From an uncultured Enterobacterales bacterium (GTDB lineage Bacteria > Myxococcota_A > UBA796 > UBA2385), in assembly GCA_964502005.1 (NCBI GenBank), contig CAZCUX010000001.1, positions 196,653-260,652 of the forward strand: DNA of 64,000 nt, written 5' to 3'. The notes under the pieces are model-generated. The model was not told the origin of the DNA and ran no database searches. It was given only the letters and a program-made list of their open reading frames with translations. This document shows, in pieces, positions 1 to 64,000 of this stretch (its first letter is position 1; every line of letters starts with the position of its first letter). Made by a program: the position numbers and the translations under genes.

Positions 1-1
1 T

Positions 2-247
2 TCAGCGGTCAACGCGGCCATTCGCGCCCATATTCACCCGGAGAACCTGCGGTACGTCGTGGTCACCAAGGACGCGGCGGCGCTCCAGGCGTCGTTGTCC
101 GATGGGGTCGCGACGCCGATGTTGTACAGTGGCAGCACTCCGCCGGCAGCGGGAACGCCGGCAGCGGAGCAAGACCAAGCCTGGGCGGCCTTGCCGCTCG
201 GCATCACCGAAACCACCATTGTTCCCGCGATGGGTATCTTTCGGTAG
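2..247 (+). CDS. 3' end of a CDS entering from upstream of the window (C-terminal 81 aa). The family is not securely recognised; the tail loosely resembles the C-terminus of M16-type peptidases.
   Basis: The frame is open from position 2 to TAG at 245-247 (SAVNAAIRAHIHPENLRYVVVTKDAAALQASL...). Third-position G+C is high, as in neighbouring genes. The CDS is truncated by the window edge. Confidence 0.4.
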   Translation, partial: SAVNAAIRAHIHPENLRYVVVTKDAAALQASLSDGVATPMLYSGSTPPAAGTPAAEQDQAWAALPLGITETTIVPAMGIFR

Positions 248-358
248 CGGGATCTGGTGTTGGCGGTAAAGTTGCAACCTTTCCTCAAGGAAATGGGGAG
301 GTTGCCGTAGTGCTGGGGGGGGGAGGCGGCGGACGCGCTTTCCCGTGAGAGAGGCCAA

Positions 359-1597
359 ATGTCGGGAGACGAGCCACGTTGGCACCAAGATGCATCGGTA
401 GATAGCGTCGGACAGGACCGTTTGGCGCGCTCGGTGTTGCGGGTGGTCAGCCAAATCCCTGCCGGGTCGCTGGTTTCGGTGCAAGGTGCGCCGGGCAGCG
501 GGCGCGATGAGTTTGTGCGGCGTGTCGCGTGGTTGGCGAGCACAGCGCGTTCTCGCAGCGCCGAGGTACCGCTCGCGTCGGTTCCGACGGTCGTGTGGTT
601 TGACGCGTGGTCCTGGTGCAAGCAAGGGCATGTCGTCGCGGGCTTGATTTTGGCGGTGGCCGCAGAGCTTCCGACGGCAAGCCCCTTGCGCGAGCGCGCC
701 CGCGAACTGGCGCTGGTGGCCGCGCGAATGCGCTACGATGGCGCAGTGCCCGATGGCCCCGGCTTGACGGCGAGCGCCAACGCGCTGGACCCCGTGGCCG
801 ACATGGGGCGCGCGTTTGCGCAGCTTGTGGCGAAGGTACGGGAAGCAAAGCCAGCCCGGATTCTGCTGGTTGTCGTACACGCCGAACGGTTGACGCCCGC
901 GAGCCGCTGGCAACTCATCGACGCGCTGCGGGTGTTGCTTTCGGAGCGTCCGGAGCTGGTGGGCCTATTGAGCATTGGCCGCGAGGCGATGCTCGATGCG
1001 GTGCGGTCGTATCACGGCGAGATGAACGAACACAGCGCCATGCGGCTGCTGGACGACATCTTCGACCTGAGCCTCACCGTGCCGAGCCTCGAAGTGCGTC
1101 GAATCGGAACGTTGCTGCGCACGGCGATTGGAGAGGCAGAAGGCACGATTCGGCGCAGTTTTGGCAGGGAAGCCCTCACGGGGCTCGCTGCGGCGGTGGC
1201 CCATCGCCCGCTTGGTTCGCCGCGGTTCATCGAGCGCCTGGCTTGGCGCACGGTGCTTCTCGCGGAGTATGCGGCCGAAGTGCGCGCAACGCGCGTGTTG
1301 ACGGAAGCGCAGTGGGCGTGGGTCATTGTGTCTGAGCGGTGGCCGGAGTTTCGGCGCTTCATGATTCGCGGTGGGCGCCAGCGGTGGGTCGAGCTGGCGC
1401 GGGTCATTCACGACATGTCCGCGGCGCAATCGGATCGGCCCGCGGTCGTAGCGGAGGACGGACCCCGCAGCATCGCCGCGTGGCTCGACGAAGACCCCAT
1501 TCTCCGCGACTACCTGCGGCTCAACGCCCAGGGCTTGGCGCAGGACGGGGAGGGGATATTTTGGCTCGAGAGCTTATTGTTGGCGGCGGGGCTGTGA
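359..1597 (+). CDS. KAP-family-like P-loop protein with degenerate Walker A and B motifs
   Basis: ATG at 359. The N-terminal layout is typical of KAP NTPases: D-x-LGR-like DSVGQDRLARSVLRVV, then a P-loop position reading GAPGSGRD instead of GxxGxGK[ST], then VVWFDAWSW (the FNAW-type block). The Walker B position reads ILLVVVHAERL instead of hhhhDDLDR. Confidence 0.6.
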   Translation: MSGDEPRWHQDASVDSVGQDRLARSVLRVVSQIPAGSLVSVQGAPGSGRDEFVRRVAWLASTARSRSAEVPLASVPTVVWFDAWSWCKQGHVVAGLILAVAAELPTASPLRERARELALVAARMRYDGAVPDGPGLTASANALDPVADMGRAFAQLVAKVREAKPARILLVVVHAERLTPASRWQLIDALRVLLSERPELVGLLSIGREAMLDAVRSYHGEMNEHSAMRLLDDIFDLSLTVPSLEVRRIGTLLRTAIGEAEGTIRRSFGREALTGLAAAVAHRPLGSPRFIERLAWRTVLLAEYAAEVRATRVLTEAQWAWVIVSERWPEFRRFMIRGGRQRWVELARVIHDMSAAQSDRPAVVAEDGPRSIAAWLDEDPILRDYLRLNAQGLAQDGEGIFWLESLLLAAGL

Positions 1598-1598
1598 C

Positions 1599-1814
1599 AT
1601 GGGACGGCGAGCGCACGTTGCGGCGGTGGTCATGGATACGGGAACGCGCATCATAAAGGCCCTTCCGCGGCGTTGGGTCGACCGTTTGGAGAGACGTTTT
1701 TTTTACGCGCTGTTTCAAGTGACGCGCGTTGAAAATGATGACTATGGGCAGGTTGTGGTGCCACCGCCCGGAGATGGCAGACCCAAAGAGTCCAACCAAG
1801 TCGTCGAGAACTGA
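1599..1814 (+). CDS. Possible small ORF (71 aa) immediately after the KAP-like gene; coding status uncertain
   Basis: ATG at 1599 lies 1 nt after the TGA at 1595-1597. Third-position G+C is visibly lower than in neighbouring genes and the ORF contains a T8 run. I recognise no family. Confidence 0.25.
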   Translation: MGRRAHVAAVVMDTGTRIIKALPRRWVDRLERRFFYALFQVTRVENDDYGQVVVPPPGDGRPKESNQVVEN

Positions 1815-1888
1815 CCGAGATCGGTCAAATTGGTTGGAAATACGAGCCCTCCTTCCGGTAGTGTCACCGGTGCATGCAGGGAGGTCCG

Positions 1889-2728
1889 ATGTTTCGCTCG
1901 TTTTTTGGGTTGGGTGCGGTGTGGCTCACCGGTTGTGTCTCCAAGGGCACGGCGGACGCCCGCTTGGTGGATGGCTTGACCGGACAGCCGCGGGCAGAAG
2001 TACCGGTGTTGTTGGAGGCCATCGCCACCGACGACCTCACTTGCAAGGTCTTTGATGGGAAGACCGACGCCGACGGGCGGGTCCATATCGAAGGAACCTG
2101 CCCCAATACCGCCTACCGCCTCAAAGTGAAGGACGACAATCTCGTGGTCGTCGGCGATTCGACCGTCGAAGGGGGCGTCGTGGACGGGCCGTTGTTGGAG
2201 CTGAAAACGTGGCGCGCGCCCAAGAGTCCGGGGGTGTACTTGCTCGACAACGACACCGCGTCCAACGTGCGCACGCGCACCAAGATTATGCGCGACGAAA
2301 AAATCGCGGGGACGGACATTGTCGCGCCGTATCCGGAGTCGGTCTTCAAGAACCCCACCGCGGTCGAGCCCGGGCGCTACCTCGTGTTGGTGGGCGAAGC
2401 GACCATCGAAAAGACACAAATCGTGCCTGTGATTCGTGAGCCCGAGAAGCGAACGTTCGCCAGCGGTGCGTCGCTCACCGGACATGCTTTCTTGGGCATT
2501 CGATTTACCTCGGACACCGAATACGAGACGGTCTCCGCGGTGATCGACGAATCCAAGCTCATTGTCGCAGGGGAGGGCGAGCGCGCGGTGCGGTACTTGT
2601 CAACCGACGCGCTGCCGCCGGGCCAATATGCGCTGTTCAAGGATGGCGATTGGGACGCGATGATTGTGGGCTTTGGTCCTGCTGCGGCGGCTCCTGCGCC
2701 AGAGGCTGCGCCGCCCGCCGAAGACTGA
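1889..2728 (+). CDS. Lipoprotein, function unknown
   Basis: ATG at 1889 is preceded by GGGAGG 5 nt upstream. The signal peptide has a lipobox: MFRSFFGLGAVWLTGC. The C-terminus is Ala/Pro-rich. An alternative ATG at 1874 is in frame. Confidence 0.7.
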   Translation: MFRSFFGLGAVWLTGCVSKGTADARLVDGLTGQPRAEVPVLLEAIATDDLTCKVFDGKTDADGRVHIEGTCPNTAYRLKVKDDNLVVVGDSTVEGGVVDGPLLELKTWRAPKSPGVYLLDNDTASNVRTRTKIMRDEKIAGTDIVAPYPESVFKNPTAVEPGRYLVLVGEATIEKTQIVPVIREPEKRTFASGASLTGHAFLGIRFTSDTEYETVSAVIDESKLIVAGEGERAVRYLSTDALPPGQYALFKDGDWDAMIVGFGPAAAAPAPEAAPPAED

Positions 2729-2742
2729 ATCGCGATTCAGTC
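2723..2742. terminator. Perfect 20-nt palindrome between convergent genes; candidate bidirectional terminator hairpin
   Basis: gactgaatcg/cgattcagtc is exactly self-complementary. It overlaps the TGA stop at 2726-2728. There is no U tract. Confidence 0.45.
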
Positions 2743-2845
2743 GCCGCTCGCAAAGAGCGCCAACGACAAACGGGCCGACGTGAAGACGCGGCCCGAGAGG
2801 GTACGAGAAGGCGGTGATTGCCGGGCCGCGGTAGGCCCGCGCGGG

Positions 2846-3145
2846 TCAGCCGTTGGTGAAATCGCCGAATTCGCGGCGCTTCATCCACTCGGGGAAGCCG
2901 GCGCCCATGTTGGTGCCAGCCCAATTGCGGCTAATGCGCGCAACGAAGAGGCGGTCGCCCGCTTCGACGTTCATGAACTGCTTGAGGTGGTCGCGGATTC
3001 CTCGGGCACCCATGCGGTTGGTCTCCAAGAAATACACGCCGGGGATACGGTTCGACCAGTTTCCGAGGGTCTTGATAGCGGCGTCCACCCGCTCTTTGAC
3101 GATGACGTCACCACTCTGGAACTCGACGGAGATCATGAAAACCAT
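2846..3145 (-). CDS. Small hypothetical protein (99 aa)
   Basis: The internal ATG at 3145 (MVFMISVEFQSGDVIVKERVDAAIKTLGNW...) starts the protein-like part of the 162-aa track ORF. The upstream extension is Arg/Pro-rich and overlaps the divergent promoter region. Confidence 0.55.
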   Translation of the reverse strand: MVFMISVEFQSGDVIVKERVDAAIKTLGNWSNRIPGVYFLETNRMGARGIRDHLKQFMNVEAGDRLFVARISRNWAGTNMGAGFPEWMKRREFGDFTNG

Positions 3146-3245
3146 TGGCGCGCCTCTGGGTTCGCGGTTGGCGGACAGGCTAACCCAACTCCAGCCGCGG
3201 GGCCGCAATCGAGATACGACGCGGCCCTGATTGGAGGTTGGGTCC

Positions 3246-3959
3246 ATGAACGTATTGGTCACCGGTGGCTCGCGTGGAATCGGCCGCGCCATCGCTCTCA
3301 AGCTCGCCCGTCCGGGCGGTACCGTCGTAATCAACTACCTTCGCAATGACGCGCGTGCGCGGCAAGTAGCGGAGGAAGTCGAGGCGAAAGGCGCGCGTGC
3401 GATTGTCGTGCAGGCAGATGTGCGGAGCGAGGGCGACCTCAAGCGCCTCGCCGCTGCGGTCGACGGCGTGGATGTCCTCGTTCACAATGCCGCCGTGGGC
3501 GCGATGAAGTCGTACGACAAAATGCGTACTTCCCATTGGGACCTCACCCTCGAGAGCTCGTTGCGTCCGTTTTGGCTATTGACCAAGCTGGTGCGTATGA
3601 ACGCAGGCGGCAGCGTCATTGGAATCAGCTCCATGGGCTCCCAGCGCTACATTCCGGGCTACATCGCTATGGGCGCGTCCAAGGGCGGCCTCGAAGCGAT
3701 GACCCGGCAGTTGGCCGTCGAGTTGGCCCCCCAGAAGGTGCGGGTCAACACCGTTTGTGGCGGCCTGATTGAGACCGAGACCCTCGCGTACCTCACGGAA
3801 GGGGAGAAGATGCTCCAGTTCGCGCGGGAATATACGCCCCTCGGTCGCGCGGGTTCGCCGGACGATATCGCTGGAGCCGTGGCGATGTTGGTCAGTCCCG
3901 ATGCTGCGTGGGTCACCGGGCAGGTCGTGGTCGTAGATGGTGGCCTGTCCTTGTTGTGA
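3246..3959 (+). CDS. SDR-family oxidoreductase, FabL-like enoyl-ACP reductase type
   Basis: GGAGG lies 8 nt upstream of ATG 3246. The cofactor motif is VLVTGGSRGIGRAIA. There is an NAAVG block. The Y-x6-K spacing (YIAMGASK) is characteristic of enoyl-reductase-type SDRs rather than classical Y-x3-K. Confidence 0.8.
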   Translation: MNVLVTGGSRGIGRAIALKLARPGGTVVINYLRNDARARQVAEEVEAKGARAIVVQADVRSEGDLKRLAAAVDGVDVLVHNAAVGAMKSYDKMRTSHWDLTLESSLRPFWLLTKLVRMNAGGSVIGISSMGSQRYIPGYIAMGASKGGLEAMTRQLAVELAPQKVRVNTVCGGLIETETLAYLTEGEKMLQFAREYTPLGRAGSPDDIAGAVAMLVSPDAAWVTGQVVVVDGGLSLL

Positions 3960-4067
3960 CAGATGCGGCGCGCCACCGTTTTGACCCTTGATGGGGTCGC
4001 AACGGTGCGCAGGATGAACGGAGTCGCGTGGGGGGTTGCGCCCTGCAGCGGGTTGACGGAGGTGCGG

Positions 4068-4724
4068 ATGGGTCGCGAGCGTTCGTCCGAGGTAGAAGCC
4101 GACATTATCGACGTCGACCCTGGTGGGGCAGGCGACGCACCGCGTCCGTCCGACGACGCCGGTGGGCATTCGTCGGAGGACTTCTGGAATGGCGGCGTGT
4201 TCAAGCGCCTCAACATCGAGGTCGACCCCGATGCCGTCGATGAGTCCGTCCAGCGTATCGTCGACCAAATCAAGCGCGGGGTCGTGCGGGGTCGTTATAC
4301 CAAGGTTCGTATCAAGTTCAAAGGTAAGCCGCTCGTCCGCGATATTCCCCTCAGTGTCTTTGTTGCCGCAGAGGCGGTTAGTTTTGTATACGTCGGTTTG
4401 CTAAAGGCATTGGTGGTCAATCTTGGCGCGCGGGCGGTCATTGACGTCGAGCTCATTTATGAGGCGGACGAAGACGTCGCAGAGGGCCGTGCCCAGTGGG
4501 AAGCGGGGGAAGTGCAGGCAGCCGAACGCGCGTATCGGGCGGCGTTGGCCAAGGAGCCCAAGCACACCGAAGCACTGTATCGACTGGGCGTGCTGCTGCG
4601 GGTCACCGGGCAGCGCGACGAAGCTATTCAGCGGCTCGAAGCGGCAGCCGCAGCGGAAGGGCCTATGGCGGACCTCGCGCGCGAAGCCCTCGACCGCATG
4701 AAGCGCGGCCCGCGCACGCTTTGA
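4068..4724 (+). CDS. DUF4342-like domain protein with C-terminal TPR-like repeat
   Basis: GGAGG lies 6 nt upstream of ATG 4068. The core KVRIKFKGKPLVRDIPLSVFVAAEAVSFVYVGLLKALVVNLGARAVIDVELIYE fits the DUF4342 pattern. The C-terminus (AERAYRAALAKEPKHTEALYRLGVLL) is TPR-like. The track ORF starts earlier, at 3963. Confidence 0.6.
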   Translation: MGRERSSEVEADIIDVDPGGAGDAPRPSDDAGGHSSEDFWNGGVFKRLNIEVDPDAVDESVQRIVDQIKRGVVRGRYTKVRIKFKGKPLVRDIPLSVFVAAEAVSFVYVGLLKALVVNLGARAVIDVELIYEADEDVAEGRAQWEAGEVQAAERAYRAALAKEPKHTEALYRLGVLLRVTGQRDEAIQRLEAAAAAEGPMADLAREALDRMKRGPRTL

Positions 4725-4839
4725 GCCGCGGTGCGACTGCGGCGCGGGGAGGGTTCGGGCGGAGACCAATTCCTGTCCCAGATCGGTCGAAGCGGGTGCG
4801 AACCTTGGCCGAATCGCGCACGGTTCGATACCTGCTCGC

Positions 4840-5649
4840 ATGACTGTATCTCCTACGCACTTGTTGTCGGCCGACCTTCGGGGTCGGCATGCCCTTGTTT
4901 GTGGTGCCAGCGCCGGCATCGGTCGGGCCACCGCCCTGGCCTTGGCGGCCCAAGGCGCGCGCATCACCGCCCTCGCCCGGCGGGCAGACCGCCTCGAAGG
5001 CTTGTTGCCGGAGCTGCGGGCGGCGGGCGCGCCATCGGCCGTCGCGTTGGTGGCGGACTTTGATGCCCGCGACCAACTGTTCGCTTCGGTTCGTGCGGTG
5101 GTGGTTGAGCAAGGCCCCGTCCACATTCTCATCCACAATACGGGGGGGCCGGCGGGGGGCCCTTTGCTCGAAGCTCCCGGCGACGCCCTTTCGGCAGCGT
5201 TTGCGCGGCACGTCCTTACGGCCCATGGTCTGGCGCAAATTTTGGTGCCAGGCATGATAGAAGCCGGATTTGGTCGTATTGTCAACATCGTTTCTACAAG
5301 TGTCTACGAGCCCATTCCGGGGCTGGGCGTGAGCAACACCATTCGGGGCGCGATGGCGAGCTGGGCCAAGTCCTTGGCGGACGAGCTGCCGCCGGGTGTC
5401 ACCATCAACAACGTGTTGCCGGGCTTCACCGACACCGAGCGCTTGGCGGTCTTGGCTGAAGGACGGGCAGCGCGCGCGGGCACCGACGCCGGGGCCGTTC
5501 GCACCGCCTGGGTTGGGCAAGTCCCCGAAGGACGCCTCGCACGTCCCGAAGAAACGGCAGCCGCCGTGGCCTTTTTGTGCTCACCGGCCGCTGGTTATAT
5601 TCGTGGCGTCAGCCTTCCGGTCGACGGAGGCCGGCTGCGCGGCGTATAA
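4840..5649 (+). CDS. SDR-family oxidoreductase
   Basis: ALVCGASAGIGRATALALA is the TGxxxGxG-type motif. The text also shows IHNTGGP and the C-terminal GYIRGVSLPVDGG. Confidence 0.85.
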   Translation: MTVSPTHLLSADLRGRHALVCGASAGIGRATALALAAQGARITALARRADRLEGLLPELRAAGAPSAVALVADFDARDQLFASVRAVVVEQGPVHILIHNTGGPAGGPLLEAPGDALSAAFARHVLTAHGLAQILVPGMIEAGFGRIVNIVSTSVYEPIPGLGVSNTIRGAMASWAKSLADELPPGVTINNVLPGFTDTERLAVLAEGRAARAGTDAGAVRTAWVGQVPEGRLARPEETAAAVAFLCSPAAGYIRGVSLPVDGGRLRGV

Positions 5650-5750
5650 GCGCGAACATCGGTAGGTTCGGCGTTCGCGGTCGACCGTTTTGTGCTTTGG
5701 GTGGCCCCACAGGTCCACACCACAACCCTCGGAAGGGTGGGAAGGCAATC

Positions 5751-6992
5751 ATGCAGTACGATGTGTTTTTTAGCATCAGCCAAACCCCCGTGCGTGGGCA
5801 TTGTCCGTCCGAAGCGGAGATGTTTCGGGCGTTTTTTGACCAAGTGCAAGTGGCGGACGAGCTCGGCTACGGCACCGCGTGGGTCGCGGAAGCGCACCTG
5901 AGCACCGAGGTGCAGCAGCGGCATTCGCGGGCGGTGGTCCCCCATTGGCGTGGCGAGATTGGCCTGAACACCGATATTTTCCAGCTTGCACACCAGGTCT
6001 TCGCGCGCACCAAGCGGATTCATGTGGGCAGCGCCGTGACCAATATTTTGTGCAACGGTGGACCGGTGGCGGCGGCGGAACGTATTGCGGCCTTCGCGGC
6101 CTTGCATGGGCTCAATCCTGAAGAGCGGCGCACGCTACAGTTTGGTTTCTCGGCGGGGCGCTTTGAGTTTATGAACCGCGCGTATGGCATGGAGCCGCGC
6201 AATGCGCTCGAAGCGGTGGCGTGGCCGGCGTTGCGGGGGCAGATTTTCGGTCAGGGCTGCGAAATCTTGCTGCGTCTGATGAATGGCGAAGCGTTGGCGG
6301 GTTCCGACATCCCCGAGGTGGTGCTCGACCGGTCCTTTTTCCGCTCCGACGCCGACTGGGCGCGGGTGCAAGATGCGGCCCGCGCCGAAGGTCGCACGGA
6401 CCTCGACGCCATTCGCTTCGACCGTTGGTGGAACTTTGAGGTGCTGCGTATTGTGCCGCGCGAGTGGCGGCGCGAGTTGGTCGACCTTGTGGTCGGAAGC
6501 CACGACCCTGCGCTCCAAGAAGCCCTCAATCGCTGGCGTCCCGTCAAGGTGTTCAACCTTTCGATTACCCGGCCCGAGGTCATTGAAGACACCCATCGCC
6601 GGCTCGCGGCGGCCTTTCACGCGGACGGCGGACCTTGGAAGCGCGAATATATGCCGCGCACGGTCATGGTCTTCTTGAACGCACAGGCGGGCTTGTCGGC
6701 GGAGGAGCAGCAAAAGGCCGCCGAAGCGGAGGCCCAGGAGGCGCTCTCGGCCTATTGGACAGCCCTAGAAGGCACGCTCGACCCGGGCAAGGTCGCCCAA
6801 GCCACCGACAACGCTATCATCGGCAATGTCGAGAGCGTCGCGGCGCAGCTTGTCGACCGTTTTCACCCCGATGACCGCTTGATGTTGTGGTTCGACTTCT
6901 TCAACCACGACAGCGCGCGTGTCATCGAAAATATGCGCGCATTTCAAGAGCAGGTGGCGCCGGCAGTCGCCGCGCGCTTGGGTCAGGCGTAG
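5751..6992 (+). CDS. LLM-class (luciferase-like) flavin-dependent oxidoreductase
   Basis: ATG 5751 follows GGAAGG. The N-terminus MQYDVFFSISQTP...ADELGYGTAWVAEAHL is typical of luciferase-like monooxygenases. The 5' part of the track ORF (5577-5750) is Arg-rich and non-protein-like. The 3' end overlaps the convergent gene by 10 nt. Confidence 0.8.
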   Translation: MQYDVFFSISQTPVRGHCPSEAEMFRAFFDQVQVADELGYGTAWVAEAHLSTEVQQRHSRAVVPHWRGEIGLNTDIFQLAHQVFARTKRIHVGSAVTNILCNGGPVAAAERIAAFAALHGLNPEERRTLQFGFSAGRFEFMNRAYGMEPRNALEAVAWPALRGQIFGQGCEILLRLMNGEALAGSDIPEVVLDRSFFRSDADWARVQDAARAEGRTDLDAIRFDRWWNFEVLRIVPREWRRELVDLVVGSHDPALQEALNRWRPVKVFNLSITRPEVIEDTHRRLAAAFHADGGPWKREYMPRTVMVFLNAQAGLSAEEQQKAAEAEAQEALSAYWTALEGTLDPGKVAQATDNAIIGNVESVAAQLVDRFHPDDRLMLWFDFFNHDSARVIENMRAFQEQVAPAVAARLGQA

Positions 6993-8629
6993 CGGTCGGC
7001 GAGGGCCAGCTCTATCTGTTGGCCCTCAAGCACGAGTTCGGCGATGTATGCACCGAGCTGCGCGCGGTCCCCCGCCTTGGCCGCGTGCTCCAACTGGCGG
7101 CACACCAACTCAATCCGCAGGGCGCCGACGGTCGCTGCCGCACCTTTGACCCGGTGGGCGGTGCGCGCGATGGTGTGCAGGTCGTCATCGCCCAAGGCGG
7201 TAGCGAGGGTGGGGTGGGACTCGGTGAGGTCGTCGAGGAACTTCGTCAACACGCGATTGACGAGGTCTTGACCTGGGCTGAGCGCCTGAAGCGTGCCGAT
7301 GGTTTGGGGGTCGAGGACCGGCAGCGTCTCGCTCTCGGTGGGCGTAGGCGGGAACAAGTGCGGAAGCAGCACGCTCTCGATGTCGTGGGTAGACACGGGC
7401 TTCGAAACCACGCCGTCAATGGGAGCATCGCGGAGTGAGGCGGGAAGCGACCCTTCGGAAAACCCCGAGCAGACGATGATGGCGCGCGGGCGGCGTGCGG
7501 GTCCGAAATGGTGGACTGCGTCGACCAAGGCGCGCGCGTCGGTGTCGCGCAGCATCGCGTCGACAATCAGGAGGTCAAACTTCTCGGCGTGGGCGCTCAC
7601 GATGGCCTCGGCGCGGGACTGGCGGTGAACCACATCGACCCCGAGGAGCTCGATACGCCCGATGGTAAGAAGGGAGGTGACAGCGTCGTCTTCGACCAGC
7701 AGCACCCGCGGCCGCTGGGGCGCGGCGGACGGCGCCGTGCGTGGGGCGACGCGGGACACGGGCGCTGCGGTCACCGGCAAGCGTACCTCGACGCCGTGGC
7801 CCTCCACCAAGACCTCGGCGCCCATCGCGTGCGCGAGGGTTTGGACCAGGATGTCGACCTCGGTGCCGCTATGGTTGGGTGACAGCTGCCACACGACATG
7901 CTGGGCTGGCGCGTCGTAGTCAACGAGGATGGTCGCCGGGGCAGACGGATGGAAATACGCGCGAAAAACGGCGGTCAGCAGCGCGACGATGCCTTCGGGC
8001 GCACCGGTCCAGGCATGGGTGAGGTCGGGCGGGACATGGACCGAAAGCGGGCCGTGGCGCCCAAAGTGGCCGTCGCAAGCGCGGTGGGTCACGGTTGCAG
8101 TGTCCCAGGACGTCGCATTTGGTTCGTCAAAAGCAGCCTTCATGCGTTGCTTGAAGTCAACGAGGCCCGACAGCGAATCGTTTGTCTGCAAGAGGGAGTC
8201 GTGGAGGCGTTTCCGCAGCACTGCATCGCGCCCCAACGATTGTATCGCGAGGGGCACCAACGCGGTGTGAAGGCTGGACGTGGTATCGTTCGCGAGAACC
8301 ACGATATAGTCGCCGCTTCCACCGAACCATGTCGCGACGATGGCGTGGACGGCGTCGCCCAAGTGGCTGCGTCCACCCACCATCGTGGCTTCGCCCATCA
8401 CTTGCGCTTCTTCCACGGCATGTTGCCACTGAAGGTCGTCGAGGTGCAGCGCTTGGGCGAGCGAATGCGCCGCGAGACGTGCGCGGTCGATGCCGAGAAT
8501 GCGCGCGGACGCCAAATTGGCGTAGGACATTTGCCCCTGGGCATCGACGATGACGACTCCCATTGGCAAAGACGCGAGGATGCTGTGCGCATCCGCGATT
8601 TCCAAAATCTGGGGGCCGTGTTCGCCCAT
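6983..8629 (-). CDS. PAS / degenerate kinase-like / receiver / HPt phosphorelay protein
   Basis: ATG 8629 follows GGGAG. The PAS-like N-terminus is LPMGVVIVDAQGQMSYANLASARILG. The REC domain has RVLLVEDD...DLLIVDAML...VSKP. The C-terminal HPt motif is AHRVKGAAATVGA. No H-box, N, G1 or G2 boxes are visible in the middle region. Confidence 0.75.
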   Translation of the reverse strand: MGEHGPQILEIADAHSILASLPMGVVIVDAQGQMSYANLASARILGIDRARLAAHSLAQALHLDDLQWQHAVEEAQVMGEATMVGGRSHLGDAVHAIVATWFGGSGDYIVVLANDTTSSLHTALVPLAIQSLGRDAVLRKRLHDSLLQTNDSLSGLVDFKQRMKAAFDEPNATSWDTATVTHRACDGHFGRHGPLSVHVPPDLTHAWTGAPEGIVALLTAVFRAYFHPSAPATILVDYDAPAQHVVWQLSPNHSGTEVDILVQTLAHAMGAEVLVEGHGVEVRLPVTAAPVSRVAPRTAPSAAPQRPRVLLVEDDAVTSLLTIGRIELLGVDVVHRQSRAEAIVSAHAEKFDLLIVDAMLRDTDARALVDAVHHFGPARRPRAIIVCSGFSEGSLPASLRDAPIDGVVSKPVSTHDIESVLLPHLFPPTPTESETLPVLDPQTIGTLQALSPGQDLVNRVLTKFLDDLTESHPTLATALGDDDLHTIARTAHRVKGAAATVGALRIELVCRQLEHAAKAGDRAQLGAYIAELVLEGQQIELALADRYA

Positions 8630-8849
8630 ACTTATGCTCCCGGTACGAGACAAGAATCGGCATCTGCGGAGGGAGGATTGATAGGGGTCTGCGTGGTCGC
8701 GGAAAAGAACGCGAACGCGGGCCGATAGGTCCCTAACGCTGTTGAATGCGAAATGCTCCGCGCAAACGTTGGGATGTTTGGGGATTTTGGTTTGTGATTC
8801 GACAAAAATGTAGTATATTACTGATTTGCCGAAGTCGTCGACGAATTTG

Positions 8850-8866
8850 CAGATATGGAATATCTG
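8850..8866. promoter_or_regulatory. Palindromic operator-like site in an AT-rich intergenic island
   Basis: CAGATAT-gga-ATATCTG is a perfect 7-bp inverted repeat. It is flanked by direct TTTGCAGA repeats at 8847-8854 and 8875-8882. It lies upstream of the sensor gene on the minus strand. Confidence 0.35.
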
Positions 8867-8903
8867 TCGTATAGTTTTGCAGAGAGATAGATAAACAATA
8901 CGC

Positions 8904-11351
8904 TTAGGTGCCAGCGATGTCGCGAAATGTCCCTCGAATTTCGCCCAAAAATCGGCTGGCCTTTTGTTGGAAACCGCGTTCGTTTCGTGTGGCCCACGAC
9001 AAATAAAGGCGACGGCGTGCGCGGGTCACTGCGACATACAACAAACGTCGCTCTTCTTCCAAGACCGAGGAATCACCCTGTTGTTCGAGTTTTTGGATTG
9101 CCTGCCAAGAGGGAAGTCCACTTTCTGATAGGCCAGGCAGCCATACTTCGTCGAACTCGAGTCCTTTTGATTGGTGCATCGTGAGAATGCGCACACCATC
9201 GAGTCCATCGAGGGCATCCACTTCGCGTACGAGCGTGGCGGTGTCGATGACCTTTGCCAGAGCTTCGGCGGGGGGCAGGTCTGCGTCGTCCATAACTGCG
9301 ACCCGATCTGCGAGCACCGCCAAGTTTTGTTGGCGGCGGGCCGCGTCGGGGTCCGAGTAACGAAGCGCCTCGGCGGCGATTTGCCGAATCAGCTCGGCTG
9401 GCCGCAGAGGTGTGCGCTGCCAACGCTCAAGGGCCGCCCGCAGCTTGGCGAACGCCGGCGCTTCTTTGGCCAACAGGGCCCAGCGGACCCCATGTCCCGG
9501 CGTTGCCCGTTCACCCAAAACGCGCGCAAGCTCGACAGTCGCAAGCACGTCGTCGAGCGCGCGGTGGGTGGGAATGACCGAAATGCCCAAGGTGTCGACC
9601 AGCGTGCCAAGTCGATGGTTGCGCGCTTCAGGGACAAGTCGGCGCGCGAACGGCAATGTGTCGAACTTGACCGTCAAGCGAAGGTCGACGCCGAGCCGGC
9701 GGGCGTACCCATGAAGCATCTTGACGTCAAACTGCACATTGTGGCCGACCACCGGTAGGTCGCCCACAAAGGCCTGAAGGGCCAATAGTGCTTGCTTGGG
9801 TTCGCGGCCTTTTTCTCGCAGCAGGGCGTCGGAGATGTGGTGGACGGCTTCGGATGCGCCGACGGGCACGGTGTTGCGCAACAGCATCGAGAAGGTGTCG
9901 CCGGGACGCTGGCTGTAGCTGCCTGCACGAACGCGGACGGCGGCGACTTCGATAATCTCGTCTTCTTCGGGGTCAAAGCCGGTGGTTTCGGTGTCGAGCA
10001 CGACGCAGTCGGGGCGTTCAAGCATCCAAAAGGGGTCGCCCCGGCGTACGGTGCGCGCATCGAGGACGTCGGTAATAGACAGCCCAACGGGGCGGCCCTC
10101 GGCTTGAATTCGCGCGACGGTTTTGGGCCCGACGCCCCGTACCATTCGACGTGCGATGCGGCGGGCTGCGACCGCGTCGTGGGGGTCATGGACCAAGCGC
10201 GCGAGGGCGAGGGCGTCTTTGACCTCGGAGCGACGAAAGAAGCGGGTGGTTTCGAGGGTGGTGTGCGGCACCTGATAGCGCTGCATTGCCGCAGATAGCG
10301 TGGTGATGGCCTTGTTGGTGCGAACGAGGACGGCCATTCGGGACGGCGCGATGCCGGCTTGGATTCGACGCTGCACGTCTTGGGCGATGGCTTCGGCTTC
10401 GGCATCGGTGCTGGAGTACACGGTGAGGGTGGCGACCTCGCCGTCGTGAAGGTCGCTCGCGGGCCGAACTTCGCTCTCTCGGTCGGGCATTGCGGCAGCG
10501 ACGGCGTCGGCAACGCGCAAGATGTGGCGGGTAGACCGGAAGTTCTCGGTCATTTTGAGACGCAAGACGGGGCCATAGTCTTCGGACAATCGCGCGAGGA
10601 GCGCGCGGGGTGCCGAGCCGCGCCACGAATAGATGGTTTGGTCCAAATCGCCGACGAGGCACAGAGAGCTTGCTTGGGCCGCGAGCACCCGGAGGACTTC
10701 GTACTCCGAGAGGTGGGTGTCCTGCACTTCGTCGACCAGCACGAGGTCGAAGGCCGTGGACCAGCGACCCGCCGTTTCGGGAATCTCGGTGAGCACCGCG
10801 CGCGAGAGGTAGACCAATCCGGCGAAGTCGATGGCGCCACGCACCTTGAGCGCGTCGGTGTAGGCTGCACCCCAGGGGACATTGAGGACAGCGCCGGTGT
10901 GCCACTCTGCGACCGCGCAATGGCCCAACGGAACCGCCGAGGTGGCGCTGTGCAAGGCGTGAACGGCGCGCTCGGGATTCTCTACGCCAATTTCATTGAG
11001 AATCTCGATTGCGTCATCTTCATCGATGACCCGAAAGTCCGCGGGAAGCCCCGCACCTGGAGGGTCGCTTCGAAGAATGCGCACGCAGAGCGCGTGAAAG
11101 GTAGAGACCACGACCTTCGCGGCGACGACTTCGCCGACCTCCTGGACCAAGCCCTCTACCATATGGTGCGCGGCGCGATTGGTGAAGGTGAGGGCCAGCA
11201 CACGCTCGGGGCGGATTTCCGATGGTGGTTGTAGCGCCGCCGCGACCCGCCGTGTGAGGGTGGTGGTCTTTCCTGACCCAACGGCAGCCAACACCAACAC
11301 GGTTCCGGTCTGGGCGTCGATGACCGCTTGTTGTTCGGGAGTCGGCTTCAT
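8904..11351 (-). CDS. UvrD/Rep-family helicase with an embedded DEDDh (DnaQ-like) 3'-5' exonuclease domain
   Basis: Start ATG 11351 (MKPTPEQQAVID). Helicase motifs: AAVGSGKTTTL, LALTFTNRAA, VLVDEVQDT, LVGDLDQTIYSWRG, ENFRST, then late ILTMHQSKGLEFDEV and LLYVAVTRARRRLYL. Between them lie exonuclease motifs: VVLDTETTG, GHNVQFDVKML and HRALDDVLAT. The 312 nt upstream in the track ORF are Arg-rich and overlap the GNAT gene. Confidence 0.85.
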   Translation of the reverse strand: MKPTPEQQAVIDAQTGTVLVLAAVGSGKTTTLTRRVAAALQPPSEIRPERVLALTFTNRAAHHMVEGLVQEVGEVVAAKVVVSTFHALCVRILRSDPPGAGLPADFRVIDEDDAIEILNEIGVENPERAVHALHSATSAVPLGHCAVAEWHTGAVLNVPWGAAYTDALKVRGAIDFAGLVYLSRAVLTEIPETAGRWSTAFDLVLVDEVQDTHLSEYEVLRVLAAQASSLCLVGDLDQTIYSWRGSAPRALLARLSEDYGPVLRLKMTENFRSTRHILRVADAVAAAMPDRESEVRPASDLHDGEVATLTVYSSTDAEAEAIAQDVQRRIQAGIAPSRMAVLVRTNKAITTLSAAMQRYQVPHTTLETTRFFRRSEVKDALALARLVHDPHDAVAARRIARRMVRGVGPKTVARIQAEGRPVGLSITDVLDARTVRRGDPFWMLERPDCVVLDTETTGFDPEEDEIIEVAAVRVRAGSYSQRPGDTFSMLLRNTVPVGASEAVHHISDALLREKGREPKQALLALQAFVGDLPVVGHNVQFDVKMLHGYARRLGVDLRLTVKFDTLPFARRLVPEARNHRLGTLVDTLGISVIPTHRALDDVLATVELARVLGERATPGHGVRWALLAKEAPAFAKLRAALERWQRTPLRPAELIRQIAAEALRYSDPDAARRQQNLAVLADRVAVMDDADLPPAEALAKVIDTATLVREVDALDGLDGVRILTMHQSKGLEFDEVWLPGLSESGLPSWQAIQKLEQQGDSSVLEEERRLLYVAVTRARRRLYLSWATRNERGFQQKASRFLGEIRGTFRDIAGT

Positions 11352-11818
11352 GTGCAGGGCACCGGCGGGAGCGGTACGGCTTCGAAGAGTTCGTAGTGGT
11401 CGCCGTTCATGCCCATCTGGCGGTACACCTCCGAAGCGCGGTGGTTTCGTCGGTCTACATACAAGCGAAGACCCATGGCGCCCTGTTCGTGCGCCTCTTG
11501 AACGATGTGTTGGTAGAGCGCCCGGTAGACGCCTTGCTTTCGGAAATCGGGCACGACGTATACGGACTGAATCCACCAGACATAGCCGCTGCGCCAGTCG
11601 CTCCACTCGCGGGTGACCATGGCCTGCCCAACGGGCTGCGCGGTGGCGGAGAGCGCGAGCCAATACGTGGCGTCTACGGTTTCCGTGAGCCCCGCGCGCA
11701 CGCCGCGGGCGACGGTCGCGGGGTCGAGGACAAGGTCTTCGGTTTCGGCGGCCAGCGCGCAGTTTCCGGCGACAAGGAAGGGCTCATCGGCGGGAGTGGC
11801 CTGTCGACAACGCCACAT
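11348..11818 (-). CDS. GNAT-family N-acetyltransferase
   Basis: The acetyl-CoA block is IQSVYVVPDFRKQGVYRALYQHIVQEA (Q/RxxGxG/A-like), followed by MGLRLYVDRRNHRASEVYRQMGM. Its stop overlaps the helicase start (ATGA at 11348-11351). Confidence 0.8.
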   Translation of the reverse strand: MWRCRQATPADEPFLVAGNCALAAETEDLVLDPATVARGVRAGLTETVDATYWLALSATAQPVGQAMVTREWSDWRSGYVWWIQSVYVVPDFRKQGVYRALYQHIVQEAHEQGAMGLRLYVDRRNHRASEVYRQMGMNGDHYELFEAVPLPPVPCT

Positions 11819-11824
11819 GGGCCC

Positions 11825-12562
11825 TCAGTTGGCTTGGCGGGTGGGACGAAGCAAGATGTCGTGGACTTGCACCCTTTGGGCGGCGCCGAGCGCAAACACC
11901 ACGCCCTCAGCGACATCTTGGGACGTGAGGACGGGGTAGCGGCCATAGGTTTCGGCGGCTGCGATGCGTGACCGATGGTAAAGCTCGGCAAACTCCGTCT
12001 CGACAAAGCCGGGGCTGATGCTCGACACACGAATCGGGGAGTTGGCAGCGTGGAGCTCAAGGCGCAGCGCTTCCGTGAGCGCTTTGACGGCGTGCTTGGT
12101 CGCGGCGTACATGCCGCTGTCGGACGGAACGCGGTGGGCGGCCATGCTGCTGATGTGGATGACGTGTCCGCGGCCCCGTTTTTGCATGCGCCGTATGGCT
12201 TCCCGCGTGCAGATCGTGAGCGCCAGCACGTTGACTTCCCACATCTCGCGCCAATGCTCGGTATTGCCCGACATGAGCGGCGAGAGGTGGCCGAGGCCGG
12301 CGTTGTTGACCAGGATATCGACACCGCCGTATACTTGCTCTATCTCCGCAAACATCCGTACAATGGCGCTTTCATCGCGCAGGTCGCATACAATCGGGTG
12401 AAAGCGAGCGCCCAATCGGTCGCGAAGCTGGTGCAAGCGCTCGGGACGGCGGGCGCAGCCCACCACGCGCAGGCCTTCGGTATGGAGGCGGCGCACGATG
12501 GCCTCGCCAATGCCGCTGGATGCGCCGGTGACCAATGCGACGGCGTTGGTCCAGCGGTCCAT
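11825..12562 (-). CDS. SDR-family oxidoreductase
   Basis: Start ATG 12562 (MDRWTNAVALVTGASSGIGEAI). Further motifs are NNAGLG and the catalytic YAATKHAV. The upstream part of the track ORF is not protein-like. Confidence 0.85.
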   Translation of the reverse strand: MDRWTNAVALVTGASSGIGEAIVRRLHTEGLRVVGCARRPERLHQLRDRLGARFHPIVCDLRDESAIVRMFAEIEQVYGGVDILVNNAGLGHLSPLMSGNTEHWREMWEVNVLALTICTREAIRRMQKRGRGHVIHISSMAAHRVPSDSGMYAATKHAVKALTEALRLELHAANSPIRVSSISPGFVETEFAELYHRSRIAAAETYGRYPVLTSQDVAEGVVFALGAAQRVQVHDILLRPTRQAN

Positions 12563-12778
12563 GCCGAATGCTTCTTCGGTGCCACAATCGACAATGTCGG
12601 AATCGGGATCGAGGGAATCCAACGGGTCTCCGGGGTAGTCAGAAAAACGCAGAGAATCGGGCAACAACCAACAGCCACGACTTCCTACCAGGGTATTACG
12701 AGCGCGACGTGGTCGGCACATGCAGCGCGTTGCTGGAAGTTGCGGTCTACGGACGCACCGTCAAAGGTCGGGAGGCCC

Positions 12779-14101
12779 ATGAACCCCCAGCGCAGGAATA
12801 CCATCGTCTCTACGGCGTTGCCAATCGTCGGCGGCATGTTGAGCCAAAACCTGCTCAATCTCGTTGATACAGCGATGGTGGGGCTTTTGGGTGACGTCTC
12901 CCTCGCGGCGGTCGGCATGGCGAGCTTTGGCAACTTCATGGCGACGGCGCTCATTACCGGCATGGGTTCGGGGGTGCAGGCGATGGCGGCCCGGCGCCGC
13001 GGCGAAGGTCGCGAGGGAGAGCAAGCCGTGCCGCTCAATGGAGGCCTGCTGCTGGCGTTGGCGATTGGTCTGCCGTGGTGTGCCGTGCTGATGGCGGCAG
13101 TCCCCACTCTGTTTCCGCTATTGAGCGACGACCCTGCCGTTGTGGCCGAAGGTGTGCCGTATTTGCAGGCACGTTTGACTGTAATGGCGGCAGTTGGTAT
13201 GAATTTTGCATTCCGCGGATATTGGAATGGCGTCAACCTGTCGCGGTTGTACTTTGGCACCTTGTTGGTCATGCATGCGACCAACATTGGTCTAAACTGG
13301 GTCCTTATTTTTGGGCATTTGGGCGCTCCCGCGATGGGAGCGACGGGTGCGGGAATCGCGAGCGCGGTGTCCACGGCGGTCGGCACGCTGACCTATTTTG
13401 GGCTGGCGTGGCGACATGCACGGCACGCAGGGTTTTTGCGTGTGCTGCCGAATCGCGACCAAATGCGGACCCTATTGCGCTTGGCTCTGCCCGCGGGTGG
13501 GCAGCAGTTTTTTATGGCGACCGGATATACGGTGTTTTTTCGGATCGTCGGTGCGGTGGGAACGCAGCAGCTCGCCGCCGCCAACGTCGTGTTGAATGTG
13601 ATGTTGGTGGGCTTGTTGCCCGGCATTGGTCTCGGAATATCCGCGGCGTCGTTGGTGGGACAAGCATTGGGGCGCGGGGACGCCCAAGATGCGCGGCAGT
13701 GGGGATGGGAAGTGGTGCAGGTCGCGATGGTGGTGATGGTTTTGCTCGGACTCCCGATGGTCTTTTTCCCTGACCTTGTGCTCTCGGTTTTCCTGCACAC
13801 ACCGGAAACGGTGGACATCGCGCGCCCGGCCCTTCGCCTTACCGGTGGACTACTGGTGCTGGATGCCGTGGGTATGGTGCTTCTCAATGCCCTGCAAGGC
13901 GCGGGCGCGACCCGTCGCGCGGCGCTGGTCGCGATTTTGTGCCAGTGGGGCATTGGCATTCCGATGGCCTACGCGTTGGGGCCAGGCTTGGGCCTCGACC
14001 TTGGTTGGATTTGGGCGAGCCAAGCTGTCTATCGTGGCTGTCAGGCGGCGATTTTTGTATGGACGTGGCGGGGCTCTTCGTGGACGCGCATTGTGGTGTA
14101 G
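12779..14101 (+). CDS. MATE-family efflux transporter
   Basis: GGGAGG lies upstream of ATG 12779. The N-terminus ALPIVGGMLSQNLLNLVDTAMVGLLG is typical of MATE/NorM. The protein has roughly 12 hydrophobic segments. The 5' 800 nt of the track ORF are antisense shadow of the SDR gene. Confidence 0.85.
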   Translation: MNPQRRNTIVSTALPIVGGMLSQNLLNLVDTAMVGLLGDVSLAAVGMASFGNFMATALITGMGSGVQAMAARRRGEGREGEQAVPLNGGLLLALAIGLPWCAVLMAAVPTLFPLLSDDPAVVAEGVPYLQARLTVMAAVGMNFAFRGYWNGVNLSRLYFGTLLVMHATNIGLNWVLIFGHLGAPAMGATGAGIASAVSTAVGTLTYFGLAWRHARHAGFLRVLPNRDQMRTLLRLALPAGGQQFFMATGYTVFFRIVGAVGTQQLAAANVVLNVMLVGLLPGIGLGISAASLVGQALGRGDAQDARQWGWEVVQVAMVVMVLLGLPMVFFPDLVLSVFLHTPETVDIARPALRLTGGLLVLDAVGMVLLNALQGAGATRRAALVAILCQWGIGIPMAYALGPGLGLDLGWIWASQAVYRGCQAAIFVWTWRGSSWTRIVV

Positions 14102-14109
14102 GAGCGGAA

Positions 14110-14754
14110 ATGCACCAGTCATTGGTTTCCTGGGATGTCGACGGCACACTCTATCTGCACGCGGATGTTCAAAAGGCCGTTACGAAGGCATTTTTCGCTG
14201 ATGTGCGACGGGGGCAGTGGCGCCGGGCCCGCCGCGGCGGTCGGGTGTGGCTGCGGCACAAGGAGACGATGCAGCGGTGTCGGCAAGCGGGGGGACGGGT
14301 CGATGAAGCCGCGCGGGCGTTTTGGCAAAACGATGATTGGACGATGTTTTTGGACGATTATTTGCTGCCGGCGCTCCGGCAGGTCGGCCCACGTCCCGGG
14401 CTCGTAAACGCACTCGCGGCCATCGCCGCAATGGGGGTTCCGCAGGTGGCGGCCTCGGATTTTCCCGTGACAGACAAGCTAGACGCGCTCGGTCTTGCGT
14501 CCTACTTCGCGGGGGGCTTCGATGGCCTCTCGCTGGGTGCCTTCAAGCCCCAGCCGGCGGTCTTTCAGGCGGCGCTCGACGCATTCCCGACCCCGCCGTC
14601 CCAAGTGCTGCACATCGGGGACCGCGCCGACACCGATGGTGTTGGTGCGCAGAGGATGGGATTTCAAGTTCTCGTGTGCCCCAATGGCCCGTTGGTGGGC
14701 GTTGTCGAGGCGCTAGAGGCGATGCGCGCACGGCAATCGGGAGCGGCAGGCTAA
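14110..14754 (+). CDS. HAD-superfamily hydrolase
   Basis: AGGAG lies upstream of ATG 14110. Motif I is SWDVDGTLY (DxDxT). The late motif is HIGDRADTDGVGA. Confidence 0.75.
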   Translation: MHQSLVSWDVDGTLYLHADVQKAVTKAFFADVRRGQWRRARRGGRVWLRHKETMQRCRQAGGRVDEAARAFWQNDDWTMFLDDYLLPALRQVGPRPGLVNALAAIAAMGVPQVAASDFPVTDKLDALGLASYFAGGFDGLSLGAFKPQPAVFQAALDAFPTPPSQVLHIGDRADTDGVGAQRMGFQVLVCPNGPLVGVVEALEAMRARQSGAAG

Positions 14755-15152
14755 GCGAGACGGCGGGCGAGGTCGGCGACAGCGGCGCGCCATTCGGCGC
14801 CTTCGGGCACGGAGTCCCACATCTCGGCGAGCTCCGATTGGTCTCCCAGTGCGCGATTTGCGGCTTTGTGGGCGATATCGGCGAACAGTGCGAGGGGGGC
14901 GAGCTCGGCTTGTGCCTGGACAACTTCGTCGGGGAGTTCGGGCCCGGGTCGGCCTGCGCCTACGGCCACCAATTCCGCGGCGGCGATTGCCGACACCGCT
15001 TCAAATGCGGGCAAGGGCGTGGTGCGCAGGGCGGCTTCGAGTGCGGTGATGATGATGTCGGGCGCATCGCCTGTGTCGAGTCCTTCGAGCACATCGTCGA
15101 CAAGGTCCAGTGCTTCATCGCTTTGAAGAGAAAACCAGCCAAAGGGTTCCAC
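14751..15152 (-). CDS. DUF4259-like protein
   Basis: GTG start at 15152. The protein is acidic and helical, with N-terminus MEPFGWFSLQSDEALDLVDDV, which resembles the WG-x-GPFDND-x-A-DF start of DUF4259 proteins. It overlaps the HAD gene end by 4 nt (convergent). Confidence 0.5.
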   Translation of the reverse strand: MEPFGWFSLQSDEALDLVDDVLEGLDTGDAPDIIITALEAALRTTPLPAFEAVSAIAAAELVAVGAGRPGPELPDEVVQAQAELAPLALFADIAHKAANRALGDQSELAEMWDSVPEGAEWRAAVADLARRLA

Positions 15153-15306
15153 AATGCCTCCGCGGCGTCAAACGAGGTCGCCGGCGCTTATCCCTTTGCC
15201 GCAGCGGTTGGGGCCGCCGCTGTTGGTTTGGGGCGACGACAAAACATTCGGTGTCACCCGCGGCGCGTGGCGGCATCCAAGGGGGCGTCGCTTGCACGGA
15301 GCACTG

Positions 15307-15639
15307 ATGATTCGCCAATTCTTGTCGTCTCTCCGCGGACCCTCGGTCGGTGCGCGCGCCGACCTCCCTGACCCCGCGGTGCCGCATCGCCTGCGCTTGT
15401 ATCAGTTTGAAGCCTGCCCCTACTGTCAGCGCGTTCTGCGTTGGCTGCAACAGCATCCAACGGTAGTGGTGGAGCGTTTGGATGTTCGCCGGGAACGGTC
15501 CGCGCGCAATGAATTGTGGGAAGCGACGGGACGCTCCCAGGTGCCGTGTTTGTTTATTGACGACACGCCGTTGTTTGAGTCGGCAGATATCGTCGACTAC
15601 CTGAACGCAGTGTTTCAGGCCCAGAACGCTTCCCGCTAA
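15307..15639 (+). CDS. Glutaredoxin-family protein
   Basis: The motifs LRLYQFEACPYCQRV (CPYC active site) and VPCLFIDDTPLFESADIVDYL are present. The start is uncertain: ATG 15307 is chosen, while the track ORF starts at 15154 with an Arg/Pro-rich extension. Confidence 0.7.
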   Translation: MIRQFLSSLRGPSVGARADLPDPAVPHRLRLYQFEACPYCQRVLRWLQQHPTVVVERLDVRRERSARNELWEATGRSQVPCLFIDDTPLFESADIVDYLNAVFQAQNASR

Positions 15640-15669
15640 AGACGTTCTGGTGCGCGGACTTCGCTGGGG

Positions 15670-16200
15670 TCAGTCGGCGAGGATGGCCGACCCATAATAA
15701 TGGTACGAAGTACGGTAATAGTCGTAGTAATAGTCGCCATAGTAATAGGGTTCGGTGGGCGAGTCTTCGAGGGAATTGTCCCACTCGAGGAGGGGACCGC
15801 TGAGGGTTGCCGGACCCCAGTCGAAGTATTCAAAGTAGACATGCTCGTTGCGCAGCATGAACATGCCAGACACGCCCGACGAGCCCAAGCCACACCCATC
15901 GTCGGCGACGTCGAGGTCGACCCAAAAGGCGTAGTCACAATCGCGGCAATCCGTGCGTTCGCCTTGCATGTGGAACGAGAGCAAGCAGCCCACGCTGTCG
16001 ATGTAGACCGAAATGGTGCCGTCGATGGTTTGGGGGTCGGAGATGCCCGGAGTGGTAGTGGGGGCTTCGGCGTCGCCGTTGTCGGCCCAAACGTCGTCTT
16101 TCCAGTTGCTATCGACTTCATCGGCGACGACAACATCATTGCCGCAAGCAGATGTATGGAGGCCAAAGAGGACCGCGATGGGCAGCAAAGGATGGCGCAT
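15670..16200 (-). CDS. Lipoprotein with Cys-rich core and a Tyr-rich C-terminal tail
   Basis: Start ATG 16200. The lipobox is MRHPLLPIAVLFGLHTSAC. The C-terminus is EPYYYGDYYYDYYRTSYHYYGSAILAD. Confidence 0.7.
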   Translation of the reverse strand: MRHPLLPIAVLFGLHTSACGNDVVVADEVDSNWKDDVWADNGDAEAPTTTPGISDPQTIDGTISVYIDSVGCLLSFHMQGERTDCRDCDYAFWVDLDVADDGCGLGSSGVSGMFMLRNEHVYFEYFDWGPATLSGPLLEWDNSLEDSPTEPYYYGDYYYDYYRTSYHYYGSAILAD

Positions 16201-16393
16201 AGGAGGGCTCCGATACAGACGAACGCACGCAGGCGACCGCGTGTGTCCGTAATATAGCCCGCTGTGGCGGCACTCTCGCGGGTCGTTTGGCGGCTTCGCC
16301 ACAAATAGTTGCCGGATTGGCGCGCGCAGGATCGGGAGCGCGCGCGCGAATGTGTCAAACGGCTGGACAGGTCGATATTTTCGCGAGCGCCGG

Positions 16394-17212
16394 TCAGTCT
16401 TCGGGCTGTTCGGGCACATCGAGGCAGAGCCGCTTGAACTCATCGCGGAGGCGTACCTTCAACGCAAAGTCGGGGCGCTCGCTGAGAATCTTCTCGAGAC
16501 CGAGCAAGAGCTGCCGATCGATATCGCGCGGAATCGAAGGGTCTCCCCGGCGGAGCGACTGCACCATGGCGTCAATTTCGTTTTGTGGCGTTGACTGGAA
16601 CACGGCGAGGGCGACCGCTGCTGGAGCATCCTCGTCGTCGGCGACTTCGATATCCAGCGTCGGGAGATTGGCGCGCTCGTCTTGTACCGCGAGGAACTGC
16701 TCGATGAAGCCGCGGGTCCACTCATGGGTCACGTCTGCTTCTTGCAACATCCAGTCCGATTGCGACTGGCGCGCGGGCTCGATTCCGACCAAATGCACGC
16801 GCACGCCAAAGTCTTGCGCGTGTTGCACTCCGACGCGGAGGTCTTCATCGCCGGTGAGCAGCACGGCTGAAGCCATGGCGCGATTGCGCGACAAGTTGAT
16901 CATGTCGGTCACGAGCAAGGAGTCAACGCCCTTTTGCTGTCCTTGCAGGTTGACCAAGCCCAATCGAACTTTCACATCTTGGGAAAATGCGAGGGCCCGG
17001 TGCTGGACGGTAGGGCCGTCGGAAGTGCCGTCGTACCAATAAATCCGAAGCAGGGGGAGGCCCGTGACGGAAAACGCAAACGAACGGATGGCGTCCACCG
17101 CTGCATCAATGTCCAAGTGCAACATACCGCGGGGCCGCTTCTGCCCACATAGGGCGGTGCTTCCTTGGGCAAACAAATAGCCGGCGTCAACAAATACAGC
17201 GCTCCTGTCCAT
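16394..17212 (-). CDS. NYN-domain (LabA/PIN-like) putative ribonuclease with an acidic C-terminal extension
   Basis: AVFVDAGYL...RIYWYDG...QKGVDSLLVTDM...AVLLTGDEDLRVGVQHAQDFGVRVHLVG matches the NYN/LabA acidic-residue pattern. The roughly 100-aa C-terminal part is unassigned. Confidence 0.75.
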   Translation of the reverse strand: MDRSAVFVDAGYLFAQGSTALCGQKRPRGMLHLDIDAAVDAIRSFAFSVTGLPLLRIYWYDGTSDGPTVQHRALAFSQDVKVRLGLVNLQGQQKGVDSLLVTDMINLSRNRAMASAVLLTGDEDLRVGVQHAQDFGVRVHLVGIEPARQSQSDWMLQEADVTHEWTRGFIEQFLAVQDERANLPTLDIEVADDEDAPAAVALAVFQSTPQNEIDAMVQSLRRGDPSIPRDIDRQLLLGLEKILSERPDFALKVRLRDEFKRLCLDVPEQPED

Positions 17213-17729
17213 GAGTATCCGTCTGCTCCCCGAAGAGTGGACCGTCGTAATGGGCCACTATTGCGTACATATTAGGCGGAGGTCGCCGCCGCTTCGTCGA
17301 CCTTTCTTCGAGACGGTATCAGAACCGTTTCAAATAATCAAGAACGCTTCGCCGATCAGAAAGGGTTGTGATTCTGATAGCTTGCATACCGACGTACGAA
17401 TACATGCGTAGAAGGGCAAGGCTACACCGTATATCTTGAGACGCGAATGGGCCGCCCAGGATGGGGGCGCGGTCCCCGGTTCTCAAACCAGCAAAAATGA
17501 AGTATTTTACATGCCGTTCTGCGCCGGCTATGCACCAAGGCCGGCGAAAAGACATGCTTTTGCCACCATGGGAGCGAATCTCAAGCAAAACGTGGGCGGG
17601 CGCATCGGCGCGCCTATTGCCAGGTGGAATCGCTGTATAACGCATATGGGTTATATGCGGTGTCTTTTGCAGCCCTCGGGCGGCCAAACGTTGGGGATGC
17701 CGCCCTCGGGTGGGGAGACCGAAGGCTGT

Positions 17730-17758
17730 AGTATAGCACACTATTTTTGGTTTTGCAA
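17730..17758 (-). promoter_or_regulatory. Strong sigma70-type promoter reading towards the NYN gene
   Basis: The minus strand reads cacTTGCAAaaccaaaaatagtgTGcTATACTac. This gives -35 TTGCAA (17758-17753), a 17-nt spacer, and an extended -10 TGn-TATACT (17735-17730). Confidence 0.55.
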
Positions 17759-17809
17759 GTGCTATACTCGTCGAAAGCGGTGGGCCAACACCTGTCCTTC
17801 GTGGCGTTG

Positions 17810-18301
17810 CTATACGCCGAAGAGGTCGTGGAGATACACGACGATAGCGGCCGCCTCGTCGCTGGTGACGGGAATGGCGGGCATTCCTCGTTTTCCTTCC
17901 AAGATTATTCGAATCACTTCGTCGTCGGAAATCCGACCGATTTCCCGGCTGAGGTCGGGGCCCGAACCGCCGCGCGCGTCTGCGCCGTGGCAAGACAGAC
18001 AATAGGTGGCGTAAAGCGCCTCGCCGTCGGGCGTGGTCCCGTCGCTGCCAGCGCCGCTTTCGCCTCCCGTGCCGTCGCCGCCGGTGCTTCCGTCGCCGCC
18101 GGTGCTTCCGTCGCCGCCGGTGCTTCCGTCGCCTCCGGTGCTGCCGTCATCGCCGGTGCTTCCGTCACTACCGCCGTCGCCCGTTCCATCGTCGCTTCCG
18201 GTGGTTTCGCTGCCGACCGTGCCTTGCGTTGCGGAGTCCTCTTTGTCTCCACATGCAATCATGCCAACCAGCAACAGGGGCAAAAATGACAGTTTACGCA
18301 T
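17810..18301 (-). CDS. Lipoprotein c-type cytochrome (monoheme) with a Gly/Asp/Ser/Thr repeat linker
   Basis: Start ATG 18301. The lipobox is MRKLSFLPLLLVGMIAC. The linker is (GDGSTG)n. The heme motif is CLSCH, with a distal GMPAIP Met. Confidence 0.8.
   Translation of the reverse strand: MRKLSFLPLLLVGMIACGDKEDSATQGTVGSETTGSDDGTGDGGSDGSTGDDGSTGGDGSTGGDGSTGGDGSTGGDGTGGESGAGSDGTTPDGEALYATYCLSCHGADARGGSGPDLSREIGRISDDEVIRIILEGKRGMPAIPVTSDEAAAIVVYLHDLFGV
18080..18169. repeat. 18-bp tandem repeat, about 5 units, inside the cytochrome c gene
   Basis: gccggtgcttccgtcgcc occurs 3 times exactly (18080-18133), followed by two degenerate units. It encodes the GDGSTG repeats on the minus strand. Confidence 0.85.
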
Positions 18302-18618
18302 TGGTATTTCCTTGGATACTATTTTTACGAGGGGATGGGGGATGCCGAAGGGGGCGAGAGGCCGAAACGAAGAACGCCGCTCGGTCACTGGCGAATCGGA
18401 AGCAAGAGGCACATCTTGGGGACGGCCACCGTGCTGTCCAATGTGGTGGGGGAGGGGCGCAGTTGGATATTGCACGTCCGCTACCAATTCGCTGCGTCCC
18501 CTACTTATTTTGACGAGTTTGGGGCAAACACCAACACAAATTGGGCGGATATGTTGTCCCCTGGTTCCGACCGGTCGGCCTTGCCCCAATCTATTCGGAG
18601 ACGGAGGCGGAGCGCCGG

Positions 18619-19146
18619 CTAAGGCAACCAGCCGGTGACCATCAAGCGAAGGTCCCAGCCCGATGTCTGGCCGTTGACCAAAGAATAGGTGCCAAATGTT
18701 TGGTCTGCACCAAATTCAAGCCGACCGCCGACATTCGCGTGGGGGCGATAGCTGCCTCCCAATGCAACGCGATAGCCCGGCCAAGGGCCAGGGTACGCTT
18801 CGTCCCACCAAGCGCTCCGTCCAAACCACGCGCTTGGGCCCACACCAGCGTCGATGCCGAAAATATCGATAGGCTGGTGATACACGCACATAATGGCAGC
18901 TTTGGGGCCCTGGATCCGGAGCTGGTCTTGGGCGTCTTGGCCGCTCATGTAGTCGAGGCGGAGGTTGAGGCGCCAGCCCAGAGGTACTTCGGCTTCTACC
19001 GCAACCCCGGACTTGACGTGTGCAGGTTTTCCGCGGTCGGTGCGCAAGAGTGGCCCCACCGACAGCGTGAGGTCGTTGCGACCTTCTCGGGGGTCGTCAG
19101 CGGCTGCGGCGACCGTCATCCACATGGCCCATGACAACATCAACAT
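18619..19146 (-). CDS. Putative outer-membrane beta-barrel protein
   Basis: A signal-like N-terminus is followed by alternating-residue strands (GWRLNLRLDYMSG, YRVALGGSYR, RLEFGADQTFG, WDLRLMVTGW). Its start overlaps the upstream stop by 1 nt (TGATG at 19144-19148). Confidence 0.5.
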   Translation of the reverse strand: MLMLSWAMWMTVAAAADDPREGRNDLTLSVGPLLRTDRGKPAHVKSGVAVEAEVPLGWRLNLRLDYMSGQDAQDQLRIQGPKAAIMCVYHQPIDIFGIDAGVGPSAWFGRSAWWDEAYPGPWPGYRVALGGSYRPHANVGGRLEFGADQTFGTYSLVNGQTSGWDLRLMVTGWLP

Positions 19147-20114
19147 CAGCGGCCTCCCGTGAGGTCGAGCCGGAACAAGTGGAGCTCATCTTCGAGAGTG
19201 AGCGCGAGTCGGGAGCCGGACGTGTCGACCGCCACTTCCAATCCCGGCGCAGGGGTGTCGATGGCGGTGATAGCATCGCCGGAGTAAGCGTCGAGAAGCA
19301 CAATCCGACCGCCACTGCCGACTGAAGTAGAGAGGGCGAGGGCCCGCACGGTGCGGAGGGCGTCCATGTCTTGCACGGGCTGGCCAATGTCGGTGTACCA
19401 TGCCTCTTCGCCGTCGTCGTACCATGAGCGAAGCTCGGTGGAGCCTACGTCGGCAACAATGAGCGCATTGGTGAGCTCGTCCCATGCGAGCAGCTGCCCG
19501 CCGCCGAGCCAGCTTGTGTGGCCTTCGGGACTGACGACACCAGACGATGCGCCATTGCTGTATCCTACGGCGCTGGAGGGCCGGCCGGACACCAGCCGCA
19601 GGTCATTTGTACACGCTTGTAAGCCGATGTCAGCTTGGAAGTGGATGGTGCCGTCGTTGAACCAATAGGTGACGACGCAGCCGGTGTCTGGGGCGCTCTC
19701 GGCAGTCGCGAAGCCATCGGGCATCAGCACCGCATCGTAGAGGACGCCGTCCTCGACCCGTCGCACTTCCTCGGCGGAGGACGTGGTGGCGATGACCACG
19801 GTGCTGGGCCGGGAAGCGTCGGTCGGATGCTCGACGAACAACACCCGAATCGTGTTGTTCTCTACGACATCACGAAGTTGAGAACTCGCGGGAAAGGCCA
19901 GTTGGTCGATGATTTCGCGACTGGAGATGTCTTGGCGCACGACATCGCCTTTTAGGGCCAACGATGGGTTGGTCAGACGTGCGTGGAGGTCCGCGGCGTC
20001 GTCTGCCAAGAAAACATCGCGGTACTCGCCAATAAATGCGCGTTCATGGACAATCGAGAGGTTGGACCCACAGCCCATCCAGACGACTGCCAAGAGAGGG
20101 ATTCCACGAGCCAT
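19146..20114 (-). CDS. Lipoprotein, function unknown
   Basis: GGAG lies 8 nt upstream of ATG 20114. The lipobox is MARGIPLLAVVWMGC. I recognise no catalytic motif. Confidence 0.65.
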   Translation of the reverse strand: MARGIPLLAVVWMGCGSNLSIVHERAFIGEYRDVFLADDAADLHARLTNPSLALKGDVVRQDISSREIIDQLAFPASSQLRDVVENNTIRVLFVEHPTDASRPSTVVIATTSSAEEVRRVEDGVLYDAVLMPDGFATAESAPDTGCVVTYWFNDGTIHFQADIGLQACTNDLRLVSGRPSSAVGYSNGASSGVVSPEGHTSWLGGGQLLAWDELTNALIVADVGSTELRSWYDDGEEAWYTDIGQPVQDMDALRTVRALALSTSVGSGGRIVLLDAYSGDAITAIDTPAPGLEVAVDTSGSRLALTLEDELHLFRLDLTGGR

Positions 20115-20153
20115 CGAGACCACTCCGCGGGGTGATTGCGGTTGATTCGGATG

Positions 20154-20999
20154 TCATTGCCGGCGACGAATTCTGCCGACACCGGACAGGGGACCGGCCA
20201 ACAAGGAATACATCAAGGATGGCGCGTGGCGGGCCAACGCGGTTGCAAAACGTCCGTGGCCGGTGAAAACAAGCTCCCGGCGACGGTCGTAGAGGGCGTC
20301 GAGCATTACCCGCGCAGCATCTTCACCAGACCACATGAGCCGCTGGGGGCGCGGGTCGGGCCGGTCCAAGTGCAACACACCCGCGTTGTCCACACGGGCA
20401 ATATCGCTTTCGACAAATCCAGGCTGAATCAGCGTACACGACGCGCCTGTGCCGGCGAGCTCCAAGTAGAGCGTGTCGCCGATTGCGCGCACGGCGGCCT
20501 TGCTGGCGGCATATGGCCCGCTCGTGGGCAGACCCAGATAGGCCATGACGCTGCCGACCAGCCCGATGCGGCCTTTGCTCTCGAGGAGCGCGGGAATGGC
20601 AACCTTGGCCGTGGATGCAACACCAATCACATTGATGTCGAGCTGGCGACGCCAGTCTTCGACCGTGAGGTCGACAATCGCGCCGTTGACAGAAACCCCT
20701 GCATTGGCCAGCACGAGGTCCAGATGGCCGAACTTTTCGGTGATGTGGGCGACAACGCGGGCCAGGGACTCTTCTTCGGTGACGTCGGCGGTTTGGATCT
20801 CGGCTTGCACCCCACGCGCGCGGCAAGCATCGGCCACGAGGGACAGCGCGCCCTCTCGACGTGCGGTCAGAACGACGTGTGCACCGCGCTCGGCGAGTGC
20901 GATTGCGGTGGCGCGTCCGATGCCGGAGCTTGCGCCGGTGACCCAGGCAACTTGGCCATCAAAGCGGCGGTGGCGAGCACGAAGAGTGAGGGCGGTCAC
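20154..20999 (-). CDS. SDR-family oxidoreductase
   Basis: Motifs: VAWVTGASSGIGRATAIALA, NAGV and YAASKAAV. GTG 20999 with GGAG upstream is preferred. A TTG at 21011 is also in frame. Confidence 0.85.
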   Translation of the reverse strand: MTALTLRARHRRFDGQVAWVTGASSGIGRATAIALAERGAHVVLTARREGALSLVADACRARGVQAEIQTADVTEEESLARVVAHITEKFGHLDLVLANAGVSVNGAIVDLTVEDWRRQLDINVIGVASTAKVAIPALLESKGRIGLVGSVMAYLGLPTSGPYAASKAAVRAIGDTLYLELAGTGASCTLIQPGFVESDIARVDNAGVLHLDRPDPRPQRLMWSGEDAARVMLDALYDRRRELVFTGHGRFATALARHAPSLMYSLLAGPLSGVGRIRRRQ

Positions 21000-21079
21000 G
21001 GACGACTCCAAAGCAGCGGACGAATGCTCCGCTTATCACACCCGCCATGGCCGGGGGACGCACACACGGCACTTCGGCT

Positions 21080-21700
21080 TCAATCCTTCGAAGCGGGGTC
21101 TGCGTCGGGCGTCGTGCGCTTCGGGACATCACCGGATGTTGGCTTGGCGAAGACATACCAATCAATCGTCTTTTCGGGGACAAGGCGGCTTTGGGTGCGC
21201 TCAGCACGCACGGGTTGCAGACCCAACGCGGTCGCGTTTGCGGGTACACCAAATGCACACACAAGGAGACCACCGGGACGCAGCGCCCGCACGACGGAAC
21301 GACCGGCGATGACGTGGCTTTGCATGTGGTTGAACACGCTAAATGCCATCACAAACTGGAACTGTGACTCGATATTGAGTGGCTGCTGAACGAGGTCGAC
21401 TTGATGTAATGACGGTTGCTTGCTTGATAGGCGATTGAGTGGTATCTCATAGTTTGCGAAGGCGCGCAGGCTGGGCTCGTGCCCGTCGACGCCGACGTAA
21501 CGACGCGGCAATAGGTAGTCGATGAGGTGAATGCCGGCGCGTCCGGCGCCACAGCCAAAGTCCAAGAGAGGATGGTCGGGCTGCAGACCCAATCGAAGCA
21601 GATAATCGTGCTGGTCGAGTCCCAAGGCCCAACCAGACCCATATATCCGATGGTGCTCTTCTTGTACCAAATTGACGGTATGGCCGCGTTTCCAGGTCAT
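21080..21700 (-). CDS. Class I SAM-dependent methyltransferase
   Basis: Motif I is LLDFGCGAGRAGIHL. The post-I segment is YVGVDG. RPGGLLV is also present. Confidence 0.75.
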   Translation of the reverse strand: MTWKRGHTVNLVQEEHHRIYGSGWALGLDQHDYLLRLGLQPDHPLLDFGCGAGRAGIHLIDYLLPRRYVGVDGHEPSLRAFANYEIPLNRLSSKQPSLHQVDLVQQPLNIESQFQFVMAFSVFNHMQSHVIAGRSVVRALRPGGLLVCAFGVPANATALGLQPVRAERTQSRLVPEKTIDWYVFAKPTSGDVPKRTTPDADPASKD

Positions 21701-21733
21701 GTGTAGCTCCCATGATGGGCGGCGTGGGCGCCG

Positions 21734-22372
21734 TCAATAACGATAGGAAAAGGCTGCTATCTCAAAGTCGAATGCCTTGGAGACCAAGAGGCGGGTCGTG
21801 TTGTCCATCCAGTCGCGGTAGTGTATTTGACTTGTGTTGGATTGGTTGGAGCGTGTGAGGGGAAGGGGAGGCAACCCAATGCGGGTGCAAACTTGGGCGA
21901 AGTCAGCGTCGATGGTCTCCATACGGCCGATGAAGTCTACTATCGGTCGAAAGTTGCGGTCGAACAACAGCCATCGGCTCCGGTCTTTCACATAGCGTCC
22001 GTGGGGAAAGCCGGGCTCTCCTACAAAATAGACGGTTCGCACCCACGCATTGAAGTGTTCGGGACTGGGGGGGCCGCTGATGCGCTTCATCTTGATTTGG
22101 TAGAAATAGCGCGACAGTGTAAGGGCATATGGATTGCGGGTGAAGCCGAATGAAAACCAACCATGGCTGGGTACCTGGAAGTGGCGCCGTATTTCGTCGA
22201 GGGATGCAAACTCCTCGATGACACACGGCTTCCCATCGACCCGGTTGGTCCAGACTTGGGTGAGGATGTCGCCGGGCGCGCATAGAGGCAGCAACGTGTC
22301 TTGGATGCTTGTGCCTGCGGTTTTGCGTGTTTTCACAAACACAAAACGATGTGCAAACGAGACGATGGCCAT
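21734..22372 (-). CDS. Sulfotransferase family 2-like protein
   Basis: The N-terminal PAPS 5'-phosphosulfate loop is HRFVFVKTRKTAGTSIQ. FTRNPY is also present. ATG 22372 overlaps the upstream stop by 1 nt. Confidence 0.65.
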   Translation of the reverse strand: MAIVSFAHRFVFVKTRKTAGTSIQDTLLPLCAPGDILTQVWTNRVDGKPCVIEEFASLDEIRRHFQVPSHGWFSFGFTRNPYALTLSRYFYQIKMKRISGPPSPEHFNAWVRTVYFVGEPGFPHGRYVKDRSRWLLFDRNFRPIVDFIGRMETIDADFAQVCTRIGLPPLPLTRSNQSNTSQIHYRDWMDNTTRLLVSKAFDFEIAAFSYRY

Positions 22373-23079
22373 CAGTTGGCACTCGCCCATGTTCTGCTCT
22401 TGTTGTGGAGCGCCAAGCGAAAAAGGCCACTATCGCGGTACAACCAGTGAAAGTTGAGGGTGCGTATGCGGAGCCGAACACCCATTTGTTCCGCCTTCCA
22501 AATGGCGAAGTTGAGGCTGAGCTGGTCGCGGCGGGACCCCTTTCGGTACTCGTCGGCCCAAAGTTGGCAAACAAGGTGCAACTGTTCGCTTCGGTTGTTC
22601 TTCACCATCATGCGGGTGCCGAATAGGCCGTACTGACGGGGGAAGCCGACTGCGGCATACCGCTCCATCTGTTGGATGACAATGCTTGGGTCGTCGAGCT
22701 TTGCATGGAGGACGGCGATGGCCTCATCGTAGATACAGCTTCTTGTGGGATGCGTAGCGATGAGCAGGTCGGTATCCGGTGTCCAATGTTGCGAGAGAAA
22801 TTGGTCGAGGTTGGTGTTGATGTGCGTTGAGCCGTCGATGGTGACGCAGATGTCGCAGTCGGCGGGTACGTGCCGATAGTGTTCGATTTTGGTCAATGAT
22901 GCGCGGCGTTTGGGGTCGGTTTCCCTCGGCGGCTCGTGGGCGACAACCTGGGGACGCCACACATTTGCTTGCATGGGCGCGTCGGTGCGGCACACATAAG
23001 ACCAGTTGGGTGTGACGACAGATGGGTCTCGAAGTTGGTCGTAGTCATTGAAAATATAGGTCAAAACGGTCTTTTTCAC
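22372..23079 (-). CDS. DUF616-type putative glycosyltransferase
   Basis: GTG start at 23079. YIFNDYD..., the conserved RDQLSLNFAIW block and the overall length fit DUF616/TOD1-like proteins. Confidence 0.6.
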   Translation of the reverse strand: MKKTVLTYIFNDYDQLRDPSVVTPNWSYVCRTDAPMQANVWRPQVVAHEPPRETDPKRRASLTKIEHYRHVPADCDICVTIDGSTHINTNLDQFLSQHWTPDTDLLIATHPTRSCIYDEAIAVLHAKLDDPSIVIQQMERYAAVGFPRQYGLFGTRMMVKNNRSEQLHLVCQLWADEYRKGSRRDQLSLNFAIWKAEQMGVRLRIRTLNFHWLYRDSGLFRLALHNKSRTWASAN

Positions 23080-23515
23080 AATTCGTCCGTCGTCGTTTCC
23101 AAGGTGATTGCTTGCGAAGCGTTGCAGGCGGCAATCCGCGAACCTGCTGCACCCAGCTCGCCGGTGGAGACTCCCGAATCAGGAAGCGGGTGGCGCGCGG
23201 TTTGGGTGGGGTGCGGGGCGGGTCGCCATTGAAGTCGTGGCGTTTCTCCGGGGCGCGAATGGTGAACGAGAGAGGAAAATAGTGTACCCAGGATTCTATC
23301 CGAGCGTCAACTGACTCCGTATTTGTACGGAACATGCTTGCACGAAAACAGCGGCCCGGGAGCCCATCGCCGTCGATTGCGTCAAAATCGAGCGACCTCC
23401 GCGCGCGCGGACATCCGTATAGCGCGACAATCGCGTGTGGATGAGCATTTGCGCCGCGTAGGTTCTAAGCCCACTCGGGTATTCGGGGAAGGGCGCGCCG
23501 TTGGCGGTGAATCGC

Positions 23516-24601
23516 TTATGGGCGCAACTGTTGAAAGCAGCGCAAAAAGTTAGCGCCGAGCACCTTTTGAATGCGCTTTTCCGTCCAGCGTCGTTGGAGC
23601 ATTCGCTCGACCAAAACAGGGTAATGGTCGGCGCCTGCGAGGTCGGGGGGCGGAATGATAGCACCGTCAAAATCACTGCCAATGCTGACGTGGTCTTCGC
23701 CCACAACCCGCAAGACGTGCTCCATATGGTCCAACACAAGGTCTGCGGAGTCGGTTTTGCCCCAAGGCTTCAAGAACAAGGACGAGAAGATAATGCCGAT
23801 GGTGCCACCGGTGTCGGCGATTGCGCGTAGCTGCGCGTCGTCGAGGTTGCGCCAATGCTGGCGAACGCCATCGACGCCCGTATGGGTGGCCAGGAGGGGC
23901 TTGCTTCGGTCGTGAACCCGCACGGCATCCCAAAATGCGGTGGGGTGAATATGGGCGAGGTCGACGAAAATGTTGGCGTGGTCGAGCTGTTGAACCAAGT
24001 CTTGGCCCCGAAGCGTGAGGCCCTTTTGGAAGCGCAGGAGGTGGTGGGGGCTCGACGTTGGTCCGTAGATGCTATTGGTGAGGTGGACCAACGTGACGCG
24101 CGCGATGAGATTGTCTGGGATAGACCGCACGCCGTCGGGTGCAGCTTCGAGGGCATTGCCTCCCTGAATGACGGGAATGACGGCATGTGCGCCGCGTGCG
24201 CGTACTTCGTTCCACTCGGAAAACGTGCGCGCGATGGCCAGGGCGCCATTGGTCTCTTGGACCATATGTTGGAGTCCCTTGAGGTTTTGGCGAAACAAGC
24301 GCCAACGCTCGGCAGGGCTCCGAAAGGGGTTGGTCGTAATGGACCACATGCCGCCGGTGAGGCCGCCTTCCCGCAGGCGTGGAATGTCGACGTGTCCGAA
24401 AAAGCGACGGCCAAGGGGACCGCCGCGGTGACGACTTGTCACCCGATACCCCCAAAGGCGCGGAGGAATGAAGGTGTCGAGGTGGAGGTCGATGACTTCG
24501 CACGACCGGGTGAGCGAGACGGCGGCCGTCGAGACACCGAGGCGGCGCGCGAGGGCGGCAGCGTCGGTGCGGAGGGGCACCGGAAGAGGAGGGACCGACA
24601 T
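23516..24601 (-). CDS. Membrane dipeptidase family (peptidase M19) protein
   Basis: Blocks present: VIDLHLDT, VIQGGNALE, VTLVHLTNS, VDLAHI, LATHTG and SIGSDFDG. Confidence 0.8.
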   Translation of the reverse strand: MSVPPLPVPLRTDAAALARRLGVSTAAVSLTRSCEVIDLHLDTFIPPRLWGYRVTSRHRGGPLGRRFFGHVDIPRLREGGLTGGMWSITTNPFRSPAERWRLFRQNLKGLQHMVQETNGALAIARTFSEWNEVRARGAHAVIPVIQGGNALEAAPDGVRSIPDNLIARVTLVHLTNSIYGPTSSPHHLLRFQKGLTLRGQDLVQQLDHANIFVDLAHIHPTAFWDAVRVHDRSKPLLATHTGVDGVRQHWRNLDDAQLRAIADTGGTIGIIFSSLFLKPWGKTDSADLVLDHMEHVLRVVGEDHVSIGSDFDGAIIPPPDLAGADHYPVLVERMLQRRWTEKRIQKVLGANFLRCFQQLRP

Positions 24602-24787
24602 GGTGCGGGTGATTCCTCGAACGGTTTTTGAGGCACCGGGATGGTGAGAAACGTTGGTGTGTTTGTGGGATAACCCGTTGGGTTTCAGCCCAACTCGCCG
24701 TCGCGAGGGCTACACTTCGCTCGCGCAGAACGGAATGCACTTTGTCTGTGCAGGCGGGACGAAGCACCCGCCCCACTGGAGAGCTTC

Positions 24788-25498
24788 TTGGCACCTTTCC
24801 GTCGTACTTGGCCATTTGGGCTTGGCCTGGGCTTCGTTGTTTCCCTTGGCTCGCTTGCGTTTGCAGGTGAGCTCGATCGCGCAGTGATTCGCGAGTTGCT
24901 CAACGAGTCGGGCTGGAACCAAGTGAGCAACGACGCCGCTCTTGGGCTCGTTGTCTCGGAGAAGAAGCTTCAAAGTGTAGACGCAACGGCGTATTTGGGT
25001 GTGCGTGACATCCCGCGGGAGGTCGACGTCGAACGTCTGTGGACATTGATTGTAGATGTTGATGGACACGACCGATTTGGGGGCAAGCTCGCGGAATCGA
25101 CCGTCGTGAAGCGCCATGGTGCTGCGGTCGACTTTTACCAAGTCCTCAAGCCGCCGCCGCTGATGGCAAGCGCCCAGCGATATTGGTTCGTTCACACGGA
25201 GTGGGAGCAAGGTGTCGGGGGCGTTCCGGGCCACCAGCGGCGATGCTGGAGCCAGCTTTCGGCGGACGAAGCCACAGAGGCACGGGCAGCAGTGGCGGCC
25301 AAGTACCCCGACGCGTCGTTGGTGCCCCTCACGCATGGCTGCTGGGAGGTGCTCCCGGCTTCGGGTGAAAAACCCGCCCAGCTTCGCTATCGCACGGTGA
25401 GCGACCCTGGCGGGATGGTCGCGCGGTCGTTGGTGGGAATGCTGACGAGCCATACTTTGCCCGACAACCTCAATACCTTCATTGAAGCGGCGCGATAG
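24788..25498 (+). CDS. Secreted START/SRPBCC-like lipid-binding domain protein
   Basis: TTG start at 24788. The signal peptide is WPFGLGLGFVVSLGSLAFAGE. The remainder is START-like in length and pattern. The start codon is uncertain. Confidence 0.55.
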   Translation: MAPFRRTWPFGLGLGFVVSLGSLAFAGELDRAVIRELLNESGWNQVSNDAALGLVVSEKKLQSVDATAYLGVRDIPREVDVERLWTLIVDVDGHDRFGGKLAESTVVKRHGAAVDFYQVLKPPPLMASAQRYWFVHTEWEQGVGGVPGHQRRCWSQLSADEATEARAAVAAKYPDASLVPLTHGCWEVLPASGEKPAQLRYRTVSDPGGMVARSLVGMLTSHTLPDNLNTFIEAAR

Positions 25499-25577
25499 CG
25501 TCGAAACACTCCGTTTGTGTGTTTACATGTCAACCTGCCCCAAACAGGGTAAGTTGCCGGCGTAGTCCGAGGTGTGG

Positions 25578-26141
25578 ATGTCCATATTGTTCCATCGGTT
25601 GGCGACCGTGGTTGTGTGTGGTATACTCGGTGGGATTGCCGTGACTGCGCATGCCGCAGACGACGACAAGCCAGCAAAAAAGCCGTTGCCCGCGGGAGAC
25701 GTCGTCGTGAGCCGGTCGGTTCGGGCCGACGCCGGCGATATTTACACTTGGTTGCTCGACCTGGACCACCACCGACAAGTGTGGCCGGAAGGGTGCACGA
25801 CCAAGTGGGAGTATGGCACCACAACGGCAGGTATTGGCGCAAACGCGCGGTTGACCTATCGGGTGGCCATGATGCGTCGTCGTTTGACCGCGACCGTGTC
25901 CGAAGGCGACCCTGGCCGTTACCTCAAAGTCGACCACGCGGGCCGCACCGGTTTCGCGACCACGTGGACCCTCAACGACCTTGGCTCGGGCCAAACGCGC
26001 GTAGAAGTACATACCTGGGTCGACCCTCCGCCTTGGCCCCTGACGGCCACGTACATGAACCGGATTCGTCCGGCGTGGACCGAGTGCCACCGGGGCCTGC
26101 TGGACAACCTTGCGCGGGAAATGACCGGCAGCGCGCCATAA
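25578..26141 (+). CDS. Secreted SRPBCC-family (polyketide cyclase/dehydrase-like) protein
   Basis: GAGG lies upstream of ATG 25578. The signal peptide is MSILFHRLATVVVCGILGGIAVTAHA. SRPBCC-like beta-rich segments include IYTWLLDLDHHRQVWP. Confidence 0.6.
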   Translation: MSILFHRLATVVVCGILGGIAVTAHAADDDKPAKKPLPAGDVVVSRSVRADAGDIYTWLLDLDHHRQVWPEGCTTKWEYGTTTAGIGANARLTYRVAMMRRRLTATVSEGDPGRYLKVDHAGRTGFATTWTLNDLGSGQTRVEVHTWVDPPPWPLTATYMNRIRPAWTECHRGLLDNLAREMTGSAP

Positions 26142-26263
26142 AGCCCGCGTAGGTACACTGACGCAAGAGTGCGTTTGGTTGATTTGGGTCAGATTCGATG
26201 AATCGTTTCGACCCATTCCCGGTGTTTTGTACGATTGTCTGAAATTTTCCTTGGCTTGATTTC

Positions 26264-27733
26264 ATGCGTGCCCGAAGGGCGCCTATGAAATCGTCCGAAC
26301 TTCAGCTTCAAAACCTAAACGCCCTATTTATGGTTCCTGTGCTCCCTGTGGCCCTGTGTGGGTTTTCGGTGGTTGCCTTGGGCTTGGGTGCATTCGTCAC
26401 CATCGACGGACGGGCGTGGGCCCTCGCCCACGAGCTGCACGCGGGAACCCTGACCCCTGCGTCGATTACCGAGTACAGCGGGTGGGTGCGGCGGTACGTC
26501 ATGGCCACCACAGCGATTGGTGCGCTATTGGTGCCGTTGAGTGCGGCCGCGTCGTTTGTGGTGCTGCGGCGGGTGGTTGAACGCATTGATGCAGCGGTCA
26601 TTTTCGCCGAAAATCGATTGCGTGGACAGGCGGCGTCTTTGGTGTTGGGCCACACCGATTGTGGCTTGGGACGCATCGAGCGTTGCCTCGTTGCGCTCTC
26701 GCATGCAATCGAAGAGCGGGACGATGCGTTTCAGGCAGAAGCGCAGGGCGCGCGCTTAGAAGGTGAGCTTCAGCGCGCTCTCGAACTCGTCGACGACGAA
26801 GCTGACGTGATGGATGTGACCGTCCGCGCGTTGTTTCAAGTTGTGCCGGAGGGGGCCGTAGAGTTGCTCTTGGCCGATTCGAGTCAAGCCCACTTGCGGC
26901 GAGCCGTCGCAACGCCGGCGATGCCGCACGTTGGATGCGCGGTGGCATCCCCCAACGAATGCGCGGCTGTTCGACGCGGAAGCACGCTGATGTTTGCCTC
27001 GTCGGAGGCCCTTGATGCTTGCCCGCGTACCCGTGGCCGGGCCGTCGGAGGCTGCTCGGCGGTCTGCACGCCGGTGACGGTGATGGGGCGGACTATCGGC
27101 GTCATGCATCTCCAAGGCGATGAACACACGCTGCCGAGCGCGGGGGAGCTTCGTCATTTCCAATCTATCGCGGCCAATGTTGGCACACGGTTGGGTGTCT
27201 TGCGAACGCTCGCCGAAACCCAACGCGCAGCCCGCACCGACCCGCTGACCGGCCTCATGAACCGTCGCACCTTTGAAGCCGAAGCGACACGGCGTATGGC
27301 AAGTGTAGGACATGGCTTGTTGGTGATGGCCGACATCGACCACTTCAAGCGTCTCAACGACACCCATGGCCACCAAACCGGCGACCGTGCCATTTGCCTC
27401 TACTCGCGGGTGATTCGGGAAGGTCTGCGCGAAGACATCGACCTTGTGGCCCGGTATGGTGGCGAGGAGTTTATTCTGCTGCTCCCCGGTCTCGATCTCG
27501 ACGCGGGTCTCGCGCGCCTCGAAGCGGTGCGGAAGCGCCTGGACGACGCGCTCCGCGGTAGCGAGGTCCCGCGATTTACTTGTAGCATGGGCGTGGCGCA
27601 GTTTCCCGTCGATGGCGACTCCCTCCACGCGCTCACCCAAGTCGCCGACACCGCGCTGTACGCCGCCAAGCGCAACGGCCGCGACCGCATAGAAGTCGCC
27701 CTACAATCGGAGATTGCGGCCGCCGCACGTTGA
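26264..27733 (+). CDS. Membrane-anchored diguanylate cyclase (GGDEF domain, GGEEF active site)
   Basis: Two N-terminal hydrophobic segments are followed by a GAF-like middle region. The catalytic region reads DPLTGLMNRR...DIDHFKRLNDTHGHQTGD...ARYGGEEF. An alternative ATG lies at 26285. Confidence 0.85.
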   Translation: MRARRAPMKSSELQLQNLNALFMVPVLPVALCGFSVVALGLGAFVTIDGRAWALAHELHAGTLTPASITEYSGWVRRYVMATTAIGALLVPLSAAASFVVLRRVVERIDAAVIFAENRLRGQAASLVLGHTDCGLGRIERCLVALSHAIEERDDAFQAEAQGARLEGELQRALELVDDEADVMDVTVRALFQVVPEGAVELLLADSSQAHLRRAVATPAMPHVGCAVASPNECAAVRRGSTLMFASSEALDACPRTRGRAVGGCSAVCTPVTVMGRTIGVMHLQGDEHTLPSAGELRHFQSIAANVGTRLGVLRTLAETQRAARTDPLTGLMNRRTFEAEATRRMASVGHGLLVMADIDHFKRLNDTHGHQTGDRAICLYSRVIREGLREDIDLVARYGGEEFILLLPGLDLDAGLARLEAVRKRLDDALRGSEVPRFTCSMGVAQFPVDGDSLHALTQVADTALYAAKRNGRDRIEVALQSEIAAAAR

Positions 27734-27826
27734 AACCCAACGGCACGCGGGCCCGCTGGCGGATACAAGGGTCGGAGAACGGCCGGGGAATGGTTGCCCG
27801 GCACCGCTCCCTCGTTGGAGGCCCCG

Positions 27827-28744
27827 ATGCCGACTCCGAACCCTGGTGGTGGCCGCATTGTCGCCGGCGCCATCGCTCCTCACCCGCCCCATTTGGTCTA
27901 CGCGGAAAATCCTCCCCAAAATGAACCGCGGGCGGAGTGCGGGTGGGAGAACCTTCGGTGGGGCTATGAGCGCCTTCGTCGCAATCTCAGCGCCCTGGAC
28001 ATCGACGTTATCGTGGTGCATTCCCCCCACTGGAAGACGTCCCAGGGCCACCATTTGTTGGCGGCGCCGCATTTCAAGTCCTTGAGCGTCGACCCCATCT
28101 TCCCGAACTTGTTTCGGTACCACTACGACCTCGCGGTGGACGTCGCGCTCGCAGAAGCCATCGCCGAAGAAGGCGGCCAAGCGGGCCTCACGATGCAGCT
28201 CATGCGGAATCCCGACTTCCGCGTGGACTATGGCACCATTACGTCCTGCCATCTCACGCGCCCCCAGTGGGACATCCCGATTGTCGCGATTTCCTCCAAT
28301 CGGGTCTATTTCGATTATAACAATGATGTGGGCGACCGCCAAATGGTTGCGCTTGGACGCGCAACGCGGCGCGCAGTCGAGCGATTGGGGCGCCGAGCGT
28401 TGTTGTTGGCAAGCAATTCTTTGTCACACCGCCACTTCACGGACGAGTCCGAGCTTCCCGAGGACATGTCCAAAGAGCGTATCTACCATCACGGCCAGTA
28501 CATCTGGGACATGCACGTGCTCGACTTGATGAAGAAGGGCCGCTGTCGGCAATTGATGGCGGAGATGCCTGACTTCATCGAGCACGCGACCAGCGAAGCC
28601 AAAGACGGCAGCTTGTCTTGGTTGATGGGGGCTCTGGAGTTCCCCGACTATCCCGCGGAAGTACACGCTTACGGGACCGTCATTGGTACCGGAAATGCCG
28701 TGGTGGAGTGGCAGCCCCCCGTTGTCGGGATGGAGGCACGATGA
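27827..28744 (+). CDS. LigB-type extradiol ring-cleavage dioxygenase, catalytic (AmnB/beta-like) subunit
   Basis: GGAGG lies 6 nt upstream of ATG 27827. Blocks: GAIAPHPPHLV, IVVHSPHW and SNSLSHRH, which carry the His residues expected for the LigB-family Fe site and catalytic base. Confidence 0.75.
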   Translation: MPTPNPGGGRIVAGAIAPHPPHLVYAENPPQNEPRAECGWENLRWGYERLRRNLSALDIDVIVVHSPHWKTSQGHHLLAAPHFKSLSVDPIFPNLFRYHYDLAVDVALAEAIAEEGGQAGLTMQLMRNPDFRVDYGTITSCHLTRPQWDIPIVAISSNRVYFDYNNDVGDRQMVALGRATRRAVERLGRRALLLASNSLSHRHFTDESELPEDMSKERIYHHGQYIWDMHVLDLMKKGRCRQLMAEMPDFIEHATSEAKDGSLSWLMGALEFPDYPAEVHAYGTVIGTGNAVVEWQPPVVGMEAR

Positions 28745-30177
28745 CTGTCGAGCTTGCCCTGATTGTACCTCGGATGCCGCATCCGCTGCTGTGTCCCGAT
28801 GCGAGCCCCGGCTACCGCGCCCTGGCCGACGCCTACGCCGAAGCGCGCCGGCGCATCGCCGACCTCAAACCCGACGTGCTCGTGCTGTATAGCGCCGGTT
28901 GGCCTTGTGTGGTGGGGCACCAGATTCAGGCCGACCCCAACCCCACCTGGGTCCACGTCGACCAGGACTTTCACGCGCTCGGGAGCATTCCGTATTCCTT
29001 GCGCATGGACCCCCAGTTCGGCGCGGATTGGTGCCAATCTGCGACAGAACGTGGCCTGCATTGCCGAACCGTCGCCTACCGCGGCTTTCCCATCGACACC
29101 GGTACGGTCACCGCGTTGAAGCTGCTCGACCCCGACTCCCGTATTCCGGCCAGCGTGGTGTCATGCAATATGTATGCCGACCGTGCCGAGACGGTCGTTT
29201 TGGGCAAGGCGGCGGCCGATGTGCTGTCGCAGCGGGGCATACGCGCGGTCGCGGTCGCCGTGACCAACCTGAGCCATCGGCTCCTCCCGGTCCCGGTGCC
29301 TCCGTCCGAAGACCGCTTTGCGTCGATGAAAGACGACGAGTGGGTGCGGAAGCTGCTCGAAATCTTGGGCGAAGGGCGCCTCGAAGACGTGAGCCAGCTT
29401 GCGCGAACGTTTACCGCCCAAGCCCACGCCGATTCCAAGCTCAAGGCCATTTGGTGGCTCGCGGCGGTCTCGGGTGCCCACAACCGGTACCAAGGCGAAG
29501 TTCTCGCGTATGCGCCGGTGCAAGGAACCGGCTGTGCTGTGGTGGCCTTGACGCCCGACCGCACTGGCGCGGCGGGGCTTGAGTTCGATGAAGACGACGT
29601 AGACGTGTTCCGCGGCGACCGAAACGTGCTGGCCGCGGCACCGGGCCAAACCGTCGAAGTGGCACCCGCGCCCGTCGCGAAGCCCGCGCCCAAAGCGGCC
29701 GCGCCCGTTGCGCGCGCCGGTCGGGTGGATGTTGCCGCGGACCAAGCGCCGAAGCCCGTCGGCGCGTACCCCCACGCCCGCCGTGTCGGCGACCTGTTGT
29801 TCTTGTCCGGGGTCGGCCCGCGGCAGCCCGGCACCGACGCCATTCCGGGCGGTCCCGTGCGCGACGCCGCCGGTCAACCGGTCGATTACGACATCGAGGC
29901 GCAGACCCGCGCCGTCATCGAAAACGTGCGCCGCATCTTGGAAGCCTCGGGGTCCTCCCTTGACCGCGTGCTGGACGTCACCACGTTTCTGGTCAACATG
30001 GACCGCGACTTTGCAGGCTACAACAAGGTCTACGGTGAGATGCTCGGCAAGGTCGGGCCCACCCGCACCACGCTCGCGATTCGCGCGTTGCCGACCCCCA
30101 TCGCGATCGAGCTAAAGGTGGTCGCCGCTGCTGGAGATGTCGATATGGCGCGGCTTACCGGTGGACAACGTGGCTGA
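28741..30177 (+). CDS. Fusion protein: LigB-type non-catalytic (AmnA/alpha-like) subunit plus C-terminal RidA/YjgF-family deaminase
   Basis: ATG 28741 overlaps the upstream stop (ATGA). The N-domain parallels the previous gene, but the HSPHW position reads YSAGW. An Ala/Pro linker (APAPVAKPAPKAAAPVA) follows. The RidA blocks are PKPVGAYPHARRVGDLLFLSGVG, IEAQTRAVIENVRRIL and GPTRTTLAIRALPTPIAIELKVVA. Confidence 0.75.
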   Translation: MTVELALIVPRMPHPLLCPDASPGYRALADAYAEARRRIADLKPDVLVLYSAGWPCVVGHQIQADPNPTWVHVDQDFHALGSIPYSLRMDPQFGADWCQSATERGLHCRTVAYRGFPIDTGTVTALKLLDPDSRIPASVVSCNMYADRAETVVLGKAAADVLSQRGIRAVAVAVTNLSHRLLPVPVPPSEDRFASMKDDEWVRKLLEILGEGRLEDVSQLARTFTAQAHADSKLKAIWWLAAVSGAHNRYQGEVLAYAPVQGTGCAVVALTPDRTGAAGLEFDEDDVDVFRGDRNVLAAAPGQTVEVAPAPVAKPAPKAAAPVARAGRVDVAADQAPKPVGAYPHARRVGDLLFLSGVGPRQPGTDAIPGGPVRDAAGQPVDYDIEAQTRAVIENVRRILEASGSSLDRVLDVTTFLVNMDRDFAGYNKVYGEMLGKVGPTRTTLAIRALPTPIAIELKVVAAAGDVDMARLTGGQRG

Positions 30178-30838
30178 CCGTCGCCTCTACGACATCACGC
30201 CGCGCATCAGCCCGCGGTTGGCGGTGTTCCCTGGCGACACAGCCTTTTCGCGCGCCGTGCTGCTTTCGATGGCCGACGGCGCCAACATCGACCTCTCGTC
30301 GATGACGACAACATTGCACCTGGGCGCCCACGCCGATGCACCGTCGCACTACACCCCCCATGGCGTCAGCATCGCCGACCGCGACCCCCGGCGCTATCTC
30401 GGTCGCTGCCAGGTGGTGTCGGTCCCCGATACCCGTGGCCGAAGGGTCACGGTCGACGACCTTCGCGAGCCCGTGATGGCGCCGCGCGTGCTGTTTTTTA
30501 CGCACTCGTTTCCCGCGCCGGAGCAGTGGAATGGCGACTTCGCTTCTTTGTCGCCAGAGCTGATTGCGCATCTTCACGACGATTGCGGTGTGTCGCTCGT
30601 GGGCATCGATACGCCGAGCGTTGACCCCGAGACCGACCGGGACCTGCCCTCCCACGCTGCTCTCGCGGCGCGCGATATGGCGGTGCTCGAAGGTTTGGTG
30701 CTGCACGATGTCCCGCCGGGCATCTACACCCTGATTGCGCTGCCCTTGCCCATCGAAGGCGGCGACGCGAGCCCGCTCCGCGCGGTGTTGCTCGAAGGCG
30801 ATTGGGGCCTCGATGCCCTCGCGCTCGCCGGGTCTTGA
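30137..30838 (+). CDS. kynB: Kynurenine formamidase (cyclase-family arylformamidase)
   Basis: LYDITPRISPRLAVFPGDTAF...TTLHLGAHADAPSHY contains the HxGxHxDxPxH metal motif, and GIDTPSVD is present. The start is uncertain: ATG 30137 overlaps the upstream gene by 41 nt, and GTG 30170 overlaps it by 8 nt. Confidence 0.8.
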   Translation: MSIWRGLPVDNVADRRLYDITPRISPRLAVFPGDTAFSRAVLLSMADGANIDLSSMTTTLHLGAHADAPSHYTPHGVSIADRDPRRYLGRCQVVSVPDTRGRRVTVDDLREPVMAPRVLFFTHSFPAPEQWNGDFASLSPELIAHLHDDCGVSLVGIDTPSVDPETDRDLPSHAALAARDMAVLEGLVLHDVPPGIYTLIALPLPIEGGDASPLRAVLLEGDWGLDALALAGS

Positions 30839-31134
30839 GCCACTGAATCGCCATTCATTTCTGGAGCGCCACGCAAGAAGACGCTTCCGCGCCCACAAGA
30901 GGGACCGCCAGAAGGAGATTGCGCGTATCCCTAGGAAAGAGGGCATCGTCCCCAGCTGCGCCAAGTCCGAAGTCGCGCAAATCTACCCGAGCGCCTTGCG
31001 ACTCGCCGGTATCGCGCCCATGTCCGGTGAGGTCTTCTGGCCGCACGGTTCCTGGGCCGGATAAACCAATCGGCCCCCCGTTGGGAGACATCACAACGAG
31101 GGGCGAAGTGTATCCGGAAGTCGGGCGGCCGCTG

Positions 31135-31506
31135 TCACTTCAGCAGTCGCCCGTTCTCGTCGGCCAACACCTGACCCCCATAGATGGGCCAGGGGTACTT
31201 GCTCAGCCACTTCGGCATCGTCCGCAAAATCTCGGGTACGATGTCGTTATCCATGAACTTATCGAGTTTGAAGGTCACGCCGAGAGCCTCGGAACGCTCC
31301 GACTCCTTCTTGAACGCGGCGTCCACCAGTTCTTGGTGTTCCCGGTAGAAGTTATCGGAGTACACGTCAAGCTCCCGACGCATCTCATCCGTTGTACCGA
31401 GAGGTGTCCGGATGGACACCTCTTCGCGGACCAAGAGGTGAAAAACCTTCCTGAAGGTCGTTTCTGCCTTCGCTGCCTTCTTTTTGCCCTTCTTCTTTGT
31501 CTTCAT
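31135..31506 (-). CDS. Small hypothetical protein (123 aa) with a poly-Lys N-terminus
   Basis: Start ATG 31506 (MKTKKKGKKKAAKAETTF...). Codon usage is coding-like. The start overlaps the stop of the upstream small ORF (ATGA at 31503-31506). Confidence 0.65.
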   Translation of the reverse strand: MKTKKKGKKKAAKAETTFRKVFHLLVREEVSIRTPLGTTDEMRRELDVYSDNFYREHQELVDAAFKKESERSEALGVTFKLDKFMDNDIVPEILRTMPKWLSKYPWPIYGGQVLADENGRLLK

Positions 31507-31685
31507 GACACACTCTCCCCATCGGAGACCCACGCGGCCTCAGCCTCCCGGGCGCAGCGGACGGCCGGGGACGCCCCGCGCTTGGCGAAGCGGGACCTCC
31601 TGCGGCCCGCGCCGCCGTTGAACGTGTATTCCTGGGCGTCGACGCCCTGGAGGCCTTTCTGGGTGGCCCGGTTGCGGTCGCGCAT
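31503..31685 (-). CDS. Small basic hypothetical protein (60 aa)
   Basis: AAGGAG lies 6 nt upstream of ATG 31685. Third-position G+C is very high. The ORF is coupled by ATGA to the downstream 123-aa gene. Confidence 0.6.
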   Translation of the reverse strand: MRDRNRATQKGLQGVDAQEYTFNGGAGRRRSRFAKRGASPAVRCAREAEAAWVSDGESVS

Positions 31686-31897
31686 CGGCAACTCCTTCGG
31701 TTAGCGGCGGGGCGGCAGGCTAACCGCCCCCTCACACTCTCATTACGGGGAGGGGGGCGGAGAAGTATACGTTCCGGTGGCGGGAGTGGGCCTTTCCAGC
31801 AGCACGCGGGGCATTCACCAAGGCGCGCTTCGCACCTCGGCGCACGGCGAGGAGGCGTCCGACCATCGCCGGACGCCCTGGGACATAAGCCGGAAGC

Positions 31898-32716
31898 CTA
31901 GCGCCCTTGGAGGCGGTTCACTTCGCGGGCAATGCGTGCGTCTTTGTCGCTCGAAAGCTGCGCCAGCTCGGGCAACGTCGCGGCGCGTGCGGCGTCGAGG
32001 TGCTGGAGGGTCCGCAGCGCCCGGAACCGAACGTCGGCGTCGGGGTCGGCCAAGAGCGCGCGGATTGCGTCGAACGCACCGGTAATGCCTGCATAGCCGA
32101 TGCTGCGTGCCGCCTCTGCGCGCACGGCGGCGCTCTCGTCGTGCAAGGACGGGAACACGAGGTCGGCAAGTGCAGCGCCTTGCTTGTGGTTGCCGACGAC
32201 GCGAATGGCGGCCAGCCGAACGTCTTCGTCGTTGTCGCGTACGGCAAACGTCACGGCTTCCCGCGCGATGTCGACAGGCGCATCGCGCAGCACTTCGACC
32301 ATCATTCGCCGCACGAGGGCGTCTTCTTCGAGCTGCGCCATTCCGGCGACGGCCTCGGTCCAATCTCCGCCGGTTCGCGCCAGCGCGCCCAACAAGCCGA
32401 CGCGGGCTTCGGGGGCGTCTTGGCCGGACGCGATGCGCACGATGAGCGCACCCGCAGCTTCGGGAACGCGCCAATCGGGGTTGGTGAAGAGGGGTTGCCC
32501 GTTCCGGCTTGGCAAGGGGCCGTCGGTCGCGATGGCGTCGGCCAGACCCGGCGCGCCGGAAAGCGAGAGCTCTTCGGCGCTTTCGAGGGCGCGCTGGGCC
32601 CAGGCGGCATCAACGGACGTGAGGGGCGTCGACAGGCCGGCGAGTGCGGAGGGTGCGTAAAACGCGACCGCTGCGACGAACATCCGACCCAAAGAAAGAG
32701 AGGTGAAATCGCGCAT
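31898..32716 (-). CDS. HEAT-repeat protein with N-terminal signal-like segment
   Basis: There are repeated helical units with D-x-D/E-VR motifs: NDEDVRLAAIRVVG, DESAAVRAEAARSIG, DPDADVRFRALRTL and DKDARIAREV. The start lies 3 nt after the PAD-like gene stop. Confidence 0.7.
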   Translation of the reverse strand: MRDFTSLSLGRMFVAAVAFYAPSALAGLSTPLTSVDAAWAQRALESAEELSLSGAPGLADAIATDGPLPSRNGQPLFTNPDWRVPEAAGALIVRIASGQDAPEARVGLLGALARTGGDWTEAVAGMAQLEEDALVRRMMVEVLRDAPVDIAREAVTFAVRDNDEDVRLAAIRVVGNHKQGAALADLVFPSLHDESAAVRAEAARSIGYAGITGAFDAIRALLADPDADVRFRALRTLQHLDAARAATLPELAQLSSDKDARIAREVNRLQGR

Positions 32717-32719
32717 GGG

Positions 32720-34390
32720 TCAGTCCTCCAACAAATGACGGGCGTTGTCCCACCAGCCACCCACGGGGGTGCGCCGGGTGTTGCTGCCGCAGTGAACCTC
32801 GCCCCACATCAGGTGGTACGAGTCGAAATCGTCGAGCCAATGGGGCGTGACGTTCGACGGCAACATCGCTTCAAACTCGATGACGAAGGGGTCGGACGAC
32901 ACCGATGCGCTCGACCCGCGCAAGAAGGGGTCGGGGATAAACAAGTCTGCCGAGGAGTGGTCGTCCCAGGTGTTGACCTGCATGTTGACGGTGCCCGTGA
33001 TGAGCGAAAGGGCCACGCCACCGCACTCGCTGCTGCGCTCGAACACTGCGGGAACGCGCACGATGTCGCCTTCATCGAGACCGAGGGCCGCCTTGAAGCG
33101 GTCGATGTTCGGCTCGATGTTTTCGTCCATCAGGTCGCGGTTGTAGGACCACAAGGGCCCGTCGTCGACCATCTCGCCGATATTGCTGAAACCGTGCCCG
33201 TATTCGTACCGGGGCAGGTAGGTGGAGGGGTCGAGGGACTCCAAGAAGGTACGGCCAAGGTCGATGTCAGCGACGTAGAGGCGGAAGCCTTTGGGGGCGC
33301 TGGGGTCAGGCAAGAAGGTCGAGAACTCGTCGACGTGGCCGACGCACAACCAGCCAATGTCGAGGGTGAAGGGCGCCTGTACCTTTTGCTCCGCCAAAAA
33401 CTCTTGCATCCCGGCGGTCATCGCATAACGACCGGAGTCGCCGTAATATGCGCGGCCAAAGGGGTATTCGACGCCATCAACGGTGACGGGGGGGCTGACC
33501 TCCAGGTTGCCGAAGCTATCTTGGGAGGTCGGACGGCCGGTTCCCCAGGTCCAGACGCCGGTGTCGGGGCCCCACATGACCTCTTCGGGGACGATGTCGA
33601 GGTAGCGGTCGCCGCCCGAGCGAATGCTGTCGATGACGAACTGCATCTCGTAGCCGGGAGCGGTGAGGGTGCCGTACTCCAGCTCGTCTTGAATCCAGAC
33701 ATCGTAGCCGACGGTGCGCCCGTTGACGGTGCCAAAGTCGCCGCCGAGAATGTCTTGGAAGCCATCGATGAACGCTTCGTTTCCGTAGCGCCCGGTGCCG
33801 GTGTCGACGGCGACGGCCCACTGCGCCTCTTGGAGGTGGTGGTTCAGAATCAGCGGTGCCGAGAGCAAGCCAATGCTGTGGGTGTCGAGCGTCGCGCCGT
33901 CTGCGCCAATGTGTTCGAGCGTGAGCTCCGCGGTCGACATCGGCAGCTTGAACTCAACGGCGATGGTGGTGGGGTCCACCGAAGACGAGAGGTCGACAGT
34001 AAGGGTGCTGTCGTCAAGGGCGACCTCGCCGCCAACCCACACGCGTACTTCGTCGATGTCGCCGTCGAGAGTCAAGCGCACAATCTCGCCCTCGCCGAGC
34101 ATCCCGAATGCCTCGGCGTCCCAGCCGAGGGGGACGTGCTCGCCGTCGTCGGGCGAGAGGTCTTCCCAGTCGTGCTGTGCGTTTTCGTCGTCGTCATCGA
34201 GGTTCGCGACGCCCAACACTTCGTCGCCCAACGTTGAGAACAACGTTACAGGCTCCGCGGTGGTCTCGGAGGTGTTGCCCGTACTGGACCCCCCCTCTTC
34301 TTTGGTGTTGCCATTGCAGGCAGCAAAAAGAACAGACGCGAGCCCCAGCGCAATCGCTGGTCCCAGGCGTCCAGGTTGGAAATCCGGCAT
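32720..34390 (-). CDS. Protein-arginine deiminase (PAD) family lipoprotein
   Basis: The lipobox is LGLASVLFAAC. PAD catalytic-domain blocks are DSFGNLEVSPPVTVDGVEYPFGR, VQAPFTLDIGWLCVGHVDEF, KGFRLYVA and the C-terminal YHLMWGEVHCGSNTRRTPVGGWW. Confidence 0.8.
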   Translation of the reverse strand: MPDFQPGRLGPAIALGLASVLFAACNGNTKEEGGSSTGNTSETTAEPVTLFSTLGDEVLGVANLDDDDENAQHDWEDLSPDDGEHVPLGWDAEAFGMLGEGEIVRLTLDGDIDEVRVWVGGEVALDDSTLTVDLSSSVDPTTIAVEFKLPMSTAELTLEHIGADGATLDTHSIGLLSAPLILNHHLQEAQWAVAVDTGTGRYGNEAFIDGFQDILGGDFGTVNGRTVGYDVWIQDELEYGTLTAPGYEMQFVIDSIRSGGDRYLDIVPEEVMWGPDTGVWTWGTGRPTSQDSFGNLEVSPPVTVDGVEYPFGRAYYGDSGRYAMTAGMQEFLAEQKVQAPFTLDIGWLCVGHVDEFSTFLPDPSAPKGFRLYVADIDLGRTFLESLDPSTYLPRYEYGHGFSNIGEMVDDGPLWSYNRDLMDENIEPNIDRFKAALGLDEGDIVRVPAVFERSSECGGVALSLITGTVNMQVNTWDDHSSADLFIPDPFLRGSSASVSSDPFVIEFEAMLPSNVTPHWLDDFDSYHLMWGEVHCGSNTRRTPVGGWWDNARHLLED

Positions 34391-34480
34391 GTCAACCTCA
34401 CGTTCGCAGGCTCGAACCGTGTCCTGTGTGGAATAGCCGATTGCGAGCGGAGTCGGCTACCCTTTCCTCGTTTTGCCTGT

Positions 34481-35674
34481 TTACAAACGGGGACGGCCTC
34501 GAATTCCGAAGTCGTAAAAATCGACATCCACGACCGGGGGCACCAGCTCCCGCGGCAACAGCAGCGTGCGAACGCTCCACAGGTCGGCGAAGATGCGGTG
34601 GCGGGTGGTGCGGTCGAGATAGTCCACGCCGCTTGAGCCTCCGGTGCCCACGCGCCGGCCAATGACGCGCTCGACCATCCGGGCGTGGCGCGTTCGGAAC
34701 AACACAAGCTGTTCTTCGACTTCGACGACTGTATCCAACAATAGCCGAGGCCATGCGAGCAAGGGCAACGAGCGGTGGCTCTCGATGAACAGCAACGCGG
34801 CGCGAATCCGTCGGCGTCGCGCACGGGCGGCGGTTATGTCGGCTCCGGCGGGAAGGTTGGACTCATCGAGGTCTTCGGCATTGAGAAACTGGCGTGCGGT
34901 GATGCGCGATTGGGCGAAGCGAACCTCGACCTCTTCGGCGGCGGTCAAGCCGGTGGCGACCAAGCGCTCGGTTTGGCGCTGGTAATGCACATCCAGAGCT
35001 TGCTCGTATTCATCGAGAAATGCGTCGACCACGTCGTTGTCATTGGCATCACCCGGAGACGACCCATTGATGGGCGTGCGGTACAGCCAATCGTGGAGGC
35101 CTGCGCGAATGGTGTGGCCTTGCTGTGCATCCGCGGTGGCCTTCGACAGCCGCTCCCAGGCCAATGCGCCTGTTGGCGAATGTTGGGCGAGTTCGCGGAT
35201 ATGGTCGAGCGCATCGGTCTTCCCGTAGGTTTCCCGGTGGTCGGGCTGGAGACCAAGGACGATCTCCAGCTCGCGCATCTGAAAGCTCTGAAACCCACTC
35301 GCGGGCATCAGCTTTTCGCGGAAGCCCAAAAAGTCCTGGGGTGTGAGCGTCTCAATGATGTGAAACTGCTCGACCGCGAGGCGAAGAATTTGCCCCACAC
35401 GGCGCAAGTGGTGGACCACATGGGGAATGGTCGCTTCATCGACGGGGCCTTGGAGAAACAACGAGACCGTCTCGCGTAGCTCCCGCAGCACCATCTTGAA
35501 CCACAGCTCATAGGCTTGATGGACGATGATGAACAGCAGCTCATCGGGAACCATCGACGCTTCGTCGCCCTCTAGGCCTCCTTGGAGCGCAAGAAGTTTG
35601 TCGAGGGAGAGGTAGTCCCAATAGTTCGGGACACGGGGCGTAGGCGCCGAAGGGGAGGGGGGAAGGGTCGTCAC
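34481..35674 (-). CDS. kynA: Tryptophan 2,3-dioxygenase
   Basis: GGAGG lies upstream of GTG 35674. YWDYLSLDKLLALQ...DELLFIIVHQAYELWFKMVLRELR is the TDO signature helix. The C-terminal GGSSGVDYL block carries the heme-proximal region. The 134 codons upstream in the track ORF are not protein-like. Confidence 0.8.
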   Translation of the reverse strand: MTTLPPSPSAPTPRVPNYWDYLSLDKLLALQGGLEGDEASMVPDELLFIIVHQAYELWFKMVLRELRETVSLFLQGPVDEATIPHVVHHLRRVGQILRLAVEQFHIIETLTPQDFLGFREKLMPASGFQSFQMRELEIVLGLQPDHRETYGKTDALDHIRELAQHSPTGALAWERLSKATADAQQGHTIRAGLHDWLYRTPINGSSPGDANDNDVVDAFLDEYEQALDVHYQRQTERLVATGLTAAEEVEVRFAQSRITARQFLNAEDLDESNLPAGADITAARARRRRIRAALLFIESHRSLPLLAWPRLLLDTVVEVEEQLVLFRTRHARMVERVIGRRVGTGGSSGVDYLDRTTRHRIFADLWSVRTLLLPRELVPPVVDVDFYDFGIRGRPRL

Positions 35675-35807
35675 GGTGCCTCCAAGTGACAACACTGTAA
35701 TGCTGTCCGGGCCGCTGCGTGATGGCCGGACCCCGGTGGAGGGTACGAATGTGCTACCTTTCCGCGCACTTTGGCGGCCGTCGTCGTTCGCCAGCAGGAG
35801 GCAAGCA

Positions 35808-36917
35808 ATGATTCGTCCGGTCCGTATGGTGGCGCTGGCTTCGGTTGTGGGTGTTTGGGGTGGTTGTGACAAAGCGTCTACGGACCCTGCCGTGCCCAAA
35901 GCAGCGGTAGAGAAGGCGTTTGCAGACGCAAACCCCGGCGGTCGCTCGTCCGTGGAGCTGGGCGGTCGAAATGTGTGGCTCGAAGCGGGGATGTTTGTCC
36001 CCGGATGTCTGGAGTCCAAAGACCTCGCATTCAACGACATTCCCGCCGAGCGTCCTTCGGGATCTGCGCCGCGCATTTCGCCGACGTATGCGAACCAGCG
36101 CTACATCACGGGCACAAGCGAGCGCGGCGTTTGTGTGGTGTTGGGCGCCGACCCCCAAGCCACGGTCACCAACGTGGTGTACGACGGTGCCGAATGGGTC
36201 GTCGATTACACTGTCGCCGTCTCGGAGCCAACGCCTTGGTTTGAATGTTTGATGGACCGCATCAAAAACAACCAAGCCACGGTCAAAATCGCCGAGGACG
36301 GCACCGCGAGCGTGCAGCAGGACCTCACCTTGTTGCGGGGCGGCTGCTCCCTCGACCTGCCCAAAGATGTCGAGCGACGGGGGGGTGACCGCCCGACCGC
36401 GAAGCCTCCAAAGCCGCCCACCGCCGAGGCCGTCGCCGCGCTCGCACGCGACTTCGACAAAGCGCTCTTTGAGGCAGACTTTGTGGCCGCGCGAAAGTTG
36501 GTTCGCTGTGTCAACTTGTTTGAATCGCCCATGTGGGATGCGTGCGCCCTTTCGGAGCTGATTGCGGTGGGGCCGTCGTTTTCGGGCGAGCCGCGTGGAC
36601 GCGACGGCACCCCTTGGATGGAATACGTCGTGCGCGGCCCGGATGAGTTTGCGCGGATTGTGCCGGAACGTGGTGACCCTACGCTTTTTCACGTCATGAT
36701 GAAGCACAAGCGGAGCGGCGCCGACCGCAGCTTTACGGTGCAGTGGGCAGACGGAAAGTGGCATTTGTTTGGCGTGGTGCAGCTCAAGGCCGAAGGGCTC
36801 ACGGCGATGCGGTTTGTCAACGACCTGCACGACCGCAAGAAGATGGACATTCTTGAGCGACGCATCAAGGGCGACAAGATTGACCATCTCGGCAATCCCA
36901 TCGAAGAAGAGGAATAA
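35808..36917 (+). CDS. Lipoprotein, function unknown
   Basis: AGGAGG lies upstream of ATG 35808. The lipobox is MIRPVRMVALASVVGVWGGC. Confidence 0.7.
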   Translation: MIRPVRMVALASVVGVWGGCDKASTDPAVPKAAVEKAFADANPGGRSSVELGGRNVWLEAGMFVPGCLESKDLAFNDIPAERPSGSAPRISPTYANQRYITGTSERGVCVVLGADPQATVTNVVYDGAEWVVDYTVAVSEPTPWFECLMDRIKNNQATVKIAEDGTASVQQDLTLLRGGCSLDLPKDVERRGGDRPTAKPPKPPTAEAVAALARDFDKALFEADFVAARKLVRCVNLFESPMWDACALSELIAVGPSFSGEPRGRDGTPWMEYVVRGPDEFARIVPERGDPTLFHVMMKHKRSGADRSFTVQWADGKWHLFGVVQLKAEGLTAMRFVNDLHDRKKMDILERRIKGDKIDHLGNPIEEEE

Positions 36918-36922
36918 CGAAC

Positions 36923-38674
36923 GTGAAGGTGACCGTCGAGGGACCGCTGGTGGACGCGGATGCCGCGTGGCGCTTGATTTCCGAGACGGGCTTGTTGTTG
37001 CGCCTCGCGGGCGCGCCGCCGGTACGCATTCGCCTCGCCGAAGACGGCGATGGTGAGGTGATTCCCAGCGGTACGATGCTCGGCCCTGCCGGGCTGCGGC
37101 ACGCATTCGAAGACGCGGGCCTCTCGTGGGTCCGCGGGCAGCACTTGCACCTGGAGCGGCGGATTCAAGGTCCGCTGCTGCGGAGCATTCGCCTGACCGC
37201 GACCCTCACCCCCGCAGACGGCGGAGTGCAGCCGACCCTCACGTTGGAGGTCGAGCCGCGCATCGGCGCGAGCAGCGGCTTGGTTTCCCTCTACACCCGC
37301 GGCGTCGTAAGCGGCTGGAACCGCGAGCTGGCGGCACTTCCGGGGCCGGGACGGATGGGGGAGCCCCGCGTCCGGCGCGCGTTGGACATCACGACACTCG
37401 CGGCCTTGTCGCGGTGGAGCGAGCGCGGCGCAGGAACGGCCCTGCGGGCGCGGGTGGAGCGCTGGATGCGCCAAGCGCCGCTCCGGCAGCTTCGACGCTT
37501 GTCCCCCCTGGGATTGGCCGAAGGTTGGCAAGAGGACGGTGAGCTCGACCGCGCATCGGCGGTGTTGGACGAGTTGGTAGAAGGCATCGCGGCGGGCGCC
37601 CTGGACCTCCATTGGGCGGTGGTTTGCCCGCGCTGTGCCGCGCCTGTGCAGCAAGTCGAGGCCCTCAATCGTCTACCGGAGCAAGCGCGATGCCCGTGGT
37701 GTGGGGTCACGAGCCCGGTAGACCTTGTCTCGACCGTAGAAGCGGTGCTCGCGGCGCCAGGCTGGCTTGGGTCGGGCGAGCCGTCTTGCCACTCGTTGGC
37801 CGCCGCATCGCCGGAAACAGTCGCGGCGGTCTTGTTGTCGCCCCGCAGCGCCCATTCTTTTGCGCTTTCACTCCCGCCAGGGGAGTATCGCCTCGTTGCC
37901 GGTGCGGGTGCCGGACGCCTCGATGGTGTGCTGCAGGTCACCGAGGGCGGCCCTGCTGCGGCCCAATGGACCCCCGGACAGGGTCCGGTGGCTGTGGGGA
38001 CAGGTGTGGTGTCGCTGCTGGTGCAAAACCCCACGGGACGCCGCTTGTTCGTGCGAATGCTCGAAACCTCCGGTTTGCGACCGCGCACACCCGCGTTTGC
38101 GTTGTTGTGCCGACCGCGGTTTCAAGCCCGGCTCGGCGGCCAAGCGCCGGCGCCCGATGTGCTCCTCGCCGTCGGCGATGCCACCGTTATGTTTACTGAC
38201 CTTACCAAGACCGCGCAGTACTTTTATCGCCATGGCGACCGCGCGGGCATTCACCATATTCGGCGTCGTTTGGACATCATCGTGCGGGGCGGCCAATCGG
38301 CCGGCGGCATTCGCGTGAAGACATTGGGCGACGGCGTGCTGATGTTGTTTTCTACGCCTCTGGCCGCAGTGCAGGCGGCGCTCGCGATACTCGCAGGACC
38401 GGCGGCGGGGAAGGGCGATGAGCCCCATTTGCGCGTGGGCATTGCCCGTGGCGCGCTTCTGACCGAACACACCGACGCGGCGGGCTTTGATTGCTCGGGT
38501 GCGACCGTGTCGGAAGCAGCGCGTGCGGTGTACGGCGCGGCGCCCAATCAGCTCAGGATGACGGCCAGCGTCGGAGACCACCCTGCGGTTCGGTCATGGT
38601 TGGCCCATGTGGAAAAGGAAGTATTGACCGACAAAGATGGCCTTCGGACTTTGTGCGTCGAGGCCATTTATTAG
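36923..38674 (+). CDS. Class III adenylate/guanylate cyclase with a large N-terminal region containing a Cys4 zinc-ribbon-like motif
   Basis: GTG start at 36923, 6 nt after the upstream stop. The Cys motifs are CPRC...(20 aa)...CPWC. The C-terminal catalytic blocks are TVMFTDLTKT and IRVKTLGDGVLMLF. Confidence 0.7.
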   Translation: MKVTVEGPLVDADAAWRLISETGLLLRLAGAPPVRIRLAEDGDGEVIPSGTMLGPAGLRHAFEDAGLSWVRGQHLHLERRIQGPLLRSIRLTATLTPADGGVQPTLTLEVEPRIGASSGLVSLYTRGVVSGWNRELAALPGPGRMGEPRVRRALDITTLAALSRWSERGAGTALRARVERWMRQAPLRQLRRLSPLGLAEGWQEDGELDRASAVLDELVEGIAAGALDLHWAVVCPRCAAPVQQVEALNRLPEQARCPWCGVTSPVDLVSTVEAVLAAPGWLGSGEPSCHSLAAASPETVAAVLLSPRSAHSFALSLPPGEYRLVAGAGAGRLDGVLQVTEGGPAAAQWTPGQGPVAVGTGVVSLLVQNPTGRRLFVRMLETSGLRPRTPAFALLCRPRFQARLGGQAPAPDVLLAVGDATVMFTDLTKTAQYFYRHGDRAGIHHIRRRLDIIVRGGQSAGGIRVKTLGDGVLMLFSTPLAAVQAALAILAGPAAGKGDEPHLRVGIARGALLTEHTDAAGFDCSGATVSEAARAVYGAAPNQLRMTASVGDHPAVRSWLAHVEKEVLTDKDGLRTLCVEAIY

Positions 38675-38688
38675 CGGCGCCAAACAGT

Positions 38689-38717
38689 AATATAGCACAT
38701 GTTTTCGAGATTTGCAA
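38689..38717 (-). promoter_or_regulatory. Second copy of the TTGCAA-N17-TGnTATAYT promoter-like module
   Basis: The minus strand reads cacTTGCAAatctcgaaaacatgTGcTATATTact. The geometry and flanks match the module at 17730-17758. It lies in the gap between convergent genes and points into the 3' end of the cyclase gene. Confidence 0.4.
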
Positions 38718-38790
38718 GTGTAGCCGCTTCGACCGACCGCATGTTGGCCCATCGTCCCGTGACGACGGAGCGAACGTTGGGTTTGTATGC

Positions 38791-39645
38791 CTAAAGGTCC
38801 TCGTTGAGCACGCCAAATCCCCCTTGCACAAACTCGCGCAGGTATCGGAAATCGCTGGTCCGTGCCTCTTCAGGCGTTCCTTGAAACGCGATGCGTTTGT
38901 CGTATACCATCGCCAACCGGTCCGTCACGGTGAAGACCGTGTCCATATCGTGCGTCACCACAATAGAAGTAACGCCCAGCTTCTCTTGCAACGACAAGAT
39001 AATCGTGTTGATTCGCCGCACGTTGACGGGGTCAAGGCCGGTGGTGGGTTCGTCATACAAGATAACTTCTGGCTTGATGGCAATCGCCCGTGCTAGCCCG
39101 ACGCGCTTTCGCATTCCGCCCGATAGCTGCGCGGGCTTTTTGTTTTCGATGCCTGGCATGTCAACCATTTCGAGGACTTCGGCCACGCGGGCGTCCATCT
39201 CGGCCTCGGTGCCCCAGCCGTGCTCCCGCAGCGGATACTTGATGTTTTCTGCGACGGACATCGAGTCGAAGAGCGCAGCACCTTGAAACAGCATCGCGAC
39301 GCGGCTTCGCAATCGCAGCAGCGCCGTTTCGTCCATCTCGGCTACGTTTTCGCCGAAAACGCGGATATTGCCCCGGTCGATTTCAAGGAGTCGAATCAGG
39401 AGCTTGAGCATTACGCTCTTTCCGACACCGGACCCGCCGATGATGGTCAAGGTCTCGCCGGGGTATACGTCGAGGTCGAGTCCTCGGTAAATGTTGAGGG
39501 CGCCGAAGGATTTGTGCACATCCCGAAAGGTAATGATGGGCGTGGCACCTGGCCGTTCATGGGGACGAACGCGGTCGGCAGCGCGAAAGGCCTCGGCGCG
39601 CTCGCGAACGTGTGCAGGCAGGTCGGGCGAGGGGGCGTGGGACAT
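38791..39645 (-). CDS. mlaF: MlaF-like ABC transporter ATP-binding protein
   Basis: Walker A is GGSGVGKS. The signature is LSGGMRKRVGLARA. Walker B is ILYDEPTTGLD. The overall pattern is that of MlaF/Ttg2A. Confidence 0.8.
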   Translation of the reverse strand: MSHAPSPDLPAHVRERAEAFRAADRVRPHERPGATPIITFRDVHKSFGALNIYRGLDLDVYPGETLTIIGGSGVGKSVMLKLLIRLLEIDRGNIRVFGENVAEMDETALLRLRSRVAMLFQGAALFDSMSVAENIKYPLREHGWGTEAEMDARVAEVLEMVDMPGIENKKPAQLSGGMRKRVGLARAIAIKPEVILYDEPTTGLDPVNVRRINTIILSLQEKLGVTSIVVTHDMDTVFTVTDRLAMVYDKRIAFQGTPEEARTSDFRYLREFVQGGFGVLNEDL

Positions 39646-40409
39646 TAGGCGTAGACCGCGGTGAGGACTTGCGTGAGGAGGAAGTCTGCGACGAGGATAG
39701 TGACGGAAATATAGACGACGGACGCTGTGGTTGCGCGTCCGACACCCTCGGTTCCGCCGTGGGTCCGCATGCCATTCCAGCAGGCAATCAATGCGATGAT
39801 TGAGCCGAAAAACAGACTCTTGATGAGGCCGTGAACCACGTCAGATACGAGCAAGGCGTCGAGCATGGTTTGTACGCTAAACTTGAGCGTCATTCCCACC
39901 TGCGCCACCGTGATGACCACGCCGCCGACGCACCCGACGACGTCTGCCATGATGGTCAATAGGGGAATTGCGATGGTCATCGCGACCACGCGCGGCAGCA
40001 CGAGCTTTCTCACGGGGTCGGCGCCGAGGGCACGAATGGCGTCAATCTGCTCTGTGACCGCCATACTGCCGATTTCCGCGGTGATGCCCGCGCCCACGCG
40101 CCCGCCAACCAAGAGGCTCGTCAGGACGGGGCCAAGCTCGCGTACAATGCCGATGCCAACGAGCTTTCCGGTATACATTGTCGCCCCAAAGGGCTTCAGG
40201 CCCACGGCAAACTGGGTCGCCATGACCATACCGGTAAACACCGCTGTGAGGAGGGTAATGGACCAAGAGTCCACGCCGCCTTGCTCCAACTGCACCAGCG
40301 TGAGACGCCACTCAAACGGTCGACGAAAAAGCTCTCGTACGGTCTGCATAGTGAGCAGGGTGATTTCACCCAGCGCCGAAAAGAACGTGACAAGAGGGTT
40401 GGTGCTCAT
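39645..40409 (-). CDS. mlaE: MlaE-like ABC transporter permease
   Basis: The blocks VRELGPVLTSLLVGGRVGAGITAEIGSMAVTEQIDAIRALG are highly characteristic of MlaE. ATG 40409 overlaps the upstream stop (ATGA). The stop overlaps the mlaF start (TAATG). Confidence 0.85.
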   Translation of the reverse strand: MSTNPLVTFFSALGEITLLTMQTVRELFRRPFEWRLTLVQLEQGGVDSWSITLLTAVFTGMVMATQFAVGLKPFGATMYTGKLVGIGIVRELGPVLTSLLVGGRVGAGITAEIGSMAVTEQIDAIRALGADPVRKLVLPRVVAMTIAIPLLTIMADVVGCVGGVVITVAQVGMTLKFSVQTMLDALLVSDVVHGLIKSLFFGSIIALIACWNGMRTHGGTEGVGRATTASVVYISVTILVADFLLTQVLTAVYA

Positions 40410-40897
40410 GAGCGCCGGGCCTGAAAGCCGTCGACGACATTTCGAAATGCGGGCCAACCGGCGTCAAAGGTTGTCGGGGGCGCAAAATAGAGGAGGTCGT
40501 AGAGGCAGTCGTTCTTCTTGGTGACGACGGCGCCTACCTTGACGGCGACGCCATCGATGTTGCCATCCCAGATTCGCACCAGTGCATCGCGGTTGTCGAG
40601 GCGTAGCATCTCGTCGCGAGTAGGTAAACCACTGGCGATGCCAAAAGTCAAGTGTGTCGCAAGGTCTTCGAGTCTGCCGTCTTCGTACCGTTTCCCACAG
40701 TTTGCGCTGGTGTAAATGGTCCCAAATATTTCTGGGTGATACCAGGCATGGTCCGCCGAACCCGGCGACTGCGCCTTCCAGCCCTCGCCAGGATTGCCGA
40801 CGGAATAGCCAGGGGAAACGCGCCTATCGGTTTTGTGTCGACATGCGCCGAGCGCGGCAAATCCGACCAACACCATCATCGCCCGTGAATGGGTCAT
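40406..40897 (-). CDS. Lipoprotein, function unknown (163 aa)
   Basis: Start ATG 40897. The lipobox is MMVLVGFAALGAC. The gene is coupled by ATGA at both ends. Confidence 0.65.
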   Translation of the reverse strand: MTHSRAMMVLVGFAALGACRHKTDRRVSPGYSVGNPGEGWKAQSPGSADHAWYHPEIFGTIYTSANCGKRYEDGRLEDLATHLTFGIASGLPTRDEMLRLDNRDALVRIWDGNIDGVAVKVGAVVTKKNDCLYDLLYFAPPTTFDAGWPAFRNVVDGFQARRS

Positions 40898-41640
40898 GTT
40901 GCAGACTCGGAGGCGGCGGTCGACTCTTCTTTGGTGAGGGTCATGAAGACTTCTTCGAGGTCGGCGGAGCCACGCCCGGACAATAGCTCTTCGACGGTGG
41001 CAAAGGCAACCAAGCGACCCTTGAACAAAATGCCGATGCGGTCGCATACTTCTTGGGCGGTGTCGAGGGAGTGGGTGGACAAGAAGACCGACCGGCCGCT
41101 GTCTGCGACTTCGCGAAATCGCTCCTTGATGCGCTTCGCGCCGTGGGGGTCGAGGCCCACCATCGGTTCGTCCACGATGAGCACACGCGGTTCGTGCAGA
41201 AGTGCGGCAGACAAGACGAGGCGTTGCTTCATGCCGTGGCTAAACGCTTCGACCAGCTCGTCGGCGCGCTCCAGGAGGCCGTTTTCGTCCAAGAGACGGT
41301 CACCTCGGTGCTCGATGGTCTTCCGGTCGAGGCCGTAGATTCCGCCAACGAACGCCAAAAACTCACGCGCGGTGAGCTTGTCGTACAAGTAAGGACGGTC
41401 AGGAATATATCCAATCCGGCGGCGGCTCTCGACCGGATTGGCGATAATATCGATGCCGTCGATGTGAATGGTGCCCTTGGAGGGAACCAACACCCCGGAC
41501 AGCATCCGAATCGTTGTTGTCTTTCCGGCTCCGTTGGGTCCAAGAAAACCAAAGACTTCTCCGGGCCGAACGTGCAAGTTCAACGGATGGAGCGCCTGAA
41601 ATGTCCCATATCGTTTTTCAACGTTTTCAATTCGAATCAT
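40894..41640 (-). CDS. ABC transporter ATP-binding protein (ABC-2/drug-export type)
   Basis: Walker A is GPNGAGKTT. The signature-like block is FSHGMKQRLVLSAAL. Walker B is LIVDEPMVGLD. The H-loop is LSTH. Confidence 0.85.
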   Translation of the reverse strand: MIRIENVEKRYGTFQALHPLNLHVRPGEVFGFLGPNGAGKTTTIRMLSGVLVPSKGTIHIDGIDIIANPVESRRRIGYIPDRPYLYDKLTAREFLAFVGGIYGLDRKTIEHRGDRLLDENGLLERADELVEAFSHGMKQRLVLSAALLHEPRVLIVDEPMVGLDPHGAKRIKERFREVADSGRSVFLSTHSLDTAQEVCDRIGILFKGRLVAFATVEELLSGRGSADLEEVFMTLTKEESTAASESAT

Positions 41641-41701
41641 CGACCTTCCAAGCCTCCCTGACGGGATAGGGCCAACGTAGCACAGCGGGTCAACATCGGG
41701 A

Positions 41702-43225
41702 TTACGGACTTGCTTCGGCTTCGTTCACTACAAAACCAAGTCGACCCATATACGCCATGATTTCGATTTGGCGGTCGAGGTCGCCTTCGACGAGCTTGAC
41801 GTGGGTGGCGTCTGCGGGAAACTGGCCGAAGGTGGGGTCGAGGGGCACCCAGTCGAGGTTCGGACCCATACGAACTTCGGGCCATGCGTGATAATAAAAC
41901 GCGCCTACACCTTGGGTGCCGGGGACGCGGTCGCTATAAACCACACCGGCGGCAATTCGCGCGGGAATGCGGGCTGCACGCGCCAATGACACAAACAAGG
42001 CGGTGTGTTCATTGCAGTCGCCTTGGCCGCGGTCCAGCACTTCAAGTCCGTTGGGAACGCCGACCACTGGGATGTCTTCGACGTAGGTGTCGACAAACGC
42101 GGCGATGCGCTGTGCCGCGCTAAGGCGGTCGGGGGCGTCGCCGATGACGGACAGGGCCTTCTCGCGCATCCGCGGGTGTGCGGCAGGGATCGTGTAGGTG
42201 TCGGCGAGCCACTCCTCCGCATCCGGCTCAACGGCGACGTCTGCCGCGATTGGCGTGCCAGAAACCAATGCCGATTCGGTTGCGCGGGTGATGACAAGAG
42301 TGTCGCCATCGCGCTGTTGGAGGGGAGGGAACGCGGGCACACGGCTTGCGGCCTCTCCAACGATTCCGAGCGAGAGGTGGTGGGTGGTGCGAGGTTCGCG
42401 AATTCGTCCTTCAGCGCGCACGGCGGATTGGGCGATGAGGTCCACGGGCCCTTCGGACTTGGGCACGGCTTGGGCCTCCTCGCGGGTCATGCGCACGGAC
42501 TGCAGTCCCAGTGCGGATTCTTCGCGGAGGACGTCGCCCGATGTGGTGACGAGCATCCGGGTTTCGACACCGGAAAAGGAGCGCGTGAGCCACCAAGCCT
42601 CTTCGCTGCCGTAGACAATTTCGGCGCCATCGACGTGAACCTCCATTGTGCCTTCGGCGAGGGTCACGGGGTCGAAATACGGGAGCGACAGGGTTGCGCC
42701 TTCGACCAAGTCGGCGTCGGCGATGAAGCGCTCAAACGAAAGGCCGACGGCAGGAGGTTTGGTGACCGGGAATCGAAGGACGCTGGTCTCTCCGGCTTGG
42801 TGAACATCCATCACAATCTCGTTGCCTTGCACCTCGCCTTCAACGCTCAGTCGCACGGGGTCAGCCGCCATGAAGAACTCGAAGTTCTGCAGTGTGCCAC
42901 CGGCGTCGACTTTGGCCGTCCCCGCAGTGATGACCTCTTGCACCTGTCCGGCCGCAGCAAAGCGGAAGCTCGACCGTTGCTCGTAAAGCTGCCCTCCATC
43001 GGTAGTGGGCGCCGTACGCGACACGGAAAACCCGACATGGTGTTCATGAAAAAAGATTCCGTACCAACGCTCGCGGGAGGGCCCTGCGACCAACGCGGCG
43101 GGATCGATGGGTACGATGACACCGGTATCATCGGGCTTTTGGGTAAATGCGACAGCAAGCCCAACGAACGCGACGACCGAAGCGACCTCGACGGCCAGCA
43201 GAACGGGCGGTTGTCCACGAACCAT
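41702..43225 (-). CDS. Membrane-anchored transglutaminase-like domain protein
   Basis: GGAGG lies upstream of ATG 43225. One N-terminal TM segment is present. The C-terminal core GQGDCNEHTALFVSLARAARIPARIAAGVVY...FYYHAWPEV carries the Cys and His of the transglutaminase-like fold. Confidence 0.75.
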   Translation of the reverse strand: MVRGQPPVLLAVEVASVVAFVGLAVAFTQKPDDTGVIVPIDPAALVAGPSRERWYGIFFHEHHVGFSVSRTAPTTDGGQLYEQRSSFRFAAAGQVQEVITAGTAKVDAGGTLQNFEFFMAADPVRLSVEGEVQGNEIVMDVHQAGETSVLRFPVTKPPAVGLSFERFIADADLVEGATLSLPYFDPVTLAEGTMEVHVDGAEIVYGSEEAWWLTRSFSGVETRMLVTTSGDVLREESALGLQSVRMTREEAQAVPKSEGPVDLIAQSAVRAEGRIREPRTTHHLSLGIVGEAASRVPAFPPLQQRDGDTLVITRATESALVSGTPIAADVAVEPDAEEWLADTYTIPAAHPRMREKALSVIGDAPDRLSAAQRIAAFVDTYVEDIPVVGVPNGLEVLDRGQGDCNEHTALFVSLARAARIPARIAAGVVYSDRVPGTQGVGAFYYHAWPEVRMGPNLDWVPLDPTFGQFPADATHVKLVEGDLDRQIEIMAYMGRLGFVVNEAEASP

Positions 43226-43552
43226 CGGGCCTCCAGGCACGCGACCGCGCGCGACGTTGCGCGCCGGCGGGGGTGAGGGGGAAGGATATCGTAGTCAAGA
43301 AGACTTGGCGCAGGTCGGCCGGGATGGGTGCGTGGGACTCGCTTCCTTTTTTGGAGTTTGGTGGGGCTGTTGGGGCGCCGTCGGATCTTTGTTTTCGGTT
43401 CGCAGAAGAAACATTACGCGGGTTTCTCCGCCCATGCCGCTTGAATTCGCCATAGGATACGATTTCTACCGGTAATTCTCCTTGAGAACTGGCGACCGGG
43501 AACCGAGGGTGTCGGCTTGCATTCGCACCGCTGCCCATAAGGAAAAGAGAAG

Positions 43553-44794
43553 ATGCAGATTCTAAGCTGGGGCACCTCTGATGTCGGACAAGCGCGCAAA
43601 GTCAATGAGGATGCGTTCTTGGTCGAGCGGGAGCTCGGACTTGTTGCTGTTGCCGACGGTATGGGTGGCTTTCAACGCGGAGATGTTGCATCGCAGCTTG
43701 CTGTCAATGTCCTAAAGGAGGCCGTGGGGTCCAATCGGGCGGTCATCGAGCTGTATCGCCGCACCCCTACGGACGGTTCCCGCGGCGCGGTGCGCGCGAT
43801 GCTCGAAGAGGCGTTTCAGAGGGCGTGTGAAGAGGTCCACCAAGCCGCCATCGCCATCACGGGGGAGGGGGGCCGCATGGGCACCACGATGGATGCCCTC
43901 TTGATAGTTGGAACGACGGCATTTATCGCCCATGTCGGTGATGGGCGCATTTTCCTCCAACGTGGCCGCGAAGTACATCAGATTTCCGAGGACCACTCCT
44001 TGGTGGCCGAAAAAGTCCGAGAAGGCTTGCTCACACCCGAACAGGCACGGAAAGTCAAATTCAAAAACGTGATTACCCGTGCATTGGGTGTGTTTCCATC
44101 GGTCATGGTCGATACCCTGCACTTTGAGCTCGACCCCGGCGACCGCTTGTTGATTTGTAGTGATGGTTTGTATCGCTACATTGGTCTGCGAGAGATGGGC
44201 TTCACGCTCATGGGCGACATTTCCGCAGATACTACCCTTCAGCTTGTGGGCACGGCGAACGAGCGCGGTGGCCGCGACAACATCACCGCGGTGCTGGTTT
44301 CGGTGCGTGACTCCGGCGAATCCGAGCGCTCCATCGCGGTTTCCGAGCAAATGGAAGTCCTGCGAAAGTGCACGCTGTTCCAGTATTGCACGTACCGCGA
44401 GCTCATGCGCATCGCCCAAATCTCCCAGGTGCGCGATATCGTTCCCGGCTCTGTGCTGTACCGTGACGGTGACCCTGGGAGCGAAGCATTTGTTATCGTT
44501 TCTGGTGAGGTGGTCATCGAAAAGAACGGCAACCCGATTGCTACGCTTGGGCCGGCGGAGTTTTTTGGCGAGTCGTGCTTCTTGGACCCTGCTGGGCGCT
44601 CCGCGACCGCGCGGTCTTTGCACGAAACACGCCTACTGGTCATCAGCCGCGCTGCTTTTATGCACCTGATGAAGCAAGACGCGGACCTCGCCGTGAAGCT
44701 GATGTGGCAACTCCTTCGGAAGTTCTCCCATATGGTCCGTTCGGGCGATGCAACATTGGTGGCGGACGCCGTCACTTTGGGCCCAAGCACCTGA
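43553..44794 (+). CDS. PP2C-family Ser/Thr phosphatase fused to a cyclic-nucleotide-binding domain
   Basis: The PP2C blocks are GQARKVNEDAF, VADGMGG, LLICSDGL and RGGRDNITAV. The C-terminal cNMP-like block is FGESCFLDPAGRSATARS. Confidence 0.8.
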   Translation: MQILSWGTSDVGQARKVNEDAFLVERELGLVAVADGMGGFQRGDVASQLAVNVLKEAVGSNRAVIELYRRTPTDGSRGAVRAMLEEAFQRACEEVHQAAIAITGEGGRMGTTMDALLIVGTTAFIAHVGDGRIFLQRGREVHQISEDHSLVAEKVREGLLTPEQARKVKFKNVITRALGVFPSVMVDTLHFELDPGDRLLICSDGLYRYIGLREMGFTLMGDISADTTLQLVGTANERGGRDNITAVLVSVRDSGESERSIAVSEQMEVLRKCTLFQYCTYRELMRIAQISQVRDIVPGSVLYRDGDPGSEAFVIVSGEVVIEKNGNPIATLGPAEFFGESCFLDPAGRSATARSLHETRLLVISRAAFMHLMKQDADLAVKLMWQLLRKFSHMVRSGDATLVADAVTLGPST

Positions 44795-44869
44795 AATTGG
44801 CGTTGGGTCCGAGCGGTGGCCTTGGGCAGAGCGGATTCGGGCCGCTCCCCCGCTGCGCTTGCCTTGGGG

Positions 44870-45709
44870 CTACGGAATACCGAGGCCCACGCGTTCACCG
44901 CGGAAGTCGCCCACGAAGGGGAGGTTGGTGGAGCATGCGTCCCAGCTCAACCAAATAAACTGTGCCTTGCCCTTGATATTGCGAAGCGGAACGAAGCCCC
45001 ATCCGCGGCTATCAAAGGAATGGTCGCGGTTGTCACCCATGACAAACACGTTGCCTTCGGGAACCGTGATGGGTCCGAAGTCACCAGCGCCGCGGCCATA
45101 TTGGCGCGTGTAGAGGATTTCGTGGGGACGCTCGCCGAAGGTTTCGACGTAATGTTTCTCGACGCTTTCGCGACAGTCGTCGTCCACAAACGTGAACTCG
45201 TCGATGTACTCGCGACCTTGGGCTTCACCGTTGACATAAAGTATGTTTTCGCGAAGCTCGACGGTATCGCCGGGAATGCCCACCACGCGCTTCACATAGT
45301 CGATGGTGGCAAATGGGGGGACAGGTAGGTCAACCCAGTGTTTGACGCCCTTGTCCTCGCCGGGGAATACAAAAACGACGACGTCGCCGCGCTCCGGCAA
45401 GCTGAGACCCAGCATCGGGACGCGGGTGAGCGGTATCCGAAATCCATAGGAAAACTTGGTAACGACGATGTTGTCGCCAATCGCAAGTGTGGGCACCATC
45501 GAACCAGACGGGATTCGGAACGGCTCGATGAGCATCGAGCGGACCACCAACACCGCCAGGAATGCCGGACCCCACGTACGAATGATTTCCCAGATACCGG
45601 CCAGCAGGCCGCCACCCGATTCTTCCTCCCCGGACTCGGGCGGCGCGACTTCGACGCCATTGGCGGAACGCTGCGTCCGCCCTTCGTCTTTGGACTGATT
45701 ATCGCTCAC
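44870..45709 (-). CDS. lepB: Signal peptidase I
   Basis: GGAGG lies upstream of GTG 45709. Box B is IPSGSMVPTL. Further blocks are VKRVVGIPGD and VMGDNRDHSFDSRGWGFV. Confidence 0.85.
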   Translation of the reverse strand: MSDNQSKDEGRTQRSANGVEVAPPESGEEESGGGLLAGIWEIIRTWGPAFLAVLVVRSMLIEPFRIPSGSMVPTLAIGDNIVVTKFSYGFRIPLTRVPMLGLSLPERGDVVVFVFPGEDKGVKHWVDLPVPPFATIDYVKRVVGIPGDTVELRENILYVNGEAQGREYIDEFTFVDDDCRESVEKHYVETFGERPHEILYTRQYGRGAGDFGPITVPEGNVFVMGDNRDHSFDSRGWGFVPLRNIKGKAQFIWLSWDACSTNLPFVGDFRGERVGLGIP

Positions 45710-45804
45710 GGAACCGTCCTCCGAATATTCGACCGTCAGGGACGGCGGTCCCCAGTTGGCGTGGTCGCGTAACCCGTGACGGAGGCGGGGCGTCCCATCG
45801 AAGC

Positions 45805-47688
45805 TCAGTGGAGGCGAAATACCGTGACGCCGGTGCCGTCATCAAAGTGGTGCTGCTCCAGAATGTGGTCTCCAAGCTGATCCTTTAGGTGCTGGATTCC
45901 TGAAGGTCCGTAGGCTGCTTCGTCTACGATGACAAAACGAAGTCCGTCGGCGACCATTCCATCCACGACCACTTGGCGATGTGCCGCAAACGAAGGATGG
46001 ATAGCACTACTCGGGATGTCGCGTCCCGAAAGCACGGGGAGGGCGATGTCATCCCAGTTTTGAATCATGCCCGCTGTGTCTGTGTCGATGCGCATCGGCG
46101 CCAAGGTTTTGAGGCTTGGGTAGCCAATGAGAGGGCGCCTCATTTGCACTTGCAAATACCAGCTATCCGTCGATGACAGGTGCTCCGAAATATTCGCAAA
46201 TACTGGTAAATCGGCGCGCTTGCCCGACTTTGGTGCGGGCCGCCGTTGTGGTAACAACACGACGGCCCCCTCCTCGGGAACCTCGGCGACCCAGGTTGCA
46301 AAAGAGACCGCGGGCAACGAGTGTGCCGGAAAAGGGGCGTGAAACGCTGCTGTCCGAAGGCCCGCCCACAACGCGCCCACGCTTGCGCCCAACACCGCGA
46401 GCGCGCCCACGACGCGGAACAACGGAGGCACCCAGCCACGCCGGTCGATAAAGTGCGCCGCGCGGGCGACGCCGTCGCCACCGGCCACCGCGAATGCAAA
46501 GGTGGCCATCACAAGCCAACGGTGGGGAAATCGAACCGAGCGAATCCCCGGAAGGTCCCGCGCAGCGTCGTTGACGGACAAGATGGTGGCACCCACACTT
46601 CGTCCACTGTCGCCGAGCCATACAGCGAGTTCGGCGGGCAAGCGTGGATTGAGCCCAAAGGACAAAATGAGGGTGGCCGCCCCCGCAGCGAGCCACGGCG
46701 CACTTCGAGGAAGCCCGAGGACCCCGAAGAGAATCGCGGGCCAAAGTACCCACGCAGGGATGACCGTGGGGGCGAGGCTGGGGTCGCGGGTGTGCCGTCC
46801 GCCGAACTCGTACTGCCACCAGGTGTGGAGGTCGGCCGCGTTCATCTGGAGCAGCCTGAGCGTCTCACCGGATGACGTGTTCTCGGTTGGAAATGCGCGA
46901 AACAAAAACGCGATAGCCAGGGCACCGAAGGCCAGAACGGTGACGAGGACCGCAATCGACGCGGGGCCCTCCCGTCTGCGGAGGGGGGTCCAAGGAACCA
47001 ACAATAGGGGTGTCAGCACAAACACAGACAGCACGGCGGCAAATACGCCGTGATAAGGAGAATCGAGTACCATCATCACGGCGGCGAAACCCGTGACCAA
47101 CGCAAGCGTGCGGGACGGCCGCTCGGAGAGCTTGGTGGCGAGCGCGAAGAACACAGGCATGAGCCACATGGCGACGTGCTCGGGCGTACCGTCCGCTACG
47201 GCATGAAGAAGCATCGGCGCGGCCGGCATCGCGGCGCCGGCGACGCCGCCCGCGACCCAGGACCTTGTGCGCGTCCGGGTGAGTACTGCCGTTGCCATTC
47301 CAGCAGCCCACAGAAGGCCCATGATGGTGGCGTTGAAGCCGTGAACCGGCCCCACAATCCAGCCGAGGGGCGCGGACAGCAGGCCAGAAAACCACGGCAG
47401 GACCAACGCCATTACGCCGCTGGGGTGATTGATTTCAAAGGACCAAATGGGGGTGTTGGGCGGGAAAAGGGACCGCCGCAAATGGTCGAGGCCCCACATG
47501 CCGCGAACAGCATCCGTGTCCGCGTCGCCCAAGATAGTCGCCGCTTCGATGCTCCAAAGCGGATGCACCAAGACCAACACCATCACCAAATATACGAGCG
47601 CAATGCCCAGGGGAGGTGCGAGGTCGCCGGGGTGAATCGACGCGCGCCAACGTTGCGTCGGGGTGGAGCCGTCGTCGTTTGGGGTCAA
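45805..47688 (-). CDS. Polytopic membrane protein, possibly a GT-C-fold glycosyltransferase (function uncertain)
   Basis: TTG start at 47688 with GGAG upstream. More than 10 hydrophobic segments are followed by a soluble C-terminal domain. I recognise no diagnostic motif. Confidence 0.55.
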   Translation of the reverse strand: MTPNDDGSTPTQRWRASIHPGDLAPPLGIALVYLVMVLVLVHPLWSIEAATILGDADTDAVRGMWGLDHLRRSLFPPNTPIWSFEINHPSGVMALVLPWFSGLLSAPLGWIVGPVHGFNATIMGLLWAAGMATAVLTRTRTRSWVAGGVAGAAMPAAPMLLHAVADGTPEHVAMWLMPVFFALATKLSERPSRTLALVTGFAAVMMVLDSPYHGVFAAVLSVFVLTPLLLVPWTPLRRREGPASIAVLVTVLAFGALAIAFLFRAFPTENTSSGETLRLLQMNAADLHTWWQYEFGGRHTRDPSLAPTVIPAWVLWPAILFGVLGLPRSAPWLAAGAATLILSFGLNPRLPAELAVWLGDSGRSVGATILSVNDAARDLPGIRSVRFPHRWLVMATFAFAVAGGDGVARAAHFIDRRGWVPPLFRVVGALAVLGASVGALWAGLRTAAFHAPFPAHSLPAVSFATWVAEVPEEGAVVLLPQRRPAPKSGKRADLPVFANISEHLSSTDSWYLQVQMRRPLIGYPSLKTLAPMRIDTDTAGMIQNWDDIALPVLSGRDIPSSAIHPSFAAHRQVVVDGMVADGLRFVIVDEAAYGPSGIQHLKDQLGDHILEQHHFDDGTGVTVFRLH

Positions 47689-47757
47689 CCAAGTCTCCGG
47701 AATCGCACCCTCATTAGAATCGGTAGGAGCCGGCAGGTTCGTGAGGGTGGTACTTCG

Positions 47758-48309
47758 TTATAGCGCATTCTCGTATGGCGCGGCGATTGAAGGCAGATGG
47801 TGGAGTGCTTCCCGGGCGTCTTGAAGCGATGTGGGGCCATCCGACCACGCGCCGCGAATGGCGCCGCTGCCGTCCACCAACAACAGCCATGGGAATGGAG
47901 CGACCAGCGGTAGTGGCTGCAAGCGCTCTCGTAGGTCTGCCAGTGCCACATCATCGGCGGGCTGGAGGGTCCACACGGACGCAAGTGCGTCGTGCAAGGA
48001 AGGCTGACCCGCGACAAACAACAGTGCGATGTTGGGCTCGTCATGGAGCGCGGTTAGCCATTCTTGGCAGCGTGACGCACAGGTCTTGTCCGTCACGACG
48101 AGCAAGCGATTTCGACCGTCGCGCAAGCTCGCGGGCCGGCCTTCGGTATGCAAGAGGCCCTGCGCAGGGAGCCGCGTAAGAAATGGCGCTGGTGTGCTGG
48201 GTTCTGCCGACCACATCGCGCCGAGGGGTATGGCCAACACGACCAGCGCAAACGCGACCCAGCCCGGACGGGTGAGGGGATGAGGCAGGGGAGCGGGAGC
48301 TTCGTCCAC
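47758..48309 (-). CDS. Membrane-anchored protein with a CxxxC motif (possible thioredoxin-fold/Sco-like accessory protein)
   Basis: GTG start at 48309. There is one TM segment. The CxxxC motif is TDKTCASRC. The gene lies directly downstream of the heme O synthase gene. Confidence 0.45.
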   Translation of the reverse strand: MDEAPAPLPHPLTRPGWVAFALVVLAIPLGAMWSAEPSTPAPFLTRLPAQGLLHTEGRPASLRDGRNRLLVVTDKTCASRCQEWLTALHDEPNIALLFVAGQPSLHDALASVWTLQPADDVALADLRERLQPLPLVAPFPWLLLVDGSGAIRGAWSDGPTSLQDAREALHHLPSIAAPYENAL

Positions 48310-48315
48310 GATGCC

Positions 48316-49347
48316 TCAGACCAGCAGTCGGATGATTGCGTCGACCGAAAGCGTCGCAAACAATCCGGTGAGGTAGGCCAGCGAGACGAAGAAAAAGCGG
48401 CGTGCCCACTTGGCGCCGCCTTCGTAGGCGACTCCCTTCCACGCTTCGTACAAAAACCAGAACCCGAGCGCGCCACCGAGAAACAGGGTCACGAGGCCGG
48501 CGACATTGAGAAGCAGGAGCACGACAGGTAGTCCGACGAGCGGGGCCGTGTACAGCAACGCTTGGCGCCGCGCAGCAGGGATTCCGTGCTCGTTGGGAAA
48601 TACTATCATGCCTGCGTTTTCGTACTCTTTGCCGCGGTAGATTCCGATGGCGAGGGAGTGCGGAATCTGCCACAAGAAGATGAGAGCAAAGAGGGCCAAG
48701 CCACCCCAATCGAGGGAGCCAGTGGCCGCTGTCCAGCCAATCAGCGGCGGCAGTGCGCCGGGAACCGCGCCCACGAGGGTAGAAAGCGAGGACTGCCGCT
48801 TCATGGGCGTGTAGATGAGCACATACAGAATCAGCGCGATGGCAGCCAAAAGACCCGCGAGAGGTGTCGTGAGGGCTGTCAACAGCGGTACGGACACCAA
48901 GGACAACGCGAGCCCAAACGCGAGGGCGCCCATGGGATGCAAGCGACCCGCAGGCAACGGGCGCGTGCGGGTGCGCGCCATGAGGCGGTCGAGGTCGCGC
49001 TCGAGATAACAGTTGAGGGCGTTTGCTCCGCCGACAACCAAGGTCGTTCCGAGGACCGCCGCGATTCCTGTTGTCCAGCTAACGGGGGTTTGCGCGAGCA
49101 AGAGGCCGCCGCCTGCGGTGAACAGGACCAAGGAACTGAGCTGGGGCTTCGTGAGCGAGATGAGGTCGGTGAGCACAGAGCGGCTCTTCGGCTGCCCATG
49201 CGGGATGCCATCGACGACCGCAGTGTGGACTTCTTCGGATGCGTTCCCCTCCACCGCGGACCATTCTGCCGCAGTGCTTGCGCTCGACCGCTGCTCTTCC
49301 GCAGTCGTAGACACAGCAGCAGGAAGCAGGGCCGGTTGGAGCGGCAT
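48316..49347 (-). CDS. ctaB: Heme O synthase (protoheme IX farnesyltransferase)
   Basis: Blocks: LTKPQLSSLVLFT, GGANALNCYLERDLDRLMARTRTRPLPAG, IYTPMKR and LWQIPHSLAI. ATG 49347 with GGAG upstream is chosen. The 546 nt upstream in the track ORF are not protein-like. Confidence 0.85.
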   Translation of the reverse strand: MPLQPALLPAAVSTTAEEQRSSASTAAEWSAVEGNASEEVHTAVVDGIPHGQPKSRSVLTDLISLTKPQLSSLVLFTAGGGLLLAQTPVSWTTGIAAVLGTTLVVGGANALNCYLERDLDRLMARTRTRPLPAGRLHPMGALAFGLALSLVSVPLLTALTTPLAGLLAAIALILYVLIYTPMKRQSSLSTLVGAVPGALPPLIGWTAATGSLDWGGLALFALIFLWQIPHSLAIGIYRGKEYENAGMIVFPNEHGIPAARRQALLYTAPLVGLPVVLLLLNVAGLVTLFLGGALGFWFLYEAWKGVAYEGGAKWARRFFFVSLAYLTGLFATLSVDAIIRLLV

Positions 49348-49895
49348 CGAAATCTCCACGGGACAGACGCCCACACGTCCGACGGTCGAACCCATCGGAG
49401 GAGGCGCGAATTGCCCTCTTCGTCGGTATCTGTCAAGGACCTTCGGCACAGGAACGAGATCGCAGCGAAACTGTTCGACGTCAGTTTTTGATGGATTTGT
49501 GGCGTTGCTGGAGCAAGCGAATTGGCGTCTGCAATGGCGGGGCGGTGAGATGCACCGGTTGGACGGCGGATGCTGCACATGCCGCGGGGAATGTGACTCT
49601 GCCGACACTGTGACATCCGTTGACGTGACGTGTGCCCGTCTGTTAGCCCCATTCCTTCGCTCGAAGACACTCATGCGAGGAGCTTGCGAGGCATTCGCGG
49701 TGGTTGGTTCCGAGATTGCGCTCGTGTAGGATTTTTCCCTCGTTCCAGTGGGCACTCGCCCATGGCACTTTGGGACCCCTTCGCTCTTCGCTGGTGGCAT
49801 CGTGTGGGGTACGTCTTCTTTGGTCCACTTTCTTTCTGCACCCCCTTTCGGTACCGGGCACACCCCTCGTGTGCACCGTTTGCCCCGGGACAACC

Positions 49896-50348
49896 ATGCA
49901 GCTTGAGTTCATCTTCCAGAACCCGCTCGTCATTTTCGTCGTCCTGTTCGGGATGAGCTGCACGATGGGTCTGTCCGTCGTGATTCCGCTCGTCGCGAAC
50001 GTCATCCTCGCCGTGTATAGCGGTTGGGTAGGCGATCTTGCGGCTTCCAAGGCCAACGGGGCTACGCCAGGCTCTGTCTTCCCCGACGAGCGGCCTGACT
50101 TCCCCAAGCAGGTCGTTGGCTACGAGCCTGGCCACGAGCCGAAAAAGGTCGCCCCGGGGCCCGTGCAGGTGGAACCCGACCATGTGCCGGTGGGTATGCT
50201 TGCCCGCTTGGCATTCGCTGTGACCCTTGCGGCTGCAGTCCTCGTGCTCGGTGGCGTGAAGCTGTTTGAAGCCCGTGTCGCTTCGGAAATGGCTGCCAAG
50301 GGCTACGAGGACACCACCACCGCGATTCCCCACGCTAAGGCGAAGTGA
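49896..50348 (+). CDS. Small membrane protein (150 aa), first gene of the oxidase operon
   Basis: ATG at 49896. Hydrophobic segments are present at both ends. The stop overlaps the SCO gene start (GTGA). Confidence 0.55.
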   Translation: MQLEFIFQNPLVIFVVLFGMSCTMGLSVVIPLVANVILAVYSGWVGDLAASKANGATPGSVFPDERPDFPKQVVGYEPGHEPKKVAPGPVQVEPDHVPVGMLARLAFAVTLAAAVLVLGGVKLFEARVASEMAAKGYEDTTTAIPHAKAK

Positions 50349-51238
50349 GTCTCGCGGTCGCCAACGCCGTGAAGGCACGGTTCACCGGAACCCTCCGGTG
50401 GGCCGTGCTTGCGTTTGCTCTGTGTGCTTCGATTTCCCAGCCTGCGATGGCATCGCGGGGCGAGGGGTTGGGCACGGGCAGGCGTTTGGCGGATGAGGTC
50501 CCGCCTGAGCTCGCTGCGGTCGCGGTGGACGAACATTTGGGCGCCCCCGTCGACCCTTCGCTTTCGTTTCGGGCGGAAGATGGTTCGATTGTTCGCTTGG
50601 GAGACCTCCTCACCGGGGACATCCCAACACTGGTCACGCTGAACTACTTTACGTGCGAAACCCTCTGCTCCTTCCAGCTCAACGCTGTGCTCGAAGGCCT
50701 CAAGCAGTTGGATTGGGTCGCTGGGAAAGAGTTCCGGGTGGTCACGGTGAGCATCGACCCCAAGGAAGATGCTGCGTTGGCCCGCACCAAGAAGGCTTCG
50801 TACCTCGAAGCTCTCGGAAAGGGCGACGTAGAGTGGCGATTTCTCACAGGGGAACAGGCCTCGATTGAGGCTCTCGCGAGCACGCTGGGCTTTGGGTACA
50901 GCTACGATGAGCGGTCTGGGCAGTACGCCCATCCTGCCGTGATTATGGTGCTGTCGCCTGAGGGCAATGTCGCTCGCTACCTCTATGGAATTTCGTACAC
51001 GGCAATGGACATCAAGTTTGCGCTGATGGAAGCGGCGGCTGGGCGGGTCGGAAGTCCCGCCGAGAAGCTGGTTCTGAGCTGTTTTCAGTATGATGAGTCT
51101 TCCGGACGGTACACTCCGTTCGCCTTCGGGATCATGCGGCTTGGTGGGCTGGCCACTGTGCTCGTGATGGGGCTCGTCGGAGTGGTTTTGTGGCGTCGCG
51201 AGCTTTTCAGTCGCGGCGATGGGAGTGTTTCGAGATGA
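50345..51238 (+). CDS. SCO1/SenC-family copper chaperone
   Basis: LVTLNYFTCETLCSFQL carries the CxxxC motif. YAHPAVIMVLSPEG carries the conserved His. A C-terminal TM segment is present. Confidence 0.8.
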   Translation: MSLAVANAVKARFTGTLRWAVLAFALCASISQPAMASRGEGLGTGRRLADEVPPELAAVAVDEHLGAPVDPSLSFRAEDGSIVRLGDLLTGDIPTLVTLNYFTCETLCSFQLNAVLEGLKQLDWVAGKEFRVVTVSIDPKEDAALARTKKASYLEALGKGDVEWRFLTGEQASIEALASTLGFGYSYDERSGQYAHPAVIMVLSPEGNVARYLYGISYTAMDIKFALMEAAAGRVGSPAEKLVLSCFQYDESSGRYTPFAFGIMRLGGLATVLVMGLVGVVLWRRELFSRGDGSVSR

Positions 51239-52290
51239 ACTCGCTGTTGCTGCATCTGTTGGCTGCGCCATCGGCGCAGGCGGCAGAGGGGGCTACCTTC
51301 TGGTTGCCGCCTCAGGCGTCCACCTACGCGGGCGATACGGACTTCGTATTCTACTTCATCTACTGGACCTGCGTCTTCTTCTTCATCGTGATGATGGGCG
51401 CAGTAGGGTACTTCGTTCTGTCGTACCGCCAGAAGTCGGAAGGCGAAAAAGTTCCGGATATCAAGGGCAGCCATGCTCTTGAGCTCGGTTGGGCGACGGT
51501 TCCCGGGGTATTCCTCGTGGCCATGTTCTACCTGGGCTTTGAAGGCTGGGTGAACCAAGCCGTGCCGCCCAAAGACGCCTATGAAATCCGCGTGACCGCT
51601 CAAAAGTGGAACTGGAGCTTCACGTACTTGAAGGATGGAAAGGCGGTCACGAAGGGCGGCCAGGACTCCGAATGTATGAAGGCCGTGGACTCGCCCCGGC
51701 GGGACGTAGAGTGCAATGAGCCTCTGCGAATTCCGGCTGGCAAGCCCGTGAAGCTGGTCATGAACAGCATCGACGTTCTGCACAGCTTCTACGTTCCCGA
51801 CTTCCGTATCAAGAAGGACGTTGTTCCTGGCCGGTATACGGTGGTTTGGTTCGAAGCGCCGGAAGTCGGGCCCCATGACATCTTCTGCACCGAGTACTGC
51901 GGCGACAAGCACGGCTATATGTACAGCCGTGTGGAAGTCCTCGAGCCGGCCAAGTTTGATGCATGGCTCAAGGAAGAAGCCGACAAGCTGGGTGAGGGCG
52001 GCTTGCCCCCCGCGAAGGAATTCTTCGCGCAGAAGGGCTGTCCTGCCTGTCACAGCGTAGACGGCGCCAACGGCGTTGGGCCTACGCTCAAAGGCAAGTA
52101 CGGCACGATGGAAAAGCTTGCTGACGGCTCGGAAGTCAAGATTGACGACGAGTATCTGCGCGAGTCCATCTTGAATCCCACCGCGAAGATTGTTGCCGGC
52201 TACCCCCCCGCGATGCCGTCCTTCCAAGGACAGCTCAAGGAAGCCGAAGTCAACCATCTTATCGACTACATCAAGACTCTGGCCGAGTGA
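51235..52290 (+). CDS. ctaC: Cytochrome c oxidase subunit II with a fused C-terminal cytochrome c domain (caa3 type)
   Basis: ATG 51235 overlaps the SCO stop (ATGA). The CuA site is [10 protein letters not shown]...[12 protein letters not shown]. The C-terminal heme motif is CPACH. Confidence 0.9.
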
Positions 52291-52300
52291 GAGGCAACCG

Positions 52301-53947
52301 ATGAGCACCACTTCCCTCGACGGCGTGGGACACAGCCACGGTGGCGAAAACTACCTCAACGCCAAGCGTGGGTTGATGTCGTGGATTTTCACGATCGATC
52401 ACAAGCGGATCGGCGTGATGTATCTAGCGACTGTCCTTACCTACTTCCTCGCAGGCGGTCTTTTGGCGCTCGGCATTCGTGCTGAGTTGTTTACGCCCGA
52501 AGGCGACCTGTTCCCGGCGGCGATGTACAACCGCGTGTTCACCGTTCACGGGGCCATCATGGTCTTCCTCGTGTTGGTGCCCGCGATTCCCGCCACGCTG
52601 GGCAACTTCGTGTTGCCCCTCCAGTTGGGCACTCTCGACGTTGCATTCCCCAAGCTGAACCTCGCAAGCTACCACATTTATGTGCTTGGCTCGCTGTTCT
52701 TGCTCTACGTCCTCATCAACGGTGGCGTAGACACCGGCTGGACCTTCTACACCCCCTACTCGAACAGCGATGGTGCCGACCCCAACGTGGTGTGGGCATT
52801 GATGGGCGCGTTCATCCTCGGGTTCAGCTCGATTTTGACCGGTCTCAACTTCATCGTCACCATTCACAAAATGCGCGCTCCGGGGCTTACTTGGGGTCGG
52901 TTGCCCTTGTTCCTGTGGGCCATCTACGCCACCAGCGTCATCCAGGTGCTTGCTACACCGGTCATCGCCATCACCCTCTTCCTGTTGATGTTTGAAAACA
53001 TCGTGGGAATCGGCATCTTTGACCCGGCGCTCGGCGGCGACCCCGTCCTGTTCCAGCACTTCTTCTGGTTCTACAGCCACCCCGTTGTGTACGTCATGGC
53101 GCTCCCGGCGTTCGGCGTCATCTCCGAAACCGTGACCATCCACAGCCGCCGCCACATCTTCGGCTACACCGCGATTGCGGCCTCGTCGGTGGCCATCGCG
53201 GCAATCGGCTTCCTGATTTGGGGCCACCACATGTACGTTTCGGGACAGTCGGAGTTGAGCGGCACCATCTTCTCGATGTTGACCTTCGGCGTCGGCCTGC
53301 CCACCGCAATCAAGCTTTGCTCCTGGATTGCAACGCTCTACCGCGGCAGCATTCGCATGAACGCCGTCATGCTCTACACGTTGGCGTTCCTTTGGATTTT
53401 CGCCATCGGTGGTTTGACCGGTCTGTTCCTCGCTACCCTCGCGACGGACGTTCACCTCCACGACACCTACTTCGTGGTCGCGCACTTCCACTACGTCATG
53501 ATGGGCGGCGTTTTGTTTGCCCTCATCGCCGGTATGCATCACTGGTGGCCGAAAATCACGGGCAAGATGTTCAACGAGTCCATCGCAAAGGTGGCTTGGG
53601 TCGTGGCCTTCGTCGGCTACAACCTCACCTTCTTCCCCCAGTTCGTAGCGGGTTCGCGCGGTATGCCCCGGCGGTATCACCAGTACGTCCCCGAGTTTGA
53701 ACTGTGGAACCAGCTGTCCACCATCGGCTCGTTCATCTTCGGCTTGGGCCTGTTCATCATCCTCGGCTACCTGATTCACTCCTTGTTCAAGGGTGAAAAG
53801 GCTCCGAAGAACCCCTGGGGCGGCATGTCGCTCGAGTGGGAAGCTGCATCGCCCCCGGTCGAGCACAACTTTGCTGGCCCGGTGGTGTGCAAGACTGGTC
53901 CTTACGACTTCCCCGAAATCGAAAAGTCCGTCGGCCACGCCCACTGA
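52301..53947 (+). CDS. ctaD: Cytochrome c oxidase subunit I
   Basis: Blocks: [32 protein letters not shown] and HFHYVMMGG. Confidence 0.9.
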
Positions 53948-54020
53948 CCCAACTTCTTCCGATCCCTGCGTCGCGGGTCCGCCCAGCGGCGCAGGGAAGC
54001 GGGAAACCTGGAGCTTTCCA

Positions 54021-54695
54021 ATGAGTGCTGCAGCAGAACACGGGCACGGGCACGAACATCCGCCGTACCTCGCCCATCACTTCTTCACGATGAACCAGCA
54101 GGCCGACTCTGCCAAGATGGGCATGTGGCTGTTCCTGGTTCAGGAAATCCTGTTCTTCGCCGGCTTGTTCATGGCATACACCGCCATGCGCTACATCTAC
54201 CCCGGCACTTGGTTGAGCGCGGCTGAGGAGCTGGACAAGGTGATGGGCGCGACCAACACGGTCGTCCTGTTGACCTCCTCCCTCACGATGGCCTTGGGCG
54301 TTCGCGCCGCCCAAATGGGCAACAACAAGGCAGTGGCCGCTTGGTGTGCCGCTACGTTGTTGGGCGCATACGGGTTCATGGTCATCAAGTACCTTGAGTA
54401 CTCCCACAAGCTGCACGTCGGGCTTCTTCCTGGCGAGTTCTTCAGCTTTGAAGGCTTGGACCGCAACGCAGTGGACGCACCCCAGCTGTTCTTCAGCGTC
54501 TATTTCATGATGACTGGAGTTCACGGTCTTCACGTTGTCATCGGTATTGGCGTCATCGTGTGGATTATGTTCAAGGCGTTGGGCGGCAAGTTCAACTCTG
54601 AGAACTACGCAGCGGTCGAGAATGTCGGCTTGTACTGGCACCTTGTCGACCTTATCTGGATTTTCCTCTTCCCCCTTCTCTACCTGGTTCGGTAG
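54021..54695 (+). CDS. ctaE: Cytochrome c oxidase subunit III
   Basis: Blocks: MGMWLFLVQEILFFAGLF, YFMMTGVHGLHV and GLYWHLVDLIWIFLFPLLY. Confidence 0.9.
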   Translation: MSAAAEHGHGHEHPPYLAHHFFTMNQQADSAKMGMWLFLVQEILFFAGLFMAYTAMRYIYPGTWLSAAEELDKVMGATNTVVLLTSSLTMALGVRAAQMGNNKAVAAWCAATLLGAYGFMVIKYLEYSHKLHVGLLPGEFFSFEGLDRNAVDAPQLFFSVYFMMTGVHGLHVVIGIGVIVWIMFKALGGKFNSENYAAVENVGLYWHLVDLIWIFLFPLLYLVR

Positions 54696-54710
54696 GTCGT
54701 GGAGGCACCC

Positions 54711-55100
54711 ATGGCTCATCATGCGAACGCCGCCCACGGCGACGAACATCACGACGGCCTCGGCCATCACATCTCGCCGCTCTCTACCTACTTCGCCGTT
54801 TACGGTGCATTGTTGGTGTTGACGGTGTTGACGGTGGCGGTCAGCTACGCGGAGCTTCCGCCGGAGCAGTCCATCCCGGCTGCAATTGCGGTGGCATCGG
54901 TGAAGGCCACGTTGGTTGCTGCTTGGTTCATGCATCTCAAGTATGACAAGCGCTTCAACGTGTTCATCTTCCTCGCTGCGTTGTGGTTCATGGCGGTCTT
55001 CTTCATCTTCACCCTGTTCGACCTCACGTCGCGGGGTAAGGTGTTGGAAACCAACAACCACTACGAGTTCCGGCTGGACAAAGAAGAGTCGGGCTCCTGA
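54711..55100 (+). CDS. ctaF: Cytochrome c oxidase subunit IV (prokaryotic caa3 type)
   Basis: GGAGG lies 5 nt upstream of ATG 54711. Three hydrophobic helices and the KATLVAAWFMHLKYD block are typical of this small subunit. Confidence 0.75.
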   Translation: MAHHANAAHGDEHHDGLGHHISPLSTYFAVYGALLVLTVLTVAVSYAELPPEQSIPAAIAVASVKATLVAAWFMHLKYDKRFNVFIFLAALWFMAVFFIFTLFDLTSRGKVLETNNHYEFRLDKEESGS

Positions 55101-55115
55101 GTCCCGAGGCTTTGG

Positions 55116-55352
55116 ATGACCGACGATAGGTCAGACAACGGGGCGGCCATTGGCCGCCCTTCGTGTATTTGTGGCTATGACCGGAATCACCATATGGTGT
55201 CTCCGGTTCCTACCTACACCAACTGGGGCAAGTTCTGGGTCATCTTCATGGGTGTGAGCACGCGGCCAATTCGGATTGATTTCCAGTGCCGAGTTTGCAA
55301 CGAAGTGTTCGACCACACCGAAGATCCCGCAGAGCTCGCCCAATACCTTTGA
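55116..55352 (+). CDS. Small Cys-containing hypothetical protein (78 aa)
   Basis: ATG at 55116, directly after the oxidase genes. The motifs are CxC (SCICG) and CxxC (CRVC). Coding status is plausible but unproven. Confidence 0.4.
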   Translation: MTDDRSDNGAAIGRPSCICGYDRNHHMVSPVPTYTNWGKFWVIFMGVSTRPIRIDFQCRVCNEVFDHTEDPAELAQYL

Positions 55353-55418
55353 CGCACTGCAGGATGGTCTGCGGTCGGCTATGTGGCCACCGTTCCCGTC
55401 CTCTGTAGGAGAGACAAG

Positions 55419-56396
55419 ATGAAGGCTCCCATCAAGGTTGCGGTCACTGGCGCCGCTGGTAACATCGGCTACGCCCTCCTTTTCCGCATTGCATCTGGCG
55501 ACTGCTTCGGCAAAGACCAGCCCGTCATTTTGAGCCTGCTCGAAGTGACCCCTGCGCTTGGCGCCTTGGAAGGCGTCGTGATGGAGTTGAACGATTGCGC
55601 GTTCCCGCTCCTTCACGGCATCGAAACCAGCGACGACCCCAACGTCGCGTTCAATGGTGCGAACCAGATTTTCCTCGTGGGTAGCCGCCCCCGTGGTCCT
55701 GGGATGCAGCGCGCCGACCTCGTGGCGGTCAACGGCCCTATCTTCACCGGCCAAGGCCAGGCGATTTCTCGTGCAGCCTCCGATGTTCGCGTGATTGTGG
55801 TGGGCAACCCCTGCAACACCAACGCGCTCATCGCCATGCACGCTGCCAAGGACGTTCCCGCCGAGCGGTTCACCGCAATGACCCGCCTCGACCAAAACCG
55901 CGCCATTTCGCAGTTGGCCGGCAAGTTGGGCAAAAATCCGTCCAGCATCACCAAGATGGCCATCTGGGGCAACCACGGCCCCGCGATGTACGCCGACTAC
56001 TTCCAGGCCGAGTGCGATGGTACCCCCATCACCAGCCTGATCGACGAAGCCTGGCTCAAGGGTGAGTTCCTCGCGACGGTTTCGGATCGTGGCAAGGCCA
56101 TCATCGATGCCCGTGGCAAGTCGAGCGCCGCGAGCGCTGCTGCCGCCGCTATCGACCATATGGCCGATTGGGCCAATGGCACGCGCGCCGGCGACTTCGT
56201 GAGCATGGCCATTCCGAGCAAGGGCTGGTACGGCATCCCCGAAGGCCTCATCTTCAGCTTCCCCGTGACCATTCAGAACGGTGTCTACACCGTGGTGGAA
56301 GGTCTTCAGCACGGCGCGTTCTCGCAGGAGCGCATCGCGGCCAACGTGGCTGAGTTGGAAGAAGAGCGCAACGCCATCCTCGACCTGCTCAAGTAA
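55419..56396 (+). CDS. mdh: Malate dehydrogenase
   Basis: Blocks: [31 protein letters not shown] and IWGNHG. This is the MDH type 2 pattern. Confidence 0.9.
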
Positions 56397-56447
56397 GGAC
56401 TGCTTCGGCCTCCCGTGTGTGGAGGCCCGAATGTCGTACCGTCCCAG

Positions 56448-56484
56448 CCACTTCGATGCGTATTTGCGTCGAAGTGGTTTTTTT
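56448..56484 (+). terminator. Rho-independent terminator of mdh
   Basis: ccacttcgatgc / gcgtcgaagtgg forms a 12-bp stem with one G-U pair and a 6-nt loop, followed by T7 (56478-56484). A smaller GGCCTCC/GGAGGCC hairpin lies at 56407-56427. Confidence 0.8.
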
Positions 56485-56656
56485 ACGAATCCAGGCTGCC
56501 CTGGTTGTTGGGATTGTGGCATAGTGCGGAGCCAAGGAATCTCCCTGTTACCGTGCCGACATTGTCGCTGTGCTGCGATTGCGGCATAGTAGGGGTTGGA
56601 GTGGGATTGCCCTCCTGCCCGTAGGTCGGGTTCTCGTCGTTACTTCTGGAGTGGAC

Positions 56657-58219
56657 ATGCACCGCAGCGCGTTGGCCATGGTTGTACTTCTTGCGTCGTG
56701 CAGCGACCAAAACTTCTCGAAGCTCACCGACCAAAACCAGGGCGACGAGCCCAATATTGAAGTCAGCCCCTTGCTGCTTCAGTTTGGTACGGCCGCGCGC
56801 GACGACGACGCCATCGTGCAGACCTTCGTCGTGCGCAGCACGGGTGCCGTCGACCTTCATATCGACAGCATCATTGTCGATGGCGATGCGGCAGCAAGCT
56901 TCACCGTACTGACCGACCTTTCCGGCGTTGTGCTGCCACCGGGCACCGAGAAGAGCGTGGATGTCGCGTTTGTCCCGATGGGTGCAAACCAGCAGTTCGC
57001 AACCGCCACCGTCATCAGCGACGACCCCGACGAACCCTTGGTCGGTGTAGAGCTTTACGGTGAAGGTGCGGTCCCAGAGCTTGCTATCACTCCCAATCCG
57101 CTGGACTTCGGCACGTCCTATGTCGGCTGCGGCAATGAGCTGTTGGTCGAGCTGACCAACGTTGGCTCCGATACGCTCATCATCGACAGCTTCGAACAAA
57201 CGGGAGATGTCGAAATCCAGCTCTCTGCCTATGCCAGCTTGCCGCTCACGTTGGAGCCGGGTGAGTTTTCGCAGGCAACGTTTACCTTCTCGCCCGAAGA
57301 AGAAGGCGCATTCACGGGCGCTTTCGCCGTTACCTCCAATGAGCCCCTGGGCACGCGGGTAGCGGACCAAGCGGGAATTGGCGCGTTTGCTGGCTGGTAC
57401 ACCGATGTTTGGGAGATCCCCAGCGATCCACCCACCGACATCATGTTCGCCATCGACCAGTCCTGCTCGATGGACGACGACCAAGCCCGCCTCGCGAGCA
57501 ACTTCTCGACCTTCATTTCGTTGTTGTCGGGATACTCGAACGATTGGCAAATCATCATCGCCAACAACGATGATGGCTGCAACCAAACCGGCATCCTCAC
57601 GCCGGGAACCGCGAGCTACCAGTCCATCTTTACGAGCCAGGTCGGTGTGGGCGGTGGCTCGTTTACCGAAGCGCTTCTCACGGTTGGGGCACGCGCCGCA
57701 GAGTCCGCTGCATACGCCGGTGGCTGCAACTACGGCTTCATGCGGGAAGGCGCCGCGCTGCACTTGGTTGTGGTGTCCGACGAGCCCGAACAGTCCGCGT
57801 TTATCTCCGGCGACAACTGGAGCACCTTGGTCTCGCGGCTCCAGGCGGCCAAGGGCGACCCCGGAATGGTGAAGATTTCGGCCATCGCGGGTGACTATCC
57901 GAGCGGTTGCGGCAGCGCCGACGCGGGCGACGGCTACTACCAAGCCGTCGGTGCCACCCATGGCGAGTTCATCTCGATTTGCTCAGACTGGGCCAATGCT
58001 TCTACTCTTGAGCAGCTGGCCTCGGCGTCTATCATCCAAAACGCCTTCGAGTTGCTGCAAAAGCCCATTCCTGAGACCATTCAGGTCTACGTCAACGGCG
58101 TCGGCGTGAGCGACTGGACCTACAACCCCACGGCAAACACCGTCACGCTCGACACCGCCAACCCCACGGGTGGCGACGTCGTCGAGATTTCGTATGGCGG
58201 CGCCGCCAGCTGCGACTGA
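56657..58219 (+). CDS. Lipoprotein with two Ig-like (choice-of-anchor-D-like) repeats and a vWA-like domain
   Basis: The lipobox is MHRSALAMVVLLASC. The repeats are LQFGTAARDD...VVRSTGAVDLHIDS and LDFGTSYVGCGNELLVELTNVGSDTLIIDS. A MIDAS-like DxSxS motif occurs in FAIDQSCSMDDD. Confidence 0.65.
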   Translation: MHRSALAMVVLLASCSDQNFSKLTDQNQGDEPNIEVSPLLLQFGTAARDDDAIVQTFVVRSTGAVDLHIDSIIVDGDAAASFTVLTDLSGVVLPPGTEKSVDVAFVPMGANQQFATATVISDDPDEPLVGVELYGEGAVPELAITPNPLDFGTSYVGCGNELLVELTNVGSDTLIIDSFEQTGDVEIQLSAYASLPLTLEPGEFSQATFTFSPEEEGAFTGAFAVTSNEPLGTRVADQAGIGAFAGWYTDVWEIPSDPPTDIMFAIDQSCSMDDDQARLASNFSTFISLLSGYSNDWQIIIANNDDGCNQTGILTPGTASYQSIFTSQVGVGGGSFTEALLTVGARAAESAAYAGGCNYGFMREGAALHLVVVSDEPEQSAFISGDNWSTLVSRLQAAKGDPGMVKISAIAGDYPSGCGSADAGDGYYQAVGATHGEFISICSDWANASTLEQLASASIIQNAFELLQKPIPETIQVYVNGVGVSDWTYNPTANTVTLDTANPTGGDVVEISYGGAASCD

Positions 58220-58236
58220 ATCGTCGCTTCCGTATT

Positions 58237-58267
58237 CACAGGCTCGCCAGCTGTTGGCGGGCCTGTG
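58237..58267. terminator. Hairpin between convergent genes; candidate bidirectional terminator
   Basis: cacaggctcgcca-gctgt-tggcgggcctgtg forms a 13-bp stem with one G-U pair and a 5-nt loop. There is no U tract. Confidence 0.55.
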
Positions 58268-58272
58268 TTGCT

Positions 58273-59280
58273 TCAGCGGGGCAGCTGGGTGAAGGCGTGC
58301 AATGCTCGGGCAATGTGGTCGTCGTGGATGTCCAGGTGCGTCACGAGGCGTAGCTCTTGGGGCCCTACGCCCAGCACCCGCACGCCAAAACCGGCGAGAT
58401 GGGCCACAGCGTCGGCAGCCACGGGCACGGTGACGTACACCATGTTGGTGTCGGGCGTTCGCACGGTGTAGCCTTGTGCCGCGAGACCCTCCGCGAGAAC
58501 GCGCGCCCGTCGGTGGTCGTCGGCGAGACGGTCAATGTGGTGGGTGAGCGCGTACATTCCGGCTGCAGCCAGGATTCCGGCTTGGCGCATGCCCCCGCCG
58601 AGGGCCTTGCGAAAGCGGCGGGCCCGCTCTTCGAGGGCGGCGGGCATCGCGAGCACGCTCCCCACCGGTGCGCCCAATCCTTTGGACAGGCACAGGCTCA
58701 CTGTATCGAAGTCTCGCGTCCGACGCGCCGCCGACACGCCCGATGCGACCACGGCGTTCATCAGCCTTGCGCCATCGAGGTGTGCCGCAGCGCCGTGTTG
58801 ATGGGCTACATCGGCGAGGGCGTCGAGGCGTTCGAGGGGATGGACGGTGCCTCCGCCGCGGTTGGACGTGTCTTCGACCGAAACGAGGGTCGCAGGGCTG
58901 AAGTGCGCATCGACAGGGCGAAACGCCGCCGCGACCGCGCGGGGGTCGAGGACGCCATTCACGCCGACGATGGGCCGCGTGGACACGCCTGACAGCATCG
59001 CCGCGCCGCCGGCCTCGTAGTTGAACGGGTGGGCGCCCGCCTCGCAAAGCATCTCGTCGCCGGCGCGAGTGTGAATGTGAATTGCGATTTGATTGGCCAT
59101 CGTACCGGATGGTACGAAAATCGCCCGCTCTTTTCCGAGCAGCTGCGCGGCCATCGCCTCAAGCGCGAGGACGCTGGGGTCCTCGCCGAAGACGTCGTCG
59201 CCGACTTCTGCGTTGGCCATCGCTGCGCGCATTGCGGGGACCGGGCGGGTGACGGTGTCGCTTCGAAGGTCGACGAACAT
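58273..59280 (-). CDS. ltaE: Low-specificity L-threonine aldolase
   Basis: Blocks: [33 protein letters not shown] and [12 protein letters not shown] (PLP Lys). Confidence 0.85.
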
Positions 59281-60893
59281 CAGGCGGTCCTCCGCGTAAC
59301 GAGCGTCGGAAGGTAGTCGGTGGGGGGCGAGACCTCGGCCAATGTGAGCACCGTTGCGCCAATTCGTGCGATGCTACCAGCGATGTCGCTGTCGCCTTGG
59401 GGCACAGCGAGGGTCCATTCGTGGGTGGGGTCCACAAGGAGGAACGGAACCGGATTCAACGAATGGCTGGTGGACGGCACGAGCTGGTGCTTGTCGTCAT
59501 AGAGCAAGGCGCCCGTTTTTTTATTTCGAGACGCCATCTCTTCCACGTTGCCGTGGTCGGCGGTGACAAGCAAGATGGTGCCCGTATCTTCCGCCGCGCG
59601 GACCAAGCGGCCCAAGGCGCGGTCCAGCGCTTCGACGGCCTGCACCGCGGCGGCGAGATTGCCCGTGTGCCCGACCATGTCGCCATTGGCGAGGTTGATG
59701 CGTGCGGCATCAAAGCTACGGGCGGTCATTTGACGAATTACTTCGTCGACAATCTGTTCGGCCTTCATCTCGGGCTTTTCGTCAAAGGGAACGACGTCCG
59801 ATAGCACTTCGTGGCGTCGCTCTCCCTTTGGGACGTCGCTGCGGTTGCCATTGAAGAAATAGGTGACGTGGCCGAATTTTTGTGTTTCGCTCGCGGCGAA
59901 CGAGCGGCGTTGTGCGTGCGAAAGGTGCTCAGAGACGGTCCCTGCAATCGCGGGCGGTGCGACGAGTGTGCAGCCAGGAATTGCGAGGTCGCCGTCGTAC
60001 TCCATCATTCCGACGAACAGCACCTCGGGACGGGGAGAACGTTCGAACGCGGTGAAGTCGTCCCACGCTTCGAATGCGCGGCTGATTTCAATCGCCCGGT
60101 CTCCGCGGAAGTTGGTCAGCACGCAGCAGTCGCCGTCTTCCATCCCCGAATACCCCTCCACGACAAAGGGGGGCATCCACTGGTCGTCGACGCGGGCGTC
60201 GGCGGCGTAGCGTGCTTCAATTCCTGCACGCGCGGAGACTTCGCGCGGACCTTCACCGCCTACATGCAGGCGCCAACCTCGCTCCACCATGGGCCAATCG
60301 GCCTCGTAGCGGTCCATCGTGACGACCATTCGGCCGCCGACGGTGGCGATGGCATAGTCGAAGCCTTGGTCACGGGCGGTCTGAAGCGCGGCCTCAAGGC
60401 GGTCCACGAAGCCAAGCGCGCTGCGGGGTTGCACATCGCGGCCGTCGGTCAACACATGGACGCGCAGTCGACGTACGTCCGTCTGGCGTGCTTTTTCGAT
60501 GAGGAGTATGGTGTGGTCGATGTGGCTGTGCACATTTCCATCGCTCAACAAGCCCAACAGGTGCAGGGTGCCCCCGCGTTCGGTTCGCCTCTGAATGGCA
60601 TCCCACGCGATGCTTTCCCAAATTCGTCCGCTTTCGAAGGCATCCTGGACCAGCTTCGCGCCTTGCGCAAACACCCGGCCCGCGCCCATTGCGTTGTGGC
60701 CGACCTCCGAGTTGCCCATGTCGTCGTCGGAGGGCATTCCGACCGCGCGGCCGTGTGCCGCCAACAAGCACCAAGGGTGATTGGCGAGAAGGGAATCCCA
60801 GACGGGGGTGTGGGCGAGGTGAATGGCGTTTGCGGCGTCGGGGCGGCCCCAACCGAAGCCATCCAGGACACACAACAAATGGGGCGTGGGCAT
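59280..60893 (-). CDS. gpmI: 2,3-bisphosphoglycerate-independent phosphoglycerate mutase
   Basis: Blocks: [31 protein letters not shown] and VTADHGN. The stop overlaps the ltaE start by 1 nt. Confidence 0.9.
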
Positions 60894-60982
60894 TGGTCCT
60901 CCGCGAGGTTTGCCCGACCTAACCCACTGTTGGATGTTTCGGATGCGAGGGCGGCTTCGGAAGACGACGGGGCCGCGCGTTT

Positions 60983-61504
60983 TTAGGGACCCGGATGCTC
61001 GCCCGTGGCCTCGTGGGTGCTCGTATATTCGTCCCAGTCGGGCTCAGATGGCTCGTCTGCGGGGAGGATGGGGTGGGGCACCGATGCGACCCAAAACGCG
61101 GCGTGAATGCCTGCGAGGGCACTAACAGGGATGACGCGTAACCAATACACCCCATAAAACACTTTGAGAATGTTCCAGATTCCCGAGTTCCATTGGGGGG
61201 GCCAAAACAAAAAGTACAGCGTGACGGCACACCAGCCGGCCGCTATCCCCGCGAACGCTCCAAGTGCCACCCTGCGTGCGGTGGTGGAGCAAGGTACGGA
61301 CAATAAGGGATACCACGCGAGGCCCATTGCAGCGCCCAGTTGGAGCGACCGAATGCTCGCCGGGCCGAACAACGCCATCCAAAGCGGCGTATGGGAGTCC
61401 GTGACCTGCACGGCAAAGGACACCGTCCAACCTGCCCCGCAAAACACAAGCGCCGCGCGAACGGCCGAACGGAGGCGGGGATGAAAGGCCAGAATTTTAG
61501 GCAT
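60983..61504 (-). CDS. Hypothetical membrane protein
   Basis: About four hydrophobic segments are present. ATG 61504 is chosen; a GTG at 61519 is also in frame. I recognise no family. Confidence 0.5.
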   Translation of the reverse strand: MPKILAFHPRLRSAVRAALVFCGAGWTVSFAVQVTDSHTPLWMALFGPASIRSLQLGAAMGLAWYPLLSVPCSTTARRVALGAFAGIAAGWCAVTLYFLFWPPQWNSGIWNILKVFYGVYWLRVIPVSALAGIHAAFWVASVPHPILPADEPSEPDWDEYTSTHEATGEHPGP

Positions 61505-61597
61505 TAGGTGCGCGGCCACAAATAGTTGTCACGGAACCTGCCGAACGAAGCCCACCGGGGAGACATGGTCGCGGTAGCATGGGGTTGCGGAGGCATC

Positions 61598-62815
61598 ATG
61601 GTTGGTCGTGTGGTTGTCATCGGGGGCGGAATCACAGGAGTCCTCTCTGCAGTACGGCTCGCGCGGGCAGGTTTTGAGGTGGTTCTGGTGGAAGCCCATC
61701 ATATTGGTGCCGGGAGCAGCTCCCGTACCGCTGCGGGGATCCGTCAGCAATTCTCCACACCCGAGACAGTCCTTGGGATGCGGTATGCAGTGGACGTCTA
61801 CCGTCGATTTCCCGAGGAGGTCGGCGGACTGGTTTCACCTATCGTCGAAAATGGGTACCTGTTTTTGCTCGAAGGGGGCTTGGAGGCCGCTCGTTCCCGC
61901 GTCGCGATGCAAAAGGCCCAAGGACTCGCAGAAGTCGAGTTCCTGACCGCCGACGAAACGGTGGAACGCTTTTCGTTTGTGGACGGTTCCACAATCGTTG
62001 GCGCGACCTGGTGCCCGTCCGATGGCTTCTTGCGCCCCGAGGTGGTGTACGGGGAAGCAGCGGCCTCGGCCCGCGCGTATGGCGTCGACATTCGGCAACA
62101 AGCGCCGGTGACCGACGTTCGCGTGCAGGGCGACCGCATCGTGTCGGTGCGGGCGGGCGACTCCTGGGTCAGTGGCGACGTGTTTGTCGACGCGACGAAT
62201 GCGTGGAGTCCGCGTTTGGCGCAGGTGTTGGGTGCGGAGGTGCTCCCCGTTTCGCCTGTTCGCCGCTATCTTTGGTTTATCGGTCGGGGCGGCGACATGG
62301 CAGCTGAGACGCTCGTGCGAATGCCGATGGTCGTGACGCCTGCTGGTGCTTATTGTCACCCGGAAAACGCCGAGACCTTGATGACCGGCTGGGCCCATGA
62401 TGCCGCGCCAGAGCCAGAATTTGCCTTTGAGGACCAAGACCGCATTGAGCCTGCGTTCCATCACAAAGCCGGCGTCGATGGGCGCGCGGTCGATACTTGG
62501 ATGACGCTCTCGCATTACCTCCCTGCGGTTGGCGAATTCAAGGGCATTCACGCCACAACGTGTGGCATGTATGCCGTAACACCCGACCACAACCCATTTT
62601 TGTCTTATGACCAGGCCCGTACCAACCTAATTCGGGCCGTGGGCTTTAGCGGACACGGCGCCATGTTTGGGCCTTTCTCCGCGCTGACGGTTCACGCGCT
62701 CGTCGAAGCAGGCCGCAACGTAGACTCGGTGCATGTCTTGGGTCGTGAAGCAAATGTCAGCGCGTTTCGGACAGGGCGTTCGTTCCATGGGCACACCGAA
62801 GCTCTCGTGATTTAG
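61598..62815 (+). CDS. FAD-dependent oxidoreductase (DAO/sarcosine-oxidase-beta-like family)
   Basis: GGAGG lies upstream of ATG 61598. The dinucleotide fold is VVVIGGGITGVLSAVRLARAGFEVVLVE. RTAAGIR and GFSGHG are also present. Confidence 0.8.
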   Translation: MVGRVVVIGGGITGVLSAVRLARAGFEVVLVEAHHIGAGSSSRTAAGIRQQFSTPETVLGMRYAVDVYRRFPEEVGGLVSPIVENGYLFLLEGGLEAARSRVAMQKAQGLAEVEFLTADETVERFSFVDGSTIVGATWCPSDGFLRPEVVYGEAAASARAYGVDIRQQAPVTDVRVQGDRIVSVRAGDSWVSGDVFVDATNAWSPRLAQVLGAEVLPVSPVRRYLWFIGRGGDMAAETLVRMPMVVTPAGAYCHPENAETLMTGWAHDAAPEPEFAFEDQDRIEPAFHHKAGVDGRAVDTWMTLSHYLPAVGEFKGIHATTCGMYAVTPDHNPFLSYDQARTNLIRAVGFSGHGAMFGPFSALTVHALVEAGRNVDSVHVLGREANVSAFRTGRSFHGHTEALVI

Positions 62816-63038
62816 CGCCTTGGGTTGCCTGTCGCGCGGAGCGGCAAGCGCCTTTCCTTGCTGCTGGCACCGTATGCTCACATGGCATCCGTCGCGAGGC
62901 GACGTGGGTTGCGTTATCGAGCTACCAGCCGGAAACCATTGCTCCCTGCGGGTTCCCCAACGCCCTGTGCGTCAAGCATCCCGAACCTGCGTGGAGCGAG
63001 CGTCAAAACAGTGATGCGGTCGTAACTTTGGAGGTCGT

Positions 63039-64000
63039 ATGAGTGGAGTGTCGGCACCTGGCCACGATTCGTTGGAGTCCTCGGGCACGTTTCCTGCGCC
63101 CACAGCCGATGAGCTCCGCCTGGCCTACCGCATCGCGGTTCGTTCGCGTTCGACCGAAGAGCATATCGTTCGCCTCGCAAGCCGCGGCGAAGTGAAGTTT
63201 GCGATTTGGGGTCCTGGCGAAGAAGTGCACGGCTCCGCGACTGCGCTCGCGCTCTCAAAAGTGGTGGGCGTCGACCGCTTTGGTATCGTGCCCCACTACC
63301 GCTCGGGCTGCTTGTGCGCGATGTGGTGCGAGCTCCAGGGCCGCGAGGGCTTCACCCGCGATGTGCTCCGCCAGCAGTTTTCCAAAGACACAGACCCCAT
63401 GAGCCGTGGTCGCCAGATGGTGTACCACCTCGACATTCGCGAGGTCGGTATTCTTCCGGTGCAAAGCCCCGTAGGGATGCAGCTCGGCAAAGCGGCCGGC
63501 TATGCCTTGGGATTCCGCATGAAAGGAATCCACGATGCGGTGACGATGGGCATCATCGGCGACGGCACCTCCGCCGAAGGCGACCTCCACGACACCATGA
63601 ACGCTGTCAGCGTCTGGTCTTTGCCCACCATCGTCTGCGTCACCGACAACGGCATCGCCATTAGCACGACGCCCGAAGAAGGCCGTGGCATTCGGTCTTT
63701 TGCCAAATATGCCGAGAGTTTCGGCGTCCGCGCATTTGCCTGCGACGGAAACGATTTCTGGGACGTCTACAATACAACGTTGGCCTGCGCCACGTACTGC
63801 CGGGACGAGCAAAAACCTGCGTTCTTGCACGTTCACAGCTTGCCTCGCTTCAACGGCCACAGCTCCGCCGCGGACATGACCTTCGACCTCAACCAGTCCG
63901 ACCCCTTGGTCGCGTTTGGTGCGCAGTTGGTGGAAATGGGTGTGCTGCAAGCCGGCGACGAGCTGCGCCGCGTACCCGGTGAAGGGCGCGACTTCTTCGC
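63039..64000 (+). CDS. Thiamine-diphosphate-dependent 2-oxoacid dehydrogenase E1 alpha subunit, 5' part (truncated by the window end)
   Basis: GGAGG lies upstream of ATG 63039. My translation gives ...HYRSGCLCAMW...GMQLGKAAGYALG...GIIGDGTSAEGDLHDTMNAVSVWSLPTIVCVTDNGIAIST, which is the GDG-x(24-27)-N TPP motif. There is no stop before position 64000. Confidence 0.8.
   Translation, partial: MSGVSAPGHDSLESSGTFPAPTADELRLAYRIAVRSRSTEEHIVRLASRGEVKFAIWGPGEEVHGSATALALSKVVGVDRFGIVPHYRSGCLCAMWCELQGREGFTRDVLRQQFSKDTDPMSRGRQMVYHLDIREVGILPVQSPVGMQLGKAAGYALGFRMKGIHDAVTMGIIGDGTSAEGDLHDTMNAVSVWSLPTIVCVTDNGIAISTTPEEGRGIRSFAKYAESFGVRAFACDGNDFWDVYNTTLACATYCRDEQKPAFLHVHSLPRFNGHSSAADMTFDLNQSDPLVAFGAQLVEMGVLQAGDELRRVPGEGRDFF

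What the first reader, a model, noticed from the sequence alone, without database searches (positions are those of the whole stretch)
32720..34390. Animal-type protein-arginine deiminase (PAD) homologue encoded as an exported lipoprotein
The C-terminal half carries blocks that are almost verbatim those I recall from human PAD4. These are DSFGNLEVSPPVTV-G-EYP-GR and VQAP...L.VGHVDEF..F.P....KGFRL. The C-terminal tail YHLMWGEVHCGSNTRRTPVGGWW compares with PAD4 [24 protein letters not shown]. The catalytic Cys and the GHVDEF His context are therefore intact. The N-terminus has a lipobox (LASVLFAAC) followed by a very acidic stretch (ANLDDDDENAQHDWEDLSPDDGE), so the enzyme should act outside the cytoplasm. 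PAD-type deiminases differ from Porphyromonas PPAD and agmatine-deiminase-like enzymes. As far as I know they are sporadic in bacteria and have no established bacterial substrate.
Basis: partly seen in the sequence, partly recalled or inferred. Interest (0 to 1): 0.7.

Follow-up and report, generated by a model that had tools for sequence, protein, structure and literature searches.

The report
Exported bacterial PAD enzyme with HEAT partner
This gene in an uncultured myxobacterium encodes an intact, calcium-site-bearing relative of the animal enzymes that turn protein arginine into citrulline; it is made as a membrane-anchored exported lipoprotein and is always paired with a small exported HEAT-repeat protein, so it is a new member of a bacterial enzyme family that is already catalogued but whose function is unstudied.

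Summary
ORF 32720-34390 (-) encodes a 556-aa protein that hits Pfam PAD (PF03068, E=6e-61) and human PAD4 (E=2e-41; AF2 model TM 0.77 to PAD4). The catalytic Asp/His/Asp/Cys tetrad is intact and conserved in 53/53 homologues, and the lipobox Cys in 51/53.

Three corrections:
- The "acidic stretch" is not a linker. It is the Ca3-Ca5 binding motif (N63/D65/D67/D74 = PAD4 N153/D155/D157/D165) of a shortened PAD_M domain.
- The protein has two domains (PAD_M-like + PAD_C) and lacks PAD_N.
- Bacterial PF03068 PADs are already catalogued (837 in Harris 2020; Cummings 2021, whose alignment contains members of this family), and a Streptomyces PAD has a known substrate, the lasso peptide citrulassin.

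New here:
- The gene is followed (3-nt gap) by an exported HEAT-repeat gene in 19/19 evaluable related loci, and one contig carries an in-frame PAD-HEAT fusion.
- The partner has an Arg invariant in 20/20 sequences, in a β-hairpin loop.
- The family keeps Ca sites 2 and 4, said to be exclusive to the cyanobacterial/animal clade, and groups beside that clade in NJ trees.

Verdict: a real, probably active, Ca-dependent envelope deiminase. It is a new member of a known kind, of moderate interest.

The parts
32720..34390 (-). PAD gene (556 aa plus stop codon): lipoprotein precursor of a two-domain protein-arginine deiminase
   Evidence: ORF list. Pfam PF03068 E=6e-61. PAD4 E=2e-41. AF2 model pLDDT 88, pTM 0.85. 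Foldseek to PAD4: TM 0.77 over 541 columns.
34396..34399 (-). Shine-Dalgarno-like GAGG, 6 nt upstream of the ATG
   Evidence: Read directly from the sequence.
34316..34390 (-). Signal peptide with lipobox, residues 1-25 (…LASVLFAA-C25). C25 is the predicted lipidated first residue of the mature protein.
   Evidence: It has a positive n-region (R8), a hydrophobic h-region and F-A-A-C. Cys is present in 51/53 homologues, with L/A/G-type residues at positions -3 to -1. The AF2 model shows a helix at 12-22 with low pLDDT. Lipoboxes are also seen in the related loci.
34229..34315 (-). Low-complexity tether, residues 26-54
   Evidence: pLDDT is below 50 and the region is not conserved.
33851..34228 (-). 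PAD_M-like Ig/β-sandwich domain, residues 55-180, shortened relative to PAD4 residues 113-300
   Evidence: The AF2 model has 8 β-strands at pLDDT above 90. The Foldseek alignment to PAD4 spans this region. hhalign against a PAD4+cyanobacterial PAD_M profile: Prob 94.9%, E=4.8e-8. The Pfam PAD_M HMM and single-sequence searches were negative.
34139..34204 (-). Ca3-Ca5 binding motif N63-L-D65-D-D67-…-D74-W-x-D77-…-D82-x-E84.
   Evidence: N63, D65, D66, D67 and D74 are invariant in 53/53; D82 and E84 are always D or E. They align to PAD4 N153/D155/D157/D165/D168/D179.
32723..33850 (-). PAD_C catalytic α/β-propeller domain, residues 181-556. Catalytic residues D235 (33686-33688), H352 (33335-33337), D354 (33329-33331), C534 (32789-32791). 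Ca1 ligands Q234/E238/E297. Ca2 ligands E236/D254/S255. Ca4 ligand D276.
   Evidence: Pfam hit covers residues 173-547. Residue mapping and conservation are; codon coordinates were verified.
33023..33346 (-). Span bounded by two extra family-invariant cysteines: C349 (33344-33346, in WLC-VGHVDEF) and C456 (33023-33025, in SECGG). They are a candidate disulfide of an exported enzyme.
   Evidence: Both are 53/53 in the family and absent from the animal, cyanobacterial and actinobacterial references. The disulfide itself is untested because no model coordinates were available.
31898..32716 (-). Partner gene: exported HEAT-repeat protein, 272 aa, starting 3 nt after the PAD stop (TGA CCC ATG)
   Evidence: Pfam HEAT_2 E=1e-13. 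AF2 α-solenoid, pLDDT 91. It lies directly downstream of the PAD gene in 19/19 evaluable related loci. A natural PAD-HEAT fusion, P0288, exists.
32639..32716 (-). Sec-type signal peptide of the partner, residues 1-26 (…APSALA|G)
   Evidence: Read from the sequence. pLDDT is below 50. Orthologues carry signal peptides, and L009 has a lipobox.
32486..32518 (-). Partner signature motif P67-x-x-[ST]-R71-x-G73-x-x-[RL]-F77, a β-hairpin with the invariant Arg71 (32504-32506) in its loop
   Evidence: R71 is 20/20 and G73 is 18/20. Strands at 68-69 and 75-76, pLDDT about 92-94. The motif is kept as the first element after the linker in the fusion protein P0288.
34481..35674 (-). Upstream tryptophan 2,3-dioxygenase gene (context only). 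It is syntenic in close relatives but not linked family-wide.
   Evidence: Pfam PF03301 E=2e-54. TDO-PAD-HEAT order is seen in L013, L015 and L016. It is absent near the PAD gene in L001-L012, L014 and L017-L020.

Best explanation
The gene encodes a catalytically competent, Ca2+-dependent peptidyl-arginine deiminase of the PF03068 family. Its architecture is a lipoprotein signal peptide, a flexible tether, a shortened PAD_M domain and the PAD_C domain, with no PAD_N.

Proposed mechanism:
1. After Sec export and lipidation at Cys25, the enzyme is anchored to an envelope membrane facing the periplasm or the outside.
2. High extracytoplasmic Ca2+ fills sites Ca1-Ca5 and orders the active site.
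3. Cys534, helped by His352, Asp235 and Asp354, hydrolyses the guanidinium group of protein- or peptide-bound arginine to citrulline plus ammonia.
4. The enzyme works as a unit with the co-translated, separately exported HEAT-repeat protein encoded 3 nt downstream. That partner most likely binds the enzyme as a targeting or regulatory subunit.

Shown here: family membership, fold, conservation of the catalytic and Ca-site residues, conservation of the lipobox, the conserved gene pair and the fusion. Inferred: enzymatic activity, Ca dependence, lipidation and localisation, physical PAD-HEAT binding, and the identity of the substrates (presumed to be envelope or extracellular proteins).
For: - Family and fold: Pfam PAD E=6e-61. 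PAD4 E=2e-41, or 8e-84 with the family profile. AF2 pLDDT 88 with Foldseek TM 0.77 to Ca-bound and substrate-bound PAD4 structures.
- Active site: the catalytic tetrad plus W232, V350, R257 and R262 (= PAD4 W347, V469, R372, R374) are conserved.
- Calcium sites: ligands of Ca1 (Q234/E238/E297), Ca2 (E236/D254/S255), Ca3-5 (N63/D65/D67/D74/D77/E84/E146) and Ca4 (D276) are present, and mostly invariant across 53 homologues.
- Export: the lipobox Cys is in 51/53 homologues and lipoboxes occur in the related loci.
- Partner: PAD followed by HEAT in 19/19 evaluable loci, with gaps of -4 to +3 nt, while all other neighbours differ. Partner orthologues carry signal peptides.
- Fusion: an in-frame natural PAD-HEAT fusion has a single N-terminal lipobox and no second signal peptide.
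- Partner fold: it matches αRep/HEAT protein-binding scaffolds.
Against: - No biochemical data exist for any member of this clade.
- No signal-peptide predictor could be run. The lipobox has F at position -3 and its only basic residue at position 8.
- The membrane (inner or outer) and the topology are unknown, and the +2 residue varies across the family (D/G/K/N).
- PAD-HEAT binding could not be modelled: the read-through fusion was rejected and no multimer tool is available.
- The fusion is seen on a single 3.9-kb contig.
- More distant relatives (L022, L024) lack the partner.
- A catalytic thiol has to stay reduced in an oxidising compartment. PPAD shows this is possible (my own knowledge).
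Confidence: 0.7

Rival explanations
1. The enzyme is an offensive or defensive effector. The exported PAD of a predatory myxobacterium neutralises foreign Arg-rich molecules, such as prey surface proteins or cationic antimicrobial peptides. The downstream exported HEAT protein is an inhibitor or immunity protein that shields the producer's own envelope.
For: Both proteins go to the same extracytoplasmic compartment. The gene order of enzyme followed by a small binding protein, with translational coupling, resembles toxin-immunity pairs. The partner is a pure protein-binding solenoid with an invariant Arg in a hairpin loop that could plug the active site. The named members are marine myxobacteria, Enhygromyxa and Plesiocystis, which are predators by my own knowledge.
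Against: A natural covalent PAD-HEAT fusion is hard to reconcile with a stoichiometric inhibitor. Some loci have two PAD genes and one HEAT gene. There are no polymorphic-toxin or secretion-system genes nearby and no defence-library hit for the PAD. The enzyme is tethered by a lipid anchor rather than released.
Confidence: 0.15
2. It is a tailoring enzyme for a secreted ribosomal peptide natural product, as shown for the Streptomyces PAD that makes the citrulline of citrulassin.
For: This is the only established in-vivo role of a bacterial PF03068 PAD, and there it acts on a distally encoded substrate (bioRxiv 10.1101/2020.07.16.207027). One related locus, L020, has radical-SAM/SPASM genes upstream.
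Against: This family is separated from the actinobacterial class with 100% bootstrap support. No RiPP genes are conserved near it. It is a membrane-anchored periplasmic protein, and the only conserved neighbour is a 270-aa folded HEAT protein rather than a precursor peptide.
Confidence: 0.07
3. It acts on free L-arginine or another small guanidino compound for nitrogen or energy metabolism, rather than on peptidyl-arginine.
For: All guanidino-group-modifying enzymes share the same Cys/His/Asp chemistry (my own knowledge). Neighbouring genes in this lineage are amino-acid catabolic: TDO, a formamidase-like cyclase, LigB and RidA.
Against: The match is to PF03068, not to the ADI or agmatine-deiminase families; it is the only Pfam hit. 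The PAD4 residues that grip the substrate backbone (R372/R374 = R257/R262) are retained. The catabolic neighbours are not conserved across the family. The protein has a PAD_M domain and a lipid anchor.
Confidence: 0.05
4. It is a catalytically dead scaffold, as mammalian PADI6 is.
For: None beyond the precedent of PADI6, which appears among the PDB hits as 'Inactive protein-arginine deiminase type-6'.
Against: The catalytic tetrad and the Ca ligands are invariant in 53/53 homologues, whereas a reference with a degraded site (Lyngbya aestuarii) has visibly lost D473 and C645.
Confidence: 0.02

Closest known systems
Human PAD4/PADI2 and other animal PADs (PF03068; three domains PAD_N-PAD_M-PAD_C)
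   Same: The catalytic domain is the same: 35% identity to PAD4 and 40-42% to bird, amphioxus and annelid PADs. The D/H/D/C tetrad is identical, as are the substrate-binding W/V/R/R residues. Ligands for Ca1-Ca5 are retained, including the Ca2 triad E-D-S and the Ca4 'switch' Asp. The PAD_M-like domain superposes on PAD4.
   Different: There is no PAD_N domain and the PAD_M domain is shorter. The M-C connector is NHHLQ rather than TPNTQ. The protein has two extra invariant cysteines. It is exported and lipid-anchored rather than cytosolic or nuclear, and it has a dedicated HEAT partner gene.
Cyanobacterial three-domain PADI ('cyanoPADI', Cyanothece; Clade Ai of Cummings et al. 2021, PMC8826395)
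   Same: Both are bacterial, share about 40% identity in the catalytic domain, retain Ca sites 2 and 4, and fall on the same side of the deepest split in my NJ trees (100% bootstrap).
   Different: The cyanobacterial enzyme has a degenerate PAD_N and no signal peptide. It groups with animals (100%) to the exclusion of this family; the sister relationship to this family has only 68% support. No HEAT partner has been reported for it.
Two-domain actinobacterial/fungal PADI, including the Streptomyces PAD of citrulassin biosynthesis (Harris et al. 2020)
   Same: Both have a two-domain architecture without PAD_N and a His-rich M-C connector. N-terminal signal-like sequences are also visible in the published alignment. 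Neither is encoded next to its substrate.
   Different: That class has lost the Ca2 ligands (F/R in place of E/D), carries a ~20-residue Cys-bracketed insertion in the Ca3-5 loop, and is separated from this family with 100% bootstrap support. Its genomic contexts are reported as highly diverse, with no conserved partner.
Porphyromonas gingivalis PPAD (PF04371)
   Same: It is a functional analogue: an exported, cell-surface-associated bacterial peptidyl-arginine deiminase with a catalytic Cys (as described in the papers read).
   Different: It belongs to an unrelated sub-family with no PF04371 hit here. It is Ca-independent, has a different domain set, and is secreted by the T9SS rather than as a Lol-type lipoprotein.

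Membership tests
PF03068 protein-arginine deiminase (PAD_C catalytic domain) | Matches the Pfam PAD HMM above the gathering threshold over its full length | tested here: met
   207 bits against a cutoff of 25, E=6e-61, profile positions 7-394 of 395.
PF03068 protein-arginine deiminase (PAD_C catalytic domain) | Catalytic tetrad Asp350/His471/Asp473/Cys645 (PAD4 numbering) | tested here: met
   D235/H352/D354/C534 align to these residues and are invariant in 53/53 homologues.
PF03068 protein-arginine deiminase (PAD_C catalytic domain) | α/β-propeller fold superposable on solved PAD structures | tested here: met
   AF2 pLDDT 88. Foldseek top 50 hits are all PAD1-4; the best is 5n1b at E=7e-38 and TM 0.77.
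PF03068 protein-arginine deiminase (PAD_C catalytic domain) | Ca2+-dependent conversion of peptidyl-Arg to citrulline | not testable with these tools
   This needs a recombinant enzyme assay.
Three-domain animal/cyanobacterial PADI (Clade Ai, PMC8826395) | N-terminal PAD_N cupredoxin-like domain | tested here: not met
   The mature protein starts at C25, followed by a 29-residue disordered tether and then directly by the PAD_M-like domain. There is no PAD_N Pfam hit.
Three-domain animal/cyanobacterial PADI (Clade Ai, PMC8826395) | PAD_M middle domain | tested here: met
   hhalign Prob 94.9%, E=4.8e-8, and the Foldseek alignment spans the region. The Pfam PAD_M HMM itself does not hit, so the domain is divergent and shortened.
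Three-domain animal/cyanobacterial PADI (Clade Ai, PMC8826395) | Ca site 2 (E351/D369/S370) and the Ca4 'switch' Asp (PAD4 D388 / PADI2 D389) | tested here: met
   E236 53/53, D254 51/53, S255 53/53. D276 is present in the window protein and in 38/53 of the family.
Three-domain animal/cyanobacterial PADI (Clade Ai, PMC8826395) | Phylogenetic placement inside the clade | tested here: not met
   Animals plus Cyanothece form a 100% clade that excludes this family. The family is its neighbour, with sister status at 68% (NJ only).
Two-domain actinobacterial/fungal PADI (Clade B, PMC8826395) | Loss of Ca2 ligands (QDF…RS) and a Cys-bracketed insertion in the Ca3-5 loop | tested here: not met
   The window family has QDE…DS and no insertion. 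It is separated from this class at 100% bootstrap.
Two-domain actinobacterial/fungal PADI (Clade B, PMC8826395) | His-rich M-C connector strand (HHH motif) | tested here: inconclusive
   The window family has APLILNHHLQ: two of the three His residues and otherwise the same strand.
Bacterial lipoproteins (SPase II substrates) | n-region, h-region and lipobox [LVI…][ASTVI][GAS]-C within the first ~35 residues | tested here: met
   R8, hydrophobic residues 9-24, and F-A-A-C25. This fits the relaxed PROSITE-type pattern as I recall it. The Cys is in 51/53 homologues. There is a weak NCBIfam lipoprotein N-terminus hit, E=0.066. No SignalP or LipoP was available.
Bacterial lipoproteins (SPase II substrates) | Actual diacylglyceryl modification and globomycin-sensitive cleavage | not testable with these tools
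   This is experimental only.
PPAD / agmatine-deiminase-type (PF04371) | Match to the PAD_porph HMM | tested here: not met
   PF03068 is the only Pfam family returned at E<=1.

The most novel reading that the evidence does not exclude
The PAD-HEAT pair may be a dedicated two-component citrullination module. In this reading the partner's invariant hairpin Arg71 (motif [TS]-R-x-G) docks into the PAD active site as the cognate substrate or as a pseudosubstrate regulator. That would be the first genetically defined PAD-partner system in any organism. The lipoprotein family carrying it would also be the closest two-domain relative, and possibly the ancestor type, of the cyanobacterial/animal three-domain PADs.
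Probability: 0.2. Interest if true: 0.7.

Novelty: new member of a known kind. Interest (0 to 1): 0.4.

Why it matters
What PADs do outside animals is largely unknown; the only native bacterial substrate known for the PF03068 family is a Streptomyces lasso peptide.

- This family offers a tractable handle on that question: a strictly conserved, co-exported partner protein, once found fused to the enzyme, with an invariant arginine in an exposed-looking loop. That gives a testable hypothesis for a native partner or substrate, and cultured hosts exist (Enhygromyxa salina, Plesiocystis pacifica).
- An extracytoplasmic, Ca-rich location would explain in a natural way why an enzyme that needs Ca2+ far above cytosolic levels is useful to a bacterium.
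- The family also qualifies a published generalisation, that Ca sites 2 and 4 are exclusive to the cyanobacterial/animal clade. Its position beside that clade bears on the proposed horizontal origin of animal citrullination.

Tried and rejected
- **Complex modelling.** I tried to model a PAD-HEAT complex by translating through the in-frame stop (window:31898-34390:-). It was rejected because of the stop codon. No multimer tool or model coordinates are available, so neither the interface nor a C349-C456 disulfide could be tested.
- **N-domain searches.** Single-sequence phmmer and Pfam searches with residues 51-180 found nothing. Only profile-profile and structural comparison link this domain to PAD_M.
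- **Partner homologue search.** The word-indexed search for the HEAT partner was swamped by generic HEAT proteins, and only about 12 true orthologues were recovered.
- **Partner fold search.** It returned only designed αRep and armadillo scaffolds, with no functional clue.
- **Defence systems.** PADLOC gave no hit for the PAD and only generic HEAT hits for the partner.
- **Transcription signals and RNA genes.** The promoter/terminator scan was no better than shuffled sequence. Rfam and tRNA scans of the window were empty.
- **Metabolic linkage.** A link between the PAD and the adjacent TDO/kynurenine-type genes is rejected: that synteny is confined to close relatives.
- **Paralogue.** The second 556-aa ORF (6983-8653) is a PAS-REC-Hpt protein, not a paralogue.
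- **Published tree.** Cummings' tree files do not contain the names of the two members of this family, so their published placement could not be read.
Full report
**1. Observation.** The ORF is exactly where stated: 32720..34390 on the minus strand, 556 aa, with an ATG start and a GAGG 6 nt upstream. The match to protein-arginine deiminases is unambiguous:
- Pfam PF03068 at E=6.1e-61 over essentially the whole model.
- Human PAD4 at E=2.3e-41 for residues 230-548.
- E=8e-84 when a 53-sequence family profile is used; that alignment then runs from PAD4 residue ~109 to 660.
- No other Pfam family, including the PPAD type, is hit.
- The frame has GC3 of 0.82 and is the only plausible coding frame.

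**2. Anatomy of the protein.** An AlphaFold2 model built on the family alignment is confident (pLDDT 88.4, pTM 0.85). It divides into four parts:
- Residues 1-25 are a signal peptide ending in the lipobox F-A-A-C25.
- Residues 26-54 are disordered and unconserved, and serve as a tether.
- Residues 55-180 form an eight-stranded β domain.
- Residues 181-556 form the catalytic domain.

Foldseek against the PDB returns only PAD1-4 structures. The best is TM 0.77 over 541 aligned columns, so both folded domains superpose on PAD4's PAD_M and PAD_C. The β domain alone is not recognised by Pfam or phmmer. A profile-profile comparison does link it to the PAD_M of PAD4 plus cyanobacterial PADs (94.9% probability, E=4.8e-8, 114 columns), but not to the actinobacterial/fungal middle domain. 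There is no room for a PAD_N domain.

**3. The 'acidic stretch'.** In fact N63, D65, D66, D67 and D74 are invariant in 53/53 homologues, and D82 and E84 are always acidic. They align with PAD4 N153, D155, D157, D165 (and D168, D179), and the invariant E146 aligns with E252. By my knowledge of the PAD4 structures (Arita et al. 2004), these are the ligands of calcium ions 3-5. The stretch is therefore the calcium-binding loop of the PAD_M domain.

**4. Active site and the other calcium sites.**
- Catalytic tetrad: PAD4 D350/H471/D473/C645 correspond to D235/H352/D354/C534, conserved 53/53.
- Substrate contacts: W347/V469/R372/R374 correspond to W232/V350/R257/R262.
- Ca1: Q349/E353/E411 correspond to Q234/E238/E297.
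- Ca2: E351/D369/S370 correspond to E236/D254/S255 (53, 51 and 53 of 53).
- Ca4: D388 corresponds to D276, which is D in 38, N in 7 and G in 8 of 53.

Nothing suggests a pseudoenzyme. Besides the lipobox Cys and the catalytic Cys, the protein has exactly two cysteines, C349 and C456. Both are invariant in the family and absent from every reference class. A disulfide would suit an exported protein, but I could not test it because no coordinates were available.

**5. Export.** The lipobox Cys is present in 51 of 53 homologues, with L/A/G-type residues before it, and also in the ORFs of the related genomic loci. No dedicated predictor was available, so lipidation and the final membrane are inferences. 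The +2 residue varies across the family. From the published alignment I also noticed that actinobacterial and fungal PADs begin with signal-peptide-like sequences. Export may therefore be common among non-animal PADs rather than special to this one.

**6. Family, host and literature.**
- Family size: the protein has more than 1,000 relatives at E<1e-5 in the 90%-clustered database. An identical one sits on a Logan contig and the next best is 69% identical. An exhaustive HMMER scan finds 1,486 clusters at 50% identity at E<=1e-3, of which about 85-90 are full-length members of this family.
- Named members: Myxococcota MAGs, 'Deltaproteobacteria', and Enhygromyxa salina (43% identity). Several are already annotated by NCBI or JGI as 'protein-arginine deiminase (family protein)'.
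- Host: the window's COX1 is 100% identical to a protein on a 575-kb NCBI contig that also carries near-identical PAD and partner proteins. Its named relatives are Myxococcota MAGs. The host is therefore an uncultured, aerobic Myxococcota bacterium.
- Earlier surveys: Harris et al. 2020 collected 837 bacterial PF03068 PADs, showed that a Streptomyces PAD installs the citrulline of the lasso peptide citrulassin, and found the genomic contexts 'highly diverse'. Cummings et al. 2021 counted PADIs in 295 bacterial species (69 of them proteobacterial). They distinguished a three-domain cyanobacterial/animal clade from two-domain fungal, actinobacterial and proteobacterial PADIs, and showed that a Cyanothece enzyme is active and Ca-dependent.
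- This family in those data: their 150-sequence alignment contains two members of this family, labelled Plesiocystis pacifica and Sandaracinus amylolyticus.

No experimental work on this clade turned up.

**7. Where it sits among PADs.** I combined reference sequences transcribed from the Cummings supplement, PAD4 from the PDB alignment, and named representatives from the exhaustive search.
- Similarity: outside its own family, the window protein's closest relatives are animal PADs (bird PADI1 42%, amphioxus 42%, annelid 40%, human PAD4 35%) and a three-domain Cyanothece PAD (40%). These rank ahead of the Streptomyces, fungal and Myxococcus xanthus-type PADs.
- Trees: bootstrapped neighbour-joining trees (up to 42 sequences, 454 columns) recover the extended family at 100% and animals plus Cyanothece at 100%. 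The separation of both from the actinobacterial/fungal/M. xanthus class is also at 100%, and a sister relationship between this family and the cyanobacterial/animal group is at 68%.
- Diagnostic characters are mosaic. The Ca2 triad and the switch Asp, which Cummings et al. describe as exclusive to their Clade Ai, are present here. The Cys-bracketed insertion of the actinobacterial/fungal Ca3-5 loop is absent. The M-C connector strand (APLILNHHLQ), however, is of the actinobacterial/fungal His-rich type rather than the animal PW-IM-x-PNT type.

'Animal-type' is thus fair for the catalytic core and the calcium sites, but the protein is a two-domain neighbour of the animal/cyanobacterial clade, not a member of it. 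These are distance trees on a small, partly hand-copied sample and need confirming by maximum likelihood.

**8. The conserved partner.** The PAD stop codon is followed after 3 nt (TGA CCC ATG) by a 272-aa ORF (31898..32716) with HEAT_2 repeats (E=1e-13) and a Sec-type signal peptide.
- Conservation: tblastn and a family profile find the orthologous gene directly downstream of the PAD gene in every evaluable related locus. That is 11 of the 12 genome loci (the twelfth is cut off inside the PAD gene) and 8 of 8 metagenome and genome contigs, usually with a 4-nt ATGA overlap. All other neighbours differ.
- Variants: some loci have PAD-PAD-HEAT or PAD-HEAT-PAD arrangements.
- Partner features: orthologues carry signal peptides, and one has a lipobox. 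The AF2 model (pLDDT 91) is an α-solenoid resembling αRep/HEAT binding scaffolds. Ahead of the repeats lies a family signature, P-x-x-[ST]-R71-x-G-x-x-R-F, in which R71 is invariant in 20/20 sequences. It sits in the loop of a short β-hairpin.
- Fusion: one 761-aa protein (P0288) is an in-frame PAD-HEAT fusion. It has a lipobox at the N-terminus and a complete PAD, followed by a Gly/Pro linker and then directly TRAGTLRF and the HEAT repeats. It has no second signal peptide, and nothing in the other frames suggests a frameshift artefact. It is known from a single 3.9-kb contig.
- Limits: a more distant signal-peptide relative (L022) and a cytoplasmic relative on the cyanobacterial/animal side (L024) lack the partner, and a third case is truncated.

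The PAD-HEAT bicistron is therefore the conserved functional unit of the core family. I did not find it described in either survey; Harris et al. state the contexts are diverse.

**9. Other context.** The upstream tryptophan 2,3-dioxygenase gene, and the cyclase/formamidase-like, LigB-RidA and LigB genes downstream, are syntenic only in the closest relatives (L013, L015, L016). They are absent elsewhere, so I reject a functional link. Promoter and terminator scans were uninformative.

**10. Mechanism and rivals.** I commit to a Ca-activated envelope peptidyl-arginine deiminase that works together with its HEAT partner (confidence 0.7).
- The chemistry follows from the conserved PAD4-like site.
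- The calcium dependence follows from the complete ligand set.
- The location follows from the conserved lipobox. An extracytoplasmic, Ca-rich compartment makes physiological sense for an enzyme class that needs far more Ca2+ than cytosol provides; this last point is inference.
- The partner is most simply a binding subunit. Whether it targets, regulates or is itself modified at R71 is open, and I give the R71-docking idea about 0.2.

Rivals:
- A predation or defence effector with HEAT as inhibitor or immunity protein (0.15; weakened by the fusion and by loci with two PADs and one HEAT).
- RiPP tailoring as in Streptomyces (0.07).
- Small-molecule guanidino substrates (0.05).
- A dead scaffold (0.02).

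**11. Verdict.** It is a new member of a known and already annotated kind. The conserved exported HEAT partner, the fusion, and the retention of 'animal-only' calcium sites in a two-domain bacterial PAD are modest new points that make the biology of bacterial citrullination more testable. Interest 0.4.

Noticed in passing
window 27794-30838 and 34481-35674: A tryptophan/kynurenine-type gene set flanks the PAD-HEAT pair: TDO (34481-35674, -), a PF04199 cyclase/kynurenine-formamidase-like gene (30137-30838, +), a LigB-RidA fusion (28618-30177, +) and LigB (27794-28744, +). The same set is syntenic in L013 and L015 but not family-wide.
   Followed up: partly
window 36923-38674 (+) and 35676-36917 (+): A DUF5939 plus adenylate/guanylate-cyclase domain protein is preceded by a 413-aa ORF with no Pfam hit. 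They are divergent from TDO, and the same pair sits at the equivalent place in L013.
   Followed up: no
window 33023-33025 and 33344-33346 (PAD C456, C349): Two cysteines are invariant in this PAD family (53/53) and absent from the animal, cyanobacterial and actinobacterial references. They may form a disulfide specific to the exported enzymes. More distant ~500-aa relatives mostly share the pair.
   Followed up: partly
L001 3975-8129; L002 4924-9386; L011 ~8001-13358: Tandem duplications of the PAD gene occur with a single HEAT partner: PAD-PAD-HEAT, PAD-HEAT-PAD and PAD-PAD-HEAT(divergent).
   Followed up: partly
L021 940-3225 (P0288): A natural in-frame PAD-HEAT fusion of 761 aa, with one lipobox and a Gly/Pro linker. 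It is seen on only one Logan contig (SRR19603259).
   Followed up: yes
Cummings et al. 2021, Suppl. File 3 versus L003: The sequence labelled Sandaracinus_amylolyticus_DSM_53668 in the published alignment has an N-terminus (…ALSLVGMIVAPLSLAGCKGDDKEDVGDAGEADTGD…) identical to the Enhygromyxa salina DSM 15201 ORF in L003. This may be a labelling slip in the supplement. Only the N-terminal ~40 residues were compared.
   Followed up: partly
Published alignment read: Streptomyces, Kineosphaera, Austwickia and fungal PADs begin with signal-peptide-like hydrophobic N-termini, whereas the M. xanthus-type PADs do not. Export may be widespread among non-animal PADs.
   Followed up: no
L020 1041-3127: Two radical-SAM genes (one with a SPASM domain) and a carbamoyltransferase lie just upstream of the PAD-HEAT pair in one MAG. 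This is a RiPP-like context seen only in this locus.
   Followed up: no
window 6983-8653 (-): A second ORF of exactly 556 aa is a PAS-receiver-Hpt signalling protein, not a PAD paralogue. The equal length is a coincidence.
   Followed up: yes
window 38791-40457 (-): MlaE permease and MlaF-like ABC ATPase genes lie about 4.5 kb from the PAD gene. Homologues also lie near the PAD gene in L015, L002 and L008. This is probably lineage synteny.
   Followed up: no
one search hits P0326-P0373: Very long proteins (870-2,447 aa, unnamed metagenomic sequences) carry a C-terminal PAD domain that is 34-43% identical to the window's catalytic domain. Their N-terminal parts were not examined.
   Followed up: no
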